Shown: piece after piece, positions 1-64,000 of the stretch
Position numbering within the stretch: the stretch's first letter is position 1
Layout: every line of letters begins with the position of its first letter
Assembly: GCA_964632885.1 (NCBI GenBank)
Contig: CAZWDB010000003.1
Span: forward strand, 7,445-71,444
Source of the DNA: an uncultured Acidimicrobiales bacterium
GTDB taxonomy: Bacteria > Actinomycetota > Acidimicrobiia > Acidimicrobiales > CAZWDB01
Length of the DNA stretch: 64,000 nucleotides
Reading direction: 5' to 3'
Program-made: the position numbers and the translations under genes
The notes under the pieces: model-generated
The model's database searches: none
Told to the model about the DNA's origin: nothing
Seen by the model: the letters and a program-made list of their open reading frames with translations, nothing else

Positions 1-2480
1 ATGCCGAGATGGTCGAGGACGCGGTCGATGCGGGCGCCGGTCGTGTCGTCCTCCCACGGGGCGAGCGCGGCGTCGGAGTGGGCGGCGACCGTCGCCGCCG
101 ACAGCGCGTCGTCGGCGTGGATGACGATGTCTTGCAGGTCGGCGAGGAACGGGCGGTCGCCGGGCGGGCTGCCGGTGTCGGTGTTGCCGATCGTCGCGTC
201 GATGTAGTCGACGATCGCCGGCGCATCCGTCGTCAACATCGGCTGTTCGACGCCGTCGAGGTAGAGCAGAATGTTCGACGCGGAGGTGGCGACAAGCGCG
301 AAGTGGTGGCGAGCATCGTCGTCGACCCGGTCGTTCGTGACACCAGCCCGAGAGATCACCCCACCCGAGTCCTGTTGGACGCCGCCGAGCAGCTTCCCGG
401 CTTCGCCGGCCGCCCAGTCCTGAATGAACACCGTCACCGACTCGGCGATGCTGCCAGACATGCGGGTGAAGCGGATGATGTAGCGGTCGTCGAACGATCC
501 GTCGATGAGCGGCGCCTTGAACACACCCTCGATCGTGAACGGGTACGAGTCGATCAGGTCCGGGTCGATCGTCACCCGCTCGTCGACGTCGAAGAACGCC
601 GCCGGGCTGTTGTCGCCGACGACGAGGCCGCCCGTCGTCAGCTCCGCGGCGTCTTTCGACCAGGTGCCGTCGTGGTTGTTGCCGGCGGCGTCGACGGCGA
701 CGAGTCCGCGTTTCTCGCCGAGCCGCAGCCATGCCGTGACCGTCGTCGAAGCCTCGATCGTCTGCCGCCACACCGACGGCAGCCGCACCCGGCCGGCACG
801 TTCGAGCGCGTCATGCGCGGGCGCCTCGACCAGCTTCGTCTTGCCGGCGTTCTCGAACCGGCGGAGCCAGCCGTCGATCAATCCGGTGAAGATCCACCCG
901 CCGGCGCAGCCGTAGGTCATCGAGTCGGACACGGCCGCGATCTCGGCGTCGGTCAGCACACGGCGGAAGATCGCCGCGGCGACGAACTCCATATCAGCGG
1001 GGTTGCCGCCTGCCTGACCGTCTCCGATCCGCAGGACGCCGGCGTTCTCCAATGAGTCAACCGCGGCGGTCGAGTTGCTTGTGAGGCCGAGCTGCGCCCC
1101 GTTGTTATAGGTGCGAATGAACTCCACGGAGCGGTCGAGGACCACGGCCGCCGCGTTTAGTTCGCCGTTGTTGAGCACCGTCGACGAGGTGTGATAGTCG
1201 ACGGTGTCAGTGCCGTCGCTGATGACGACGCCGAGTCGGTCGGCGTTACCCGAGCGGTTTTGCAGCAACGAGTAGCGGCCCTTGTCGACGACGGCGAACT
1301 GCGTGCCTCCGAAGTAGCGGAAGACGGCCAGGACCGTGAAACTCTCGCCGGCGGCGAAGTCGAGGCCAGAGGCGTCGGCGACGTCGAGCCGGTCGTCGCT
1401 CCCGAACAGCAGCAGATCGCGGTCGACGACGGCTAGCTTTCGGCCCGACGAGGAACGCGTAAGCGCCCACGTATTGGCCTGCCCGTCGACGAACGACGCG
1501 AACGGTTCGACGACCGCGGCGGTGTCGGTGAAGTCGGGATCGGTGACCACGACGCCGTCCTTGAGCCAGGCGGCGGCATACACCTCGCCGGCGAGCGGGT
1601 CGCCGGTCACCTGGTTCGACTGGCCGACGATCAGCTCGTTAGTGCCCGTATGAAGAGAGCCGGCGGTACCCGACACCTGCGCGCCGAGCTGGGTCCAAGT
1701 GACGGCGGTGTGATCGTTCGTGTCGTCGTCCGAGGTGTAGAAGTCGAGCGCGCCCGTCGACAGGTTGAACACAAACCGGATCCATCGGAGCGCGCCGTCG
1801 TCGAAGCCGGTAGCGACGGTCGAGTCGCCGGCGAGGCTCACGTTCGACGGGTCGAGGACGCGGGCGTGGAGCTTGCCGTTCGAGAGCACCCGAAGGCAGA
1901 GGCGGGTGCTGTTCGCGCCGAGCGGTGATTGTGTGGCGGCCGGTGTCCAGTCTTCGAGCGCGACGCGAACCCGAAGGTCGATCGTCGTACCGCCGTGCAT
2001 CGACACCGTGTAGTTGGTGCGGTGAACGAAGTTGCCGCCGATGCCGGGGCAGTAGAGGTACTGCGTGCCCGACCAGTCGAGGAACTTCGGGTCCGCCGAG
2101 CCGCCAGGGAACGCCGCGTCGTGACCGTTGCCGGTGAGATCGAGCAGCGAGCCCGAACCCGAATACTCCGACGCCGCCCAAAACGCCTCGGGGTCGAGCG
2201 CCAGGACGTGCGGCACGTAGCCGAGCCCGAGCTGCAATCCACGCTCCGGTACCACGTTCGGATAGAACCCCGAGCCGGTGTTGTCTTTCGTCAGCTCGTC
2301 GTCCTGGTTGGCGAGAGTCACAGCCGCCGACGCCGGCTCGTGGCGCTGTAGCTCCGTCTGGCGGCCACGCCGCACCGTCACCCGACGTTTCGCCCGGCTC
2401 GACAGGTCCGACCAAACCGGGGTGTCGGCGACGTCCTCGAAGTTCCCGCGGACCGTCAGCTTCGGCCACTTCGCCGCCAT
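1..2480 (-). CDS. Minor tail protein with LamG/concanavalin-like domains (3' end runs off window)
   Basis: Not in ORF track. ATG at 2480 overlaps the tape-measure TGA; reads MAAKWPKLTVRGNFEDVADTPVWSDLSSRAKRRVTVRRGRQTEL... and is in frame at the window edge (TGARIDRVLDHLG). Confidence 0.85.
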   Translation of the reverse strand, partial: MAAKWPKLTVRGNFEDVADTPVWSDLSSRAKRRVTVRRGRQTELQRHEPASAAVTLANQDDELTKDNTGSGFYPNVVPERGLQLGLGYVPHVLALDPEAFWAASEYSGSGSLLDLTGNGHDAAFPGGSADPKFLDWSGTQYLYCPGIGGNFVHRTNYTVSMHGGTTIDLRVRVALEDWTPAATQSPLGANSTRLCLRVLSNGKLHARVLDPSNVSLAGDSTVATGFDDGALRWIRFVFNLSTGALDFYTSDDDTNDHTAVTWTQLGAQVSGTAGSLHTGTNELIVGQSNQVTGDPLAGEVYAAAWLKDGVVVTDPDFTDTAAVVEPFASFVDGQANTWALTRSSSGRKLAVVDRDLLLFGSDDRLDVADASGLDFAAGESFTVLAVFRYFGGTQFAVVDKGRYSLLQNRSGNADRLGVVISDGTDTVDYHTSSTVLNNGELNAAAVVLDRSVEFIRTYNNGAQLGLTSNSTAAVDSLENAGVLRIGDGQAGGNPADMEFVAAAIFRRVLTDAEIAAVSDSMTYGCAGGWIFTGLIDGWLRRFENAGKTKLVEAPAHDALERAGRVRLPSVWRQTIEASTTVTAWLRLGEKRGLVAVDAAGNNHDGTWSKDAAELTTGGLVVGDNSPAAFFDVDERVTIDPDLIDSYPFTIEGVFKAPLIDGSFDDRYIIRFTRMSGSIAESVTVFIQDWAAGEAGKLLGGVQQDSGGVISRAGVTNDRVDDDARHHFALVATSASNILLYLDGVEQPMLTTDAPAIVDYIDATIGNTDTGSPPGDRPFLADLQDIVIHADDALSAATVAAHSDAALAPWEDDTTGARIDRVLDHLG

Positions 2481-5400
2481 CAGGCGTTGCCTCCGAACAG
2501 GTCGCCGCCGCGGTCGATACCGTCACGAATCTGGTGGTCGGTGACGACCCGCGCGATCTCGCGGCCGTCCAAGTTGACGACCACCGTGCCCGCGCCACCA
2601 CCGCGGCGGCCGCTCGACGACTGGCCGGCCGGCAGCACCCGCTCGCCGTCCTCCAACAGGGCGAGCCCCTCACGCCGGCCCGCCGGCGCGCGGAAGATGC
2701 CGCCGTCGTGGAAGATCGGGATGATCGAACCCTCGCCCATACCGGACGCCCGCTCGAAGTTGCGGACCTGCTCGACGAACTGGTCGAACTCGAGGTCGAG
2801 CCGGATACCCATCGTCTTCTCGGCAGGCAGCTTGTTCAGCTCGCCGAGGATCGACTCGACGACCGCCCGTGTCTCGGTGACGCCGAGGTCGAGCGCGGTG
2901 CCGAGCGACTCCATCGACAAGGTGCCCTGCGTCGACGCGATCGTCGACAACGCCCGCAGCCCAAGCTCGAACTGTTGGGCCGTCTCTTCCGATGCGAGCT
3001 TCGCGCGCCGGCCGAACAGACCCTCCATTTTCGCCAGCTCCGCTTCGGACGCGTCGACCGCCTGCGCGACGAGCCCGGACGCTTCCGGTCCGAGCGCGGC
3101 CAGCTCGGCGGCCACGCCGCCGTGGCCTCGCTTGGCCAGCTCGACAAGGTTCGCCTGCCACTCTTCGGCGGCGACCACCTGCGCCTCTAGTTCGGCGATG
3201 AAGTCGTGGATAGACGCGATCGCGTCGTCGGCCGACTCGCGCATCCCCTCCGCCTGATCTTGAGCGGCGGCGACCGTCTGCTCTGCGGCGTCCTTCGCCG
3301 CCTCGATCTCGTCGTCGGTCGCCTTTTTCACGTCGTCGGCCCGGTCGCGTGCCGCGTCGACAACGAGATCGGCCGCGTCGACGGCCGCCTCCGCCTCCCC
3401 CTCGGCCGCGGCGACAACACCGTCGCGCTGCTCCTTCGCCGCCCGGATCACCGCGTCGCGTTTCGCGTCGGCGTCGGCCATGCGGGCGCGGGCCTCGGCG
3501 CGGGTCAGTTCGCCGGCGTCACGGGCCGCCCGAATCTCAAGCTTCGCTGCGTCGCGGGCCGCGTCGGCCTTCCGCTTCGCCGCCTCGAACACGGCGCCCG
3601 CCTCTTCCTTGGCGACGTCCACCCGGTCGCGTGCCGCGTCCTTCGCTGCCGACAGGGCTTCGCGGGCCAGCTCAACCTCTTCGGTTACGGCGTCGCGGGC
3701 GGCGTCGACACGTTCCGCTGTCGCCTCGATCGACGCGTCAGCGGAGGTGCGGGCCGCCTCGACGATGTCGTCGGACGCTTCGCGGTGCGAGTCGGCGACG
3801 TCTTGGGTGACGGACTCGAACGCCCGCAGCGGGTCGGTCGCATCGGCGAGCGCGGATGCGAGGCTTGACGCCCACTCGGACACGTCGGTGTCGGTGACGC
3901 CCTCGGCGGAGTCGGCGACGTCGTCGAGGCCGTCGGCGAGCCCGCCTGTCTCGCCGGCGGCGCCGGCGATCACATCGGCGGAGTGCTCCTGGTCTTCGTT
4001 CAGCGCCCGCTGCGAGCCGATCGTGTCGTCGAGGATCTCGCGGAGGTGGGCAGTTTCCTCGCCTTGGGCGTCGAGCGCTTCGATGATCCGCTCCGCGCCG
4101 GCGATGTTCGTGTCGGCGACGACCTGGAAAGCCTCGGCCTGCGCCCGCTGCTCGTCGGTAAGGTTGCTCCACGCCTCCCTGGCGAGCGACAGGACGCCGC
4201 TGCCGGGCTTGAATGCCCGGCCGAGCTGGTCGAGGGCGGAGCCGTGCGTGCGGACACCGTCGGTCATTTCCTCGAACTCTGCGACGATCTCGCGGCCCTC
4301 TAGACCGGCCATCGACTTCGCCGTCTCCTGGAGTTTCTCGTCGAGCCGGTCGAGGGACGCTCCGAGCTGTTGGACGACGAGCACCATCGACGCGAGTCCG
4401 ACGCCGCGGCCGATCCTTCCAAGCACCCGGTCGGCTCGGGCGCCGGCGGTGCCGAGATCTCGGAGCGCTTCGCGGGCCATGCGGACCCGCGGGATCATGG
4501 TGCCGATCGCGCCGAGCGCCAGGAGGCTGCCGCCGGACACCGCGGTGAGCCCGCCGGCCGCGGCCTGTAGCGGGCCGGGCAAGCCGGTCATCGTTTCGGC
4601 CATCTCACCGAACACGGAGGCACCGGCCCGGATCGCCGGTGTCAACGTCTCACCAAACCCTATGGCCGCCTCGATCGCCTGGTCGCGTGCGACCTTGAGC
4701 TGCGCGGCGGTTGTCTCGTACCGCTTCTCCGCCTCTTCGGTCAGGGCGATGTTGTCGGTCCACGCGGCGCTGCCCCGGTCGATCGACTGGCGCATAAGGT
4801 CGCCGGCCGACGCGGAGCGCAGCAACGCGTCTCGGAGCCGCTGTTCCTGCAGCCCGAGGTCTTCGAGGACACCGAACACGTCGCCGCCCGACTCCTGCAT
4901 CCGCCCCAAACCCTCGATGAAGGAAACCATGGCGCCGGCGGCGTCCTCGCCGAACTGTTGGCTGAACTGCTCGGCCGACACACCCGCGACCCGAGCGAAC
5001 GCTTCGACGTCTTCGCCGCCGGCGTTGACAGCCTCGGACACCTTGATAAACGCCCGCGAGATCGCGGTACCGCCCGCCTGCGACCGGACACCAACCGACG
5101 AGAGGGCGGCGGCGAAGCCGAGCACTTCCGACTCGGTCAACCCGATCTGCGCGCCGGCACCCGAGATGCGGAGCGCCATGTCGAGAATCTCGCCCTCGGT
5201 CGTCGCCGAGTTGTTGCCGAGGTCGACGACGGCCGAACCGAGCCGGCGGACGTCCTCGGGGGCGGTGCCCATGATGTTCGTCATCCGGGCGATCGCGGTC
5301 GCGGCGTCGCTAGCGGAGATGTTCGTCGTCTCTCCGAGGTCGACCATCGTGCGGGTGAAGTCGGAGACGTCGCCGGTCGCGACGCCCAACTGGCCGGCCG

Positions 5401-5764
5401 CTTCGGCGACGCCGGCGATCTCGCGGTGCGACGCCGGCAGCTCGGTCGCCATCGACCGCAGCTCGCCTTGCAGCTTGCCCATCTGCTCGGCGGAGCCGTC
5501 GACGGTCTTCGTGACGCCCGCCCAGGCTGTCTCCCAATCGATAGCGGCTTTGGCGCCGGCGCCGGCGGCGGCGACGAGGACGAGCCCGGCTCGGGTGGCG
5601 GTGCCGCCCAGCTCGCGCATCGCCGTGTTTTGACGGTGCATCGACTCGCGGGAGCGGCGGGCGGCGCCCTCGACGCCGGCCAGGTCGTCGCGGACCCCAC
5701 GGACGCCGGCACGCGCGCCGGCCGTCTCCGACTCGATCAGGATGCGGAGACGCGGGTCAGCCAT
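2480..5764 (-). CDS. Tail tape measure protein (TP901-like)
   Basis: 1094 aa, Ala-rich; AAIDWETAWAGVTKT...AGQLG...VDLGNNSATTEGEI motifs; C-terminal FHDGG...VVNLDGREIA. Confidence 0.95.
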   Translation of the reverse strand: MADPRLRILIESETAGARAGVRGVRDDLAGVEGAARRSRESMHRQNTAMRELGGTATRAGLVLVAAAGAGAKAAIDWETAWAGVTKTVDGSAEQMGKLQGELRSMATELPASHREIAGVAEAAGQLGVATGDVSDFTRTMVDLGETTNISASDAATAIARMTNIMGTAPEDVRRLGSAVVDLGNNSATTEGEILDMALRISGAGAQIGLTESEVLGFAAALSSVGVRSQAGGTAISRAFIKVSEAVNAGGEDVEAFARVAGVSAEQFSQQFGEDAAGAMVSFIEGLGRMQESGGDVFGVLEDLGLQEQRLRDALLRSASAGDLMRQSIDRGSAAWTDNIALTEEAEKRYETTAAQLKVARDQAIEAAIGFGETLTPAIRAGASVFGEMAETMTGLPGPLQAAAGGLTAVSGGSLLALGAIGTMIPRVRMAREALRDLGTAGARADRVLGRIGRGVGLASMVLVVQQLGASLDRLDEKLQETAKSMAGLEGREIVAEFEEMTDGVRTHGSALDQLGRAFKPGSGVLSLAREAWSNLTDEQRAQAEAFQVVADTNIAGAERIIEALDAQGEETAHLREILDDTIGSQRALNEDQEHSADVIAGAAGETGGLADGLDDVADSAEGVTDTDVSEWASSLASALADATDPLRAFESVTQDVADSHREASDDIVEAARTSADASIEATAERVDAARDAVTEEVELAREALSAAKDAARDRVDVAKEEAGAVFEAAKRKADAARDAAKLEIRAARDAGELTRAEARARMADADAKRDAVIRAAKEQRDGVVAAAEGEAEAAVDAADLVVDAARDRADDVKKATDDEIEAAKDAAEQTVAAAQDQAEGMRESADDAIASIHDFIAELEAQVVAAEEWQANLVELAKRGHGGVAAELAALGPEASGLVAQAVDASEAELAKMEGLFGRRAKLASEETAQQFELGLRALSTIASTQGTLSMESLGTALDLGVTETRAVVESILGELNKLPAEKTMGIRLDLEFDQFVEQVRNFERASGMGEGSIIPIFHDGGIFRAPAGRREGLALLEDGERVLPAGQSSSGRRGGGAGTVVVNLDGREIARVVTDHQIRDGIDRGGDLFGGNA

Positions 5765-5948
5765 TCATTTCCCGTTCGTGGTCACGGGCGGCGCCACGGG
5801 CGGTGTAGAAGTGCCGCCACTTGTGCCACTCGGCGGAGGACACCCGATCCCGCAACTCTTCGACAGAGCAACGCATCCGGTCGGCGAGGACGAAGTCGAA
5901 CACCTCGCCGTCCTCGTCGGGTTCAGCCCCCGTCAGAATCAGCAGGAA
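5757..5948 (-). CDS. Tail assembly chaperone extension (gpT-like), made by frameshift or from GTG 5903
   Basis: FDFVLADRMRCSVEELRDRVSSAEWHKWRHFY between chaperone and tape measure. Confidence 0.7.
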   Translation of the reverse strand, partial: FLLILTGAEPDEDGEVFDFVLADRMRCSVEELRDRVSSAEWHKWRHFYTARGAARDHEREMNG

Positions 5949-6267
5949 ACCGCTTCTCCGTCGAAGCGGCGACCTCCTTGCCGATGCCGGACAGAGCGAG
6001 GATCTTGTCGGAGACGCGGCGCACCTCCGCCGACGGCGCGTTCGCCCGCCACGTCTCGACCTCGTCGACGGTGAGGGCGGGGGCGACCATGCCGGCGGCG
6101 ATGACGAGCGCCTCCCACCGCGACCGGTCGTCGTCGGACTCTTCCGACGCTGCGAACACCTCGGTACGCGACAGCCCGCGAACGACGACGGTGCCGAGGC
6201 CGGCAATGTCGACGTCGCCTTCGTCGAGGCGGCGGGACAGAAGCTTGTCTTTGTCGACCGCGGCCAT
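5923..6267 (-). CDS. Tail assembly chaperone (gpG-like)
   Basis: MAAVDKDKLLSRRLDEGDVDIAGLGTVVVRGLSR; position after tail tube; start overlaps upstream TGA. Confidence 0.85.
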   Translation of the reverse strand: MAAVDKDKLLSRRLDEGDVDIAGLGTVVVRGLSRTEVFAASEESDDDRSRWEALVIAAGMVAPALTVDEVETWRANAPSAEVRRVSDKILALSGIGKEVAASTEKRFPADSDGG

Positions 6268-6698
6268 CAGTGGCTCGCCCGAGTGAACGCGTCGTCGCCG
6301 GTGAGTGTCGCGGTGAACCCGACGAGGTTCGTCGAGCCGACCTGCGAGCTGGGCCGATATTCCTCGACCCACACCTCGCCCGTGTACTTCGGGTTGCCGG
6401 CGGTGGTGCCGGCGAACGACAGCTCCAACGTGCGGGTCTCCGTGTCGGTCTGCGCGGTGCCGAGGATCTCGTCGATCTGTGACGCCGCCGGGTCGTAGAA
6501 CCCGGAGATGCGGACCTGGTTGTCGGCGAGGCCGGGCACGCCGCGGCGCACCGCGGTGTCGCCGAACGTTGTCGAGTCCGGCAGCCCAAGCGACCGGCCG
6601 TAGTCGACGGAGGTGATATGGGCCTTGATGTCGGTCAGCGCGCCGCCGGCCGACGCGTCGATCTTGACGACTGTGTCCTTTGAGTGGGTCTTCGCCAT
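6267..6698 (-). CDS. Major tail (tube) protein
   Basis: 143 aa; DSTTFGD...VPGLAD...NPKYTGEV; RBS GAAGGAG. Confidence 0.85.
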   Translation of the reverse strand: MAKTHSKDTVVKIDASAGGALTDIKAHITSVDYGRSLGLPDSTTFGDTAVRRGVPGLADNQVRISGFYDPAASQIDEILGTAQTDTETRTLELSFAGTTAGNPKYTGEVWVEEYRPSSQVGSTNLVGFTATLTGDDAFTRASH

Positions 6699-6719
6699 GA
6701 GGGCTGCTCTCCTTCGTGG

Positions 6720-7472
6720 TTAGGTGCGCGCGAACGCGACGACGGGGGTTATCGAGCCCGAACCGAGACCAAGACCGAGACGTGCACGCGTGTAACGGTT
6801 CACGGTGCCGGTGACGGTCTTCCGCTCGAACGTCTCGGTGGCGGCGGCAATCGACGCGAACTCGATGAGGTCAGCGAACGTCGAGTCGTCGGCAGAGTCC
6901 TGCACGATGACGGCGGAGGCGTCATCACGAGTGTTCGCGATGACGTGAAGGTGGCCGACGCCACCGTCCGCCGAACTGGCACCGTTGTCGTGCGAAGCGC
7001 CGTCGAAGGCGGCCCCACGCGACGTCTCGTCGTGCAACGCGACGCCGCGGTCGATGCCGCCGTCGCACTCCAAGCTCGCCCGCCACATGACCACCTCGGA
7101 CGTCTGCGCGGTCGGCCGGTACTCGCCCGTCCGCACGTCGCCGAGATAGCACGGGTTCCCGACCGTCTGCATCCCGGCGTAGGCGACCGTCACCGGGCGT
7201 GGGACGGTGTCCTCGATCGCCTCTTTCAGCTCGCGGTCAGTCGACGCCTCGCCGGCCGTTTCGGCGTCGTCGTCGGTGTCGTACTCGAACATGCCGTCGA
7301 AACGGACCGAGGCATCACGTTCGCCCGGCACCTCGCGGCGGATGGCTTCGTCGTGGAAACCGGTCGAGTCCGGCACCGGCCGTGTCTGTGTGTGCTCGAC
7401 GCCTTTCAGGAACTTGGTGTGCCGGTACGCGGCGAGTAGCACCTCGGTTTCTTTGGTGTGCTGCTTCGTCAC
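6720..7472 (-). CDS. Second tail-tube paralog with C-terminal beta-rich extension
   Basis: N-terminal ~145 aa aligns by eye to 6267..6698. Confidence 0.75.
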   Translation of the reverse strand: MTKQHTKETEVLLAAYRHTKFLKGVEHTQTRPVPDSTGFHDEAIRREVPGERDASVRFDGMFEYDTDDDAETAGEASTDRELKEAIEDTVPRPVTVAYAGMQTVGNPCYLGDVRTGEYRPTAQTSEVVMWRASLECDGGIDRGVALHDETSRGAAFDGASHDNGASSADGGVGHLHVIANTRDDASAVIVQDSADDSTFADLIEFASIAAATETFERKTVTGTVNRYTRARLGLGLGSGSITPVVAFART

Positions 7473-7825
7473 TCGTCGTCACCTCCCGGCTCGACGCCGG
7501 CGCTGCGGTCGGCGACGCCGAACCGATTGCCGTCGTCACCCACCACGGGCACGTCCTCTGCGGCGACCTTGCCGCCGGTCGCCAGCTCGGGGGCCGGCTC
7601 GTGCGGCTGGCGGGCTGGGAGCTCGCAGCCGCGCTCGCACACGACGTGCTGCTCGACCAGCCACGGCGACCGGGCAACCACCTCGGCCGGCACCGGCTCG
7701 CCGGCTTCGATGCGGACGTCGCCGCCGCCCGACTGATAGTTGAGGCCGACGAGCGCCACCCGCTCGGGGCCAGCCTTCGCCGTCGCCTTCGTGGTCGGCT
7801 CGGCCGTCTTCTTTGTAGGGCTCAT
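7469..7825 (-). CDS. Hypothetical virion-region protein
   Basis: MSPTKKTAEPTTKA...; overlapping start/stop with neighbours. Confidence 0.7.
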   Translation of the reverse strand: MSPTKKTAEPTTKATAKAGPERVALVGLNYQSGGGDVRIEAGEPVPAEVVARSPWLVEQHVVCERGCELPARQPHEPAPELATGGKVAAEDVPVVGDDGNRFGVADRSAGVEPGGDDE

Positions 7826-8235
7826 GCCCACACCTCCAACAGGAACTCGCAGCCGAGGTAATCGGTCGTGCCGACCCGGTACTGGCCGCTGTTGCGGACA
7901 CCGGCGATCGTCGACGTGTCGACAACGCCGCCGAGGGTTACGTCGCCGTCGATCGCCGCGCGGACCGAGTCGGAGCCGGTGCCGGCCATGAGGTCGTCCA
8001 GCTCTTCCCAACCGGAGAAGTCGTCGACGCCGCCGATGAACGCGCGGACCGGCAGCGTCAGGTGGTCGACGCCGCCGCCGAACGCCTCGTCGTAGGAGAG
8101 GCCCTCGACGGGGCCAATCACGAAGCACTTGGCGACGATCGAACCGACCGGGCGGTCGTACACCTCCCAGCCGGTGATCGTGAGCAGCCGCGTCTTCGCG
8201 CCGGCCCGGATGCTGGCGATGTCGGGGAGCGCCAT
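7822..8235 (-). CDS. Tail terminator-like protein
   Basis: MALPDIASIRAG...SVRAAIDGDVTLGGVVD...YLGCEFLLEV; synteny. Confidence 0.75.
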   Translation of the reverse strand: MALPDIASIRAGAKTRLLTITGWEVYDRPVGSIVAKCFVIGPVEGLSYDEAFGGGVDHLTLPVRAFIGGVDDFSGWEELDDLMAGTGSDSVRAAIDGDVTLGGVVDTSTIAGVRNSGQYRVGTTDYLGCEFLLEVWA

Positions 8236-8690
8236 CAGCGGCCCCCCCGCCAACGGTCGGCGATGTCACGGCCGAGCTGCCCGAGAAAGCCGGGCACGAG
8301 CGGCTGTAGCCGCTTCCATGCCCGGTCGAGGAACGGGTTGGGTTTGGTGCCGCGCCGCGCGATCGCGCGTTGTAGCGCGTACGGGTTGACGCCGTGCCGT
8401 TGGCCCCACCGGATCAGCGGGGCGATCGGCGGCCAGTGTGGGCGGCTGCCGTCGTGGACGGCCCTGGCGTAGTCGACGTTCGGGCCGAACTGTCCCCAGC
8501 CGGGGATGCTGGCCCGGTCGACTTCGGCGTTGATGGAGTTGGCGAGCCGGCCGGTGTCGACGGGCGCCTCTTCACGAGCGAGCGACTGGCCGGCGATCGT
8601 GACGCGGTTGAGGAAGTCGGTCAGCGGTTCGCCGATGAGGTGGTCGACGTCGATCCGTTCGAACCCTTCGCCTTCGACGCGGACTGTCAT
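8235..8690 (-). CDS. HK97 gp10-family neck protein
   Basis: APVDTGRLANSI, NVDYARAVHDG, GTKPNPFL motifs. Confidence 0.85.
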   Translation of the reverse strand: MTVRVEGEGFERIDVDHLIGEPLTDFLNRVTIAGQSLAREEAPVDTGRLANSINAEVDRASIPGWGQFGPNVDYARAVHDGSRPHWPPIAPLIRWGQRHGVNPYALQRAIARRGTKPNPFLDRAWKRLQPLVPGFLGQLGRDIADRWRGGR

Positions 8691-9304
8691 CAGCCGACCC
8701 CTGCGAGGCGGAACTTGCGGAACGGGGCGAGCAGCCGCTTCACCTCGGGATCGTCGGCGGCGAGGCGAAGCTGGCCGACGTCGAGGTCGCCGGCGACACC
8801 GAACGGGGCGTCCTTCCGCTTGAACAGCCGCGACATGAGCACCGAGCACGCCTGCTCGATGTCGACCGGCACCGACGGCCACCCCCACGTTGCCGTCACC
8901 TCGACGTGAGGGTTACGGGTGGCGGTGAGGAACCGGCGGGTGTCGACGGCGAGAATCCGGTAGCCGGGCTCGCCGTCGGTGTCGGCGTTGAGTGGTTCGG
9001 TGAGGAAGTCGCCGGCCGCCCAGGTGATCTCGAACGTGCCGTCGTCGTCGTCGTCGGTCTTGACCGTCACCGTTTCGCCGGCGTCGAAGTCGTCGACGAA
9101 CAGAATGTCGGTGTCGGCGGCCCGGTAGCGGCGGGCGGAGGCGGAACCGTCGAGGTAAAAGCGACGGCCGGTGCGGCGGTCGATCTCGCGGGACGCGGCT
9201 TCGACGGCCCGGTCGATGATGCCGTCGCGGACAGCGCTGGTGATGGTGGCGCCGAGGACGTCCTTTGCCTCTTCGAGGGTGAGGTAGCCGTTCGTGATCG
9301 CCAC
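8690..9304 (-). CDS. Head-tail connector/adaptor protein
   Basis: YLTLEEAK...AASREIDRRTGRRF...TATWGWPSVPVDIEQAC. Confidence 0.85.
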   Translation of the reverse strand: MAITNGYLTLEEAKDVLGATITSAVRDGIIDRAVEAASREIDRRTGRRFYLDGSASARRYRAADTDILFVDDFDAGETVTVKTDDDDDGTFEITWAAGDFLTEPLNADTDGEPGYRILAVDTRRFLTATRNPHVEVTATWGWPSVPVDIEQACSVLMSRLFKRKDAPFGVAGDLDVGQLRLAADDPEVKRLLAPFRKFRLAGVG

Positions 9305-9305
9305 G

Positions 9306-9440
9306 TCACACCTCCCGGCGGCGTTTGCGGTCGCGGAGCGGCCGGCCGAGGGCGTCGCAGATCACGTCGCCTCGGGCGACCAGGTCGGGCGGCTTCTCGA
9401 CGGTGCGGGTGCCGCGGCGGACGACGACCTTGCGTTCCAT
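9306..9440 (-). CDS. Small hypothetical protein (44 aa)
   Basis: MERKVVVRRGTRTVEKPP...; fills gap in coupled operon. Confidence 0.5.
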   Translation of the reverse strand: MERKVVVRRGTRTVEKPPDLVARGDVICDALGRPLRDRKRRREV

Positions 9441-9721
9441 CAGTGGTGCGGCTCGAACTCGACGTCGACGACGGGGGACGTGCCGGTGAGGTCGGCGTGG
9501 ATGTCGGTCGCCATGTGGACGCCGTCCTCGTGCCCGCAACGCCACGTCGCGGACTCGTTCGCGGCGGCTTTGAGGGTGACGCGTTCGGTTCCGCCCGAGC
9601 CGCCGTCGCGGATGATGACCGTCGCCGCGTCGGAGCCGGCCGTCAACACAACCGAATACAGAAACGACGCGTCGTCGTAGACGGTGGCGTCGGCGCCCTT
9701 CTCGATCATCCTCGACGGCAT
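9440..9721 (-). CDS. Hypothetical structural protein
   Basis: 93 aa, beta-rich, in head operon. Confidence 0.65.
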   Translation of the reverse strand: MPSRMIEKGADATVYDDASFLYSVVLTAGSDAATVIIRDGGSGGTERVTLKAAANESATWRCGHEDGVHMATDIHADLTGTSPVVDVEFEPHH

Positions 9722-9725
9722 CCGG

Positions 9726-10199
9726 TCAGCCCTTCGTCAGTCCGCCGGCGTCCTGAGTGGACATGGCGCCTTCGTCGCCGGGGTCGCCTTCGCGGTCGGC
9801 TTCGCCGCGGCGCTTGCCGCGCTTCACCTGCCGGTCGGCGGGCGGCCCGTCGAGGTTCCGGTCGCCGTCACGTTCGGCGTCCTCGGCGGCTTCGAGAGCG
9901 TCAGCCTCTTCGAGGCGGGCGACGAGGTCGGCCTTCACGCCGGACGGGTCGAGGTTCCGGTCGACGCAGCGGGCGCGGAGATCGACGACGGTGAGCGAGC
10001 CGTAGCCGGCCCGTTCGCCGTCGCCGCGGCGGTCGTGGTCGCCGGGGTCGAGGGTGCCTTCGCTGTCGCGGTTGACGTGCTCGACGACCCATTCGTCGAG
10101 GTCGACGATCTCGTCTTCGATGAGCACCAGCTCGAACTTGGCGCCGCTACCGGGCGTCGTCAGTGTCGCCCGGTAGCCGTGGTTCACTTTGCACCTCAT
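9726..10199 (-). CDS. SAP-domain protein
   Basis: YGSLTVVDLRARCVDRNLDPSGVKADLVARLEEAD matches SAP motif; ATG 10199 overlaps upstream stop. Confidence 0.75.
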   Translation of the reverse strand: MRCKVNHGYRATLTTPGSGAKFELVLIEDEIVDLDEWVVEHVNRDSEGTLDPGDHDRRGDGERAGYGSLTVVDLRARCVDRNLDPSGVKADLVARLEEADALEAAEDAERDGDRNLDGPPADRQVKRGKRRGEADREGDPGDEGAMSTQDAGGLTKG

Positions 10200-10537
10200 G
10201 ACGAGGCCCCCACCATCCCGAACCACGAGGTGCCGTCGCACCACACCATCGCCGCCTCGCCCTGCGTGGGGGTGACGATGGTGCTGCCGCCGTCGTCGCG
10301 TACGGTGATGACTTCCGCCGCGTTCGCCTCGTTCGAAATGAACAGGTAGGCGCCCTCGCAGGCGGCTTCGGCGGGCAAGTCGACGTTGCGGGCACCGGCG
10401 GGGTCGAACGAAAACGCCTGGTACTGCTCGACCTCGGCGATCGTGATGACCCGGTCGTCCGACAACGTCTCGACGGGCTTGACGGACCAGCGGTTCGCGC
10501 GGGCCGTCGGATGGGTTGCGATACGTTCCCTCGGCAT
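10196..10537 (-). CDS. Putative head decoration/cement protein
   Basis: 113 aa directly after capsid; beta-rich, ends CDGTSWFG. Confidence 0.6.
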   Translation of the reverse strand: MPRERIATHPTARANRWSVKPVETLSDDRVITIAEVEQYQAFSFDPAGARNVDLPAEAACEGAYLFISNEANAAEVITVRDDGGSTIVTPTQGEAAMVWCDGTSWFGMVGASS

Positions 10538-10543
10538 CGCCGG

Positions 10544-12076
10544 TCAGCCGATCGTGATGTTGTAGAGGACGTCGGCAGCTTCGATACCGGACGCCGAGCC
10601 GGTCGGGGAGAAGCGGCCGAAGCCGAGGCGGAGGCTGTAGACGATGCGGGTCTGGTCGGTCGCGGGGATCCGCTCCGTCTCGACTCGCACCCGGCGCCGC
10701 CAGCCGGCGACGAAGCCGCGGCGGTTGAACGCGACGACCTGGCCCTTGGTGTTGTTCGACGCGGTCGTCGACACCTTGCCGTCGGCTTCGGTCTTCGACA
10801 CTGCCGGGGTCGACACGAGCGGGTTGCCCTGCACTCGTGCCAGCTCGCCGTTGAGGACGGTCGCCTGCGGCCCGTACTTGTCGACGGTCAGGACGTCGTC
10901 CATGAGGGCAATCTCGTCGGCCGTCTCCGGGTCGCACGCTCGGACGAGGTCGTTCATGTCGATCGGGTGGCCCCAATCCATGAAGCGGCGGTCGGCGGCG
11001 CCGACGTCGAGCATCCGGCCCCGCTGGCGGGACAGGAGCGGCAGCGACACCGGCCCGGCCGCGTCCTTGCCGTTGTCGGTGTTGTCGACGAGGCCGGCGT
11101 GGCGGATGCCGTCGAAGGCGAGGTAGTGCTTCGTGTCGGCGGGGTCGGCGTCGTCGAGGTTGATGTTGCCGGTGCCGGCGTTGGTGGTGTCGCCGTTGAG
11201 GACGAGGCTGTCGCTGTGGAACGCGATCGACAGGGCGGCCTGCCGGCGGATGAACGGGATGAACGGGATGATGGAGTCCTCTTCCATCTCACCCGACCAC
11301 ATCTGGTGGATGACGAACTTCTTGGCGTCGACCTGCACCCGACGCGACCCGGTCTTGGTCGTCGAGTAGTTCGAGCTGTTGTTCGCCGTCGACTCCGACA
11401 CGAACAGCATCTCGGGCAGGTCGGACTCGACCGGCAGGTACGCGGTCGGGTCCGTCATCTCGAAGGTGGGGATGAGGTTGAACACCCGGCCGAGACGGCG
11501 GGGCGCCTCCCACAGCTCGCCGACGTATTGGGCGCCGATGAGTTGTTCGCCGTAGCCGGCTTCGGCGGTGTCCATCGCGCGGACCGCCTGCTGGTAGGCG
11601 CCGGTCAGTTCGAACTCGCCGCGGGCGGCGTGGTCGCGGTCCTCGCCGTAGAACTCGTGCAGCGGGATCCGGGGGAACACGTCGTCGATCGCGCGGCGGT
11701 CCATTTCGCGCACCTGGTCTTCGGGCAGGTAACGGGCGTCGGAGATCGCGCGGAAGGTGCGGGTCAGCTCTTCGGACGGGCCGGGGTGGGTGCCGCCGGA
11801 CGGCGTCGGCAGCCCGCGGGCGGAGTTGAGCATGTCGAACGCGAACTCGACGTCGGCGGGGGTGAGTCCCCAGCGGGCGAACTTGGTGCCGACGAGCTTG
11901 CGCTGCTCGGGATCCTTCCCGAACCGGAGCTTGCGGACGAACTCGCGGTCGCCGGACAGCTCGTCGAGGCGGCCGTCGATGATCCGCTTGATCTGCTCTT
12001 CGTCGGCGAAGCCGGCGATTGCCTGCACTCGCTCGGAGATGTCTTGGAGAAGTTCTTGTAGGTCTTGGTCGGCCAC
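10544..12076 (-). CDS. Major capsid protein (HK97 fold) with long N-terminal domain
   Basis: 510 aa; SGEMEEDSIIPF, VLNGD...FDGIR; RBS AAGGAG. Confidence 0.92.
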   Translation of the reverse strand: MADQDLQELLQDISERVQAIAGFADEEQIKRIIDGRLDELSGDREFVRKLRFGKDPEQRKLVGTKFARWGLTPADVEFAFDMLNSARGLPTPSGGTHPGPSEELTRTFRAISDARYLPEDQVREMDRRAIDDVFPRIPLHEFYGEDRDHAARGEFELTGAYQQAVRAMDTAEAGYGEQLIGAQYVGELWEAPRRLGRVFNLIPTFEMTDPTAYLPVESDLPEMLFVSESTANNSSNYSTTKTGSRRVQVDAKKFVIHQMWSGEMEEDSIIPFIPFIRRQAALSIAFHSDSLVLNGDTTNAGTGNINLDDADPADTKHYLAFDGIRHAGLVDNTDNGKDAAGPVSLPLLSRQRGRMLDVGAADRRFMDWGHPIDMNDLVRACDPETADEIALMDDVLTVDKYGPQATVLNGELARVQGNPLVSTPAVSKTEADGKVSTTASNNTKGQVVAFNRRGFVAGWRRRVRVETERIPATDQTRIVYSLRLGFGRFSPTGSASGIEAADVLYNITIG

Positions 12077-12091
12077 GGTTGGCGGCGCTCC

Positions 12092-13456
12092 TTATTCGGT
12101 GGCGACGGGCTCGGGGAGCGCGTCGCGGATGCGGGACAGAAGGTCGGCGTCGAGGGAGAGTCCGTCGCCGGCGGGCGGGTCGCCTTCGCCGGTGCCGTCG
12201 TCGTCGGCTTCGAGGGCGCGGGCGGCTTCGGTGAGAAGCGCCGCGACCTTTTCGCGTGTGGATGGACGCATGGCTTCGTCTTCTCCCTCAAGGAAGAGCC
12301 CGGCGATTTCCTGGTGGCCGAGGGCCGACAGGTCGCGGGCGGTGCGGAACTCGGGCGGCTGTTTCCCGAACTGGCGGTAGTGCCGCGCGAGGTGGGTGTG
12401 GATTCCGCGCCGTTCCTCGTCGCTTCGGTCCTGCGTAGCGGGCTCGGTGTAGAGGGCCACCATTGCGGCAGCCACACCGCGCCAAACCACCTCACCGTTG
12501 CTTGAGTGGTGCGGGTAGTGGCCGGCGCCGGCGGCGTCGATGTAGGCGCCGCCGGCGGTCCGGCCGTCAGTGGGCCATGCCGTGCCCTCGGGGAGGGTTG
12601 GCGTGGCATGGGGCGGAACCGCCCCTCTTGAAGAATCCTGATGGGTGCGCTGCCGGACGGGCGTGAACTCGAACCGTTCCGTCACCTCGACCGGGTCGCC
12701 GATCGTCAGCGTGTCGGTGCCGTCGACGTTGTAGGTCGCCCGGTACAGCACGGCGCGCTCGTCGTTCGTCTGCGCCTCGTAGACAACCCACTCGTCGGAC
12801 ATGTCGCGCACCCATATCCAGCGCGCGCGGTGACGCTCCGCGGCTGCCCGCTCGATCCGTTCCCGTAGCTCGTGGAAGGTGAGCGACCCGAAGTGGCGGG
12901 TCGCGGCGTCGAGGTCGACGCCGAGCCGGTAGAACCGCTCCGCGACATCGTCGTCGTCGAGTGAGGCAAGCTCGGCGCCCAGCTCGGCGAGCGCCCGCCG
13001 CTGCCGTTCGATCATCGCTTTCGGGTCGCCAGGGACGGGCACCGCGGAAATGTCGAGCAGGTCGGCTTTCGTGACGACCGCCCGCACCGGACCTTCGCCG
13101 CCCTTCGCTTCGAGGGTGTCCCAGCCGACGGAGACTGCGTTCAGGAACCCACCCCGGTATTTGGCTTCGACCTGGCGGGCGAACTCGTCGCCCTGGTCGA
13201 AGACGGTCGCCGAGCGGAGCGTGCCGTTGCCGGGCTCAAGTTCGACGGTGCGGCCGATCGGGAGGGTGCGGCCCACGTAGTCGTGGCTCCAAAGGAACAC
13301 GGGGTTGCGGAGGTAGTTGTCGAGCTGCCAGGCGTCGTCGTCGATGACGAGGCCGTCGCGGGCGAGCTGGTCGGTCGACGCGACGAACCGGATCGGTTCG
13401 CCGGGCTTGCCGGCGGCCCGTTCGGCGTAGGCTCGGAGGACTTGGCGGTCACCCAT
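12092..13456 (-). CDS. Prohead protease (HK97 family) with C-terminal extension
   Basis: NPVFLWSHDY...PIG, GFLNAVSVGW, LLDISAVPVPGDP. Confidence 0.9.
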   Translation of the reverse strand: MGDRQVLRAYAERAAGKPGEPIRFVASTDQLARDGLVIDDDAWQLDNYLRNPVFLWSHDYVGRTLPIGRTVELEPGNGTLRSATVFDQGDEFARQVEAKYRGGFLNAVSVGWDTLEAKGGEGPVRAVVTKADLLDISAVPVPGDPKAMIERQRRALAELGAELASLDDDDVAERFYRLGVDLDAATRHFGSLTFHELRERIERAAAERHRARWIWVRDMSDEWVVYEAQTNDERAVLYRATYNVDGTDTLTIGDPVEVTERFEFTPVRQRTHQDSSRGAVPPHATPTLPEGTAWPTDGRTAGGAYIDAAGAGHYPHHSSNGEVVWRGVAAAMVALYTEPATQDRSDEERRGIHTHLARHYRQFGKQPPEFRTARDLSALGHQEIAGLFLEGEDEAMRPSTREKVAALLTEAARALEADDDGTGEGDPPAGDGLSLDADLLSRIRDALPEPVATE

Positions 13457-13534
13457 TCCCCCACACGGTATTCGTTTTTCGTATCAGAGCGGGTGGATAC
13501 CGTGTCAGCCGGCGGGCGGCGGAGCGGTCGGTTC

Positions 13535-13540
13535 TAGCCT
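13535..13540 (+). promoter_or_regulatory. -10 box (TAGCCT) of leaderless moron transcript
   Basis: TANNNT 7 nt before ATG 13548. Confidence 0.6.
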
Positions 13541-13547
13541 GGCGGGC

Positions 13548-13718
13548 ATGACGTGGCGGCTGGCAAGTGCCCTGGCGGTGTTCGTCGTGGCGGCGGCGGT
13601 CGTCGTCGGCTCGGCCTGGTTCGTGTTCCTCCGCGGCCCCGACTGTCCGAGCGACGACGCGTTCGTGGCGGCGATGCGCGCCGAGGGTTACGACGCGTGC
13701 GGCGACCAGCTCGACTAG
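13548..13718 (+). CDS. Small membrane protein (56 aa), moron
   Basis: MTWRLASALAVFVVAAAVVVGSAWFVFLRGPDCPSDDAFVAAMRAEGYDACGDQLD; one TM helix; below ORF-track cutoff. Confidence 0.65.
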   Translation: MTWRLASALAVFVVAAAVVVGSAWFVFLRGPDCPSDDAFVAAMRAEGYDACGDQLD

Positions 13719-14017
13719 CCGCTCCGGTCGCCGCGCTCCTAGCGTCCAGCGTTTGCAGCTCCGCCGTCGACGCCGCGACCGGATGCGAGAAGGTGTTTGG
13801 CATCTTCGACGACGTCGTCGCCGGTCCGCTCGACGCTGACACGTTGTCGGACCGGTGGCGAGCGGTCGACTTCGAGGAAGGTTCCGACCTAGATGCGATG
13901 GTCGACGCGATCGTCGCTGAGATGAGGCTCGGCCGCGAAGGCGCGGTGGCGGAGATCACTGTCGCTTTGGTGCGCCGCTGCGAGGACGTCCTCGGCCGGC
14001 CGGCGCGGCCCAGCTAA
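13697..14017 (+). CDS. Putative secreted protein, moron
   Basis: GTG with GAGGG upstream; signal-like MRRPARLAAPVAALLASSVC then acidic helical domain. Confidence 0.5.
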   Translation: MRRPARLAAPVAALLASSVCSSAVDAATGCEKVFGIFDDVVAGPLDADTLSDRWRAVDFEEGSDLDAMVDAIVAEMRLGREGAVAEITVALVRRCEDVLGRPARPS

Positions 14018-14385
14018 CGGCGTCGGCGGGGTTGCCAGTCGTCGACCCACCACGACAGCCGCGCGGAATAGCGCGCGCACGCGCGGGAACCCCAGCCGAG
14101 CACGACCGGCTCACCTGCGACGACAGCCGCAGCCGACCAGCCGAACCGCGCGGTATTCCGCGCGCACGCGCGTAAACCCCAGCCCAGCTCGACGGTGTGA
14201 GCTCCCGTCGGACGGCGCACCCCCCAACGCAACACCTCTTCGAGCTTGACGGCCGCGTCCGGCCGGGGCCGCACCGCGACAGTGGTGAGGCCGGGGACCT
14301 CGACCGGTACGCCGTGGCTGTGGCGGCCGGCCTGGGGGTGGGTGCCGCCGCCGAGGTTGAGGTTGATCGCCGCGGCGAGCGGCAC
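14014..14385 (-). CDS. Hypothetical protein with internal repeat
   Basis: VELGWGLRACARNTARFGW / VVLGWGSRACARYSARLSW. Confidence 0.55.
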   Translation of the reverse strand: MPLAAAINLNLGGGTHPQAGRHSHGVPVEVPGLTTVAVRPRPDAAVKLEEVLRWGVRRPTGAHTVELGWGLRACARNTARFGWSAAAVVAGEPVVLGWGSRACARYSARLSWWVDDWQPRRRR

Positions 14386-14386
14386 G

Positions 14387-15277
14387 CTATGCCTCGTAGC
14401 CGACGACGGTGATCGAATACGACGGGGTGCCGCCCGACACGTCGGCGAAGACGGCGTCGGTGAACTGTTTCGGCTCCGCGAACGACAAACCCAGCTCGAA
14501 GTGGGGGGTGGTAGCGCCCGTCACACCGGACGACAGCTCCCACGCGCCTTTGAGGGTGCCACCGTCGCCGTCGCGGATCCGCAGCGCCGACGCCGCCACG
14601 TTCGACAGGTTCCGGAACGAGACCTCCATCGACGTCACATAGAGCGTCTTGCCGGCGGTGACGGTGTGCACGGTGTCGTCGGCCGTCGCGAGGTCGAGGG
14701 TCGCCGTGACGTGGGTGCGTCCGGAGCCTTGCGAGGGCCGGTCGGGGACGGTCGAGCCGACCTGGTTGGTGCCAGCCGCGAGCGCGTCGTTGCGGCGGAA
14801 CTGGTTGTCGCGCAGCGTCACCAGCAGCAGGCGGACGGCTTCGAGCTTCGCTTCGGTGGCGACCGTCGCCAGTGTCGTCTCGGTCGCGAAGTCTTCGTTG
14901 GCGATCGTCGTGGTGTCGGCTTCGATGCCGGTGAGTGTCGTCTCGACGCCGTCGAGCAGGTCGACGAGTTTCTGTAGCCGGCCGATGACGGTGGTGGCGG
15001 TGTCGTCATCCGCGGTGGTGCCCAGCGACTCTTCGAGCCCGTCGATCTCGGCTTTGAGGTCTTCGATGAGGCCGGGCAGCTCGACGTCGCGGACGGGGAG
15101 CCCGTAGTCGGCGGAGTCGGGGCGGGCGTTGCGGGTGTGGGCGAGGTCGTCGGGTTGGTCGCCGCCGACGACGACCCGTTCCCGTTTCTTGAGAGGCTGG
15201 CCGGCTTCTGAGATCTCTTCGACGTCGAGGGCGTCGCCGCCGGCGCCGGGGTTGAGGTTGAGGGTGCCGTCAGCCAT
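14387..15277 (-). CDS. Virion-associated protein (fibre/decoration-like)
   Basis: 296 aa; DFATETTL repeats, TVTAGKTLYVTS C-terminal domain. Confidence 0.7.
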   Translation of the reverse strand: MADGTLNLNPGAGGDALDVEEISEAGQPLKKRERVVVGGDQPDDLAHTRNARPDSADYGLPVRDVELPGLIEDLKAEIDGLEESLGTTADDDTATTVIGRLQKLVDLLDGVETTLTGIEADTTTIANEDFATETTLATVATEAKLEAVRLLLVTLRDNQFRRNDALAAGTNQVGSTVPDRPSQGSGRTHVTATLDLATADDTVHTVTAGKTLYVTSMEVSFRNLSNVAASALRIRDGDGGTLKGAWELSSGVTGATTPHFELGLSFAEPKQFTDAVFADVSGGTPSYSITVVGYEA

Positions 15278-15719
15278 GTCGGCTGTCTCCTTCGACGGCG
15301 AGGGCGATGCCGTCGTCGTCGACGGGCGGGCTGTCGGTCGCGGTGCGCCGTATCCACACGGCCCGGCAGTGGCGGGCCGGTATGTCGCCGAGGCGGAGCC
15401 CGTCGATCTTGGCGGCGGGTGTGAACCATCCGACGGTCACGTCGGGGCGGCTCGCCTTGGCCCGGCCGAGCGGCGTGGGCGCCTGGTCGTCGAGCGCGAT
15501 CGCGACGTCGCAGGTGCGGGACGTGCCGGTGAACCACACGCGGGCGTCGAGCAGGGTGAGGTCGTCGTGGAGGTTGGCGACGAAGACGACGTAGGTGTCG
15601 ACGGCGCGGGAGGCGTTGGCGTCGCCGTCGACGTCTGGCAACCGTTCGGCGCGCCGGCGAACCGGCTTGCCGGCGGCATCGGCTTCGAGGATGGCGAGGT
15701 CGTCCGCGCTTATCGGCAT
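15270..15719 (-). CDS. Hypothetical structural protein
   Basis: MPISADDLAILE...GDIPARHCRAVWIRRT. Confidence 0.65.
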   Translation of the reverse strand: MPISADDLAILEADAAGKPVRRRAERLPDVDGDANASRAVDTYVVFVANLHDDLTLLDARVWFTGTSRTCDVAIALDDQAPTPLGRAKASRPDVTVGWFTPAAKIDGLRLGDIPARHCRAVWIRRTATDSPPVDDDGIALAVEGDSRHG

Positions 15720-15720
15720 G

Positions 15721-17973
15721 TCAGCCGTCGTCGTCGAGGATCTGTTCGACCTCGCGGACGACGCGGCCCGACTCGTCGCGTTCGAGGACGGTCGCCTTCC
15801 GCTTCGGCGGCGCCGGCGGCTCGGGCAGGTTGACCACGACAGTACGTTCCTCGGCCTGCAGAGCCGCGATCGCGTCACGCAGCTCGACCAAGTCGGCGAT
15901 CGTCGTACCGACCGCCTTACCGGCCCGTGGCACCTCCGCGCCGGACACGACGGCGGCGAGCCGGCACCGGCAGTTCACGACCTCTTCGGCACGGTTGATC
16001 GCACCGGGGGCGGGGCCGCGTCCGATGCCGACGGTGAAGTCGGCGGCCAACGGCACCGTCTGGCCGTGCGCCGCGCGGTGGCTGTCGCGTTCGCGGCCGT
16101 CGAGGGCGGTCACCCAGGACTTGTGGGTGACGACACCGGACTGGCGCCACGCTTCGGTGGTTCCCAGGTTCGCGGCCGCCGTGGTTTCGGTGCGGGCGAT
16201 CGCCTCCGCGTTCGACCGTATGCGGGTACCCATCGTCTTACGCACCCGGTCTTCGAGGGCGGGGATGCCTTCGCCGGCGGAGACGCCCGCTTCGAGCTCC
16301 CGCTTGAGGCGGCGCCAGGTGGTGTCGTTCACGTCGATCGCGAAGCGTTGCGCCTGCCGTTCGAGCGCGCGGAGCACCTCGGGCTCGTCGACATCGAACG
16401 CGAAGTCGACGTCGAGGGCGTCGCCGGCGTCGACACCGGACCCGGCGGCGATCTCGCGGAGCAGCGGCCGCACGGCGACCCGGAAGGTTTGAGTCCATCG
16501 GTTCCGATCGAACGGGTCGGTGGCGGCGCCTTCGGCGGTGCGGGCGGACCGTTCGCGGAGGCGGTCGACGACGGAGTCGGTTTGGCGGCGGAACAGTCCG
16601 CGTACTACTTCGCCGATGCGTTGCTCGGCGTTGTCGGCGGCACGGGCGAGGCGTTGCCAGTACAGGAGGTGTTCGGCGGAGCCGTAGTCGACGATGCGTG
16701 CGCCACGGCGGCGCTCGTCGCCGTCCTCGCCCGGGCCGTCGCCGTCGTCGTCGTCGGGGGGGCGACCGAAGTCGAGCATCGGGGTCGAGTCGAAGTCGTC
16801 GCCGTCGGTCACCGGGTCGTGGTGGACGAGCTGGCGGGCTTCGTTCTTTGTGAGCAGCCGCGACCGGAACCCGTCGATGGCGCGCATCCACACGCCGTCT
16901 TCGTCTTCCTTGAGTGTCGACACGTCGGAGTAGTCGAACGAGCACCACATGGCGCCGCGTTCTACGCGGGGGAGGATCTGTTCGGTGATCTCGTCGGCGA
17001 ACAGATCATCCTCGGGGATCAACGTTTTCTCGTAGAGCTGCCGTTCGAACGTCTCCAAGTTGGCGAGCGTCGAATGCTCTAACGCGTTCATGAGCGGCAG
17101 CGGCACGCCGTAGGCGTTGCACACTTGCTGCAAGGTGACGCCGAGCGCGCCGAGGAACTCGGCGTCCTTCGGTGTGACGCCCATGTCGACCTTCGTCGCC
17201 TCGAACTTGAGGACACCCCACCGGTGGGCTTTGTCGACACCTCGGAACCGGCGGTCGAAGAACAGTTCGAGGTCGCGCATCTGGTCGTCGGTGAGGGTCG
17301 CGTCTTTGGGTGGGCCGACGATGCCGCCGACTTGGAGGCCGTTGTCGAAGAGGTGCCGGTTGGAGAGCATGGCGGCGTGGCCGACGTCGGCGCCGAGGCG
17401 GGCAGCGGCGAGCGGGGAGAGACCTTCGAACTCGTCGAGCGGGTTCGGCAGCCGATCCCAAAAGATCTCGTCGACTTCGAACGGGATTTCTTCGCCGTAG
17501 TCGGTCGTGTAGAGGAACCCGGCCAGGTATTCGGTGGGGTGGGGCACGGGCCGGATCTTGGTCGGCTTCACCCACCACAGCTCGGGCCGGGCGGCGCGGC
17601 CGCCTTCGATCGCCCACAGCGACTTGCCCCACAGCCCGAGCGACATTTCGTGCATGTGGCGGAGCCGGCGGAACGTCCAGAACGGGTTGACGCCGTCGAA
17701 CAGGTCGCGTGCCCGGCCGGCGGTGACTTCGTCGGGTTGTTTCCGGTCGCCGCGCCACAGCTTGAGCGGGGCGCCGGCTTTCGCTTTCGCCTTGAGCTGG
17801 ATGACGGAGTAGATCTCGTTTGAGGTGGCGATGTAGTCGCCGTACTTGGCGGGCGAGAATTGCCCTTCGCCTGAGGTGCCGTCGGTGCGGAGGGCAAGGT
17901 CGCGGGGGACGGGGTAGGCGCGGAGCTGGTGGCGTGCGGCCTGTTCGGCGCGGACTCGTTCGATAACTCCCAT
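15721..17973 (-). CDS. Portal protein fused to MuF-like minor head domain
   Basis: FEGLSPLAAA, VCNAYGVP; C-terminal IARTET...KSWVTALDGRERDSH...VNCRC. Confidence 0.92.
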   Translation of the reverse strand: MGVIERVRAEQAARHQLRAYPVPRDLALRTDGTSGEGQFSPAKYGDYIATSNEIYSVIQLKAKAKAGAPLKLWRGDRKQPDEVTAGRARDLFDGVNPFWTFRRLRHMHEMSLGLWGKSLWAIEGGRAARPELWWVKPTKIRPVPHPTEYLAGFLYTTDYGEEIPFEVDEIFWDRLPNPLDEFEGLSPLAAARLGADVGHAAMLSNRHLFDNGLQVGGIVGPPKDATLTDDQMRDLELFFDRRFRGVDKAHRWGVLKFEATKVDMGVTPKDAEFLGALGVTLQQVCNAYGVPLPLMNALEHSTLANLETFERQLYEKTLIPEDDLFADEITEQILPRVERGAMWCSFDYSDVSTLKEDEDGVWMRAIDGFRSRLLTKNEARQLVHHDPVTDGDDFDSTPMLDFGRPPDDDDGDGPGEDGDERRRGARIVDYGSAEHLLYWQRLARAADNAEQRIGEVVRGLFRRQTDSVVDRLRERSARTAEGAATDPFDRNRWTQTFRVAVRPLLREIAAGSGVDAGDALDVDFAFDVDEPEVLRALERQAQRFAIDVNDTTWRRLKRELEAGVSAGEGIPALEDRVRKTMGTRIRSNAEAIARTETTAAANLGTTEAWRQSGVVTHKSWVTALDGRERDSHRAAHGQTVPLAADFTVGIGRGPAPGAINRAEEVVNCRCRLAAVVSGAEVPRAGKAVGTTIADLVELRDAIAALQAEERTVVVNLPEPPAPPKRKATVLERDESGRVVREVEQILDDDG

Positions 17974-18021
17974 GCCGTCGCCATGATACGTATTTCGTGT
18001 CGGCGGGCGGGGTGATAGGGG

Positions 18022-18258
18022 TCAGTCGTCGAGGCTTGCCGCCAGGTCGCGGACGGCCTGTTCGGCGTCCCGGCAGGCGTTGAGCGCCTCGCGTAACGCT
18101 GGCGCGAGGTCGTCGACCATGTCGGCGGTGACGGCGACGACGTAGGCACCGACCTCGCGGCCACGTTGGAGTGTGACCATGCACCGCTCGACTCCCCAGC
18201 CGGTGCGGTCCGCCATGTCGCGGGCCTGCTCGACCAGCTCGGGATAGAGGCGTGTCAC
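18022..18258 (-). CDS. Hypothetical phage protein
   Basis: GTG start overlapping upstream stop. Confidence 0.55.
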   Translation of the reverse strand: MTRLYPELVEQARDMADRTGWGVERCMVTLQRGREVGAYVVAVTADMVDDLAPALREALNACRDAEQAVRDLAASLDD

Positions 18259-18671
18259 GCTCCCGTCTCTTTCACGGCGTAGCGCCAGGCGTAGCCGTAG
18301 GCCGACGGCACCCACTCGTCGCCTATCAGCACGCCGGGGTTGTCCGGGTGCGGCACGATCTCCAACGCACCTTCGAGGCCGGCGTGGCGCGCGTTGCGTA
18401 GAACGAAGTCGCGCAGCTCGTCGGTCAGCTCGTCGGTCAGCTCGGCCATGAGCGTGATCTCGACGCTTCGCTCGCCGGGCGGCAGTGCTCGAAGCTCGCC
18501 GGGCTCGCGCTCGTACATGCCCTCGACCTCGATCTCGGTTTTCCCGAGCGTGAACGCGAGGCAGTCGCAGTCCTCACACTGGCGAGGGTCGCGGCCCGTG
18601 CTGTGGCGGCGTTCGGTGCAGCCGCACTCGCAGAGGGAGCCGCCGTCGGCGAAGTCGGGAGCGTCGCTCAT
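18255..18671 (-). CDS. Hypothetical protein with Cys-rich N-terminus
   Basis: CECGC...H...CEDCDC. Confidence 0.6.
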   Translation of the reverse strand: MSDAPDFADGGSLCECGCTERRHSTGRDPRQCEDCDCLAFTLGKTEIEVEGMYEREPGELRALPPGERSVEITLMAELTDELTDELRDFVLRNARHAGLEGALEIVPHPDNPGVLIGDEWVPSAYGYAWRYAVKETGA

Positions 18672-18850
18672 GACAGCCGGCGTACCGTCAGGCTGTGACC
18701 GGATCCCGACGGCGTGGGATCACAGGGCTGCTCGATGGCGACGGCGACGTTGGCGAGGTGTTGGTCGCAAGAATGCAGCACCTCGGGCTTGCCCGGCACG
18801 GCCTCGTGGCGTTCGCGCAGCTCAGCGTCGCATGTGTAGTGGGCGCTCAT
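18668..18850 (-). CDS. Small hypothetical protein
   Basis: MSAHYTCDAEL...; stop overlaps next start. Confidence 0.5.
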   Translation of the reverse strand: MSAHYTCDAELRERHEAVPGKPEVLHSCDQHLANVAVAIEQPCDPTPSGSGHSLTVRRLS

Positions 18851-18878
18851 GGCTTGATTGTCGCAGACGGGAGCGACA

Positions 18879-19085
18879 TCACTGCTCGCGTTTGGTGGTG
18901 GCGGCTTTCCAGCCGACGAGCACGGCGGTGTGGGCGTAGCCGACAACCCAGCCGGCGCCACGCCACACGATGCCGGCGACCCATGCGACGGCGATCAGAA
19001 CGGCGAGCACGAGCGAGACGAGCGCTCGGAGCGGGTTGACGGGGCGGGCGTGCTCGCGGACCTGTTCGACGAGCCGGCGGTTCAT
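18879..19085 (-). CDS. Small membrane protein
   Basis: LVSLVLAVLIAVAWVAGIVW hydrophobic stretch. Confidence 0.55.
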   Translation of the reverse strand: MNRRLVEQVREHARPVNPLRALVSLVLAVLIAVAWVAGIVWRGAGWVVGYAHTAVLVGWKAATTKREQ

Positions 19086-19375
19086 GACTCGCTCACGACC
19101 GCGGCGTCGCGGCGCCGGCCGCGGCGCCAGGCGAGGAACGGTGGCGGTGCCGACACCTTCACCGTTCGGGTTTCCGTGGCGACTTGGCCGTGCTCGATGT
19201 AACGCCCGCCCGTGGCATCGAGCTTGAGGCACGTCGCCTCGACGGTGCCGTCCTCGTCGCGTACCCGCAGCTCGCGACAGTCGTCGATGTTCTGCTCGTC
19301 GAGCCACTCTCTGAGACGCTCCCGCAGCTCGCGCGGCGTCGCGTGGTAGTCCTCCATCGTGTAGGTGGTCATCAT
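19082..19375 (-). CDS. Hypothetical phage protein
   Basis: MMTTYTMEDYHATPREL; RBS GAGGA. Confidence 0.6.
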   Translation of the reverse strand: MMTTYTMEDYHATPRELRERLREWLDEQNIDDCRELRVRDEDGTVEATCLKLDATGGRYIEHGQVATETRTVKVSAPPPFLAWRRGRRRDAAVVSES

Positions 19376-19605
19376 GTGGCGATCCTCTGTAGTGGCTTCT
19401 CGAACCAGAGCGGCGTGAGGACGTGCAGCGTCCACGTCTGCTCGCCGGTCGCGACGCGTTCGCGGACGTCGAGGGCCTGACCATGCGCGACGTTCACCAT
19501 GTGAGCGTGGACGTCGAGCCGGCCGACGACGTGCTCGCCGTGCTCGACGTCGTCGGCAAGGCGGCGCAGCCGTCGGACGATGGCCTCAGTGTTCGGGTCG
19601 ATCAT
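19372..19605 (-). CDS. Hypothetical phage protein
   Basis: MIDPNTEAIVRRL; coupled to terL stop. Confidence 0.55.
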   Translation of the reverse strand: MIDPNTEAIVRRLRRLADDVEHGEHVVGRLDVHAHMVNVAHGQALDVRERVATGEQTWTLHVLTPLWFEKPLQRIAT

Positions 19606-21122
19606 CGGGCGATAGCTCCTTCGTAGGTTCGCTGACCGTCGACGGCCAGCTCGGTTAGCAGCCAGACGAGGGCGTCCATCCGGTTCGGCGACCAGTCGAC
19701 GTCGTCGGTCCACTGGCACTGCTCGTCCTCGAGCTCGGGCAGCATCCCGACGTGGTGGACGCGGTGCTGCTCGTACAGGGCGACGACCGGCTCCGACCTC
19801 CGCCGTTTCCCTCGGGTCGCGTTGACCTTCCTGTACGGGATGCCGTTGCCGCCGGGCACGGTCCGCAATGTCATTTCGACGAGGTCGCCGCCGTTGTTGA
19901 CCTCGCCGATGACACGGTCCGCCGCGTACTCGCGGGCTTTGCCGACGACACGCCGCGCCCACTTCGACGGGCCGGCGGCGGTTGTCGCGTCCTCCAAGAT
20001 GTAGGCGTGGGGGGTGTCGGGCGACATGCCGGGCGGCGGCGTCCAACCGGGCGGCGGCGGGCCGATACCGCCGATCATGATCCCGCACTCGTCGTGGCCG
20101 CCGCGGCGGACGCCGACGTCGTCGAGCGCGTGCGGTGGCGCCTCGTCCGACTCGGTCACGTTCGGGTCGACCGCGACAACTATGCGGGTGAGGGCGAGGA
20201 CGCCGTCTTCGTCGACGGGTTCGTCGAACACCCGGTCGACTTCGATCATGACGCGCCGCCACAGGGCGCCTTCGATGTCGTCGAGGATCTCGGCGTATAG
20301 CTCCTGGCGGCCGAGGTTGGTGCCGGTGTAACGGTCGATGATGCGTTGGAACATCGGCGACAGGTTCGGCAAGTTCTCGAACGTGGTGCCCGTGGTTGTT
20401 TCGCAGCCGGACTCGGAGCGGATCTGGCGGAGGATCGTCAACGGTTTCGGGGTGGTCGTGACGACGGCCTGCGGGTTCGCGCCGAGCCGCAGGCACATTT
20501 GCAGCATGTCCCACACGTCGCGTATGTGGACCCAGGCGGCCAGCTCGTCGCACCATGCGCCGTGGAACTGTGGGCCGCGTAGCCGTTCGGGGGTTTCGGA
20601 CGCGAAGAGTCGGATGCGGCAGCCGTTGGTGGTTATGACTTCGCCGATGGAGCGATTCCAGATGTAGTGGGTTTTCTCTTTCCAGCCGCGGCGGTCGAAG
20701 ACGGCTAGCAAACCGGATTCGCCTTCGACGCATGTGTCGCGGGCGTCTCCGAAAGTGGGGGCGATGATCGCCCACCGGGTGCGGGGCCGGGTCATGACCT
20801 GTTCGGCGAGCCATTCGGCGCCGGTGCGGGTTTTGCCCCAGCCGCGGCCGGCGAGGATCAGCCAGACGAGCCATTCGCCGGTCGGCGGGTGTTGTTTGGC
20901 GCGGGCGTGCAGCCATTCCCAGCCGTCGTGGGCTTCGCCGTCGCATTCGTTGTTGTCGCATACCCACCAGCGGGCGAGGTCGGCTTCGATTTCCTCCGCG
21001 AGCGCGTCGACGATCTGTTCGACGTTTTCGAGTAGTTCGGCGGCTTCGTGGTCGTCGAGGCCGGGGAGCATCGCTTCGATCTCGGCGAGCAGTGTTTCGG
21101 CGTCGGCGAGGGTGACGGTCAC
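19602..21122 (-). CDS. terL: Terminase large subunit
   Basis: AGRGWGKTRTGAEW Walker A, LRGPQFHGAWCDE, VTTTP, VAVDP, SPNRMDALVW; probable start GTG 21122. Confidence 0.95.
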   Translation of the reverse strand: MTVTLADAETLLAEIEAMLPGLDDHEAAELLENVEQIVDALAEEIEADLARWWVCDNNECDGEAHDGWEWLHARAKQHPPTGEWLVWLILAGRGWGKTRTGAEWLAEQVMTRPRTRWAIIAPTFGDARDTCVEGESGLLAVFDRRGWKEKTHYIWNRSIGEVITTNGCRIRLFASETPERLRGPQFHGAWCDELAAWVHIRDVWDMLQMCLRLGANPQAVVTTTPKPLTILRQIRSESGCETTTGTTFENLPNLSPMFQRIIDRYTGTNLGRQELYAEILDDIEGALWRRVMIEVDRVFDEPVDEDGVLALTRIVVAVDPNVTESDEAPPHALDDVGVRRGGHDECGIMIGGIGPPPPGWTPPPGMSPDTPHAYILEDATTAAGPSKWARRVVGKAREYAADRVIGEVNNGGDLVEMTLRTVPGGNGIPYRKVNATRGKRRRSEPVVALYEQHRVHHVGMLPELEDEQCQWTDDVDWSPNRMDALVWLLTELAVDGQRTYEGAIAR

Positions 21123-21664
21123 GACGGCTCGTGGACGGTGACGAATGGGCGGCGGACGCCGGCGCTGTGCGCCTCGGCAGCTTCGAGCGCGCGTCGGATC
21201 CGCACCCACGGCGGCAGCTCGTCGCGGGTCATGGCGTGCAGAGCTCCGAGCGCGATCTCCTGGCCGCACCCGCACGCGTCGTACAGGGTGTCGGGCACGG
21301 CGACCTGGTAGTCGCCGTGAACCTGGTAGATGGCGCCGCGGTAGCCGACGAGGAACGTGCCGCCCTCTTCCCGCTCGCTTTCTCTCTTTGCGTAGCCGCC
21401 GGCTTTGAGGCAGGCACGGACGGAGTCGACGAAACAGGTAGCCATGAACGCGCGGTCGTCGAGGCCGGGGCCGTGGGAAGGGACGGTGAGGGTGTATCGC
21501 AGGAGTTGGCCCATTCGGAACGAGGTGGTGAATCCCATGACGAACGGTCCGCGGCGGAACACTTTCTCGTCGGCTCGGACGGTGAGCTGGTAGCCGGCGA
21601 CGCCGGCGGAGTCGGCGCCGATCCATACTCGGCGTCCGTTGGTGACGGCGGCGACGGCGGTCAC
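21119..21664 (-). CDS. HslV/proteasome-beta-like Ntn hydrolase
   Basis: (M)TAVAAV...IGADS...KVF...ACGCGQEIALGAL...ALEAA; N-terminal Thr after Met removal. Confidence 0.75.
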   Translation of the reverse strand: MTAVAAVTNGRRVWIGADSAGVAGYQLTVRADEKVFRRGPFVMGFTTSFRMGQLLRYTLTVPSHGPGLDDRAFMATCFVDSVRACLKAGGYAKRESEREEGGTFLVGYRGAIYQVHGDYQVAVPDTLYDACGCGQEIALGALHAMTRDELPPWVRIRRALEAAEAHSAGVRRPFVTVHEPS

Positions 21665-21873
21665 GACACCCGCTCTTGGCGGCCGGCCCGGCGGAGCGCG
21701 TCGTCGACGAGGAACCGCACCTGTTCGGCGGCGTGCACCGCTGCCATGGTCGGCGGCACGTCGTCGACGTCCTGGTCGACGACGTGGAACAGGGCGACGA
21801 CGTCGTCGAGGTCGAGCACTACCTGATCCGGCCCGACACAGCACCGACCGCCCTGCGGTTCGCCCCAGCCCAT
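21661..21873 (-). CDS. Small hypothetical protein
   Basis: Fills gap between terS and Ntn hydrolase. Confidence 0.45.
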   Translation of the reverse strand: MGWGEPQGGRCCVGPDQVVLDLDDVVALFHVVDQDVDDVPPTMAAVHAAEQVRFLVDDALRRAGRQERVS

Positions 21874-22422
21874 TTACTTGACCGCCCGCAAGTTCGCGGT
21901 GCCCTTCCGGGCCTGCAGCTCCGCCATCCGATCCCGCACCTTCGCCAACGCCTGATCCGCCTGGCCGGTGATCTCCTGACGATCCGTCGACCCACCCGAC
22001 AAAAGCTGCGCCTTGTCGACGAAGATCGCGAACGCGAGCGCCGCCTCCTTCGCCGCCTTCGGATCCGGCGGCACGTCATACACGACCGGTTCGCCGTCGT
22101 CGTCGATCTCCTGCACCTTGTGGCCGGCGAGCATCAGCAGCGCTGTTTCACGGGCGGCGGTGGCGGCGTCGCCCGCTAGGTCGGCTTCGCGGCTGCGGCG
22201 TACCGCCCATTTGCGTTGGGCGGCTTCTGTGGCGGCTGCCGTTTTAGGGGGGGCGACCGTTGCGTCGCGTTTCCAGCCGGCGGCGCGCGCCCATTTGGAG
22301 ATGGTGCCTTTGTGGCGGCCGACGGCTTTGCCGATGGTGGCGAGGTCGTCGCCGCGTTCGAACATGGCGCGGGCCCGTTCTTTGAGCTGGTCGATAACAC
22401 CCGGAGTGCGAGAGTCGGTCAC
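21874..22422 (-). CDS. Probable terminase small subunit (HTH)
   Basis: LATIGKAVGRHKGTISKWARAAGW; AIFVDKAQLLSG; position upstream of terL. Confidence 0.7.
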   Translation of the reverse strand: MTDSRTPGVIDQLKERARAMFERGDDLATIGKAVGRHKGTISKWARAAGWKRDATVAPPKTAAATEAAQRKWAVRRSREADLAGDAATAARETALLMLAGHKVQEIDDDGEPVVYDVPPDPKAAKEAALAFAIFVDKAQLLSGGSTDRQEITGQADQALAKVRDRMAELQARKGTANLRAVK

Positions 22423-22664
22423 GCGCTCAGCCCTTCCTTGGCAGCGACAGCGTCGATCGCTTCTCGGGTGACTTCGAAGTACGCCTCCGTCGGGAAGGCC
22501 GTGCCGTCGAGGCGTTCCTGACCAGGCTGGTACTCGGCCCACACGGCGACCCGAAGGCCGTAGGGGACCATGTACCAGTGACGACGGCACATGAACATCT
22601 TCGGTGGGACGTGCACGTCGCACGCCTTCGCGTGGCACGTGTGGGCGTCGTCGCGCTCAGTCAT
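22419..22664 (-). CDS. Hypothetical Cys/His-rich protein
   Basis: HTCHAKAC...MFMCRRHW. Confidence 0.65.
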   Translation of the reverse strand: MTERDDAHTCHAKACDVHVPPKMFMCRRHWYMVPYGLRVAVWAEYQPGQERLDGTAFPTEAYFEVTREAIDAVAAKEGLSA

Positions 22665-23100
22665 CGTCACTCCCACTGAGCACGCCATCCAGGGGTGCGC
22701 TCTCGCCGAATCGCTCTCTCGGCGACTTCGGGGCCGACTCGCCGAGTCGATCGGGGAACCCTTGTCGCTCGCTGACCTTGTTGAACTTGGCGACGATCGC
22801 TGCGGGAAGGGTGATGCCGGCGCGGGTCGCGAGCAGGTCGAGGTAGAGGTAGACGTCGGCCAGCTCGTCGGCGAGGTCGGCGAGCAGAGCGTCGCGGTCG
22901 TGGCCGTTGACGTCGCGGTAGCCCGTTTCGATGCGGCGCAGCTTCTTGACAACGTTGGCTGTCTCCCCGGCTTCGCCGACCATGGCGTTCGACCAGTCGG
23001 CGAGCGACCATGCTTCGTCGTGCGGGAAGCCGGGGTGCCATTTGCGGCAGCGCCGGAGGTTGGCCGAGGTCACCTCGGAGAAGGTGAGCGCGTCACACAT
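22657..23100 (-). CDS. MazG-like NTP pyrophosphohydrolase
   Basis: GEAGETANVVKK...ADELADVYLY...KFN. Confidence 0.85.
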   Translation of the reverse strand: MCDALTFSEVTSANLRRCRKWHPGFPHDEAWSLADWSNAMVGEAGETANVVKKLRRIETGYRDVNGHDRDALLADLADELADVYLYLDLLATRAGITLPAAIVAKFNKVSERQGFPDRLGESAPKSPRERFGESAPLDGVLSGSDDD

Positions 23101-23260
23101 CGTTGCCTCCTTGTGCGCGTCGAACGTGCTCGCGGTGCCCGCTGCCGAAGATGGCGTCGAGGTCGTCGCACAGCTCACAGGCGGTTTCCGTGCGTCCGTG
23201 GTCACACTCGATGTCGTGGACGTGCCGCATCTGGTCGAAGGTGTCGCCGTGCTCGCCCAT
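23093..23260 (-). CDS. Small hypothetical protein
   Basis: MGEHGDTFDQ...CELC. Confidence 0.45.
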   Translation of the reverse strand: MGEHGDTFDQMRHVHDIECDHGRTETACELCDDLDAIFGSGHREHVRRAQGGNDV

Positions 23261-23847
23261 TAGGCGCAGCTCCACGGCGTCCAGCCGTCTCTGAGGAACA
23301 GGGCGCGGGCGGCGGCGATGTTGGCGTCGACGTCGAACATGGCATCCCACGACAAGCCGATCTGGTCGAGTAGTTCGCCGGGCTCGGCGTGTACGGGGTG
23401 GATTTGGAAGAGGCCGCGTTCGCCGGCGGCGCCGACGTCGGTCGGGTCGAACCGGGATTCGCAGCGGGCGACGGCGAGCGCTTGGGCGCAGCGGTCGCCG
23501 AACGCCTCGCAGATCCGGTTCTGTATGTCGGGGAGGGGTGCGGTGTGGACGTAGACGCCGACGGCGTGAACTTCGACGGGCGGCTCGGTCGTGGTCGTCG
23601 TGGTGGTGCTGGTGGCTTGCCATGCGGCGTATCGGTCGGCGATCGCGCCGGCCGGTAGCTCGCGGACGCCGGGCCGGGCGCTGATGTCGTCGACCGTTTC
23701 GAGGTGGACGGCGCCGGGCGTGTCGAGCATTCGGGTGAAGACGACGCCGGCGGTGATCGACACGGCGACGGATAGGAGGGCGACGAGCGCGACGAACGCT
23801 ACGGTGTCGACGGGTCGCCAGCCGGCGATGCGGGTGGGCCGGTTCAT
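23260..23847 (-). CDS. Membrane-anchored lytic transglycosylase (SLT-like)
   Basis: N-terminal TM, poly-Thr linker, VARCESRF...GLFQI...NIAAA...GWTPW. Confidence 0.85.
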   Translation of the reverse strand: MNRPTRIAGWRPVDTVAFVALVALLSVAVSITAGVVFTRMLDTPGAVHLETVDDISARPGVRELPAGAIADRYAAWQATSTTTTTTTEPPVEVHAVGVYVHTAPLPDIQNRICEAFGDRCAQALAVARCESRFDPTDVGAAGERGLFQIHPVHAEPGELLDQIGLSWDAMFDVDANIAAARALFLRDGWTPWSCA

Positions 23848-24386
23848 TCGGACGGTCCTTTCGTGGGGTTCTGGCGGGCCGCGTTCCACGAGCCCCAGGT
23901 GACGCGTTGTCGGTGGTCGCCGCCGCAGACTGCGCAGCGGTCGGGGTCGTTCTGGCCGGGTGTGAAGTCGTGGTCGACAACGGGCACCGAAACGAGGATG
24001 CGGAACTCGCCGCGTGCGGGACCGGCCGTCTCGGCCTCGCCGACGTGCGAGCAGTGTGGATAGCGGCGTTCGCCGCATTGCTCGCACCATTTGCCGAAGA
24101 CTTCGACGAGATTGCACGGCCTTCCGGGCGTGACGAAGTGGCGGCGGCACGAACAGACCACGGGGTCGTCGAGCCAGACGATGCGGGTGTGGCCGCCGTG
24201 GCCGTGGACGGCTTCGACGGACGCGACGCCGCGTTCGTGGAAGACGACGGAGGTCGGGGTGGCGCTGTTCCATCGGAGGACGGCGATGTCGGGCTCGACG
24301 AAGTGGACGCCTTCGGCGACGACGCCGGTACCGGACACGCCGGTGTCGTCGACGTCGCGGTGCAGTTCGAATCGGCGGGTCGTCAT
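23844..24386 (-). CDS. Conserved actinophage-type hypothetical protein with Cys-rich tail
   Basis: RRFELHRDVDDTGVSGTGVVAEG...VHGHGGHTRIVW. Confidence 0.7.
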   Translation of the reverse strand: MTTRRFELHRDVDDTGVSGTGVVAEGVHFVEPDIAVLRWNSATPTSVVFHERGVASVEAVHGHGGHTRIVWLDDPVVCSCRRHFVTPGRPCNLVEVFGKWCEQCGERRYPHCSHVGEAETAGPARGEFRILVSVPVVDHDFTPGQNDPDRCAVCGGDHRQRVTWGSWNAARQNPTKGPSE

Positions 24387-25683
24387 CGTTTCGTCTCGAT
24401 CGTCCAGGGGGCGGGCGGTGTGATGGCGCGGAACAGTCGGCGGATGCAGACGAGGCAGACGCGGGGCCGCGCGGCGAGCTGGTGGCGCCGGTTGCACCAT
24501 CGGCAGACGCCGTGGGCTATGGCGCCGGTCGGTGTCTTCGCTCGAACGATGCGCCGTATCTCGCGTTCGGCTCGCCGTTTCGCGGCTCGGTGGTTGTTGC
24601 TCATGCTGCGTGTCCTTTCTCGAAGAGGTCGAGGGCGGGCGCCGGGTCGACGGGGGCAGCGGCAGGCGGCCGGCGGTGCGGGTGGGGGCCGCAGGTGCGC
24701 CAGTAGCCGTGTTCGACGAACAGGAGGCCGCAGACTCCGCATAGGGCGCCGTCGTGGAAGGTGACGGCCGGGGCGTCGGCGTCGTAGCGGCGGCCGGCGG
24801 TGTAGTCGGGGAGGCGCGGGTCGTCGGAGGTCATCGGCGGAACCATTCGCCTCGGTCGGCGTGTTCGACGCCGTGGGTCGGGCAGCCCTCTTCGCCGGCG
24901 GGGTGGTCGCAGATCGGGCAGCGCCGGTCGTGGTTGGCGCGGCCGCGACGTATGTCGTCGACCGTCGGACCGTTCGCCGCTTCGAGCATTTCGAGGTAGT
25001 CGCCGGGGTTGTTGAGCGTCTTCTTGCGGGGCGCCGCCATCAGCGGACCTCGGCGAGCTGGGCGTCGGCAAGGTCGGCGTCGAAATCGGCCATGATCGAC
25101 AGGTGCTCGACGGATTGGGCGCACATGCCGGGCATGGCGCCGACGGGGACGGCCCACACCCACCGGCACCAGGCGCACACGGCCCAGCCGTCGTCGGGGT
25201 GGGGGCGGCGGACCGATTCGCGGTCGCAGTGTGGGCAGTCGCGGCACGGGCAGCGGTAGCCGTAGGTGCGCGGCGGTTTCGACGTGTCGGCGTAGTCGGT
25301 CACGTCGGGTCGACCTTCTCGTAGGCGACGGCGGCGGCGATCGCCGACAGCATCCCGACCGCGGTGGGTAGCGGCAGGTGGGCCGTCGGGTCGGAGACGA
25401 CCATCGCGTGATGCAGGTAGTCGATCCCGAACGCGAACGCTCTCGCCTGTTCGGCGCAGCCGAGGTCGACACCCAGCCGGGCGGCGGCGTCTCGCACCAT
25501 GACGACGTTCTGGTCGGTGGCGGCGACAACGACTTCGGGTGTGATGCCGACGCGTTGGAACTCGTCGGATCGGGCGTTCTCGGCGAGACGGTCCGCCATC
25601 ATTCGGAGCGGCAGCCAGACGGTCGGGGTGCAGGCGAGGCAGAGTGCGCCGGCTGCGTGGTCGTGCGGGGCGGGTCCGTGCAT
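24383..25683 (-). CDS. Five small hypothetical genes (24383-24604, 24601-24834, 24831-25040, 25040-25303, 25300-25683)
   Basis: Chained overlapping start/stop codons; all have CxxC motifs. Confidence 0.55.
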
Positions 25684-25686
25684 TGG

Positions 25687-26319
25687 TCAGGCTCCTTGGG
25701 CGTGGGCTCGTGGGCAGGGGCGGGCGACGTTCGTGTCGTCGTCGAGGACGAGGCCGGTGTCGCCGCAGTCGGGGCACGCTTCGCCTCGGGCGCGTCGGGC
25801 GTTGCGTTCGGCGCGGACGTGGTCGGCCGCCGCGCGGGACTCGTAGGGGTCGTTCGATGTCGACGCGCGACGCGCGGGTCTAGGGGTCGTAGGGTCAGGT
25901 CGCATGGGTGCGACCGTTTCTGCGTCGATTTGCGACCGTTGTGCGACCGATAACTCGGCGCCTTTGGTTGCAGCTTGCGACCATTGCTCGGCGAGGTCAT
26001 CGGACAGCCTCGGGGTCGGCCATTTGAGCTGCGCGGCGATGCCGAGCGGGTTGCGTCCCATCGCGACGACGTACTGGTTGTGGCGGCCGCGGGCGTGAAC
26101 CTTCGGGCGGTTGACGACCAGCTCGCCGGCCGCTTCGAGCGACCCGAGGCAACGCATGACCGTCGCCCGGTGAACGTGGCTCTTCGCGGCGAGACGGTTG
26201 ACGCCCGGATAGCAGTATCCCGAGTCGTCGGCTTCGTCGGCGATCGACAGGAGCACGAGCCGGTCCGATCCGTCGGCGTCCGAGTCGTGAAACACCCATG
26301 TCAGAACGCGCAGACTCAC
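25687..26319 (-). CDS. Replication initiator (winged HTH, lambda O-like)
   Basis: RLVLLSIADEADDSGYCYPGVNRLA...RATVMRCLGSLEAAG; C-terminal CPDC; RBS AGGAG. Confidence 0.85.
   Translation of the reverse strand: MSLRVLTWVFHDSDADGSDRLVLLSIADEADDSGYCYPGVNRLAAKSHVHRATVMRCLGSLEAAGELVVNRPKVHARGRHNQYVVAMGRNPLGIAAQLKWPTPRLSDDLAEQWSQAATKGAELSVAQRSQIDAETVAPMRPDPTTPRPARRASTSNDPYESRAAADHVRAERNARRARGEACPDCGDTGLVLDDDTNVARPCPRAHAQGA
25898..25982. repeat. Iteron cluster (TGCGACC/GGTCGCA), putative phage origin
   Basis: TGCGACC at 25909, 25931, 25942, 25976; inverted copies at 25898 and (one mismatch) 25966; inside initiator gene. Confidence 0.7.
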
Positions 26320-26475
26320 CGCGTTACCGTCCTCTCCTGGTGCGTGTCGTCGTGTCGTTCGCCGGCTGGGAGCTCGTAGTCGAGGCGCCCGCCGCGGCCC
26401 GAAACGATGAGCGGAACCATGAGCCGCTATTCGTATCACACCGGGCGCGGCGCGGCGACGACGGGGAGGCCGAGA

Positions 26476-26652
26476 TCACGCCGATCGGCTCCGGTGCCCG
26501 ATATGCCACCAGCCGCACGAGCAGCGGTAGGCGACGAGGCGGCCGCCGCCCATAGCTTGGGTTCGACGGGCAGCCCTCTTCGCGACCGTCGAGTTGGCGT
26601 AGGTTCGTTTCAGGTCGCAGCCGCGGGCGGACACGGAGCGTCGGGCCACCAT
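26476..26652 (-). CDS. Small Cys/His protein
   Basis: AYRCSCGWWHIGH; start uncertain. Confidence 0.55.
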   Translation of the reverse strand: MVARRSVSARGCDLKRTYANSTVAKRAARRTQAMGGGRLVAYRCSCGWWHIGHRSRSA

Positions 26653-26680
26653 CAACGCCCCCGCTCGGTTGGGAGCCACG

Positions 26681-27157
26681 TCACTGTCTCGTCTCGTCGT
26701 CCGCGCCGTCGTCGAGGACGCGGCGGACGAACACTTCGTTGCCGCCGTGGCTCCATTCCCAGCCTTCGAGCCCGAGCCGCCGGCACCGCGACGCGAGCGA
26801 GCCGGCGCCTTGGCCGGTCTGGCATTCGATGACCGAATGCCAGGCGCTCGCGGTCCACTGGCCGCTCGTCTCGATCTCGGCGAGCAGCCCGGCGACGCGG
26901 TCGATCAGCTTCGGCGCGCCACCGGGCTCGGGCTTCGGCGGGTCACGCCGGGCGATACGGTAGATCGGGCCTGGCTTTTTCGGCTTGGCCGGCTTGCGTG
27001 GCGCGGGTGTCGACGATGCGTTGCTGTGGCTGGGTCGGTTGCGATGCCGGCGGCGGTCGGGACATCCGCAGGTGCCCGACATGCACAGGCTGTGGGAGCC
27101 TTCGCGGCATCGGCCGCACCAGCCGGCCTTGGCGTCGGTGATCTCTTCGGTGGTCAT
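26681..27157 (-). CDS. Hypothetical phage protein
   Basis: MTTEEITD...CGRC...CGC; RBS GAAAGG. Confidence 0.6.
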   Translation of the reverse strand: MTTEEITDAKAGWCGRCREGSHSLCMSGTCGCPDRRRHRNRPSHSNASSTPAPRKPAKPKKPGPIYRIARRDPPKPEPGGAPKLIDRVAGLLAEIETSGQWTASAWHSVIECQTGQGAGSLASRCRRLGLEGWEWSHGGNEVFVRRVLDDGADDETRQ

Positions 27158-27501
27158 GATCTTCCTTTCCGTGCGGTTCGGAGGACGTCGGCGGCGAAGT
27201 CGAGGTCGTCGGGGTACCAGACGTAGGAGGGCACGCCGGCGGCCGCCAGCTCGTCGAGGACGTCGGACTGTTCGGGTGTCGGCTCGTCGGGCGGCACCTT
27301 CACCTCGACGGCGAGGACGCCGCCACAGTCCGGGTGCCAGAGCAGCAGGTCGGGCCAGCCCTTGACGTTGGTGGCGGTGACCCACGTCTTGCCTTTGCCG
27401 ATGGAGCGGCGGACGTGGAGGTGCCGCCATCCGTAGGCCTGTGCGAGGTCGACGAGCTGCGCCTGCCACTCGGTGTGGGTGGGGCGGGGCGGGGCCGTCA
27501 C
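27154..27501 (-). CDS. VRR-NUC domain nuclease
   Basis: GWPDLLL...VEVK...PTPEQ..L..L. Confidence 0.85.
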   Translation of the reverse strand: MTAPPRPTHTEWQAQLVDLAQAYGWRHLHVRRSIGKGKTWVTATNVKGWPDLLLWHPDCGGVLAVEVKVPPDEPTPEQSDVLDELAAAGVPSYVWYPDDLDFAADVLRTARKGRS

Positions 27502-28903
27502 GCGCCACCTCCGAGCCGTTGGAGCGCGACGAGCGCTAGCGCGCGCTCGACACGTTCGAGTCGTTTCGCGAGCGGTACCGGCTTTGTCGGCCACCGGCCG
27601 CGCAGCAGCGGCGGTGCGGCCGGTTCGGGCTTGTACCACGGGACGCGGCCCTCGATCACGACGCAGGGCGCGTCGTTCTCGATGAGAAGGCCGGTGGTGA
27701 GGTTCCCCTTCCACTTGCCGCGCTTGCGTATCTCGGTGACGTGGTAAGCGCCCTCGACGTGAACCTGCGTCATCGGGTCGAGCCGGGAGAGGACGTCGAC
27801 CAGCTCGGCCGCCGTCACGACGCGACCCGTTCGTCGTCGAGGTCGAACCAGTCGGGCCACACATGCGACGGGTGGTAGCCGGCCGCCGTCGCGGCCCGGT
27901 CGGCTTCCCACTCGTCGATCCAGCGGCGCGACCCGTGGCGGCGGCGGTGAATGGTGCGCCGGTCGACGCCGACACGAGCGGCGATCGCCGACGGCGAGTC
28001 CTCGTCGAGCAGGTCGACGAGGACTCCGAAGTCGAAGAGGCGGCCCGTCACCGGTTGGCCTTCCGTTGCCGCCAGCGGGGCCGGCTGTAGAGCGCTTCGG
28101 CGTCGCGGCACGGGTCGCAGCCGCATCCGTCGTTGTAGGTGGAACGGCGGCCGTGGGTGCGGCCGTGCAGGATCGGGCGGAGGTTGCGTTGCCGGCGGAT
28201 CCTGTCTCGGCGGACGGGCGCGGTCACGACCTGGCCGCCTTCGACTGTTCGACGCGGCGCCACACGATGGAGCGGTGACCGAGGAACCAGTCGCCGCGTT
28301 CGCCGGTGTCGACGATCAGGCGGTGCTTCGCGAGCCGTTCGACGGCGGCGAGGATCGTCGACGTCGTCTTGCGTTTCCGGCGGTCGGCGTCGGGGCCGTC
28401 GTGGCGACCGATCAGCTCGCCGACGATCGACTTGTCGTCCGCGGTGTCGCGCCGGTCGAGCAGCGCGAGCACTTGCAGCTCCATGCCTTCGGGCTCGTAG
28501 GTCTTCGGGCGTGCCGTTTTGAGGGCTTTGCGGAACTTGACGTTGTGTGTCTCGTCCCAATCGGGGAACATCGAATCCGTCACGGCCTGCCTCCTTCGAG
28601 GGTGCGGTCGACGCGGCCGCGCTCGACCGTCAGCCACTCGCGGAGCACGGCGATCTCGCCGGCCGACGGCAGGTGGTGGCCGAGGTACTCGGCGAGCGCG
28701 GCCGCGACCGCTTCGAGCGTGTCGACAGGAAGGGATATGCCGGCGTCCGTCGGGGGCGTGGTCGCTACGGCGTCGACGACCATCCACGAGCCGTCTTCGA
28801 GTAGCGCCTCGACGATGCCGGCGGTCCCGCCGACGGGCCGCCAGACGTGCAGCCGGACAGTGTCGGTGTGGACGGCGCGTTCTATGTGGGCGCGGTACGT
28901 CAT
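27498..28903 (-). CDS. Five small early genes (27498-27818, 27815-28051 HTH-like, 28048-28227 Zn-finger, 28224-28583, 28580-28903)
   Basis: GTGA/ATGA coupled; IAARVGVDRRTIHR HTH; HGRRSTYNDGCGCDPC. Confidence 0.6.
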
Positions 28904-29496
28904 GATGCGCCGCCACATGCCGAGCAGAGGTCGGCGGCGACCCACGAGCACGGCGGCTGGCACGCGTTGTCGTCGGTGCATCCGCACACGCGGCAAGCTC
29001 GCACCGAGTGAAACGGTACGAACTCGGCATCGCTCTTGACGTAGAGCGGATGCCTAGGAGCGCCGATCTTCGTGGTGCCGAGGCAGAACCAGCCGCCCGT
29101 GAACCACTCTTGGAGCGGCGACTTGGCGAGGCGGGCGAAGATGTTCGCTCCCCACGCTGCGACGACCATCCCGATGCCGTGGTCGCTGAGCACGGCATCC
29201 CAATGGCGATGGTTGTCCGGCCCGACTACATCGATCCCCGCTGCGGCCGAGTCGTACAGGTCAGACGGGTTCGGCGAGCGATAGGCGAACAGGTTGACGA
29301 CCTCGATGCCGTTGTATCCCTCGCGGCGAGCGAAGCTCATGCAGCGTCGGATGGTCGGGTCATCGACAGAGGCGTCGGCCGTGCTCGGGTTGAGCATCAC
29401 CCACGCCATGCGCTCGCCGATGCCCCAAGTGCGGCTGAGGCGGTATCGGTAGCGTTCGCAGTCGGACAGCTCGGCGCCTGCTGTCGGCTCGGTCAT
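28900..29496 (-). CDS. DUF1643 domain protein with C-terminal Zn ribbon
   Basis: YRYRLSRTW...MLNPSTAD..DDPTIRRC...VNLFAYR...PRHPLY. Confidence 0.9.
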   Translation of the reverse strand: MTEPTAGAELSDCERYRYRLSRTWGIGERMAWVMLNPSTADASVDDPTIRRCMSFARREGYNGIEVVNLFAYRSPNPSDLYDSAAAGIDVVGPDNHRHWDAVLSDHGIGMVVAAWGANIFARLAKSPLQEWFTGGWFCLGTTKIGAPRHPLYVKSDAEFVPFHSVRACRVCGCTDDNACQPPCSWVAADLCSACGGAS

Positions 29497-30563
29497 GACG
29501 CCTTCTCCTTCGCCCGCTCGACGCGAGCCTTCGCGGCCTTCGCTTCGGCCCGGCCCTTCGCCTTGTCGGTGACCTCGGCGATGTAGGGCTTGCCGTCGTC
29601 GGTGGTGTCGAACGACAACGACTTGTCTTCGAGGCCGGCGACGATCGCGTCGACGTGTATGTCGGTCGCGTAGTGGTAGTCGACGATCGACTGCGCTTCG
29701 AGGTCGTGCCAGCCCTTGCCTTTGACGTAGGCGAGCCAGCCGGCTTCGTCGGCGTCGTCGTCCGGCGGTCCCGCCGGCGGCGACGCGCCCTCAGTCGCGT
29801 CGCCGCCGGCCGGCTTCGAGCGCTCGGCTTCGAGCGCGGTTATGCGGGACGAAACAGCTTCGAGCTGGTCGCGCGTCCACGTCTTCGACGGGTCGATCTC
29901 GTGGTCGCGCATCCACTTGGCGTGAGCCACCTTCTCGTCGTCGGTCGGGTCGAGCGCCTTGAACCGTTCGCGGTTGGCCTTGCGGGCAGCGTCGTACTCG
30001 GCCCGCGACTCCCAGCCGTTCTCGAGAAGCCAGGCGTCGCGGTCGGGCGCCGTGGCGGCGGGCTCGTCGGGTTCGTCGGCGTGGCCGAGGTCGCCGCCCT
30101 TGTGCCACAGGTCGAGGGCGACACCGAACCGCATGGCGGCGTTACGGAGGGCGTCGCCGATCAGTTGTTTGTCGACGTCGTCCTTGCCGGCTTCGCAGGT
30201 GCCGACGCCGTAGCGGGTGACGCCGCCGACGGTTAGCGCGATCCACAGCGACGCGGTGCCGTCCCTCACGCACCGGGCGGCGGTGAGTCCCATGCGGTCG
30301 AGGAAGTCGCGGTCAGCGGGCTCCCATGTCCACTCGGGGTCGGCGTCGAGCAGCCGGTCGGTGACGGCGGCGTGGCCGGCGTAGTCGAGGTGAATCGACG
30401 GGAACTCGTGATAGCCGCCGCACTCGCGGCAGCTACCCTTTTCGCGCTCGTTCTTCGGCGTGGTCTTCCGGCCGGTGTAGCGGGGCAGTTTGCCGATCGC
30501 CTCGGCCGGCAGCGGCTCACGCAGCTTCGCGAGAGCGTCGAAGTCAGGGATGGTGTTCGTCAT
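29493..30563 (-). CDS. Rad52/Rad22-family (Sak-like) ssDNA annealing protein
   Basis: LDYAGHAAVTDRLLDADPEWTW...KQLIGDALRNAAMRFGVALDLW. Confidence 0.8.
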   Translation of the reverse strand: MTNTIPDFDALAKLREPLPAEAIGKLPRYTGRKTTPKNEREKGSCRECGGYHEFPSIHLDYAGHAAVTDRLLDADPEWTWEPADRDFLDRMGLTAARCVRDGTASLWIALTVGGVTRYGVGTCEAGKDDVDKQLIGDALRNAAMRFGVALDLWHKGGDLGHADEPDEPAATAPDRDAWLLENGWESRAEYDAARKANRERFKALDPTDDEKVAHAKWMRDHEIDPSKTWTRDQLEAVSSRITALEAERSKPAGGDATEGASPPAGPPDDDADEAGWLAYVKGKGWHDLEAQSIVDYHYATDIHVDAIVAGLEDKSLSFDTTDDGKPYIAEVTDKAKGRAEAKAAKARVERAKEKAS

Positions 30564-30913
30564 CACGACCCCCTCGCATGGACGAGCAGCGTGTGCGCGT
30601 GGTTGGCGACCAGCACTTCCCAGGCGGTGACGCGGCCGGGGCGGCACGCGAGCCAGCGGAAGCAGCGGCGGGCGGTGTCGCGGAGAATGGCGACGTTGAC
30701 GGGGTTGACTTCGCCGATCTCGTCGTCGTCGACCCATTCGAGCTTGGGGGCGCCGGCGGCGAAGCCGAGGCAGTAGTAGGTGCGGTGCTCGCGGCCGCCG
30801 TCGTCGACGGCGTCGCGGTAGTCGACGACGGTGCCGCCGCGCGACGGCTCGTCGCCGACGCGTTCGGCCCACACACCGGAGCCGACGCGGATCTGATCTG
30901 TCCGCGCCGTCAT
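30563..30913 (-). CDS. Hypothetical early protein
   Basis: 116 aa coupled ORF. Confidence 0.6.
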   Translation of the reverse strand: MTARTDQIRVGSGVWAERVGDEPSRGGTVVDYRDAVDDGGREHRTYYCLGFAAGAPKLEWVDDDEIGEVNPVNVAILRDTARRCFRWLACRPGRVTAWEVLVANHAHTLLVHARGS

Positions 30914-31233
30914 CGGATCTCACCTCGGGGGGCGACGCCGAGCAGCTCGTCGTCCCACGCCGCGAAGTCGTGGCGGCAGATGCATTCGACCTTGCCGTCC
31001 TCGTCGACGCAGATCGCGCGGTGCTCGGCGCGGGCGTCGTCGCGGGCTTCGGCCCGGTCGCGGGCGCAGCCGTCGCACATGAACACGGCGCCTTCCCTGG
31101 TCGTTACCGGCCGTTCGGGGTTCTGGCAGATGTCGCAGACGGCGTCGGCGAACTCGTCAGCGAGGCGGTGCAGGTTGTCGCGGGACCGGGCGACCGTCGC
31201 GCGGTAATCCCGTCCGTAGCGTCGGGGGCTCAT
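30910..31233 (-). CDS. Hypothetical early protein (Cys motifs)
   Basis: RBS AGGAG; CDIC...CDGC. Confidence 0.65.
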   Translation of the reverse strand: MSPRRYGRDYRATVARSRDNLHRLADEFADAVCDICQNPERPVTTREGAVFMCDGCARDRAEARDDARAEHRAICVDEDGKVECICRHDFAAWDDELLGVAPRGEIR

Positions 31234-31251
31234 GGGTTATGCTCCTGTTCT

Positions 31252-31485
31252 CGAAACCCGTGCGGGGTTTCGGTTCCGCCACCCCCCGGTTAGCCGGGGG
31301 GTGGTTCGCGTGCGGGGTACGGCGGCAGCCACGCGGGCCGTGTTTCATGACCCGATCACCAGGCGTCCGGGGATCTCCCCCGGCACCATGCGGCCGCGTG
31401 GCTTCACCGTTCGGAGCCGGTCGGCTCCGCGTCGAGCACCGGGAACCGCGGGGGATGGGGGGCCCTTCGGTCCGATGCTCGACGC
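31252..31485 (-). ncRNA. Candidate structured RNA (five consecutive stem-loops) between cro and the first early gene
   Basis: Stems at 31252-72, 31279-304, 31327-403, 31412-29, 31429-85; a G-U pair favours the minus strand. Confidence 0.55.
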
Positions 31486-31500
31486 GCAACCGATCAGCGG

Positions 31501-31713
31501 TCACGTCTTCACCCGCCAAGACGCCGCCCACACCCGCAGGGTGCGGGGGCCGACGTCGATGCCGTAGCGTGCGTGGAGACGCGACGCGATTCGTTCCCAC
31601 GACAGCCCGTCGCGGCGCATCGAACCGAGAAGGTCGGGCAGCTTGCCGTCGGTCAGCGCGAGCGCCATGCGTTGCGCCGGTGATTCACGGGCTGGCGTCG
31701 TAGGCTTCGTCAC
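31501..31713 (-). CDS. Cro-like HTH regulator
   Basis: LSWERIASRL...VGPRTLRVW; divergent from repressor. Confidence 0.75.
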   Translation of the reverse strand: MTKPTTPARESPAQRMALALTDGKLPDLLGSMRRDGLSWERIASRLHARYGIDVGPRTLRVWAASWRVKT

Positions 31714-31827
31714 GCCAACGATCCTGACACGTTCACCGTTGCAGTGTCAACGGTTTACGGAAACTTTGACGGACTAAATGTGGTGGCCCGTTGCTAGGCG
31801 ACTCGCGCATGTCGTACAGTCACGACC
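31714..31827. promoter_or_regulatory. Divergent lysis/lysogeny promoters and candidate operators
   Basis: Minus: TTGACA-N18-CAGGAT-N7-GTG; plus: TTGCTA-N18-TACAGT-N7-ATG; inverted repeats TGACAC..GTGTCA and CCGTTG..CAACGG over the cro promoter. Confidence 0.7.
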
Positions 31828-32130
31828 ATGGCACGAAAGAAGACGACACCCGTAGGCGGGGTGACGGATGCCGGCGCCGCGGCTCGTAATCGAGCCCTCG
31901 CCGTCATCAAGGCACTCATGGGCTATCGAGACGTCAGCGGCCGCCAGCTCGCGGCCGAGCTGGGGATGACCCAGCCTCAGCTCTCGGAGCGGCTCTCAGG
32001 CAAGCGGCGGATGAGCGTCGAAGAGATGGCGACGATCGCCGACTACTTCGGCGTCCCGATCGGCGCCCTCTTCCACGAGGTGCCGCTGGATTTCAGGAGG
32101 GGCGCTAGCGGGGGATCGAAGTATGCTTGA
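31828..32130 (+). CDS. Phage repressor (XRE HTH, no peptidase domain)
   Basis: SGRQLAAELGMTQPQLSERLSGKRRMSVEEMATIADYFGVP. Confidence 0.9.
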   Translation: MARKKTTPVGGVTDAGAAARNRALAVIKALMGYRDVSGRQLAAELGMTQPQLSERLSGKRRMSVEEMATIADYFGVPIGALFHEVPLDFRRGASGGSKYA

Positions 32131-32707
32131 ACTCGTTGAGCTCGGGCCATCCGCTCACGAGGTCGACCGCCCGCTCGATGGTCTTGGTGGCGAGGGCTCC
32201 GTCACCCTTGGGACGGTTCATGAACCGGATGAACACGGCCTGGTCGTTCTGGATGAAGGTTGGGACCCCCCACACCGCGCTGTCACCCGCGGCCTCCTCA
32301 TGTTCTTTGCGGAACTGCTGGAGGGGCCACCCGTCGTCGATCTCCGCGAACACGGCTTCGGCATCGGCGCCCGCGGACGCCAGGGCCTTCTTAACGACGT
32401 CAGGGTCCCGGATGTCACCGCCCTCGTCGAAGCGGGCACGGAAGAGAGCGATGTGGGCGTCGAGGAACTTGGCCGGAAAGCGGTCCCGCACGACGATGCC
32501 GGCCTGCATGGCGAGGAGGCCGGGCGCCTTGGACTCGTCGTCCCATACGTCGGGTTCGCCCTCCTTCACGTGTACCTGGCTCAGCGAGAACGGCGCGAAG
32601 CGGACGTCCCAGTCTGCGCCCGCACGCAGGCCTTCGACCACGTGTTCATGGGCGTTGCGGGCGAACGGGCAGCGGTAGTCCCAGGTCACAGCGAAGGTGG
32701 TGGTCAT
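32105..32707 (-). CDS. DsbA-family thioredoxin-fold protein (host; candidate attB gene)
   Basis: WDYRCPFA, WGVPTF. Confidence 0.85.
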   Translation of the reverse strand: MTTTFAVTWDYRCPFARNAHEHVVEGLRAGADWDVRFAPFSLSQVHVKEGEPDVWDDESKAPGLLAMQAGIVVRDRFPAKFLDAHIALFRARFDEGGDIRDPDVVKKALASAGADAEAVFAEIDDGWPLQQFRKEHEEAAGDSAVWGVPTFIQNDQAVFIRFMNRPKGDGALATKTIERAVDLVSGWPELNEFKHTSIPR

Positions 32708-32756
32708 AGTCCATACAACTTCGCCGGTACATCGAAGTATTCCTGTAACCAGTCAT

Positions 32757-32812
32757 ATCGGCCCAGATCGGCCCAGATCGGCCTAGATCCACCCAGATCC
32801 GCCTCGAATCCG
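32757..32812. repeat. Degenerate 10-bp tandem repeat (ATCGGCCCAG) x~5
   Basis: atcggcccag atcggcccag atcggcctag atccacccag atccgcctcg. Confidence 0.7.
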
Positions 32813-32815
32813 TCC

Positions 32816-33370
32816 TCAGTCAGGCTTCGGCAGCGGAAACCAGCGGCGGCCCACCGTCCCGAGGGCTGCCCCGATGACGAGCCCGGCAGCCACATCCGAC
32901 GCGTGGTGGATCTTCACGTAGACGCGGCTCGTAGCCACTACGCCCGCCACTGCCACATACAGCGGCCAGAGCCGGTCGTCGTCGGACAGGAGGATCGCCG
33001 CGCACGCCGCCGATGTGGCGTGGCCACTCGGGAAGCTCGAGGTGAGCGGCTGGCGCAAACGGTAGGGTCGCACGCCGTCGAAGACCGGCCGGCTCCGGCC
33101 GAACAGCGATTTGATGCCGAGGTTGACCACCGCCGACTCGATGCCAACTCCGAGCCCCACTCGCACCGCGGCGTGCCAGTCGTGTTCGGACCTCAGACCT
33201 CGCAGCGCGCCCAGCATGAGCCAGATGACGCTGTTGTCGCCGAGTTCCGACGCGGCATAGAAGACGCGATCCGCCACGGGGTGACCGCGTACCCGGTCGA
33301 GGTGGCCGTCGACGGCGTCATCGAATCGGGCGACCTCCTGGCGGAGGCGACGGGGGATCGTCAGGCGCAC
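32816..33370 (-). CDS. PAP2-family phosphatase
   Basis: KSLFGRSRP, SFPSGH, SRVYVKIHHASDV. Confidence 0.9.
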   Translation of the reverse strand: MRLTIPRRLRQEVARFDDAVDGHLDRVRGHPVADRVFYAASELGDNSVIWLMLGALRGLRSEHDWHAAVRVGLGVGIESAVVNLGIKSLFGRSRPVFDGVRPYRLRQPLTSSFPSGHATSAACAAILLSDDDRLWPLYVAVAGVVATSRVYVKIHHASDVAAGLVIGAALGTVGRRWFPLPKPD

Positions 33371-34128
33371 GCGTCGGCGTGCTCCCGGTAGTGGGCGGCA
33401 AGCGACCGGATCGGCTGTTCGGCCGCCGCGCCGTTGCGCCGAGCCGCCTCGACGACCGCGGTGGCGGAGGTGTCGTGCACCCGGTACATCTCGCTCGTGG
33501 TGGCGGATCGCCACCACTCGGGCGCCCCATTCCCTTCGGCCTCGTCGGTGCCCCCTGATGCGAGGGAACCGAGGAGCTCGGTACAGCGATCGTTCCGGTC
33601 CGCGAGGTGGGCCAGCTCAGCGCGCAGATCGAAACCTTGGCGCGCCGGCCGCGGGGCCGCTTCGTAGGCGGCGAGGGCCTGCCGGAAGTCGTGGACCCAG
33701 GGAGGGTCGTCGACTCGCCCGATCGCGACGGCATCGCCCACGACGATCTGTCCGCCCGTAACGGCACGCGCGCACCAGCCCGCTCGGCCGACTAGCTGGC
33801 GACGGAGCCCGGGCCGAACGTCGTCCATCACCCCGCACGGCACTCTGGGCTTGACCACCTCGAGGCGGACCGAGCCGATCTCGAGGACGTCGCCAGCCGA
33901 GATGGTCAAGCCCCGGACGCAGAGTTGCTCCCGGATCTGTCCGGGCTGGAGGTCGAGGTCGTCGAGCACCTCGGCTTCTACGAGTACCACCTGGCGGCTC
34001 GACCCCGGTCGACCATGGTGGTCGCCTTCGAAACCGCGGTCCGCGACCACAGTCGCCTCCGTCATCGCCTCAAGCTCACCGCGCTTGGCGGGGGTCCGAT
34101 GAAGCCCCTCGACCCGACCGCTCACCAT
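33361..34128 (-). CDS. MOSC domain protein
   Basis: GFEGDHH...RQV...PRVPC...GGQIVVGD. Confidence 0.8.
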   Translation of the reverse strand: MVSGRVEGLHRTPAKRGELEAMTEATVVADRGFEGDHHGRPGSSRQVVLVEAEVLDDLDLQPGQIREQLCVRGLTISAGDVLEIGSVRLEVVKPRVPCGVMDDVRPGLRRQLVGRAGWCARAVTGGQIVVGDAVAIGRVDDPPWVHDFRQALAAYEAAPRPARQGFDLRAELAHLADRNDRCTELLGSLASGGTDEAEGNGAPEWWRSATTSEMYRVHDTSATAVVEAARRNGAAAEQPIRSLAAHYREHADACA

Positions 34129-34203
34129 TTCCCAAGGCTAGATCGGTCCCAAGGGCTCGACGGGCACCAAGGGCTGGAGGCGTCGTCTGCGGCGCGTGCT
34201 CTG

Positions 34204-35007
34204 TCAGACGGCGAGGGCGAGGCTCGGGGCGTCGGCCGGGTTGCCGCCCCAGGCAGGGCAGTAGGACCGGAAGGCGCAGTAGTCGCAGAGCCGAGAAGGG
34301 CGGGGCCGGAAGTCGTCGCGCTCGCACGCCCGCTCGACTGCGGTCCACACGGCCCGGGTGCGCTGCTCGAGGCCTCGGATCGACTGATCCGACGGGACCG
34401 TGCTGATCGCAACCGGATCACGCAGGTGCAGCAGCTGAACCCGGGCAGGCCGCCGGCCGAAGACCCGCTGACACAGGAATGCGTAGAACTGGACGCCCGC
34501 CATGCGCGCCATCTCGTAGTTGGCGCCGGGGGAGCGGCCCGTCTTGTAGTCGGTGACGACAAATTCGCCGTCGGCGTCGAGCTCGAGGCGGTCGATGATG
34601 CCGCGGAGGGTGAGCGTGCCGAGCTGCACCTCCAGCATGATCTCGGTGCCGATGACCTCGACGCCACCGGGATCCTCGAGGTCGAAGTAGTTGCGGACCA
34701 GGGTCTCGGCGTCGGACAAGAACTGCTCCTCGGTCTCCTCGCCGAGGTCGAGGTTGTCGTACTCAGCGTCGGCGCTGAGCTCACGCCAACCCTGGGCGAG
34801 CCCCGCGATGGCCACGTCGACGGTGCGCCCGTCTGGCGGCTCGGCGAAGAGGAGCTCGAGGGCCCGGTGTACGAGCGTGCCCTTGGCGGTCCAGACTGAC
34901 GGGGGCTCAGGCAGCTTGTCGATGGCCGAGAAGCGGAACGCGAGCGCACAGTCCTTGAACGAGGAGACCTTCGACGGGCTGAGGCTGCTGGGCAGCGGCA
35001 GGCTCAT
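34204..35007 (-). CDS. RecB-family PD-(D/E)XK exonuclease
   Basis: LSPS...GTLVH...GIIDRLE...DYKTG...LCDYC. Confidence 0.9.
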   Translation of the reverse strand: MSLPLPSSLSPSKVSSFKDCALAFRFSAIDKLPEPPSVWTAKGTLVHRALELLFAEPPDGRTVDVAIAGLAQGWRELSADAEYDNLDLGEETEEQFLSDAETLVRNYFDLEDPGGVEVIGTEIMLEVQLGTLTLRGIIDRLELDADGEFVVTDYKTGRSPGANYEMARMAGVQFYAFLCQRVFGRRPARVQLLHLRDPVAISTVPSDQSIRGLEQRTRAVWTAVERACERDDFRPRPSRLCDYCAFRSYCPAWGGNPADAPSLALAV

Positions 35008-35013
35008 ACCTCG

Positions 35014-35035
35014 ACAGTACCGCCCTGCTGTGACA
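35014..35035 (-). promoter_or_regulatory. PafBC/RecA-NDp-type DNA-damage promoter
   Basis: TGTCAC-N10-TACTGT, 6 nt before ATG. Confidence 0.7.
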
Positions 35036-35062
35036 CGCGCACTACATTGATGTAATTCCCGC

Positions 35063-35113
35063 CGAACTTGAGGCAATAACGATCGGAAGCCGATCGTTAT
35101 TGCCTCAAGTTCG
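35063..35113. repeat. 51-bp palindromic REP/MITE-like element, copy 1
   Basis: CGAACTTGAGGCAATAACGATCGG-AAG-CCGATCGTTATTGCCTCAAGTTCG; arms extend to 35058-35118. Confidence 0.9.
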
Positions 35114-35118
35114 GCGGG

Positions 35119-35826
35119 TCAGAGGTTGGTGGCGAGGGCGACGACGCCGCCTGCGGTAGCGATGCCGAGGATCGCAACGCGGACGAGGCGGTCGGGGAGC
35201 CTGGGGGCGGCGGCCGTCCCGGCGATCCAGCCGGCGGCGAGGCCGGCCACGAGCCCGGCCGCGAGCGGGGGCGAAGGTGACGGAAGGCCCAGACTGAGCA
35301 GCCCGACCAATCCGAGAAAGAAGAAATAGAACTGCAGGGTCGAGCGCGATCGGCTGGGATCCCACCCCGCGTTGACGGCGTACAGGGCGACGGCGGGGCC
35401 TCCGATCGCCGCGGTCACGTTCATCCCGGCGCTGATGAAGCCGGCGACGATCGCACCTCCAGCACCACGAGCGCGTGCGACGCGGAGTCCGAAGAAGAGG
35501 GCGGCTGCGCTCGCGATGGTCATCGCTCCCGCCGCGACGGCGAGCAGGCGAGTGTCGACACGCGCCAGCAGCCACGCGAGCAGCGGGGTGGCCGCGAGGG
35601 CCGGGATCAGCAGCAGGCTGCCCTCCCGCACCATCACGTGCCGGTGTTCTCTTATCAGGATGGCGAGGTTGATCCCGAGCCCGAGCAGGATGGCGGTCCG
35701 CACCCCTTCGCGAGCGTCGGTGAGCGCGATGAGGAAAGGCGCGCAGACGAGCGCGAATCCGATGCCTGTCACTGCTTGGGCACCGGCTCCTGCCGCGACG
35801 GCCAGGGCGGCGAGCGCGACCTTCAA
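35119..35826 (-). CDS. TSUP (TauE/SafE) family membrane protein
   Basis: AQAVTGIGFALV...AIGGP; multi-TM; TTG start inferred. Confidence 0.85.
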   Translation of the reverse strand: MKVALAALAVAAGAGAQAVTGIGFALVCAPFLIALTDAREGVRTAILLGLGINLAILIREHRHVMVREGSLLLIPALAATPLLAWLLARVDTRLLAVAAGAMTIASAAALFFGLRVARARGAGGAIVAGFISAGMNVTAAIGGPAVALYAVNAGWDPSRSRSTLQFYFFFLGLVGLLSLGLPSPSPPLAAGLVAGLAAGWIAGTAAAPRLPDRLVRVAILGIATAGGVVALATNL

Positions 35827-36668
35827 CGCGCGTGGACCGCGAGGAACGCGGCGACATGGGCGCCGACGCCCTCCGGGTCTTCGAGGGGGCCGAAGTGGCC
35901 GAGTCCTTCGAAGACGTGAGTTCGCGCGTCGGGGAGCCGGGAGGCGTGCGCCTCGATCACCGACGGTCCGAACGCATCCGTGTCGGCGCCACACGCGACC
36001 GTTACCGGACACTTCACTTCGCTCAACCGGGCGAAGGCGCCGTGCGTTCCGCTCATTTCGTAGGTGCGCGCCTCGTTCTCACCTCGGCACTTGAGGCGGA
36101 CGGTGCCGTTGGGCAGATCCTCGAAGCCATGGTCGACGTAGGCCCGGAGCGCGGCCGGAGCCAGGGTGTTGAACGGCGGCTTGCCGGCGTAGTTGTCGTA
36201 GGCATCGTCACGGCCCGCGAAGGTCTCCCGCCGCCGCCGCGCGCCCGCGGCCAGCGGGTTCGCGCGGCTGCTCGGCATCGGCGCCGGATCGTCGCTGGGA
36301 ATCACGACGGGCTCGTAGCCGTAGATCGCCCGGAAGGTGCCGGGCCGCTCTTGCTCGGCGAGGAAGATCGCGGCCGCGCCCGCGGAGTGTCCCACCGCCA
36401 CCGGACGATCAGCGTCGAGGGCATCGACGACGGCCAGCAGATCCCGTGCGAAGCCGTGCCACTCGAAGTTGCCGTCGGGGGGCACGTCGGTGTCGCCGTG
36501 GCCGCGTTCGTCGAACGACCAGCAGTGAAACGAGGCTCCGAGCACCTTGGCCATCGGCTTCCACACCATGCCGTGGAACCCGGTGGCATGGGCGAGGATG
36601 AGGGGCGGCCCGTCGCCGCCCAGGTCGTGCACCGCGACGCTGATCCCGTCGCTCGTGGTCGCCCGCAT
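35823..36668 (-). CDS. Alpha/beta hydrolase
   Basis: HATGF, RGHG, GHSAG, GHFGP. Confidence 0.9.
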   Translation of the reverse strand: MRATTSDGISVAVHDLGGDGPPLILAHATGFHGMVWKPMAKVLGASFHCWSFDERGHGDTDVPPDGNFEWHGFARDLLAVVDALDADRPVAVGHSAGAAAIFLAEQERPGTFRAIYGYEPVVIPSDDPAPMPSSRANPLAAGARRRRETFAGRDDAYDNYAGKPPFNTLAPAALRAYVDHGFEDLPNGTVRLKCRGENEARTYEMSGTHGAFARLSEVKCPVTVACGADTDAFGPSVIEAHASRLPDARTHVFEGLGHFGPLEDPEGVGAHVAAFLAVHAR

Positions 36669-36713
36669 GGCGCTCGACCCTACCCCGGTGGGCGCTTGCT
36701 ACCGTCGGAGCAC

Positions 36714-38558
36714 ATGCGCATCGACCCCGAGGCGTGGGGCGTCTCCCCGGGCTACCACGACATCGGCGGCACCTGGCGAGAAGCCCCCCAGTCCACGGTG
36801 CGGGCGGTCTTGGAGACGATGGATGCCACCGGACCGATCCCTCCTGCCGGGGTCCCGGTGTGGACCGTGCGAACGAACGAGGAGGCTGTGCACCTCGGCG
36901 GCCGGTGGGAGCTTCATGGCGAGAACGGCGAGTACGAGCGTGTCTCCGGGACGATGCCAGTGCCCCCGCCCGGCTATTACGACCTGCTCAACGAGAACGA
37001 TGGGCGTCGGGTGAGGCTCATCGTCGCTCCCCCCGCGTGCCATCTCCCTCCCGACCTCCGCACCTGGGGATGGGCGGTCCAGCTCTACGCGCTGCGGTCA
37101 CGGCAGAGCTGGGGTATCGGCGACTTCGCCGACCTTCGGCGGCTCGGCGAGTGGTCCTCCGACCACGGCGCCCGGATCGTGCTCGTCAATCCACTGCACG
37201 CGCCGACACCGGTCGCTCCCGTGGAGCCGAGTCCCTACTTCCCGAGCAGCCGGTGCTTCTACAGTCCTCTGTACCTGCGAGTCGAAGAGGTTCCCGGCGC
37301 GGACGAGCTCGGCGACGACCTCCAGCGGGCCGCAGCCGTTGGGCACGCTCTCAACGACAAACGGGAGATCGATCGCGACGAGGTGTGGCGGATCAAGAGC
37401 GAGGTGCTCGAACGGTTGCACGCGCGCTTCACGGGTGCCCCGGAGTTCGACGACTTCTGTGAGACGGCCGGACGTCTGCGGGAGTTCGCGACCTTCTGCG
37501 CGCTAGCCGAGTGGTACGGCCCCGACTGGCGGGAGTGGCCGGAGGACTATCAGCATCCCGACTCGCCCGATGTAACGCGCTACGCCGACTCCGTCGCCGA
37601 CCGGGTGCACTTCCACATGTGGCTGCAGTGGCACCTCGACCGTCAGCTCGCCGCCGCCGGCACCCGCGCCGGGCTCGTTCAGGACCTTGCCATCGGGGTC
37701 GACCCGGCGGGCGCGGACGCGTGGTTGTGGCAGGACCACCTCGCGTTCGACATGAACGTGGGGGCACCACCCGACGCCTTCAACACCCAGGGCCAGGATT
37801 GGGACTTCCCGCCCTTCGACCCGTGGCGCCTCCGCGCCAGCCAGTTCGAGCCGTTCATCCAGACGGTTCGCGCCGGCCTGAGGCACGCCGGCGGCCTCCG
37901 CTTCGACCACGTGATGGGACTGTTCCGCCAGTTCTGGATCCCTCGGAAGGCGCGACCGGCTGCGGGCGTCTACGTGCAGTACCCCTGGGAGGAGCTACTG
38001 CACATCCTCGCCCTCGAGAGCTACCGCGCCGGCGCCTGGATAGTCGGGGAGGATCTCGGAACGGTCGAGCCGTTCGTACGAGAGGAACTCGCCTCCCGCG
38101 ACGTGCTGTCGTACCGGCTCCTCTGGTTCGAGGAAGAGCCACCGGCGAGGTATCCCGAGCACGCCCTCGCGGCGATCACCACCCACGACCTGCCGACGGT
38201 TGGAGGGTTGTGGAACGGTACCGACGTCGAGCGGCAGAAGTCGTTGGGGGTGCGACCGAACGTCGAGGGCATGGCCCGGCTGCGTGAGCGGTTGGGCGAA
38301 CTGGCCGGCGTCGGCGACGACGCGCCGGTCGAGGACGTCACCGTCGGCGCGTATCAGCGGCTTGCCGAGGCTCCCTCGATGGTCGTGGCCGCCACGATCG
38401 AGGATCCACTGGGAGTCGAGGAACGCCCGAACTATCCCGGAACCCTGGTGGATACCAACTGGTCGGTCGCGCTGCCGGTCCCGCTCGAGGAGATCGAGAC
38501 CGACCCGACGGTCGACCGCGTCGCCGCGGCCCTGAACGAGAGGCATCAGGCCCCATGA
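36714..38558 (+). CDS. malQ: 4-alpha-glucanotransferase
   Basis: SWGIGDF, SPYFPSSR, RFDHVMG, GEDLG, TTHDLPT. Confidence 0.93.
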   Translation: MRIDPEAWGVSPGYHDIGGTWREAPQSTVRAVLETMDATGPIPPAGVPVWTVRTNEEAVHLGGRWELHGENGEYERVSGTMPVPPPGYYDLLNENDGRRVRLIVAPPACHLPPDLRTWGWAVQLYALRSRQSWGIGDFADLRRLGEWSSDHGARIVLVNPLHAPTPVAPVEPSPYFPSSRCFYSPLYLRVEEVPGADELGDDLQRAAAVGHALNDKREIDRDEVWRIKSEVLERLHARFTGAPEFDDFCETAGRLREFATFCALAEWYGPDWREWPEDYQHPDSPDVTRYADSVADRVHFHMWLQWHLDRQLAAAGTRAGLVQDLAIGVDPAGADAWLWQDHLAFDMNVGAPPDAFNTQGQDWDFPPFDPWRLRASQFEPFIQTVRAGLRHAGGLRFDHVMGLFRQFWIPRKARPAAGVYVQYPWEELLHILALESYRAGAWIVGEDLGTVEPFVREELASRDVLSYRLLWFEEEPPARYPEHALAAITTHDLPTVGGLWNGTDVERQKSLGVRPNVEGMARLRERLGELAGVGDDAPVEDVTVGAYQRLAEAPSMVVAATIEDPLGVEERPNYPGTLVDTNWSVALPVPLEEIETDPTVDRVAAALNERHQAP

Positions 38559-39625
38559 GGTTGCCGGTCAACCCGCCCGTGTCACCGATGCTCGCCAAAG
38601 CGGTGAAGGCCATGCCGGATGGCGATGACATGCTCTATGAGCCCAAGTGGGACGGCTTTCGCTGCATCGTCTTCCGCGACGGCGACGAGATCGAACTCGG
38701 CAGCAGGAACGGACGCCCCCTCACCCGGTACTTCCCCGAAGTCGTCGAAGCGATCCGCGGCCAGTTTCCAACCCGGGTCGTCATCGACGGGGAGTTGGTG
38801 ATCGTGTCGGCCGACGGGCTCGACTTCGACGCGCTGCAGCTCCGCCTGCATCCCGCCGCGTCCCGCGTGCAGAAGCTCGCCGCTGAAATCCCCGCGAGCT
38901 TCGTGGCTTTCGACCTGCTCGGCCTCGGCGACGACGATGCCAGGACCTTGCCGCTCCGCGACCGCCACAAGCTGCTCGTCGACCTCCTCTCGAATGTCGA
39001 ACCTCCGCTCTACGTCTCGCCCGCGACGACCGACTTCGACCAGGCAGTCGACTGGTTCAACCGCTTTGAGGGAGCCGGATTCGACGGCGTGATCGCCAAG
39101 CGGCTGGCCGATCCGTACAAGGAGGGAGAGCGGATCCAGTTCAAGGTTAAGCACGAACGGACCGCCGACTGTGTGGTCGCCGGCTTTCGCTGGCACAAGA
39201 GCGGGGGTGTGATCGGGTCGCTGCTCCTCGGTCTGCACGACGGCGACGGCAGGTTGCATCACGTCGGCGTCTGTGGCGCCTTCTCGAATGCGCGCCGGAA
39301 GGAGATGGTCGACGAACTGGCGGTTTATCGGGATGACGCGCTCGAGGGGCACCCCTGGCGCGACTGGGCTGAGGCCGCCGCCCATGAGAAGGGCCAGAGG
39401 CTGCCCGGTGGTCAGAGCCGCTGGAACGCGGGCAAGGACATGAGTTGGGAACCGCTCCGGCCCGAGCTGGTCTGCGAGGTCGCTTACGACCACCTGCAGG
39501 GCGATCGGTTCCGCCATGCTGCTCAGTTCCGTCGCTGGCGGCCCGATCGTGACGCCGCCTCCTGCAAGTATGACCAACTCGAGGCCATCCCCCCGCGCGA
39601 ACTGGCCGAGATCTTCCGAACTTGA
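38555..39625 (+). CDS. ligC: ATP-dependent DNA ligase (LigC-like)
   Basis: EPKWDGFR, DGEL, DGVIAK, RWRPDR. Confidence 0.88.
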   Translation: MRLPVNPPVSPMLAKAVKAMPDGDDMLYEPKWDGFRCIVFRDGDEIELGSRNGRPLTRYFPEVVEAIRGQFPTRVVIDGELVIVSADGLDFDALQLRLHPAASRVQKLAAEIPASFVAFDLLGLGDDDARTLPLRDRHKLLVDLLSNVEPPLYVSPATTDFDQAVDWFNRFEGAGFDGVIAKRLADPYKEGERIQFKVKHERTADCVVAGFRWHKSGGVIGSLLLGLHDGDGRLHHVGVCGAFSNARRKEMVDELAVYRDDALEGHPWRDWAEAAAHEKGQRLPGGQSRWNAGKDMSWEPLRPELVCEVAYDHLQGDRFRHAAQFRRWRPDRDAASCKYDQLEAIPPRELAEIFRT

Positions 39626-39667
39626 GGCAATAACGAACGGAATCCGTTCGTTATTGCCTCAAGTTCG
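39617..39667. repeat. 51-bp palindromic element, copy 2 (supplies ligase stop)
   Basis: Same arms; inner GAACGG-AAT-CCGTTC. Confidence 0.9.
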
Positions 39668-39689
39668 CCGGTCGGGAGGGTCAGGAGGG

Positions 39690-41303
39690 TCAGGAGGGGG
39701 ACGAGGCGACCGCCTCGTCCTTCCAACGCTTGTAGTCGACCTTGCCGTTGGGCGCGCGCTCGATCGAAGGCACCAGGATCACCCGCTTGGGCGCCTTGAA
39801 AGCGGCGAGACGCGACCGTACGTGCCCGATCACCTCGTCGGAGCCGAGGCTGTCTTCGGCGCCGGCGTGCGCTTCGACGACGGCGACGATCGCTTCGCCC
39901 CACTTCTCGTCTGGCACACCCACGACGACGGCGTCGCGGATTCCCGCGTGTTCCTTCAGGACCTCTTCGACCTCTTCGGGGTACACCTTCTCGCCGCCGG
40001 TGTTGATGCATTGCGAGCCGCGGCCGAGGAGCTTGAGGGTTCCGTCGGCCTCGACCGTCGCGTAGTCGCCCGGGATCGAGTAGCGCTCGCCGTCGACGAC
40101 CCGGAACGTGCGCTCGGTCTTCTCCGGGTCCTTGTAATAGCCGACCGGCTGGCGCCCTTTCACCGCCACCATGCCGATCTCGCCCGAGCCCGGCTCGACC
40201 TGGCTGCCGTCGTCGGTGATGACGCGTGCGTTCGCGCCCAGCTGGAACTTCGCGGTCTTGGACTGGCCGCCCGCGCTCGACACCGAGCTTCCGAGCCCGA
40301 GCGCTTCGGACGAGGAGAACTGGTCGGCGAGCAACATGCCGCTGTGGTGCTTGAGGAGCCCCTGCTTCGTGGCTTCGCTCCACATCACGCCGGAGGAGAT
40401 CATTACCTTGAGCGACGAGATGTCCCAGCGGCCCGGGCTGGCGTCGAGGGCTCTGAGCATCGGCTTGGCGAAGGCGTCGCCGACGATCGCGATCGAGTTG
40501 ACCTTCTCCCGCTCGATGGCGTCAAGCAGTTCCTCGGCGTCGAAGTGCCGGCTCGGCAGGGTGACGATGGAGCCGCCGCCGAATAGCGCGCCGAAGGAGC
40601 TGAAGGCGCCGGTGCCATGCATGAGCGGGCAGGCGGGGAGCCCGACGTTGCCAGGTGCCGTGACCCGCTCCGCTACGAGGGCGAGGTCCTGGTCGGGTGG
40701 ATAGGCGCCGCCGAGCGAGGCCGACAGCGTCTGGAAGAGGTCGTCCTGACGCCACATCACGCCTTTAGGCATGCCGGTGGTGCCGCCCGTGTAGAGCATG
40801 TAGATGTCGTCACCGTCGCGGCCCCACGGTGGCGAGGTACGACCGGGGTTCGATCCCGCGACGGCCTCGTAGGAGTCGGCCCACTCTGGGCACGGGCCCG
40901 AGCCGTCGTCGACCCAGAGCCAGCCCTTGATGTTCGGCAGCTTTCCGCGCAAGGTCTCGATGCGGTCGGCGAATGAGCCGTGGAAGACGACTGCGACCGC
41001 ATCCGCGTTGTCCCACAGGTAGATCAGCTCGTCGTCTGCATACCGGTAGTTGGTGTTGACCGGCACCAGCGAGGCCTTCATGATCCCGAACAGCGACTCG
41101 AGGTATTCGGGCACGTTGTAGAGGTACTGGGCCACCTTGTCCTGCTTCTCCACGCCAAGGTCGAGCAGCCAGCGGGCGACACCGTCGGCCCGTTGGTCGA
41201 ACGCGCTCCAGGCGACTCGCCGGTCGCCATGCACCAGGGCGGGCGCGTCGGGAATCTGCTCGGCGATCGTCTCCCAGACGTCGGCGAAGTTCCATCCGGA
41301 CAC
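39690..41303 (-). CDS. Acyl-CoA synthetase (FadD19-like)
   Basis: YTGGTTGMPKG, GEKVYPEEVE, NGKVD. Confidence 0.9.
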   Translation of the reverse strand: MSGWNFADVWETIAEQIPDAPALVHGDRRVAWSAFDQRADGVARWLLDLGVEKQDKVAQYLYNVPEYLESLFGIMKASLVPVNTNYRYADDELIYLWDNADAVAVVFHGSFADRIETLRGKLPNIKGWLWVDDGSGPCPEWADSYEAVAGSNPGRTSPPWGRDGDDIYMLYTGGTTGMPKGVMWRQDDLFQTLSASLGGAYPPDQDLALVAERVTAPGNVGLPACPLMHGTGAFSSFGALFGGGSIVTLPSRHFDAEELLDAIEREKVNSIAIVGDAFAKPMLRALDASPGRWDISSLKVMISSGVMWSEATKQGLLKHHSGMLLADQFSSSEALGLGSSVSSAGGQSKTAKFQLGANARVITDDGSQVEPGSGEIGMVAVKGRQPVGYYKDPEKTERTFRVVDGERYSIPGDYATVEADGTLKLLGRGSQCINTGGEKVYPEEVEEVLKEHAGIRDAVVVGVPDEKWGEAIVAVVEAHAGAEDSLGSDEVIGHVRSRLAAFKAPKRVILVPSIERAPNGKVDYKRWKDEAVASSPS

Positions 41304-41389
41304 AGCTACCCCCAAGAGTCGTTTGCGGTCGTGCGTCAGTCTACGGACGGGACCCTGCCCACATCCCACTCCACGTAGGATGCAGCGCG

Positions 41390-42571
41390 ATGGACTTCGA
41401 TCTCCCGGGTGACGATGATCCGCGGCGGCTCGAGGTGCGCGAGTGGCTGGCGGCCAACCCGAGCCCGTCCGGCCGCCAGCTGGCCGAGGCGGGACTCGTC
41501 GCGCCCCACTGGCCCCGGCCGTGGGGCCTCGACGCCGACCCGATCCACCAGCTGATCATCGACGACGAGTTGCGGCGTGCCGGTGTCAGCCGCCCGGGCA
41601 ATGTCATCGGCATCGGCTGGGCAGGTCCGACCCTCATCCACGCCGGCACCGAGGAACAGAAGCAGCGCTATCTGTTCCCACTGCTCGCCGGGGAGGAGAT
41701 CTGGTGCCAGCTGTTCAGTGAGCCCGGTGCGGGCTCCGATCTGGCCAACCTCGCGACCCGCGCTGTCCGCGATGGCGACACCTACGTAATCAACGGGCAG
41801 AAGATCTGGACCTCCGTCGCCCACAACGCCGCCTTCGGCATCCTGATCGCCCGCACCGACCCCGACGCACCCAAACACAAGGGCATCTCCTACTTCATCT
41901 GTCCCATGGACACGCCCGGGATCGAGGTCCGGCCGATCATCGAGATGACGGGGAGTCACACCTTCAACGAAGTCTTCTTCACCGACGTCCGCATACCGGC
42001 GGAGAACCTCGTGGGCGACGAGCACGAGGGCTGGACCCTCGCCAAGGTCACCCTGGGAAACGAGCGGGTGTCACTTTCGCGGGAGGGCGCGCTGTGGGGT
42101 CGCGGTCCGACCGCGCACACCTTGATCGACGTCGTGAAAGAGCACGGTGGCATCGCGGATCTACCCTTCCGCCAACGGCTCGCCCAGCTCTACATCGAGG
42201 CCGAGATCTTGCGCCTGATCCGACTTCGCACCGTGTCAGCTCAGGTCAAGGGCCAGCAGCCCGGAGCCGAGGCATCGGTTCGAAAGGCGCTGGCCGACGA
42301 GCATGGTCAGCACATCATGAACCTCGCCAAGGACCTGGCCGGCGCGGGCGGGATGGTCGCCGGCACGGGCCCCCTCGGTAGCCGCGACCCGCAGTGGCAC
42401 TACGGCTTTCTCTTCTCGGCGGCTCTCACCGTCGGCGGCGGGACGTCAGAGGTGCAGCGCAACATCGTGGCCGAGCGGGTTCTCGGACTGCCCCACGACA
42501 TCGATGTGGAAGCTGGTCAGACGTGGTCCGACGCCCAGCGCCATGGCGTCCCTACGACCGCTCGCGGGTAG
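41390..42571 (+). CDS. Acyl-CoA dehydrogenase
   Basis: FSEPGAGSDL, NGQKIWTS, GGTSEVQR. Confidence 0.92.
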   Translation: MDFDLPGDDDPRRLEVREWLAANPSPSGRQLAEAGLVAPHWPRPWGLDADPIHQLIIDDELRRAGVSRPGNVIGIGWAGPTLIHAGTEEQKQRYLFPLLAGEEIWCQLFSEPGAGSDLANLATRAVRDGDTYVINGQKIWTSVAHNAAFGILIARTDPDAPKHKGISYFICPMDTPGIEVRPIIEMTGSHTFNEVFFTDVRIPAENLVGDEHEGWTLAKVTLGNERVSLSREGALWGRGPTAHTLIDVVKEHGGIADLPFRQRLAQLYIEAEILRLIRLRTVSAQVKGQQPGAEASVRKALADEHGQHIMNLAKDLAGAGGMVAGTGPLGSRDPQWHYGFLFSAALTVGGGTSEVQRNIVAERVLGLPHDIDVEAGQTWSDAQRHGVPTTARG

Positions 42572-43719
42572 TCCTCGAGTAGCCAGCGGCTGAAGTTGCG
42601 CCGCGTCCATCCACTGAGGCCCGCGATCCGCAGCACCCGCTCGGCCCGCGCCGGCGATGAGAGCACCTGCGACAGCGCCCCGGCCAGCTGGTTGTCGAGG
42701 CGGATGCTGCGGCCGACGTCAGCCGCGTAGCGTCTGGCCGCACCAGCCGGGTCGGCGGGTCCGGCTCGCAGGATCGCGATGCCGGCCGCGGCTCCCGACT
42801 CCAGCGCCTGGCCGATGCCCTCGCCCGTCATCGGGTCCGCGAGCCGGGCCGCGTCGCCGGCAAACAGCGCTCGTCCGCCGCCAGCGGAGAGGAGTTCGCG
42901 GTCGAGGTGACAGGGGATCGGCCACGCTTTGTGGGGCGCTTCCGGTTCGCAGTCCGGTCCGAGGACCGACGCCACGTGGGGCCGGCTCAGCACCTCCGGC
43001 CACATCTGCTTCATGGCGCCAGTAGCGGTGTCGCCCCGTAGGAGACCGAAGCCCACGTTGGCGCGGCCATCGGGCAAGGGGAATGACCAGACGTAGCCGG
43101 GCACGATGTCGGGCTCGAACCAGACCCACATTGTCGTCCGGGCGTCGTCGCCGACGTGGCGGAAGTACTGACGGAATGCGTGCCATGTGCCGAGAAAAGG
43201 TTTCTCCGCACGAGAAGGCTCCGGCGCGAGCGCTTTCCGGAGCGGAGACCACATGCCGTCGGCACCGATCGCGAAGTGGGCGCGGAGAGGTCCAAGACCC
43301 TCCACGTCGATCTGTACGGTGCCGTCTTCGACGCGCGCGCCATTCAGCGCGTGGCCCTCGTGGACCTTCACCCCTGCGGCTCGAGCGACGTCGAGGAACG
43401 CGGCGTCGAGGTCGGACCTGCGCGCGATCCCCGTTGGAGGCAAGGGGAGCCGGTATGCCCGGCCGGCGGGCGAGCGCAGGACCGCCTCACCAACGGACTG
43501 CCACGACAGCACGTCGCGAGGCTGCAATCCGAGCGCCTCGTACCGTCGCACGGCGGCGGTGGTGACACCGTCTCCGCAGCACTTGTCGCGTGGGAACACC
43601 GCTTTGTCGACCAGCACGACGTCGCGTCCCGCTCGAGCCAGCGTCACGGCGGCAGCCACCCCGGCCGGTCCACCGCCGATGACGGCTACGTCGATCGTGT
43701 CGGCACGGGGACTGATCAC
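42517..43719 (-). CDS. Geranylgeranyl reductase-family FAD oxidoreductase
   Basis: GGGPAG, FPRDKCCGDG, GDAA..DPMTGEGI. Confidence 0.88.
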   Translation of the reverse strand: MISPRADTIDVAVIGGGPAGVAAAVTLARAGRDVVLVDKAVFPRDKCCGDGVTTAAVRRYEALGLQPRDVLSWQSVGEAVLRSPAGRAYRLPLPPTGIARRSDLDAAFLDVARAAGVKVHEGHALNGARVEDGTVQIDVEGLGPLRAHFAIGADGMWSPLRKALAPEPSRAEKPFLGTWHAFRQYFRHVGDDARTTMWVWFEPDIVPGYVWSFPLPDGRANVGFGLLRGDTATGAMKQMWPEVLSRPHVASVLGPDCEPEAPHKAWPIPCHLDRELLSAGGGRALFAGDAARLADPMTGEGIGQALESGAAAGIAILRAGPADPAGAARRYAADVGRSIRLDNQLAGALSQVLSSPARAERVLRIAGLSGWTRRNFSRWLLEDYPRAVVGTPWRWASDHV

Positions 43720-44621
43720 TGCAGTGGTTTGTCGAGAAGGTCGCGGAAGGCCGCTTCGAGGTCGGCGTGGTGAAACTGGTAACCGGTCGCCTTCGCTTGA
43801 GCGCACTCGACTCTCTGGGACGACAGGATGTCGTCTCCGAAGTCTCGTCCCACTATCGCCCACAGCGCCGCGCGCGGAACTGGCGTCACCGCGGGCCTCC
43901 GTAACACACGCCCCAGTGTCCGCGTGAACTCGCGGTTGGTCACGGGATGAGGGGCGGTGCCGTTCAGAGCACCTCGCACTTCGTCGTTCGTCAGCGCGTG
44001 TTCGATCAGACCGACTTCGTCGTCGATCGCGATCCAGCTCCACCACTGGTGTCCGGATGCCAGCCGGCCGCCGACACCGAAGCGGAAGAACGGGAGCAGC
44101 CGGCCCATGAGCCCGTCCGAGCCGCTGAGCACCAGCCCGGTACGTAGGAGTACCACCCGCACGCCCGCTTCCGACGCCGGGACGGTCGCGGCCTCCCACT
44201 CGCGGCAGAGCCCGGCCAAGAAGCCGCGGCCCGATGAACTGACCTCGGTGAGCACCTCGTTCCCGCGGTCGCCGTAGTAGCCGATCGCGGAGGCGTTAAT
44301 GAGGACCTCGGGGGGCTGTTCGAGTCCCGCGAGCGTCTCCGCCAGTAGGCGGGTTCCCCGAACGCGGCTATCGCGAACCTCCTGCTTGACCTTCTCGGTG
44401 CCGCGTTGGTCACCGATGCTCTTACCCGCCAGGTTCACGACCGCCTGCACGCCCTCGAAGCCGCTGGCGTCGATCGTGCCGGCCGCCGGGTCCCACGGGA
44501 TCTCGCCCGGCGTTTTGGCCTCGCGTCGAACTACTCGGATCGTCTCGTGGCCCCGTGCCTCGAGGTCGGCAACGAGAGCGGAGCCGATCAGTCCTGACGA
44601 CCCCGTGACTGCCACGCGCAC
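43716..44621 (-). CDS. TIGR01777-family NAD-dependent epimerase
   Basis: VTGSSGLIG, SAIGYYG, CREWE. Confidence 0.9.
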   Translation of the reverse strand: MRVAVTGSSGLIGSALVADLEARGHETIRVVRREAKTPGEIPWDPAAGTIDASGFEGVQAVVNLAGKSIGDQRGTEKVKQEVRDSRVRGTRLLAETLAGLEQPPEVLINASAIGYYGDRGNEVLTEVSSSGRGFLAGLCREWEAATVPASEAGVRVVLLRTGLVLSGSDGLMGRLLPFFRFGVGGRLASGHQWWSWIAIDDEVGLIEHALTNDEVRGALNGTAPHPVTNREFTRTLGRVLRRPAVTPVPRAALWAIVGRDFGDDILSSQRVECAQAKATGYQFHHADLEAAFRDLLDKPLQ

Positions 44622-44649
44622 AGCGCCACGTTAACCCCGAAGTCGGTGT

Positions 44650-46290
44650 TCAGCAGTTGACGCCCTCCTTCGGGCGGTAGGTCGCGAAAACGTGGTCGAC
44701 CTCGACGCGGCCGTCCTCGTAGGTGCGGGTGCGTTCGGTACGGACGCGGGTGCAGTTGCCGCGTCGTCCGGTCGTCTGGCCCGTCTGATCCCCCGTGGCG
44801 TACTTCGTGGAGTAGAGCGACACCCGGATCGACGTCGAGGTGTAGCTCGGCCAGATCAGCACACCGTACGGCGTGGAGTTCTTGATCTTGAGGTCTGGCT
44901 TGGGGAAGGAGAGCGTTGCCTCCCGGCCGTACGGGTAGCGGCTGATGTAGATGCTGTGCGCCTGGTACTCGTCGAAGTCGAGACCGGCAAAGAACGCCGC
45001 GTTGAACAACGTGGTCGCGAACTGCGAAATACCTCCGCCCACCGACTCGCTGAAGTGTCCATCCTCGATCACAGGGGCGGAGACGAACCCCTTTTCACGA
45101 GTGCGCCGGCCGACGAAGTCGTTCACCGAGAACGACTCGCCCGGTTCGATGATCTGGCCCCGGATCAGATCCGCGATGTGGTGGATGTTCTTCACTCGCG
45201 GCTGTCCCGCGGGATGGTTGGTCGCGAAGGTCGCTACCTGCTCGGCGATGCCGAGGGCGAGCGCTTCTTCTTCGGTCCGCTCGGGTGGCACCTCCTTCAG
45301 AGGTAGACGGATCTCACCGGGACCCGGGTTGAAGACCGCTTGTTGGAGCGCGCGCACCGCCGTGTCCGCGCAGCACGTCGTTCCCGGTACGCCCGGTACC
45401 AGCTGTACCGTGCCGTTGACGATGTCGAAGGTCGTCTCCTTCGGCGGCTGTCCCGCCTCACCCAAGAGCTCGGCGACGTCGCCGACGGCGTGGTCGCCGT
45501 CGATCGTGAGGCGCAGCTCGCCCCGGGAGTTGACTTCCGTCGTCACCCATGAACGCACCATGGGAAGGGGAACGGATGCCTTGGCGGTTCCCGCCTGAAC
45601 GGGGATCGGATCGATGACCCTCGCCTGCGCGTCGCCCGCCAGCCGTTCCGCCGCCGTGATCGGGATTCTCGGTGGGATCTCACCGCGGTCTACCTCGACG
45701 ACGACGGGGAGGCCCTTGGCAACCGCATCCGGAAGCCGGTCGATCACCTCGCGGTAGTCGATCCCGGTGCCCGGCTTGCCCTCGACCGCCACGAAGGCGC
45801 CGTCCTCGTACCTGACGGTCGGCTCCCTGGGTGACTCTCGCGGGCCGGGATCTAGGGCGAGCACGGTGTCATGGACGCTGGCTGTCTTCACCGAGATCCG
45901 GACCGGCGCCTGGCGGGGCCGGACGAACGACAGCGCCCAGCCCCAGACGCGCGCCGGGCCCGATCCGCTGCGGCCAACGCGGAGGGCGGCCCTCATGGTG
46001 TCGTCGGGCACCAGCGAGACACCGAGCGCGCTGGTGTCGGTTTTGAACCCTCCTCGCGGTGCCTCGACGCGCACGGGCGCCTCTTCGAATGCCGCCGCGA
46101 CCTCCTCCACCTTCGCCGCGAGGGCGGACGCGTGCATGCCGCCGATGTCGTGGCCCGCGAGCCGCACGTTCCGGGCGACGGTGTCCTCGGCGCTCGACGA
46201 CAGTCCCCAGGCCGCGACGAAGCCCGCAGCCAGCAGGAGTACCACGGAAAACCCCAGTACGCCGCCGCGGTTACGGAGAAGTGACATCCA
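44650..46290 (-). CDS. VanW-family exported protein
   Basis: N-terminal TM; GGGISQFATTLFNA, SRYPYGREAT; start uncertain. Confidence 0.85.
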   Translation of the reverse strand, partial: WMSLLRNRGGVLGFSVVLLLAAGFVAAWGLSSSAEDTVARNVRLAGHDIGGMHASALAAKVEEVAAAFEEAPVRVEAPRGGFKTDTSALGVSLVPDDTMRAALRVGRSGSGPARVWGWALSFVRPRQAPVRISVKTASVHDTVLALDPGPRESPREPTVRYEDGAFVAVEGKPGTGIDYREVIDRLPDAVAKGLPVVVEVDRGEIPPRIPITAAERLAGDAQARVIDPIPVQAGTAKASVPLPMVRSWVTTEVNSRGELRLTIDGDHAVGDVAELLGEAGQPPKETTFDIVNGTVQLVPGVPGTTCCADTAVRALQQAVFNPGPGEIRLPLKEVPPERTEEEALALGIAEQVATFATNHPAGQPRVKNIHHIADLIRGQIIEPGESFSVNDFVGRRTREKGFVSAPVIEDGHFSESVGGGISQFATTLFNAAFFAGLDFDEYQAHSIYISRYPYGREATLSFPKPDLKIKNSTPYGVLIWPSYTSTSIRVSLYSTKYATGDQTGQTTGRRGNCTRVRTERTRTYEDGRVEVDHVFATYRPKEGVNC

Positions 46291-46386
46291 CTGCATTAGG
46301 TCGGATAACGATATGGCGCCAGGTCGGGAAACTGGTCGCGGTGGGCGTCTCGTCCGCCCCGTGCCGGAGGTCACTAACCTGCGAGC

Positions 46387-47355
46387 ATGCGCACACGGTT
46401 AACCGACGTCCTCGACATCGAGCACCCGGTAATGCTCGCCGGAATGGGCGGCGTCTCCTACCACGGCCTCGTAGCGGCCGTTTCCGAAGCGGGCGGGTTC
46501 GGCTGCCTCGGTGCCTCCACGATGGGGGCCGAGATGGTTCCCGAGATCCGGGCGACCAAGGCACTTACATCGAAGCCCTTCGGCGTCGACCTTCTCACCG
46601 CCTCGGCCCGGGACCTCTCGACCCAGGTCCGTCAGATCATCGACGAAGGGTGCAAGGTGTTCGTCGCCGGTCTGGGCGTTCCCCGTGACGTGATCGATCT
46701 CTGCCACAAGCACGGTGTGCTGGTTATCAACATGTGCGGCAAGGTGCGCCACGCTCTTGCAGCGGTCGAGGCCGGATGCGACATCGTGGTGGCGCAGGGA
46801 ACCGAGGCAGGTGGCCATACCGGCCAGGTCGCCACCATGCCGCTGGTTCCCCAGATCGTCGATGCCGTCGGCGACAAGGTGCCGGTCGTCGCCGCGGGTG
46901 GCATTTTCGACGGCCGTGGCTTGGCCGCCGCCCTTGCCCTCGGAGCCGACGGCATCTGGGTCGGCACCCGTTTCATCGCCACGCCGGAGGCGCGTTCGGT
47001 GCCCGGCTACAAGCAGAAGCTGGTCGAGATCCCCGAGGACGGCACGGTGATCAGCCGCGCGTACACCGGCAAGACCTGTCGGGTCGTCCGGAACGACTAC
47101 ACCCAGTATTTCGAGGAGCACCCCGACGAGCTGCAGCCGTTTCCCATGCAGGTCGGGCGGGCTTCCCAAGACGGGGCATTCCATCTCGGAGGAGACGAGT
47201 CCACCGAGGTCGACGCGGCGCGCGAGTTCATGCCGGCGGGGCAGGGCGCGGGCGCGATCCACGACCTCGTCCCCGCGGGCGAGCTGGTTCGCCGGTTCGT
47301 CGCGGAGGCGGAGGAGATGATCGACCGGCTGTCGGGGATGCGCACTCCAGCTTGA
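46387..47355 (+). CDS. Nitronate monooxygenase / FabK-family flavoenzyme
   Basis: QGTEAGGH, AAGGIFDGRG, GTRF. Confidence 0.9.
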   Translation: MRTRLTDVLDIEHPVMLAGMGGVSYHGLVAAVSEAGGFGCLGASTMGAEMVPEIRATKALTSKPFGVDLLTASARDLSTQVRQIIDEGCKVFVAGLGVPRDVIDLCHKHGVLVINMCGKVRHALAAVEAGCDIVVAQGTEAGGHTGQVATMPLVPQIVDAVGDKVPVVAAGGIFDGRGLAAALALGADGIWVGTRFIATPEARSVPGYKQKLVEIPEDGTVISRAYTGKTCRVVRNDYTQYFEEHPDELQPFPMQVGRASQDGAFHLGGDESTEVDAAREFMPAGQGAGAIHDLVPAGELVRRFVAEAEEMIDRLSGMRTPA

Positions 47356-47418
47356 GAGACCCTGATGTCATGAGGCGGCTGCCGCCGCGCTGAGCAGGCA
47401 ACGAGGAGGGACCAACGC

Positions 47419-49140
47419 ATGGGTGACCAGATCTGGGTTGTCGACAACCAGCCCAGCCAGCGGTATCCGATCTACACCCGCGGCAACGTGGGCGAGGTGT
47501 TCCCGGAGGCGGTCGCGCCACTCTCCTGGACACTCGGCGCCATCCCAGGTGCGGAGCAGGGTTGGCGCGACGCCCTTGCCCGCTATGGAGCGTTCGACCG
47601 CGAGGAGTTTTCCAACGACGAGATCGAGGTGCTCGGGTGCTTCGGCGGTTACGCGTATCTGAACGTGTCGGTGTCGCGCATTTTCGCGGTCCGGACGCCC
47701 GGCCTCACCCCGGAGATGATGGATCGATCCATCTTTGGAGCGAGCGACGCGCCTCCGTACGTGCCCCAGCCGACCGATGAGAGCCCGGCCCACACCGAAC
47801 GGATCATGCAGACGGTCGGTTGGATTCTCACCGCTGAGAGCCTCCCCGAGCTGTTCGACGACCAGCGGACGGTCGAACAGCTCGTCTCCGATCGGCCCGA
47901 CCGTGAGAGCCTGACGAACGAACAACTCCTCGCCCAGGCGAGGGGATACATGGAGCTGTTCCGCCACTTGTTCGCCCAACACATCTTCATCACCTACTGC
48001 TCGACGGTCCCCGTCGGGATGCTCCAGGGCATCTGCGACGCCATCGGGCAGCCGGAGCTCACGATGAAGCTCGTCGCGGGGATCGGAGGCGTCGACTCGG
48101 CCGCTCCATCCTGGGCCCTCTGGGAGCTGGGGCGCGATGCCGCCCGGAGCAAGAGCGTCACCAAGGAGTTCGACGCCGGCGTGTCCGGCATCATCGAACG
48201 ACTCCGACGGTCAGACGACGGCAGCGCGTTCCTTGCCAAGTTCGACGACTTCCTGACGGAGTACGGGTCGCGAGGACCCAACGAGTGGGAGATGCGCGCG
48301 CCGACATGGGGGACCCACCCCGAACTCGCGTTGCAGGCCGTTGACCGCATGCGCTTTGCGCCAGAGGCACACGACCCCGAGCGGCACCGGGCCGAGCGCC
48401 GCGCGGAGCGGGAGGCGGCGACCAAGGCGGTCGCCGACGCGCTCGAGGCCGACAAGGAGGTACAGGGCCAGTTCCTTGCGGCGGTCCGCGCCGCGGGCAT
48501 CTTCCTCGCCGGCCGAGAGCGGACGAAGACCACGATCATCAAGGCTGTCCATGAAGCACGACTGATGTTCCACCAGATCGGCACCCGCATGGTCGCCGCC
48601 GGCCACTTCGACGATCCACTCGACTTCGGGATGCTCACCGATGTCGAATACGACGACTTCCTGGCCGACCCCGCGAAGTTCTCCACCACCATCCGCGAAC
48701 GCGCTGCACTCTTCGCGAAGCTGCAGCGGCTCGAGCCGCCGTTCATCGTCAACGGTGTCGTGCCGCCGCTGGAGACTTGGAACGAGCGCGGTGCTGCGGT
48801 GGTCGATCAGGTCGGCAGCGGCGCCAGCCTCCCCGGCATCGCGGGGTGTCCGGGCATCTACACGGGCAGGGCGCGTGTGATCTTGCGTCCCGACGACCCG
48901 ACCGCCCTCGAGCCGGGCGACGTTCTGATCGCACCGATCACCGACCCTGCATGGACACCGTTGTTCGTGACCGCAGGGGCGGTCGTCGTCGACGTCGGCG
49001 CCCAGATCAGTCACGCGGTGATCGTCTCGAGAGAACTCGGGATCCCGTGCGTGGTCTCGGTCACCGACGCGACCCGCCGCATCCCCGACGGCGCGACCAT
49101 CACCGTTGACGGCAACACCGGCACTGTGACGGTGGAGTGA
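47419..49140 (+). CDS. PEP-utilizing (swivel phospho-His) domain protein, Rph-like without ATP-grasp domain
   Basis: TDPAWTPLF...SHAVIVSRELGIP. Confidence 0.85.
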   Translation: MGDQIWVVDNQPSQRYPIYTRGNVGEVFPEAVAPLSWTLGAIPGAEQGWRDALARYGAFDREEFSNDEIEVLGCFGGYAYLNVSVSRIFAVRTPGLTPEMMDRSIFGASDAPPYVPQPTDESPAHTERIMQTVGWILTAESLPELFDDQRTVEQLVSDRPDRESLTNEQLLAQARGYMELFRHLFAQHIFITYCSTVPVGMLQGICDAIGQPELTMKLVAGIGGVDSAAPSWALWELGRDAARSKSVTKEFDAGVSGIIERLRRSDDGSAFLAKFDDFLTEYGSRGPNEWEMRAPTWGTHPELALQAVDRMRFAPEAHDPERHRAERRAEREAATKAVADALEADKEVQGQFLAAVRAAGIFLAGRERTKTTIIKAVHEARLMFHQIGTRMVAAGHFDDPLDFGMLTDVEYDDFLADPAKFSTTIRERAALFAKLQRLEPPFIVNGVVPPLETWNERGAAVVDQVGSGASLPGIAGCPGIYTGRARVILRPDDPTALEPGDVLIAPITDPAWTPLFVTAGAVVVDVGAQISHAVIVSRELGIPCVVSVTDATRRIPDGATITVDGNTGTVTVE

Positions 49141-49144
49141 GCCG

Positions 49145-49372
49145 CTAGCCCTTAGGTTCGCCGTAGGGCTCGGCTGCTTCGTCGTAGCAGTCGGCGTGGA
49201 AGTGCTCAACGCGATTCCAGACGCCGTCCTCGTAGACGTTGCAAATCACCTGCCGAAGTTGAGCGCGCGCTACGAACTTCACCTGCGCGCCACAGTGGGC
49301 ACAGATGGCAGAGTTGCCGGCTTCGACCGTACGTATCACCGCTCGGCTATGGATCATCTGCTGACTTGCCAC
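49145..49372 (-). CDS. Small zinc-finger-like protein
   Basis: CAHC...HFHADC. Confidence 0.65.
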   Translation of the reverse strand: MASQQMIHSRAVIRTVEAGNSAICAHCGAQVKFVARAQLRQVICNVYEDGVWNRVEHFHADCYDEAAEPYGEPKG

Positions 49373-49531
49373 GATTTGTATATCGGCAGGAACCCGGCCT
49401 CATATGAGTCCTTCTGCCCGTGAATGGCCCGGCTTGACGCCTGGGTTAACACCGTGTGATGGTGGCGGAGCGTCCGGGGACCGGGTGTGTCCGCCGTGCA
49501 CCTGGCCCCGGGCGCACCTCGATACGCGGTG

Positions 49532-51211
49532 TCACCCGCGGACCAGTGGCCTGTACTGGATACGATGCGGCTGGTCGGCCTCGGCGCCGAGCCGTTTGCG
49601 ACGGTCGGCTTCGTAGTCGGTGAAGTTGCCTTCGAACCACCTGACTTCGGAGTCGCCCTCGAACGACAGCACATGGGTCGCGATGCGATCGAGGAACCAT
49701 CGATCGTGGCTGATGACGACGGCGCATCCGGGGAAGGCGACGAGCGCTTCCTCGAGTGCGCGCAGCGTGTCGACGTCGAGGTCGTTGGTCGGCTCGTCGA
49801 GCAGGAGAACGTTCCCGCCCGACTTGAGGACCTTCGCCAAGTGAACCCGGTTGCGCTCACCGCCGGAGAGGTCACCGACCTTTTTCTGTTGGTCGGAGCC
49901 CTTGAAGTTGAAGCCGGCAACGTAGGCGCGTCCATGAATCTCGCGTGTGCCTACCTTCATGTGCTCGATGCCGTCGGTGATCTCTTCGTAGACCGTCTTG
50001 CCGGCATCGAGCACGTCCCGACTCTGGCCGACGTAGGCGAGCTCGACGGTAGGGCCGACCCTTAGCGTCCCACTGTCGGGCTCCTCGGATCCCGTGATCA
50101 TGCGGAACAACGTCGTCTTCCCCGCTCCGTTCGGGCCGATGACGCCGACGATGCCACCCGGCGGAAGCAGGAACGTGAGATCCTCCATCAGAAGCCGGTC
50201 GCCGTAGCCCTTGGTGACCGAGTGCGCCTCGATGACCACGTCACCCAGTCGGGGGCCGGCCGGTATCGCGAGCTCCAGTTTCTCGGGGCGGGCGTCGGCT
50301 GCGTCCGCCTCGGCGACCAGGGACTCATAGGCCGTTATTCGCGCCTTTCCCTTCGCCTGGCGGGCGCGGGGCGCCATTCGAATCCACTCCAACTCACGGG
50401 CGAGGGTGCGCTGGCGGGCCGAGTCGGACTTCTCTTGCTTCGCCAACCGGTCCTGCTTCTGTTCCAGCCAGCCGGAGTAGTTGCCCTTGAAGGGAATGCC
50501 CGCGCCGCGGTCTAGCTCGAGTATCCACTCGGCGACGTTGTCGAGGAAGTAGCGGTCGTGGGTGACCGCGACGACGGTGCCGCTGTACTCCTGCAAGGTG
50601 CGCTCGAGCCATGCGACCGACTCGGCGTCAAGATGGTTCGTCGGCTCGTCGAGGAGCAGCAAATCCGGGTGCTGGAGCAGCAGGCGGCAGAGGGCGACGC
50701 GCCGGCGTTCACCCCCGGAGAGCGTGTTCACCGCCGCGTCGCCCGGGGGAAGCCGCAGCGCGTCCATGGCGATCTCCAATGTGCGCTCCAGATCCCACCC
50801 TTCGGCAGCGTCGATCTTGTCCTGCAGCGCGGCCTGCTCGGCGAGCAGCTTGTCGAAGTCGGCGTCGGGATCGCCGAGCGCCTCGCACACCTCGTTGAAC
50901 CGGTCGATTAGATCCTTTGTCCCGCGGACACCATCCTCCACGTTTCCGAGAACGTCCTTGGTCTCATCCAGCGCGGGCTCCTGCGACAGGTATCCGACGG
51001 TGTACCCGGGTGTAAGACGGGCTTCTCCGGTGTAGCCGTCGTCTTCGCCCGCCATGATCCGCAGCAGCGAGGACTTCCCCGATCCGTTGGCTCCGATGAC
51101 GCCGATCTTGGCGCCTGGGAACATCGAGATATTGATGCCCTTCAGGACTTCACGGTCGGGCGGATGGAACCGCTTCAGGTCCCGCATCGTGAAGATGAAC
51201 TCGGCCGGCAT
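49532..51211 (-). CDS. ettA: ABC-F energy-dependent translational throttle protein
   Basis: Two ABC domains; ELEWIRMAPRARQAKGKAR linker. Confidence 0.93.
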   Translation of the reverse strand: MPAEFIFTMRDLKRFHPPDREVLKGINISMFPGAKIGVIGANGSGKSSLLRIMAGEDDGYTGEARLTPGYTVGYLSQEPALDETKDVLGNVEDGVRGTKDLIDRFNEVCEALGDPDADFDKLLAEQAALQDKIDAAEGWDLERTLEIAMDALRLPPGDAAVNTLSGGERRRVALCRLLLQHPDLLLLDEPTNHLDAESVAWLERTLQEYSGTVVAVTHDRYFLDNVAEWILELDRGAGIPFKGNYSGWLEQKQDRLAKQEKSDSARQRTLARELEWIRMAPRARQAKGKARITAYESLVAEADAADARPEKLELAIPAGPRLGDVVIEAHSVTKGYGDRLLMEDLTFLLPPGGIVGVIGPNGAGKTTLFRMITGSEEPDSGTLRVGPTVELAYVGQSRDVLDAGKTVYEEITDGIEHMKVGTREIHGRAYVAGFNFKGSDQQKKVGDLSGGERNRVHLAKVLKSGGNVLLLDEPTNDLDVDTLRALEEALVAFPGCAVVISHDRWFLDRIATHVLSFEGDSEVRWFEGNFTDYEADRRKRLGAEADQPHRIQYRPLVRG

Positions 51212-51275
51212 GCTCCCGAACCTACAGGCGAAGCGCCGGTGCCGGATCCGGGTGGTGGGTAGCATCGGGACCGCG

Positions 51276-54200
51276 ATGCCAGACGAGCCTTCCTCCTCGG
51301 CGTTCGGACCCAATACCTGGCTCGTCGAGGAGATGTATGAGCAGTACCGTGACGACCCGTCCTCGGTGAGCGAGAGTTGGCGCGAGTTCTTCGCCGACTA
51401 CCCCGAGGGACCCAACGGCGAGCCGGCCGCGCCCACCCAACCGCCTGTTCAGGAGGCTCAGGCCCCGCCGCAGCCCCCTCAGGAGGCCAAGGCGGCCCCC
51501 AAGAAGGCGGAGCCGAAGAAGGAGCCGGGGGCGGCGGAAGGGGCAGAGCCGCTGCGCGGCGCGGCCGCTCGTGTCGTGGCCAACATGACCGAAAGCCTGG
51601 GCGTTCCGACCGCTACGAGCGTCCGCCCGGTGCCGGCCAAGCTCCTCGAAGTCAACCGCCGCATCATGAACAACCACCTCGAGCGCACGCGGGGTGGGAA
51701 GGTCTCCTTCACCCACCTCATCGGCTTCGCCGTCGTGTCGGCGCTCAAGGCCGTCCCCGCCCTCAACAACAGCTATGAGGAAGTCGGGGGCAAACCGTTC
51801 ATACGGCGCAACGACCGCGTCGGCCTCGGGCTCGCCGTCGACCTCGAGCGCTCTGACGGGTCCCGCACCCTCCTCGTTCCGTGCATCAAAGGCGCCGACA
51901 CGCTCGAGTTCAGGGGCTTCTGGAGCGCGTACGAGGAGCTGATCCGCAAGGTCCGGACCAACAAGATCGCGCCCGACGACTTCTCGGGCACGACCGTCAC
52001 GCTCACCAACCCGGGGACGATCGGCACGGTCTCGTCCGTGCCCCGCCTCATGGCAGGGCAGGGCGCCATCATTGGCGTGGGGGCGATCGACTACCCGGTC
52101 GAGTACCAGGGCGCGGACCCCCGGGCGCTTGCCGAGCTGGGCGTGAGCAAGGTCATCACGCTGACGTCCACCTATGACCACAGGATCATTCAGGGCGCGG
52201 AGTCGGGGATGTTCCTTGCCAGGGTGCAGGAACTGCTCGTGGGAGCCGACGGCTTCTACGACGGCATCTTCCGGTCGATGGGCATCCCGTATGAGCCGGT
52301 GCGCTGGCGCCGCGACGTGAACCCTGTCGACCAGGAGCGCTCCCGCCTGGAGAAGCAGGTCGCGGTGCAGACGCTCATCAACATCTACCGCGTCCGTGGC
52401 CACCTCATCGCCCACCTCGATCCGCTCGCCGCGAAAGAGCCGCGCACCCACGCCGAGCTCGATCCGGCCACCTACGGCCTCACGATCTGGGACCTCGATC
52501 GCGAGTTCTTCTGTGAAGGGCTCGCGGGACGTCACCTGCTCACGCTGGGAGAAATCCTCGGCGTGCTTCGCGATGCCTATTGCCGCACGATCGGCGTCGA
52601 GTACATGCACATCCAGGAACCGGACCAGAAGCGCTGGATCCAGAACCATGTCGAAGGCGCCGGCGCTGCCATCTCGACCGAGGAGCAACGCCACATACTG
52701 GGGCGGCTTAACGCGGCGGAGGCGTTCGAGCGGTTCCTGCACACGAAGTACGTGGGGCAGAAGCGCTTTGGGCTGGAAGGGGCGGAGAGCGCGATACCAC
52801 TGATCGACGCCATCCTCGATGCGGCCGGCCTCGCCGGGAACGGCGAAGTGGTGATGGGCGCGAGCCACCGGGGTCGACTGAACATCCTGGCCAACATCGT
52901 CGGAAAGTCCTACAAGGAGCTGTTCCGCGAGTTCGAGGGCGACCTCGATCCTGAGTCCGTGCAAGGCCAGGGCGATGTCAAGTACCACAAGGGTGCGACC
53001 GGCAAGTTCACCGGCCTATCGGGTCAAGAAGTCCTGGTCACGCTCGCATCCAACCCGTCCCACCTCGAGGCCGTCGACCCGGTGGTGGAGGGGATGGCCC
53101 GCGCCCGTCAGGACCTCCTTGACCGCGGTGAAGAGTTCCCGGTTCTGCCGTTCCTAGTGCACGGCGACGCCGCCTTCGCGGGACAGGGCGTGGTCGCCGA
53201 AACGCTGAACCTCTCCGGGCTGCGCGGCTACCGGACCGGGGGCACGGTCCACCTCGTCATCAACAACCAACTCGGCTACACGACCGCACCCGAGGCGGCC
53301 CGCTCGTCGGTGTATGCGACCGACGTGGCCAAGATGGTGCAGGCGCCGATCTTCCATGTGAACGGTGACGACCCCGAAGCGTGTGTTCGTGTCGCGCGGC
53401 TGGCGGTGGCGTTCCGGCAGGCGTTCAAGAAGGACGTCGTGATCGACATGGTGTGCTACCGCCGTCACGGTCACAACGAGGGCGACGACCCGAGCTACAC
53501 CCAGCCGATCATGTATCAGCGCATCGATGCGCGGCGCTCGGTGAGGAAGCTGTTCACCGAAGCGCTCGTGAACCGGGGCGACATCAATCTCGAGCAGGCC
53601 GAGCAGGCGCTCGACGACTTCTCGGCACGCCTCCAAGAAGCTCTCGACGAGACCCGCTCGACCGCGCCGCCGCGGCCGATGGGGCTACCGGCGGTTCCCG
53701 CGTTGCCGCCCGTGCCCGAGTCGCCCCCTACGGGCGTAGAGCGGGCGACGCTCGACCACATCGCGTCGCTGCTGCACGACGTGCCCGAGGATCTGACGCT
53801 GCACCCGAAGCTCGCCCGCCAGATGGAGGCGCGAGCGAAGGTCTACTCGGGTGGGGAGGTCGACTGGTCTCTGGGTGAGGCGCTCGCGTTCGGGTCCCTG
53901 CTGATGGAGGGGGCCGACGTCAGGCTCGCCGGCCAGGACACGCGCCGGGGGACGTTCTCCCAGAGGCATGCCGTCTACGTCGACTACAAGACCGAGCGGG
54001 AGTACCTCCCGCTCCACCATCTCCGCGAGGCCCAGGGTCGGTTCTTCATCTACGACTCCTTGCTGTCCGAGTACGCCGCCCTCGGCTTCGAGTACGGCTA
54101 CTCGGTCCTGCACAAGGACGCGCTGGTCGCGTGGGAGGCCCAGTTCGGCGACTTCGGCAACGGGGGCCAGGTCATCATCGATCAGTTCCTCGTTGCCGCC

Positions 54201-54890
54201 GAGGACAAGTGGCAGCAGACCTCAGGGCTCGTGCTGCTTCTACCCCACGGCTACGAAGGACAAGGGCCCGAGCACTCGTCGGCTCGACTCGAGCGGTTCC
54301 TCACCCTCTGCGCCGAGAACAACCTGCAGGTCGTCAACTGTACGACCGCCGCGCAGTACTTCCACCTGCTTCGCCGCCAGGTGCGCCGGCCGGTGCGGAA
54401 GCCACTCGTCACGATGACGCCGAAGTCGCTGCTCCGGGCCCGCAACGCCCGCTCGACGATCGATGAACTGGTCGACGGACGCTTCCGTGAAGTGCTCGAC
54501 GATCCCCACCAGACTGATCCGTCGACGGTGGACCGGATTGTGCTGGCGTCGGGCAAAGTCGCCTTTGACGCCATGCGATTTCGAGACGAGAACGAGCGTC
54601 CGGTGGCGGTCGTGCGAGTCGAGCAGCTCTATCCGTATCCCGAGGACCAGATCCGCGCCGTCATCGCTCGCTACTCCGCGGCACGCGAGGTCGTGTGGCT
54701 CCAGGAAGAGCCCGAGAACATGGGCGCGTGGTCGTTCATGCACAGCCGCCTCCACCGCATCCTGCGCGACGACTATGAGCTGTACCACGTGAGCAGGACA
54801 GAGTCGGGGAGTCCCGCCACCGGGAGCGGCGCGATGCACCAACTCGAACAGGAAGACCTGCTCCGCCGCGCCGTCCTCCCTCGAACTTGA
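51276..54890 (+). CDS. kgd: Multifunctional 2-oxoglutarate decarboxylase/dehydrogenase
   Basis: FGPNTWLVEEMY, E2-like TYDHRIIQG, HGDAAF, GQGPEHSS. Confidence 0.95.
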   Translation: MPDEPSSSAFGPNTWLVEEMYEQYRDDPSSVSESWREFFADYPEGPNGEPAAPTQPPVQEAQAPPQPPQEAKAAPKKAEPKKEPGAAEGAEPLRGAAARVVANMTESLGVPTATSVRPVPAKLLEVNRRIMNNHLERTRGGKVSFTHLIGFAVVSALKAVPALNNSYEEVGGKPFIRRNDRVGLGLAVDLERSDGSRTLLVPCIKGADTLEFRGFWSAYEELIRKVRTNKIAPDDFSGTTVTLTNPGTIGTVSSVPRLMAGQGAIIGVGAIDYPVEYQGADPRALAELGVSKVITLTSTYDHRIIQGAESGMFLARVQELLVGADGFYDGIFRSMGIPYEPVRWRRDVNPVDQERSRLEKQVAVQTLINIYRVRGHLIAHLDPLAAKEPRTHAELDPATYGLTIWDLDREFFCEGLAGRHLLTLGEILGVLRDAYCRTIGVEYMHIQEPDQKRWIQNHVEGAGAAISTEEQRHILGRLNAAEAFERFLHTKYVGQKRFGLEGAESAIPLIDAILDAAGLAGNGEVVMGASHRGRLNILANIVGKSYKELFREFEGDLDPESVQGQGDVKYHKGATGKFTGLSGQEVLVTLASNPSHLEAVDPVVEGMARARQDLLDRGEEFPVLPFLVHGDAAFAGQGVVAETLNLSGLRGYRTGGTVHLVINNQLGYTTAPEAARSSVYATDVAKMVQAPIFHVNGDDPEACVRVARLAVAFRQAFKKDVVIDMVCYRRHGHNEGDDPSYTQPIMYQRIDARRSVRKLFTEALVNRGDINLEQAEQALDDFSARLQEALDETRSTAPPRPMGLPAVPALPPVPESPPTGVERATLDHIASLLHDVPEDLTLHPKLARQMEARAKVYSGGEVDWSLGEALAFGSLLMEGADVRLAGQDTRRGTFSQRHAVYVDYKTEREYLPLHHLREAQGRFFIYDSLLSEYAALGFEYGYSVLHKDALVAWEAQFGDFGNGGQVIIDQFLVAAEDKWQQTSGLVLLLPHGYEGQGPEHSSARLERFLTLCAENNLQVVNCTTAAQYFHLLRRQVRRPVRKPLVTMTPKSLLRARNARSTIDELVDGRFREVLDDPHQTDPSTVDRIVLASGKVAFDAMRFRDENERPVAVVRVEQLYPYPEDQIRAVIARYSAAREVVWLQEEPENMGAWSFMHSRLHRILRDDYELYHVSRTESGSPATGSGAMHQLEQEDLLRRAVLPRT

Positions 54891-54932
54891 GGCAATAACG
54901 ATCGGAAACCGATCGTTATTGCCTCAAGTTCG
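54882..54932. repeat. 51-bp palindromic element, copy 3 (supplies both convergent stops)
   Basis: kgd TGA at 54888-90 and HAD TGA at 54924-26 lie in the arms. Confidence 0.9.
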
Positions 54933-55547
54933 GAGCGGGAAGCCGACGACGGACTCGAGTTCGGCGATGGCGGCGTCGGCGTCGGTCACCTTGATGGTGG
55001 TCATCCCCATCTGGCGCGCCGGCTTCAGGTTCACACCGAGGTCGTCGAGGAACACGGCCTCGGCCGGCTCGATCTCGAGCACCTCGCAAGCGTGCTCATA
55101 GAAGCGGGGATCGGGCTTGCGGACCCCGACCCGGCTCGACTCGATCACCGCGTCGACCCATTCGCCCATCGCTCCCATGCGACCGCCTCCGGATCCGCCG
55201 CGCACGAAGTTGTTCGTGAGAATCGCGGTCTTCAGCCGCTCGCTGCACCGTCGGATCGCCTCGACCATCGCGGGGCGGACGTCGCCTCCCAGCAGAGCCA
55301 TCACCTCGCGCGCGTCTAGTTCTACACCGGCGGCCCGTGCTTCGCCCTCGTACAGTTCACAGAACTCCTCAAAGGTCACTTCGCTGCGCTCGAGCCTCGC
55401 CCACGCGTTGGTGTCGGCATTCGTCGAGTTGAGGCGCCGGATGAGTCCCTCGGGAAGACCGTGCTCGCGCTCGTAGCGGGCGAAGGCCTCGAATGGGCTG
55501 GTGGATACCACACCTCCGAAGTCGAAGAGCGCCGCCGAGATCGTCAT
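54924..55547 (-). CDS. HAD-family phosphatase
   Basis: LFDFGGV, TNN, KPDP, FLDD. Confidence 0.9.
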   Translation of the reverse strand: MTISAALFDFGGVVSTSPFEAFARYEREHGLPEGLIRRLNSTNADTNAWARLERSEVTFEEFCELYEGEARAAGVELDAREVMALLGGDVRPAMVEAIRRCSERLKTAILTNNFVRGGSGGGRMGAMGEWVDAVIESSRVGVRKPDPRFYEHACEVLEIEPAEAVFLDDLGVNLKPARQMGMTTIKVTDADAAIAELESVVGFPLRT

Positions 55548-56884
55548 GAGAGGAAGTCGGTGGCGAGCGCAGTCCACAGGTCGGTCGAGAGCCGGAGCGA
55601 CTCCTGGTCGATGCGCTCGTTGTCGCCATGGAACATCTGGGCGAGCTCGTCGATGGGGATGCGTCCGCTCATCAGTCCGAAGCCATAGGCCGTCGCACCC
55701 TTGCGGCGGAAGAACCGGGCGTCGGTAGCGCCGGCCATCAGAGTGGGCACGACGGTGATGTCCGGCCGTAGGCGGCGGGCCACATCGGCCATCGCGTCCC
55801 ACAGCGGCGTGTCGGTCTCGGACTCGGTCGCGGGACTGAAGCACCCACTCACCTCGACGTCGACGGAGTCGCGGTGCTCGCCGATCAAGTCGTCGATGAT
55901 GGCGAGCACCTCGTCACTCGACTGCCCGGGAAGGGTGCGGATGTCGAGCTCCACCTCGACCACGTCGGGAATGATGTTCGTCTTGGTGCCGCCCCGCACC
56001 ACCGTGGGTGCGATCGTGAGGTGGGTGCAGGCGTGAGCCTGGCGGGCGAGATTGAGGCCGGGCAGCCCTTCACACGCCTCCCAGAGGCGGTCGGGGTCGG
56101 TGAGGGCAGCCGCGAGGTCGGGTTCGAAATCCATCGCCTCAACGTTCCGCCTCCACACCTCGCCGATGCGGGTCTCGGGACGGTAGGCGGCTATGCGTTG
56201 GACGATGTCGGCGGCTTTCACGAGGGCGTTGTCGGTGCGGAACGGGCGAGACGCATGGCTGGGGCTGCCCTTGACCCGGAGCTTGCACCAGTGCGTCCCC
56301 TTCTCGGCGGCCGCCGCCGAGACCTTGGGGCCGCTGGGCGACGGGAGCACCGCCCCGCCGCCCTCGGTTATGACGTAGTCGGTGGCAACTGCGTCTGGCT
56401 CGTGCTCGGTGAGCCACTCGGCACCCCACGTGCCCAGCGCTTCCTCGTCGGCGACGGCGAGATAGACGAGCGTGCCGCGGGGCCGGAAGCCCGACTCGGC
56501 GAGGTCGCGGACTGCGGTTGCCATCGAGGAGGTGAGATTCAGCATGTCAGTGGCGCCGCGGCCCCACACCTCGCCGTCGACGAGCTCCGCCCCGAAGGGG
56601 TCACGTCGCCAGTTGTCGGGCGTCACCGGCACCACATCGGTGTGGCCCATGAGCATGAGGCTGGGCGCGGTGGGGTCAGAGCCCTCGATCCGCGCTACCA
56701 CCGACGCGCGGCCCGGAGACGGCTCGAACCGCTCTACGTCGAGCCCAGCACCCTCGAGGTATGAGGTGAGGAGATCGGCGCTCCGTGTCTCTCGACCGGA
56801 GTCGACGCTGCCGTCGTTCACACACTCGTTGCGGATCAACTGCTGGAGCAGTTCGGTGACTTCGCCGGTGCGGTCCTTGTCCAC
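55544..56884 (-). CDS. M20/M25/M40 metallopeptidase
   Basis: GHTDVV, GRGATD, ADEE, HGDNE. Confidence 0.9.
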   Translation of the reverse strand: MDKDRTGEVTELLQQLIRNECVNDGSVDSGRETRSADLLTSYLEGAGLDVERFEPSPGRASVVARIEGSDPTAPSLMLMGHTDVVPVTPDNWRRDPFGAELVDGEVWGRGATDMLNLTSSMATAVRDLAESGFRPRGTLVYLAVADEEALGTWGAEWLTEHEPDAVATDYVITEGGGAVLPSPSGPKVSAAAAEKGTHWCKLRVKGSPSHASRPFRTDNALVKAADIVQRIAAYRPETRIGEVWRRNVEAMDFEPDLAAALTDPDRLWEACEGLPGLNLARQAHACTHLTIAPTVVRGGTKTNIIPDVVEVELDIRTLPGQSSDEVLAIIDDLIGEHRDSVDVEVSGCFSPATESETDTPLWDAMADVARRLRPDITVVPTLMAGATDARFFRRKGATAYGFGLMSGRIPIDELAQMFHGDNERIDQESLRLSTDLWTALATDFLS

Positions 56885-56947
56885 GGTCGGAGCGTACAGG
56901 CTTGGGTTCGCGGTGCTGGGCGGGCCAGATGCTTGACTACAGGTGTA

Positions 56948-58330
56948 ATGCCGCCTGTGGAGAGAGTCGTCGTGGACGGCTCCAACATCGCAACTGAAGG
57001 GCGCCAGATGCCCAGCCTGAAGCACTTGGACGAGGCGGTCCAGGCTTTCATGGCGGACTATCCGCGCGCCGAAGTCACCGTCATCGTCGATGCCACCTTC
57101 GGACATCGCATCGATGACTCCGAACGGAGCGCCTTCGACGAAGCCGTAGCCCATGGCGAGATCGTGTCGCCACCCGCGGGCGCAATCGGCCGGGGCGACG
57201 CGTTCCTCCTCCAGATCGCCGACAAGGTCGACGCCACCGTCCTCTCCAACGACTCTTTCCAGGAGTTCCACGGTGAATACAAGTGGCTCTTCGACGACGA
57301 CCGGCTCATCGGGGGCAAGCCCGTCCCGGGTGTCGGGTGGATATTCACGCCGCGCAACCCCGTACGAGGGCAGAAGAGTCGCGAGGCGACCAGAGGAGCG
57401 CGCCAGTCGCGGGCCCGGGTCGGGTCGAAGGCCGCATCGAAGCCGATGCCGAAGCCGGCGGCACCGCCGCCGAAGGCGCAGCGGGGTAGTCCCTCCACCA
57501 AGGAAGTAATCGACGAAGTCACCAAGGAAGCCGTGGAAGAGACCGAGAGCACAGGACAGGGCCGGCGCAGGCGCCGCCGGCGCACCGGCGGCGGGCCGCC
57601 GCGCGATGCCGTTAACGAGCCGCTCACCTTCATACAGTTCATCGCCAACCACAAGCTCGGCGCGGAGATCGAGGGCGAGGTCGAGAGCTTCGCATCCCAC
57701 GGCGCCTTCGTGATCGCAGACGGAGCACGTTGCTACATCCCGCTGTCTGCGATGGGCGATCCGCCCCCGCGCAGCGCCCGCGCCGTACTGCAGAAGGGCG
57801 CGAGCCGCACGTTCATCGTCCAGGCTCTCGACGCGCCCAGGCGCGGCGTCGAGCTTGCCTTGCCCGGCTATGCCCACGTGGCGGGAGCACCCACCGAGGA
57901 GACGGTCGAGGCCGAGATCCGCCGCACCGGTCCGAAGACCGAGAAGCCGAAGGCCGAGAAGAAGGAGCGGAAGGCCGCCAAGAAGAGGGCGGCGCCCAAG
58001 AGGAAGCCGGCTGCTCAGGAGGAACCGGCGGCTGCCGGTGCCGAGCCAGTGCCGGCCGAGCCTGCGGCGGCCGAGAAGAAGGCGGCGACGAAGAAGAAGG
58101 CGGCCACGAAGAAGAAGGCCGCCACGAAGAAGAAGGCGGCGGTCAAGAAGAAGGCTGCCGCGAAGAAGGCGCCTGCGACCAGGAAGGAAGCCGCGACCAA
58201 GAAGAAGGCGGCGACGAAGAAGAAGGCCGCGACCTCCAAGAAGGCGGCAGTCAAGAAGAAGGCGGCGACGAAGAAAAAGGCGAGCGCCTCGAAGAAGTCT
58301 GCCGCGAAGCGCCCGAACTTGAGGCAATAA
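56948..58330 (+). CDS. Zc3h12a/Regnase-like NYN(PIN) nuclease + S1-like domain + histone H1-like tail
   Basis: VVVDGSNIA, VLSNDSFQEF; EIEGEVESFASHGAFV; KKKAAT repeats; start uncertain. Confidence 0.75.
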   Translation: MPPVERVVVDGSNIATEGRQMPSLKHLDEAVQAFMADYPRAEVTVIVDATFGHRIDDSERSAFDEAVAHGEIVSPPAGAIGRGDAFLLQIADKVDATVLSNDSFQEFHGEYKWLFDDDRLIGGKPVPGVGWIFTPRNPVRGQKSREATRGARQSRARVGSKAASKPMPKPAAPPPKAQRGSPSTKEVIDEVTKEAVEETESTGQGRRRRRRRTGGGPPRDAVNEPLTFIQFIANHKLGAEIEGEVESFASHGAFVIADGARCYIPLSAMGDPPPRSARAVLQKGASRTFIVQALDAPRRGVELALPGYAHVAGAPTEETVEAEIRRTGPKTEKPKAEKKERKAAKKRAAPKRKPAAQEEPAAAGAEPVPAEPAAAEKKAATKKKAATKKKAATKKKAAVKKKAAAKKAPATRKEAATKKKAATKKKAATSKKAAVKKKAATKKKASASKKSAAKRPNLRQ

Positions 58331-58364
58331 CGTACGGAATTCGATCGTTATTGCCTCAAGTTCG
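58314..58364. repeat. 51-bp palindromic element, copy 4 (supplies NYN-protein stop)
   Basis: ...AAC TTG AGG CAA TAA within the arm. Confidence 0.9.
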
Positions 58365-58403
58365 GGCGGGGAGGGTGGCGGCGGCGGGCGAGAATGGCCT
58401 CAC

Positions 58404-59396
58404 ATGGCTTGCCGCGTGCTGTTCTCCGCTCAACCCGACTACCTCCGCATCGCGGCGGCCGCGGTCACCGAGGCCGTCGGCGGTGCCGTCGAGTACCTGG
58501 GCCCGGACGTGGCGGCTCTCGCGACCGAAGACACCGGCCTGGCCGAGTTGGCCGCGCTCTGCGGTGACGTGCCGATCCCGTTTGTGCGGCACCTCGCCGT
58601 CGAGGATGTGCGCGTAGGCCATGACGAGGCGGCCGGCGCCGCCGCATCCCTCGTGGCCGCACGGAACGCCTCGTCCCTCGGGCTGCAGGTGTGGACGAGC
58701 GGCGAGGTCCCTGTCCGGGCCGAGCAGCTGCGGGCCAGCATCTCGGAACACCTGAGCGCGCAGGGCTGTGTGACGCAGCGGCGTGGCTCGTCCGAGGTGA
58801 TGACGGTATGCGCCACGGCGCCGGGCGTCTCCATCGGCATCACTGACGCGGCGGCGATGCTCAGTGACTGGCCAGGAGGACGGGTGCGGCTACGCGCCGG
58901 ACCCAACCAGATCTCTCGGTCTGAGTTCAAGCTGGAAGAGCTCGCCCAACTCTTCCCGCTCGACCTGCGGCGTGGTGGGCGAGCGCTCGACCTCGGTGCG
59001 AGCCCAGGCGGCTGGACGAGGATCCTGGTTACCCACGGCCTCGAAGTGGTGGCGGTCGATCCCGGTGACCTCGACCGCAAGCTGGCGCGGACACGAGGTG
59101 TCCACCACGAGCGGATGACGGCCGGCCGGTTTCTCCGGACCTCGTCGGAGCACTTCGATCTGGTCGTCAACGACATGCGGATGGACGCGTCTCGGTCGGC
59201 GCAGATCGTCGTGGATGCCGCCGACCGGCTCGGCCCTGCCGGTCGAGCGATAGTGACCCTGAAGGTGACGCCGCGGGGCGCGCGGCGCGAGCTTGATGAG
59301 GCCCTCAGGCTTCTCCGCCGACGCTACTCCCTGACCTTCGCCCGCCAGCTCCATCACAACCGCAACGAGGTCACTCTCGTTCTCGAGCGCTCCTGA
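58404..59396 (+). CDS. RlmM/FtsJ-like SAM methyltransferase
   Basis: SRSEFKLEE, LDLGASPGGWT, VNDM, TLK. Confidence 0.85.
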   Translation: MACRVLFSAQPDYLRIAAAAVTEAVGGAVEYLGPDVAALATEDTGLAELAALCGDVPIPFVRHLAVEDVRVGHDEAAGAAASLVAARNASSLGLQVWTSGEVPVRAEQLRASISEHLSAQGCVTQRRGSSEVMTVCATAPGVSIGITDAAAMLSDWPGGRVRLRAGPNQISRSEFKLEELAQLFPLDLRRGGRALDLGASPGGWTRILVTHGLEVVAVDPGDLDRKLARTRGVHHERMTAGRFLRTSSEHFDLVVNDMRMDASRSAQIVVDAADRLGPAGRAIVTLKVTPRGARRELDEALRLLRRRYSLTFARQLHHNRNEVTLVLERS

Positions 59397-59955
59397 TGAC
59401 GCGCTCGAAGAACTGGCGCGGCTGGACTCCTGGAACAACGAAGTCGCCGATCAGCCAGGCCGGTGTGCCGGTGACACCGGCCTCGTATGCCTTCTGCATC
59501 GACACCGTTACGACTCCGGCCATCGTCCCGTCGTCGACCGCGGCGCGCGCCTCATCCGCGTCCGCGCCGGCTGTCGCGACCAAGCCGTCGATCTCTCCGG
59601 GGTCGCCAATGTCGCGGCCGTCCACGAAGTGAGCCGCGAAGAGGGATCGATGGAGGGTTTCGAAGACCTCAGGCTGATGGATCCGCACCCACTCGGCGGT
59701 CTCGAGGGCACGCCGGGTGTTCGGCAGGTGGTCCGGCGGATTGAAAGGGAGCCCTACCGCCTCGCACTCGGCCCCGATCCGGTCGTAGAAGGCTCCAGCG
59801 CGTGCCCCGAGTGGCCTTCCTTCTGGGGGCACCTCGGGATGGAGCTCATAGGCAAGGCTGATGACGTCGACGCCGAGGTCGGCAAGTAGGGCCGACCGAT
59901 CCAGGCCGACATAGCACCAGGGTCAGAGGTAGTCGCTCCACATCAGCACCTTCAC
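59371..59955 (-). CDS. DsbA/FrnE-family oxidoreductase with in-frame UGA (probable selenoprotein, UPWC)
   Basis: GTG AAG GTG CTG ATG TGG AGC GAC TAC CTC TGA CCC TGG TGC; continues YELHP...GVTGTP; TAGCCT 7 nt before GTG. Confidence 0.8.
59891..59910 (-). promoter_or_regulatory. Candidate bacterial SECIS hairpin
   Basis: GUCGGCC-UGGAUC-GGUCGGC begins 12 nt after the UGA. Confidence 0.55.
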
Positions 59956-60037
59956 AGGATCGAGGCTACCCACCGCAGTCGAGCCAAGATGGCGGGCGGA
60001 CACCCCACCCGGACGTCGACTACGAGGAGGCCGGCCG

Positions 60038-60721
60038 GTGACAACTGACGACGCTGCGGGCGGCGCGCCGGAAGGATTCCCCGAGCGGCTGCGCGACGCC
60101 TACGACGCCGATGTGACCCCGCGGCGCGCCGAGATGCGCCGGCTCGCTCATGCAACCCGGCTGCTGATCGAGCGTCTGGTCGCGACGGCTGCGCCCGAGG
60201 AGACGCTGGCCCAGGCGGCCGAAACCCTCGAGGCGGTGGCCGCCAGTCTCGAGGGTTTCCCGCAGGGCCGCCTCTTCGAAGGATTCGCCGAGAGTGCGAA
60301 CGCCGGCGATCCCCACGCCTTCTTCGACCACAGCCCGATCATCGGCCGCGCCAATCCGATCGCGCCGCCCGTGGAGTTGGCGGTCGTGGGCGAGAAGGTC
60401 GAGGGCAGGGCGCGGTACGGCGCCGCCTACGAAGGTCCCCCTGGCTGCGTGCACGGTGGACATATCGCGGCCGCCTTCGACGAGGTGCTCGGAATGACCC
60501 AGTCGCTGTCGGGCCAACCGGGCATGACCGGCACTCTCACGGTGCGGTACCGGAAGCCAACACCGCTGCATGCCGAGCTCCGGTTCGAGGGCGAACTGCT
60601 ACGGCGGGAAGGGCGGAAGATCTTCACCGAAGGGCGCCTCTACCACGGCGAACAATTGACGGCGGAAGCGGAAGCCACCTTCATCTCAGTCGACTTCTCG
60701 AAGCTGTTCGATCGGTCCTGA
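60038..60721 (+). CDS. PaaI-family thioesterase
   Basis: EGPPGCVHGG...FDEVLG. Confidence 0.9.
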   Translation: MTTDDAAGGAPEGFPERLRDAYDADVTPRRAEMRRLAHATRLLIERLVATAAPEETLAQAAETLEAVAASLEGFPQGRLFEGFAESANAGDPHAFFDHSPIIGRANPIAPPVELAVVGEKVEGRARYGAAYEGPPGCVHGGHIAAAFDEVLGMTQSLSGQPGMTGTLTVRYRKPTPLHAELRFEGELLRREGRKIFTEGRLYHGEQLTAEAEATFISVDFSKLFDRS

Positions 60722-60768
60722 GGACGTTCAGTCGCAAGGACGTTCAGCCGCAAGGACGTTCAGTCGCG
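60721..60768. repeat. 16-bp tandem repeat x3 (AGGACGTTCAGYCGCR)
   Basis: Fills the gap between convergent genes. Confidence 0.8.
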
Positions 60769-60773
60769 AGTGG

Positions 60774-61082
60774 TCAGTGGGGTGGGTTGGCTGGAACCGA
60801 GTCCGGCTCAGGGCCGGATGTGACCTCGATACGAGTCACGTTCTTGACGTTCCAGCAGAGGGTGCGGCCTTGCGGGATCGTGAGCCGTCCGTCCTCAAGC
60901 AGGCCCTCTCGCAACGCAGGAAGGGGAATCGAAGCCCGGTAGTCGTCGTCGGCCGAAACGACCGTGGCGTGGTCGGCGGCGTCGGTGGGCGCGGCGCGGT
61001 CGAGAAGGTCTCGGAGTCGAGCAGTCCGCGTCGCAACGAAGGGGCGACCCACCTCGCCGCTGATAGTGATTCCTCCAGTCAC
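60774..61082 (-). CDS. Small protein resembling a molybdopterin-oxidoreductase fragment
   Basis: SADDDYRASIPL...CWNVKNVTRIEV. Confidence 0.55.
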   Translation of the reverse strand: MTGGITISGEVGRPFVATRTARLRDLLDRAAPTDAADHATVVSADDDYRASIPLPALREGLLEDGRLTIPQGRTLCWNVKNVTRIEVTSGPEPDSVPANPPH

Positions 61083-61093
61083 TCGCTTAACGC

Positions 61094-61393
61094 TTAGTCG
61101 GCGACGAGGTGGGTGCGAACTTTGTCGAGAGCAGTGGCAAGCGCGGCGCGAAGCGCGGCGCGGGGCACGTCGAGATCCTCCTGCAGTTCGTGCATCGAGC
61201 GGACGGCCGCCCCGCCCAAGCCGAAACGCGCCTCGAGAACCGCCAACTCCAAGGGCTCGAGGTCGTCGAACAGGTGCGCGGGGATGCGTATCGACATGAG
61301 GTCATCGTCGGACTCGGCTGCCAGGTCGATGATCTCGGGGCCCGTGTCCGGATAAGGCCATCCGTCCTCTGCAGGCCACACGAAGACACTCAT
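61094..61393 (-). CDS. Stand-alone sigma-70 region 4-like protein
   Basis: LEPLELAVLEARFGLGG...ALDKVR. Confidence 0.65.
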   Translation of the reverse strand: MSVFVWPAEDGWPYPDTGPEIIDLAAESDDDLMSIRIPAHLFDDLEPLELAVLEARFGLGGAAVRSMHELQEDLDVPRAALRAALATALDKVRTHLVAD

Positions 61394-61463
61394 GGTTTTG
61401 TTGTCGCGCCGCTGGCGCCGGGAGTCAACTGGCCGAAAGGCTCCATCCGGCACCTTCCCGCGT

Positions 61464-63506
61464 TTAGGTACCTGCCGCGATACCGCGGATCACCTCGAGC
61501 AGTGCGTCGCCGTAACGTTCCGCCTTGACCGGACCGAGCCCCGGGAGGGCCAGGAGCTGGGCTTTGTCACTCGGCTTGCGCTCGGCCACCGCGGCAAGGG
61601 TCGTGTCGTGGAAGATCACGTAGGCAGGCACGTTCGCGGCCCGGGCGGCGGCCGCGCGCCAGTCCTTGAGGGCCTGGAGGACGACCGGATCGGGCGCGCC
61701 GGCTGCCTTCTTCCTCCCGGATCGGGCCCGGAGCGCCGCACGCTCCTGCTCGAGGAACCGGCGCCAGTCGGCGGTGCCGCCGGTCTCGGCAGCCCGGCAT
61801 GCGGCATCGATCACCGTTAGCCAGGGGGAAGGCTGACGCCGGAGGTCTCTGGTGCCGAACGTGCGCCGCTCGGCCCACGAGCAGTGCAGCTCGTCTTGGG
61901 CTCGGGTGAGCGCGACATAGAGCAGTCGACGCTCCTCGGCCTCGGCGTCGGGTGTGTCGGCGCGGGCAATGGGGACGAAACCCTTTTCGACCCCTGCCAC
62001 GAATACGACGGGCCACTCGAGCCCTTTGGCCCGGTGGAACGTCACGATGTCGACGCCGTCGGCGTCGCGGTCGGGCTGGTCCTCGCCACGGACGGTAGCG
62101 GTGAGCCACGCGAGGAAGCCCTCGACGGTCGGCTGGGTATCGAGCCGGACGTACTCCCGCGCGAGCCGCACCAGCGCTTCGAGGTGCTCCCGGCGTTCGT
62201 CGACCGCTATTGCGTTGGCCATCTCCTGCAAGTCGGCGATGCAAGCGGCGAAGGGAACAGTCGCACCCTCGCCGTATTGGCCAGTGCCGCCACGCAGCGC
62301 CTGCAGCGCGCTCTTGACCTCAGGTTGGCGCAGGAAGGAGCCGTTGCCTCGGACCCGGAATGGGATGCCGGCCTTCCGGAGTGCCTCTTCGAAGAGAACC
62401 GCCTGGGCGTTGGTGCGCACCAGGACAGCCAGCTGGGACCAGGAAGTGCCGGGCCGGTGGGCGCGGCGGAGGCGGGCGGCGATACCGCGCGCTTCGGCCA
62501 CGTCGGACGGATAGGCATGAACCGCGGGCACGGGACCATCGGCCCGGTTGGCTCGCAAGGTTCCCCGTAGAGCCCGCACTTCGCCGTCGGCCTCGACCGC
62601 CCGCGCCGGCGTCGCCGACTCGAGCACTGCGTTGGCGACGGTGAGGACCTGTGGCGTCGACCGGTAGTTGTCGGTCAGCTCCACCACTGCGGCCCCCGGA
62701 AAGAGGGTCGGGAAGCTGCGGAGCAGGCGCGGATCGGCACCGTTCCACGAGTAGATGGCCTGGTTAGGGTCGCCGACCACGCAGAGGTCGTCACGGTCGC
62801 CCGCCCATCCCCGCAACAGCTGGTACTGGACCGGGTTCACGTCCTGGAACTCGTCGACGAACAGGTGGCGGAACCGCCACCGCTGGGACGCCGCGAAGTC
62901 GGTATCGGTCGCCAGGGCGCGGGCGCAGAGGTTGAGCAGGTCGTCGAAGTCGACCAGCCCCTTCTTGCGCTTGTCGGCTTCGTAGCTCTGATAGAGGGCC
63001 GCCATCTGTTGGGCAGGTAGAGGAGGGGTACGGCCTGCGGCCGCCGCCTCGACCTCGTATTGGCCGGGCACGACCATGCGCGCCTTGGCCCACTCGATCT
63101 CTGAGGCGACATCCGCGGGTTGAACGGCGCCCTCGCGGCCCGGTCGTCCGAGGAGCGGCATGATCAGGCGTGCCTTGCGGTCTAGCAGGCTGGGGGCGCG
63201 TTCGCGGCGATCGGCCCAGCGCCTGCGGAGCTGGGCGTAGGCGACCGCGTGGAAGGTGCCCGCGACGACACCGTCGCGGACGCCGAGGACGCGCAGACGG
63301 TGGACGAGTTCGTCGGCGGCTTTGCGGGTGAAGGTGAGCGCGAGCACGTGAGGGGCGTCGGCCGTCTCGTCGAGGATCCGGTGCGCGATGCGGCGCGTCA
63401 GGACGCGGGTCTTGCCCGAACCTGCGCCCGCGAGGATGCAGAGAGGGTTTGTGCTGGTCGTGACAGCGGTGCGCTGGGCGTCGTTGAGCCCGTCGAGGAT
63501 GTCCAC
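61464..63506 (-). CDS. uvrD2: ATP-dependent helicase UvrD2 (C-terminal HRDC)
   Basis: AGAGSGKT, DEFQD, HRAKGLEW, VPAYVIFHD; start GTG 63506. Confidence 0.9.
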   Translation of the reverse strand: MDILDGLNDAQRTAVTTSTNPLCILAGAGSGKTRVLTRRIAHRILDETADAPHVLALTFTRKAADELVHRLRVLGVRDGVVAGTFHAVAYAQLRRRWADRRERAPSLLDRKARLIMPLLGRPGREGAVQPADVASEIEWAKARMVVPGQYEVEAAAAGRTPPLPAQQMAALYQSYEADKRKKGLVDFDDLLNLCARALATDTDFAASQRWRFRHLFVDEFQDVNPVQYQLLRGWAGDRDDLCVVGDPNQAIYSWNGADPRLLRSFPTLFPGAAVVELTDNYRSTPQVLTVANAVLESATPARAVEADGEVRALRGTLRANRADGPVPAVHAYPSDVAEARGIAARLRRAHRPGTSWSQLAVLVRTNAQAVLFEEALRKAGIPFRVRGNGSFLRQPEVKSALQALRGGTGQYGEGATVPFAACIADLQEMANAIAVDERREHLEALVRLAREYVRLDTQPTVEGFLAWLTATVRGEDQPDRDADGVDIVTFHRAKGLEWPVVFVAGVEKGFVPIARADTPDAEAEERRLLYVALTRAQDELHCSWAERRTFGTRDLRRQPSPWLTVIDAACRAAETGGTADWRRFLEQERAALRARSGRKKAAGAPDPVVLQALKDWRAAAARAANVPAYVIFHDTTLAAVAERKPSDKAQLLALPGLGPVKAERYGDALLEVIRGIAAGT

Positions 63507-63513
63507 CTCATCG

Positions 63514-63535
63514 AGGCTACGGACCAGGTGTGACA
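63514..63535 (-). promoter_or_regulatory. PafBC/RecA-NDp-type promoter
   Basis: TGTCAC-N10-TAGCCT, 7 nt before GTG. Confidence 0.7.
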
Positions 63536-63562
63536 CAGGCGCGGATGCTCAGCCACGCGGTA

Positions 63563-63596
63563 CGACCCCGAGTAGCCTCTCGGCTTCTCGGGGTCG
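63563..63596. terminator. Strong hairpin, possible terminator
   Basis: CGACCCCGAG...CTCGGGGTCG; no U-tract. Confidence 0.4.
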
Positions 63597-63764
63597 CTCC
63601 TGACCGGTACGATTGGACCTTCCCGCTGCGCGACGTCGGCCTGTGGCACTTCATCGACGCCTCGGGCATGGCCCGGCTCGACACCGGGATGCCTTCATGG
63701 TGCTCCTGTTCGACGTCGCCGTCAATGGGTTGGTGGGCACCTTCCCGGTACTGTCATGTGGCCC

Positions 63765-64000
63765 ATGCTCCGGTCCTTCGCTTCGGGAAGGCTGTTCGGC
63801 GCCCGATATGGCAACCGCCCACCCGACGTTCTCGCCCTCCACGGGTGGGCGCGCACCCACGCCGACTTCGATCGCGTGCTCGCCGGCCTCGACGCCATCG
63901 CCCTCGACCTGCCCGGATTCGGCGCGACGCCGCCACCGCCGGCGATTTGGGGAGCCGCCGACTACGCCGAGGCGGTCCTCGCCGTGGTCGAGGAGGAATT
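63765..64000 (+). CDS. Alpha/beta hydrolase (partial)
   Basis: MLRSFASG...LALHGW...ALDLPGFG; runs off window. Confidence 0.8.
   Translation, partial: MLRSFASGRLFGARYGNRPPDVLALHGWARTHADFDRVLAGLDAIALDLPGFGATPPPPAIWGAADYAEAVLAVVEEE

Follow-up and report, generated by a model that had tools for sequence, protein, structure and literature searches.

At position 32130 of a stretch of soil Acidimicrobiales DNA, a phage repressor gene that reads outward ends inside a host gene that reads the other way. Does integration at this site determine which form of its repressor the phage makes? To our knowledge, integration-dependent immunity is the simplest known lysis–lysogeny switch, and it has been proposed as an ancestral form. 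An initial annotation of the locus had suggested that a switch resembling that of phage BPs operates here at a protein-coding attB. The logic of the sequence supports this idea: the ~39.5-kb prophage described below probably carries a BPs-type integration-dependent immunity switch, with attB in the 3' end of a DsbA-like gene, within its last seven codons.

The stretch analyzed, hereafter the window, comprises 64,000 nt (G000:C3:7445-71444) of a metagenome-assembled genome (MAG) of 284 contigs with a contamination of 8%. The host is an uncultured soil member of the Acidimicrobiales, class Acidimicrobiia. The GC content of the window is about 0.69, no tRNA genes were found in it, and contig C3 has a further 7,444 nt left of the window start. 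Four features meet at the right end of the phage DNA:

31828..32130, + strand: immunity repressor, prophage (truncated) form, 100 aa, XRE-type HTH (ORF, Pfam, PHROGs)
31714..31827, unstranded: divergent control region, 114 nt, separating the repressor from the first early gene that reads leftward
31501..31713, − strand: 70-aa gene in the cro position, first of the leftward early operon (ORF, coding-type GC3)
32105..32707, − strand: DsbA-like thioredoxin-fold gene, a hybrid, 200 aa (Pfam DSBA PF01323)

The repressor matches Pfam family HTH_3 (PF01381; 33.3 bits, cut-off 23), with HTH_26 and HTH_31 also above their cut-offs, and the PHROGs family 'transcriptional repressor' (phrog_4583, E 6.8e-12). 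It is the last phage gene on the right side, it points outward, and in the prophage it ends ...ASGGSKYA-TGA. ORF, Pfam and PHROGs evidence agree with the initial annotation that this is an outermost, outward-pointing 100-aa XRE repressor lacking a peptidase domain. A self-cleaving repressor of the LexA/CI type was considered and rejected: the 100-aa protein matches HTH families alone and has no peptidase S24 domain. We preferred the upstream ATG over the 70-aa database call because homologues align from query residues 11-27 onward. A word-index search for close repressor homologues returned just the genome's own 70-aa call, and matches to the repressor in the phage database were limited to the HTH.

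Within the divergent spacer lies an operator-like palindrome (31734-31755, inverted repeat I5), the exact pattern of which occurs as a single copy in the window and is absent from L013, the locus to its left. A scan of the control region for the sigma-70 consensus found no promoter. The 70-aa gene on the far side of this region belongs to no Pfam or PHROGs family and may, by position only, be a candidate cro equivalent.

On the host side, the DsbA-like protein (43.9 bits to PF01323, cut-off 25.6) ends ...NEFKHTSIPR-TAG, and 5 of 10 order-level relatives have exactly this C-terminal decapeptide. The repressor and DsbA-like ORFs overlap convergently by 26 nt (32105-32130), and the repressor's 3' end is, as had been noted, antisense to the final 26 nt of the host gene. 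Taken alone, a 26-nt overlap would be weak evidence; it goes beyond chance because a matching junction exists at the other prophage end. The empty locus of relatives, to which the initial annotation had pointed, has the uninterrupted gene order PAP2 / DsbA-like / WS-DGAT. A WS/DGAT gene directly follows the DsbA-like gene in 29 of 80 GTDB loci and in L018, which is the closest metagenome locus (83% identical), and none of 160 homologous loci carries phage DNA, an integrase or a repressor homologue downstream of the DsbA-like gene. The named relatives at these loci are Acidimicrobiales MAGs. In the spacer between the DsbA-like and PAP2 genes, at 32757-32800, a 10-nt unit (GGCCCAGATC-like) is also repeated head to tail about four times, on the promoter side of the DsbA-like gene.

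Leftward of the repressor, everything up to the window start is phage, with nearly all genes reading leftward. The element and the genes identified by PHROGs matches are as follows:

G000:C3:56-39573 (window 1..32129, − strand, with 7,389 nt more to the left of the window): whole prophage, ~39.5 kb
2480-5764: tape measure
10544-12076 and 12092-13456: protease/capsid
15721-17973: portal
19602-21626: large terminase
25687-26439: replication initiator
29493-30923, − strand: single-strand annealing protein
within the window: tail terminator, major tail proteins and connector
on L013, left of the window: endolysin

From this gene content, the element appears to be a complete-looking, temperate prophage of the siphovirus type, with the repressor outermost. 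The longest ORF for the annealing protein is 476 aa; its first ~120 residues are Arg/Pro-rich and match nothing, the PHROGs match covers residues 126-291, and the true start probably lies further downstream than the longest-ORF start. Adjoining this gene, in the early region of the prophage, is one for a DUF1643 protein (28900-29496, − strand; Pfam E 1.5e-32, phrog_3230 E 1.5e-50).

If a phage gene has been cut at the right end, the missing part should be sought at the left, where contig C3 provides the following features:

C3:232-1242, + strand: tyrosine integrase, 336 aa (Pfam PF00589, PHROGs), outside the window
C3:31-55, − strand: orphan host 3' end of the DsbA-like gene (repeat match to attR)
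C3:50-55: attL core TGCTTG, the exact block common to both junctions
C3:54-158, + strand: detached 34-codon repressor tail, open in the repressor frame

No integrase stands beside the repressor; it lies at the opposite prophage end, in keeping with the initial annotation. The protein matches PF00589 with 62.2 bits (cut-off 27.1) and the integrase family phrog_1 with E 5.8e-39. It is armless, consisting of the SAM-like core-binding and catalytic domains alone (Pfam) from about residue 10 of 336, and its C-terminus, -GELPA, lacks an -AA tag. Just upstream of it lies the orphan DsbA-like end. The direct repeat anticipated beside the integrase is thus present in imperfect form: C3:31-60 matches window 32105-32134 at 21 of 30 nt, reads ...QESKHTSIPR-stop on the − strand, and the stops of the two copies align. 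C3:1-55 and C14:1-55 are exact reverse complements of each other and form an assembly overlap (k=55), and C14 runs on into a WS/DGAT gene (Pfam). Because of this orphan 3' end and the synteny of relatives, we place the prophage within the DsbA-like gene, where it separates the body of the gene from its original last codons.

Among 40 ORFs, many of them small and without a family, we found no integration/excision family, such as an excisionase, other than the integrase. The integrase has matches in 427 phage-database records, including 293 from Mycobacterium phages and 120 from Gordonia phages, and the third-best of these, prophi91-3 (MabO), is annotated with attP inside the immunity repressor. 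Elsewhere in the order, integrase homologues at E<=1e-30 (35-45% identity) were present in 4 of 400 other genomes, and the regions upstream of them contain no clear repressor tail. In one of these genomes, G201, two contigs (C162, locus L101, and C112, locus L103) start 185 nt upstream of an integrase homologue (37-39% identity). Their leaders are near-identical, with an open frame ending -VAVVES upstream of the homologue, and the assembly seems to break at the attachment junction, as it does in G000.

Where exactly host and phage DNA meet decides whether the repressor stop came from the phage or from its host. Two features of attR are relevant here:

32124..32129, unstranded: attR common core TGCTTG, the inferred crossover region (contig breaks, host conservation)
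32130..32130, + strand: first host base after the core, which completes the repressor TGA stop

TGCTTG is the sole exact block of at least 6 nt common to both junctions; one mismatch follows it, and then a shared ACTC (32131-34). The mismatched base, 32130, is on the opposite strand the middle base of a conserved Phe codon in the DsbA-like gene. Its equivalent at attL, C3:56, is a G, which gives TGG in the repressor frame.

Three independent lines of evidence (MAG overlap, Logan breaks and homologue conservation) place the crossover in TGCTTG. Firstly, the last base of the attL hexamer is also the last base of the 55-nt overlap of C14 and C3 in the MAG (k=55). Secondly, we compared Logan contigs (k=31), which were made with a different assembler from three soil runs that are possibly the MAG's own source. 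All three runs break alike: 32153 is the last base of the contig on the phage side, and 32124 is the first base of that on the host side. The two contigs share a 30-nt node (the k-1 overlap), 32124-32153, whose first base is also that of the hexamer. Thirdly, we assessed conservation of the DsbA-like gene in two sets of homologues, one of 90 loci (10 order-level genomes and 80 metagenome contigs) and one of 80 GTDB loci. The Phe-Lys-His motif TTCAAGCA is found in 68/90 and 64/80 of these, the core hexamer in 73/90 and 71/80, and TCAAG in 80/90 and 76/80; read on the other strand, the Phe-Lys codons of the family give TGA. The attR-type codon pair CATACT, 3' of the hexamer, occurs in 0/90 and 0/80 host homologues and the attL-type Ser codon, 5' of the hexamer, in 0/80; overall, 0 of 170 homologues have the phage-type codons. 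At attR, the gene sequence 5' of the hexamer is host-type and that 3' of it is not, and at attL the reverse holds.

Because the crossover is placed within TGCTTG, the A of the repressor TGA (32130) would be host DNA, and the earlier proposal that the host supplies the repressor stop would be upheld. Had the exchange instead occurred rightward of 32130, as in the ACTC block, the stop would be phage-encoded and the repressor unchanged, and the prophage would be of the ordinary type that rebuilds its target gene's 3' end. The ACTC shared by both junctions after the single mismatch favors such a site, as does the fact that attB is deduced from graph topology and homologues. However, both assembly graphs break at the edges of TGCTTG rather than at 32131 or beyond, and the host would have to carry the Ser codon that none of the 80 homologues has, 64 of them having TTCAAGCA. 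An overlap of just 4 bp would, besides, be uncommonly short for a tyrosine integrase; PMC6109161 gives 7-8 bp as the requirement. We regard a crossover to the right of 32130 as very improbable.

In the Logan assemblies, the host-side contigs have depths of 9.29, 12.3 and 10.6, versus 6.52, 8.08 and 6.19-8.3 on the phage side, where contig depth is no measure of cell shares. Because the host-side contigs are deeper, a second sequence must join at 32124, and graph topology and homologues suggest the empty site as its simplest candidate. No attP or free-phage form was seen in the Logan contigs of the three runs, though contigs may drop rare variants. The phage-side contigs are unbroken through the core in all three runs. 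This bears on a further concern, namely that the MAG, being contaminated, contains an assembly artefact or a chimera at the junction. The contamination of 8% and a contig break just 55 nt from the left junction give this concern some basis, but the Logan contigs of the three runs pass from phage through the core into 24 nt of host-specific sequence with no mismatch, the left junction bears the orphan gene end expected of a true insertion, and the synteny of the flanks agrees with that of relatives. An artefact seems extremely improbable on these grounds.

A run from another soil study, X4, yielded small, diverged pieces only. One of them, a contig of 1404 nt, differs from 32107-32212 (the final 106 nt of the DsbA-like gene) at 3 places, leaves the window sequence at the DsbA-like stop and continues for ~1.3 kb unlike the window. 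It may represent a relative's empty site or a different prophage at the same site.

With the crossover placed in TGCTTG, the nucleotides between the core and the DsbA-like stop become a phage-borne arm:

32105..32123, unstranded: phage-borne, double-coding arm (comparison with the orphan host copy and homologues)

On the − strand, the arm encodes HTSIPR and the stop, i.e. the last six residues of the DsbA-like protein; on the + strand, it encodes the last residues of the repressor. The DsbA-like gene of the lysogen is hence a hybrid, with codons 1-194 from the host and the final six codons and the stop from the phage, and its protein sequence is unchanged. Compared with the orphan host copy, the phage arm differs at 7 of 19 nt, and all of these differences are silent (five third-codon positions and the stop codon). 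Lysogeny leaves the DsbA-like protein unchanged because the arm re-encodes the displaced residues silently. The idea that the phage arm is nearer to the family consensus than the host arm was ruled out, mean identities being 12.6 versus 13.4 of 19.

What, then, does the repressor look like before integration? In the reconstructed attP, the repressor frame runs 34 codons past SKYA and ends -SPAPAAA, giving a product of 134 aa versus 100 aa in the prophage. The extension past SKYA to an ssrA-like end, which the initial annotation had raised as a possibility, is thus found. In the circular form, 73 nt separate the stop of the tail from the start of the integrase gene, and repressor and integrase are both on the + strand. 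The 34-codon tail lacks a coding signature (GC by codon position 0.79/0.74/0.79, which does not tell the reading frames apart), and in such GC-rich DNA an open frame of 34 codons is expected by chance (~0.6, an estimate). The 34-aa tail matches no family and is shared by no repressor homologue. Because the tail is devoid of coding bias, the argument for a degradation tag rests on the end of the tail and on the repressor family.

As to the end, the host tmRNA tag is ADEAPALAMAA, and the MAG contains clpX and three clpP genes. The clpX gene is split over G000:C13:3-794 and G000:C32:2-520, with clpP beside the C32 part; this is an assembly break, with no evidence of a broken gene. As to the family, an exhaustive HMMER search listed 149 matches besides the protein itself, 121 of which are 60-200 aa long. 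Among these matches listed, 50/121 repressor homologues (41%) have an -AA end, where the sequences are cluster representatives yet interrelated, so that a binomial comparison overstates their independence. By comparison, an -AA end is found in 26/2588 (1.0%) long GC3-rich ORFs of G000. Because 50 of the 121 homologues carry it, we consider the -AA tag a trait of the repressor family. The nearest homologue among the matches listed is 51% identical, in the HTH only.

Several of the homologues hold peptide stretches that resemble translated tRNA genes. Two homologues, P0018 and P0032, of 100 aa and 141 aa, are alike up to ...RLDSNQQPS... and then diverge, the long one ending -CAA; as a lead, the pair resembles the prophage form and the viral form of a single integration-dependent repressor that uses a tRNA site.

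One could argue that the repressor frame at our locus is truncated without regulatory meaning. Both forms would then be equally stable and active, immunity would not depend on integration, and attP would merely lie beside the repressor. The absence of codon-position bias in the tail, the ease with which a 34-codon frame arises by chance at such GC, the occurrence of -AA ends in ~1% of host ORFs and the lack of an -AA tag on the integrase are all compatible with this view. It is opposed by the -AA end of 50/121 homologues, a family trait, by the integrase, which belongs to the group used by proven systems, and by a three-gene layout, the lack of an excisionase match and a 34-residue truncation, all of which fit published systems. 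A truncation of no consequence is, in our judgment, unlikely.

Alternatively, the prophage may be decaying or locked in, such that the switch worked formerly and is now inoperative, for example with just 6 bp of identity left. The failure to see an attP form in contigs of the three runs is consistent with this, and so is the absence of close phage relatives from any collection searched. Scans of IMG/VR with the integrase and with the portal protein each retrieved 0 related phages; a 20-nt stretch of the attR arm and a 25-nt stretch on the integrase side of attL had no match there; and the repressor retrieved just one weak locus, L017 (38% identity over 53 residues). In the phage database, the portal is <30% identical to every record. 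The phage itself would accordingly appear to be new, without a close relative in any collection searched. Against decay, the prophage gene set is complete and open, and in 3/3 runs the phage-side contigs have the lower depth, a sign that these samples also hold a prophage-free form. Moreover, working non-tRNA sites are reported with cores of 3-25 bp (PMC8092301). We see little chance that the switch has been lost.

The probable switch, of the integration-dependent kind, would work as follows. In the free phage, a 134-codon repressor gene would be followed after 73 nt by the integrase gene, the attachment site falling in the final quarter of the repressor gene. The integrase would recombine the 6-bp TGCTTG with the same hexamer in the host gene end ...EFKHTSIPR, splitting the repressor gene and carrying the integrase gene and the 34-codon tail to the far prophage end. 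The first host base past the core would make the TGA, yielding the 100-aa repressor, and the phage arm would re-encode the six displaced host residues exactly, keeping the host protein intact. We infer that the 134-aa form, with its -AAA end like the -AMAA of the tmRNA tag, is degraded by ClpXP and confers no immunity, and that a stable 100-aa form keeps the divergent early promoter repressed via the palindrome at 31734-31755. Excision would then rebuild the unstable form and lead to lytic growth.

A broader and doubtful extension is that the phage exploits the near-invariant host motif ...NEFKHT... as a portable stop-codon donor, that one attP serves hosts across the Acidimicrobiales, and that repressors with -AA ends are a large unrecognised class. 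If true, a single attP could at once rebuild the host protein without change and bring the repressor into its stable form, the 19-nt arm would be under selection on both strands at once, and integration-dependent or tag-controlled repressors would be a large, mostly unrecognised class in uncultured Actinomycetota (41% -AA ends).

With or without this extension, the proposed switch would now be placed in an uncultured soil member of the class Acidimicrobiia. It would be a clean case, in which one host base forms the repressor stop while the phage arm silently restores the host protein. The metagenome relatives of the repressor are strongly enriched in ssrA-like ends. The integrase and its attP/attB pair at a conserved site could also provide an integration tool for a group that has no genetics.

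How does this arrangement compare with known systems? BPs integrates at a tRNA gene. In BPs (cluster G; genes 32 int, 33 rep and 34 cro), as here, rep is followed by int on one strand, a divergent gene occupies the cro position, attP lies in the 3' part of the repressor gene, and there is no recognised excisionase. The BPs repressor has 103 aa in the prophage and 136 aa in the viral form, compared with 100 and 134 aa here. BPs gp32 and our integrase are 35% identical over 215 residues (E 5e-22), whereas the two repressors have no detectable kinship beyond the HTH (E 0.046). The viral tail ends -KAS in BPs and -AAA here, and the host of BPs is Mycobacterium rather than a member of the class Acidimicrobiia. 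As PMC4557955 and PMC3694055 describe it, BPs has attP within rep and no xis, and its prophage product is 33 residues shorter, stable and active.

The initial annotation had assumed that such systems use tRNA attB sites. This premise is outdated: PMC8092301 (Dedrick et al. 2021) describes integration-dependent immunity in M. abscessus prophages with six attB sites, four of them non-tRNA, with cores of 3-25 bp and one of them in the 3' end of a protein gene. That one is attB-8 of MabH, in the 3' end of MAB_2979, seven codons before the stop. The MabH prophages (prophiGD05-2, prophiGD36-2) resemble ours in this position of attB and in having repressor and integrase at opposite prophage ends, and the prophiGD05-2 integrase is 32% identical to ours over 261 residues (E 1e-23). 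They differ in that, according to PMC8092301, eight different residues take the place of the host's last seven, whereas the six displaced residues are restored exactly here, and in that their repressors and integrases are reported without ssrA-like tags, whereas the repressor tail here ends -AAA. More generally, that paper describes some M. abscessus repressors and integrases as lacking -AA tags, with untagged integrases in several clusters, and repressor truncations of 20-35 residues.

For MabC, MabK, MabN and MabO, PMC8092301 reports that the first bacterial base past the phage sequence forms the repressor stop, as proposed here, with similarly short non-tRNA cores of 3-25 bp and a truncation of 20-35 residues. 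The attB of these clusters is there assigned to a tRNA gene, to intergenic DNA or to a protein gene's start, in contrast to a protein-gene 3' end here. Reconstruction of the target gene has a counterpart in Bifidobacterium: the prophages at the dnaJ2 3' end have, according to PMC6109161, a tyrosine integrase, an imperfect extended core of 35 bp with an exact crossover of 7 bp (6 bp here), and a reconstructed protein-gene 3' end. Their integrases are lambda-type and ours is armless; a split repressor, as found here, is not reported for them, and PMC6109161 predicts integration-dependent immunity for other, tRNA-Met-integrated bifidoprophages only.

In the literature searched, integration-dependent immunity is described only in phages of the class Actinomycetes (Mycobacterium, Gordonia and Streptomyces, with Bifidobacterium predicted), and no paper joins integration-dependent immunity, Acidimicrobi- and prophage. 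Judging by titles, work on integration-dependent systems since 2019 concerns Mycobacterium and Streptomyces phages. Every structural element of the locus has a published counterpart, and the switch is of a known kind. What is new is the host group, the Acidimicrobiia, the exact and silent restoration of the host protein by a double-coding arm, and the phage itself.
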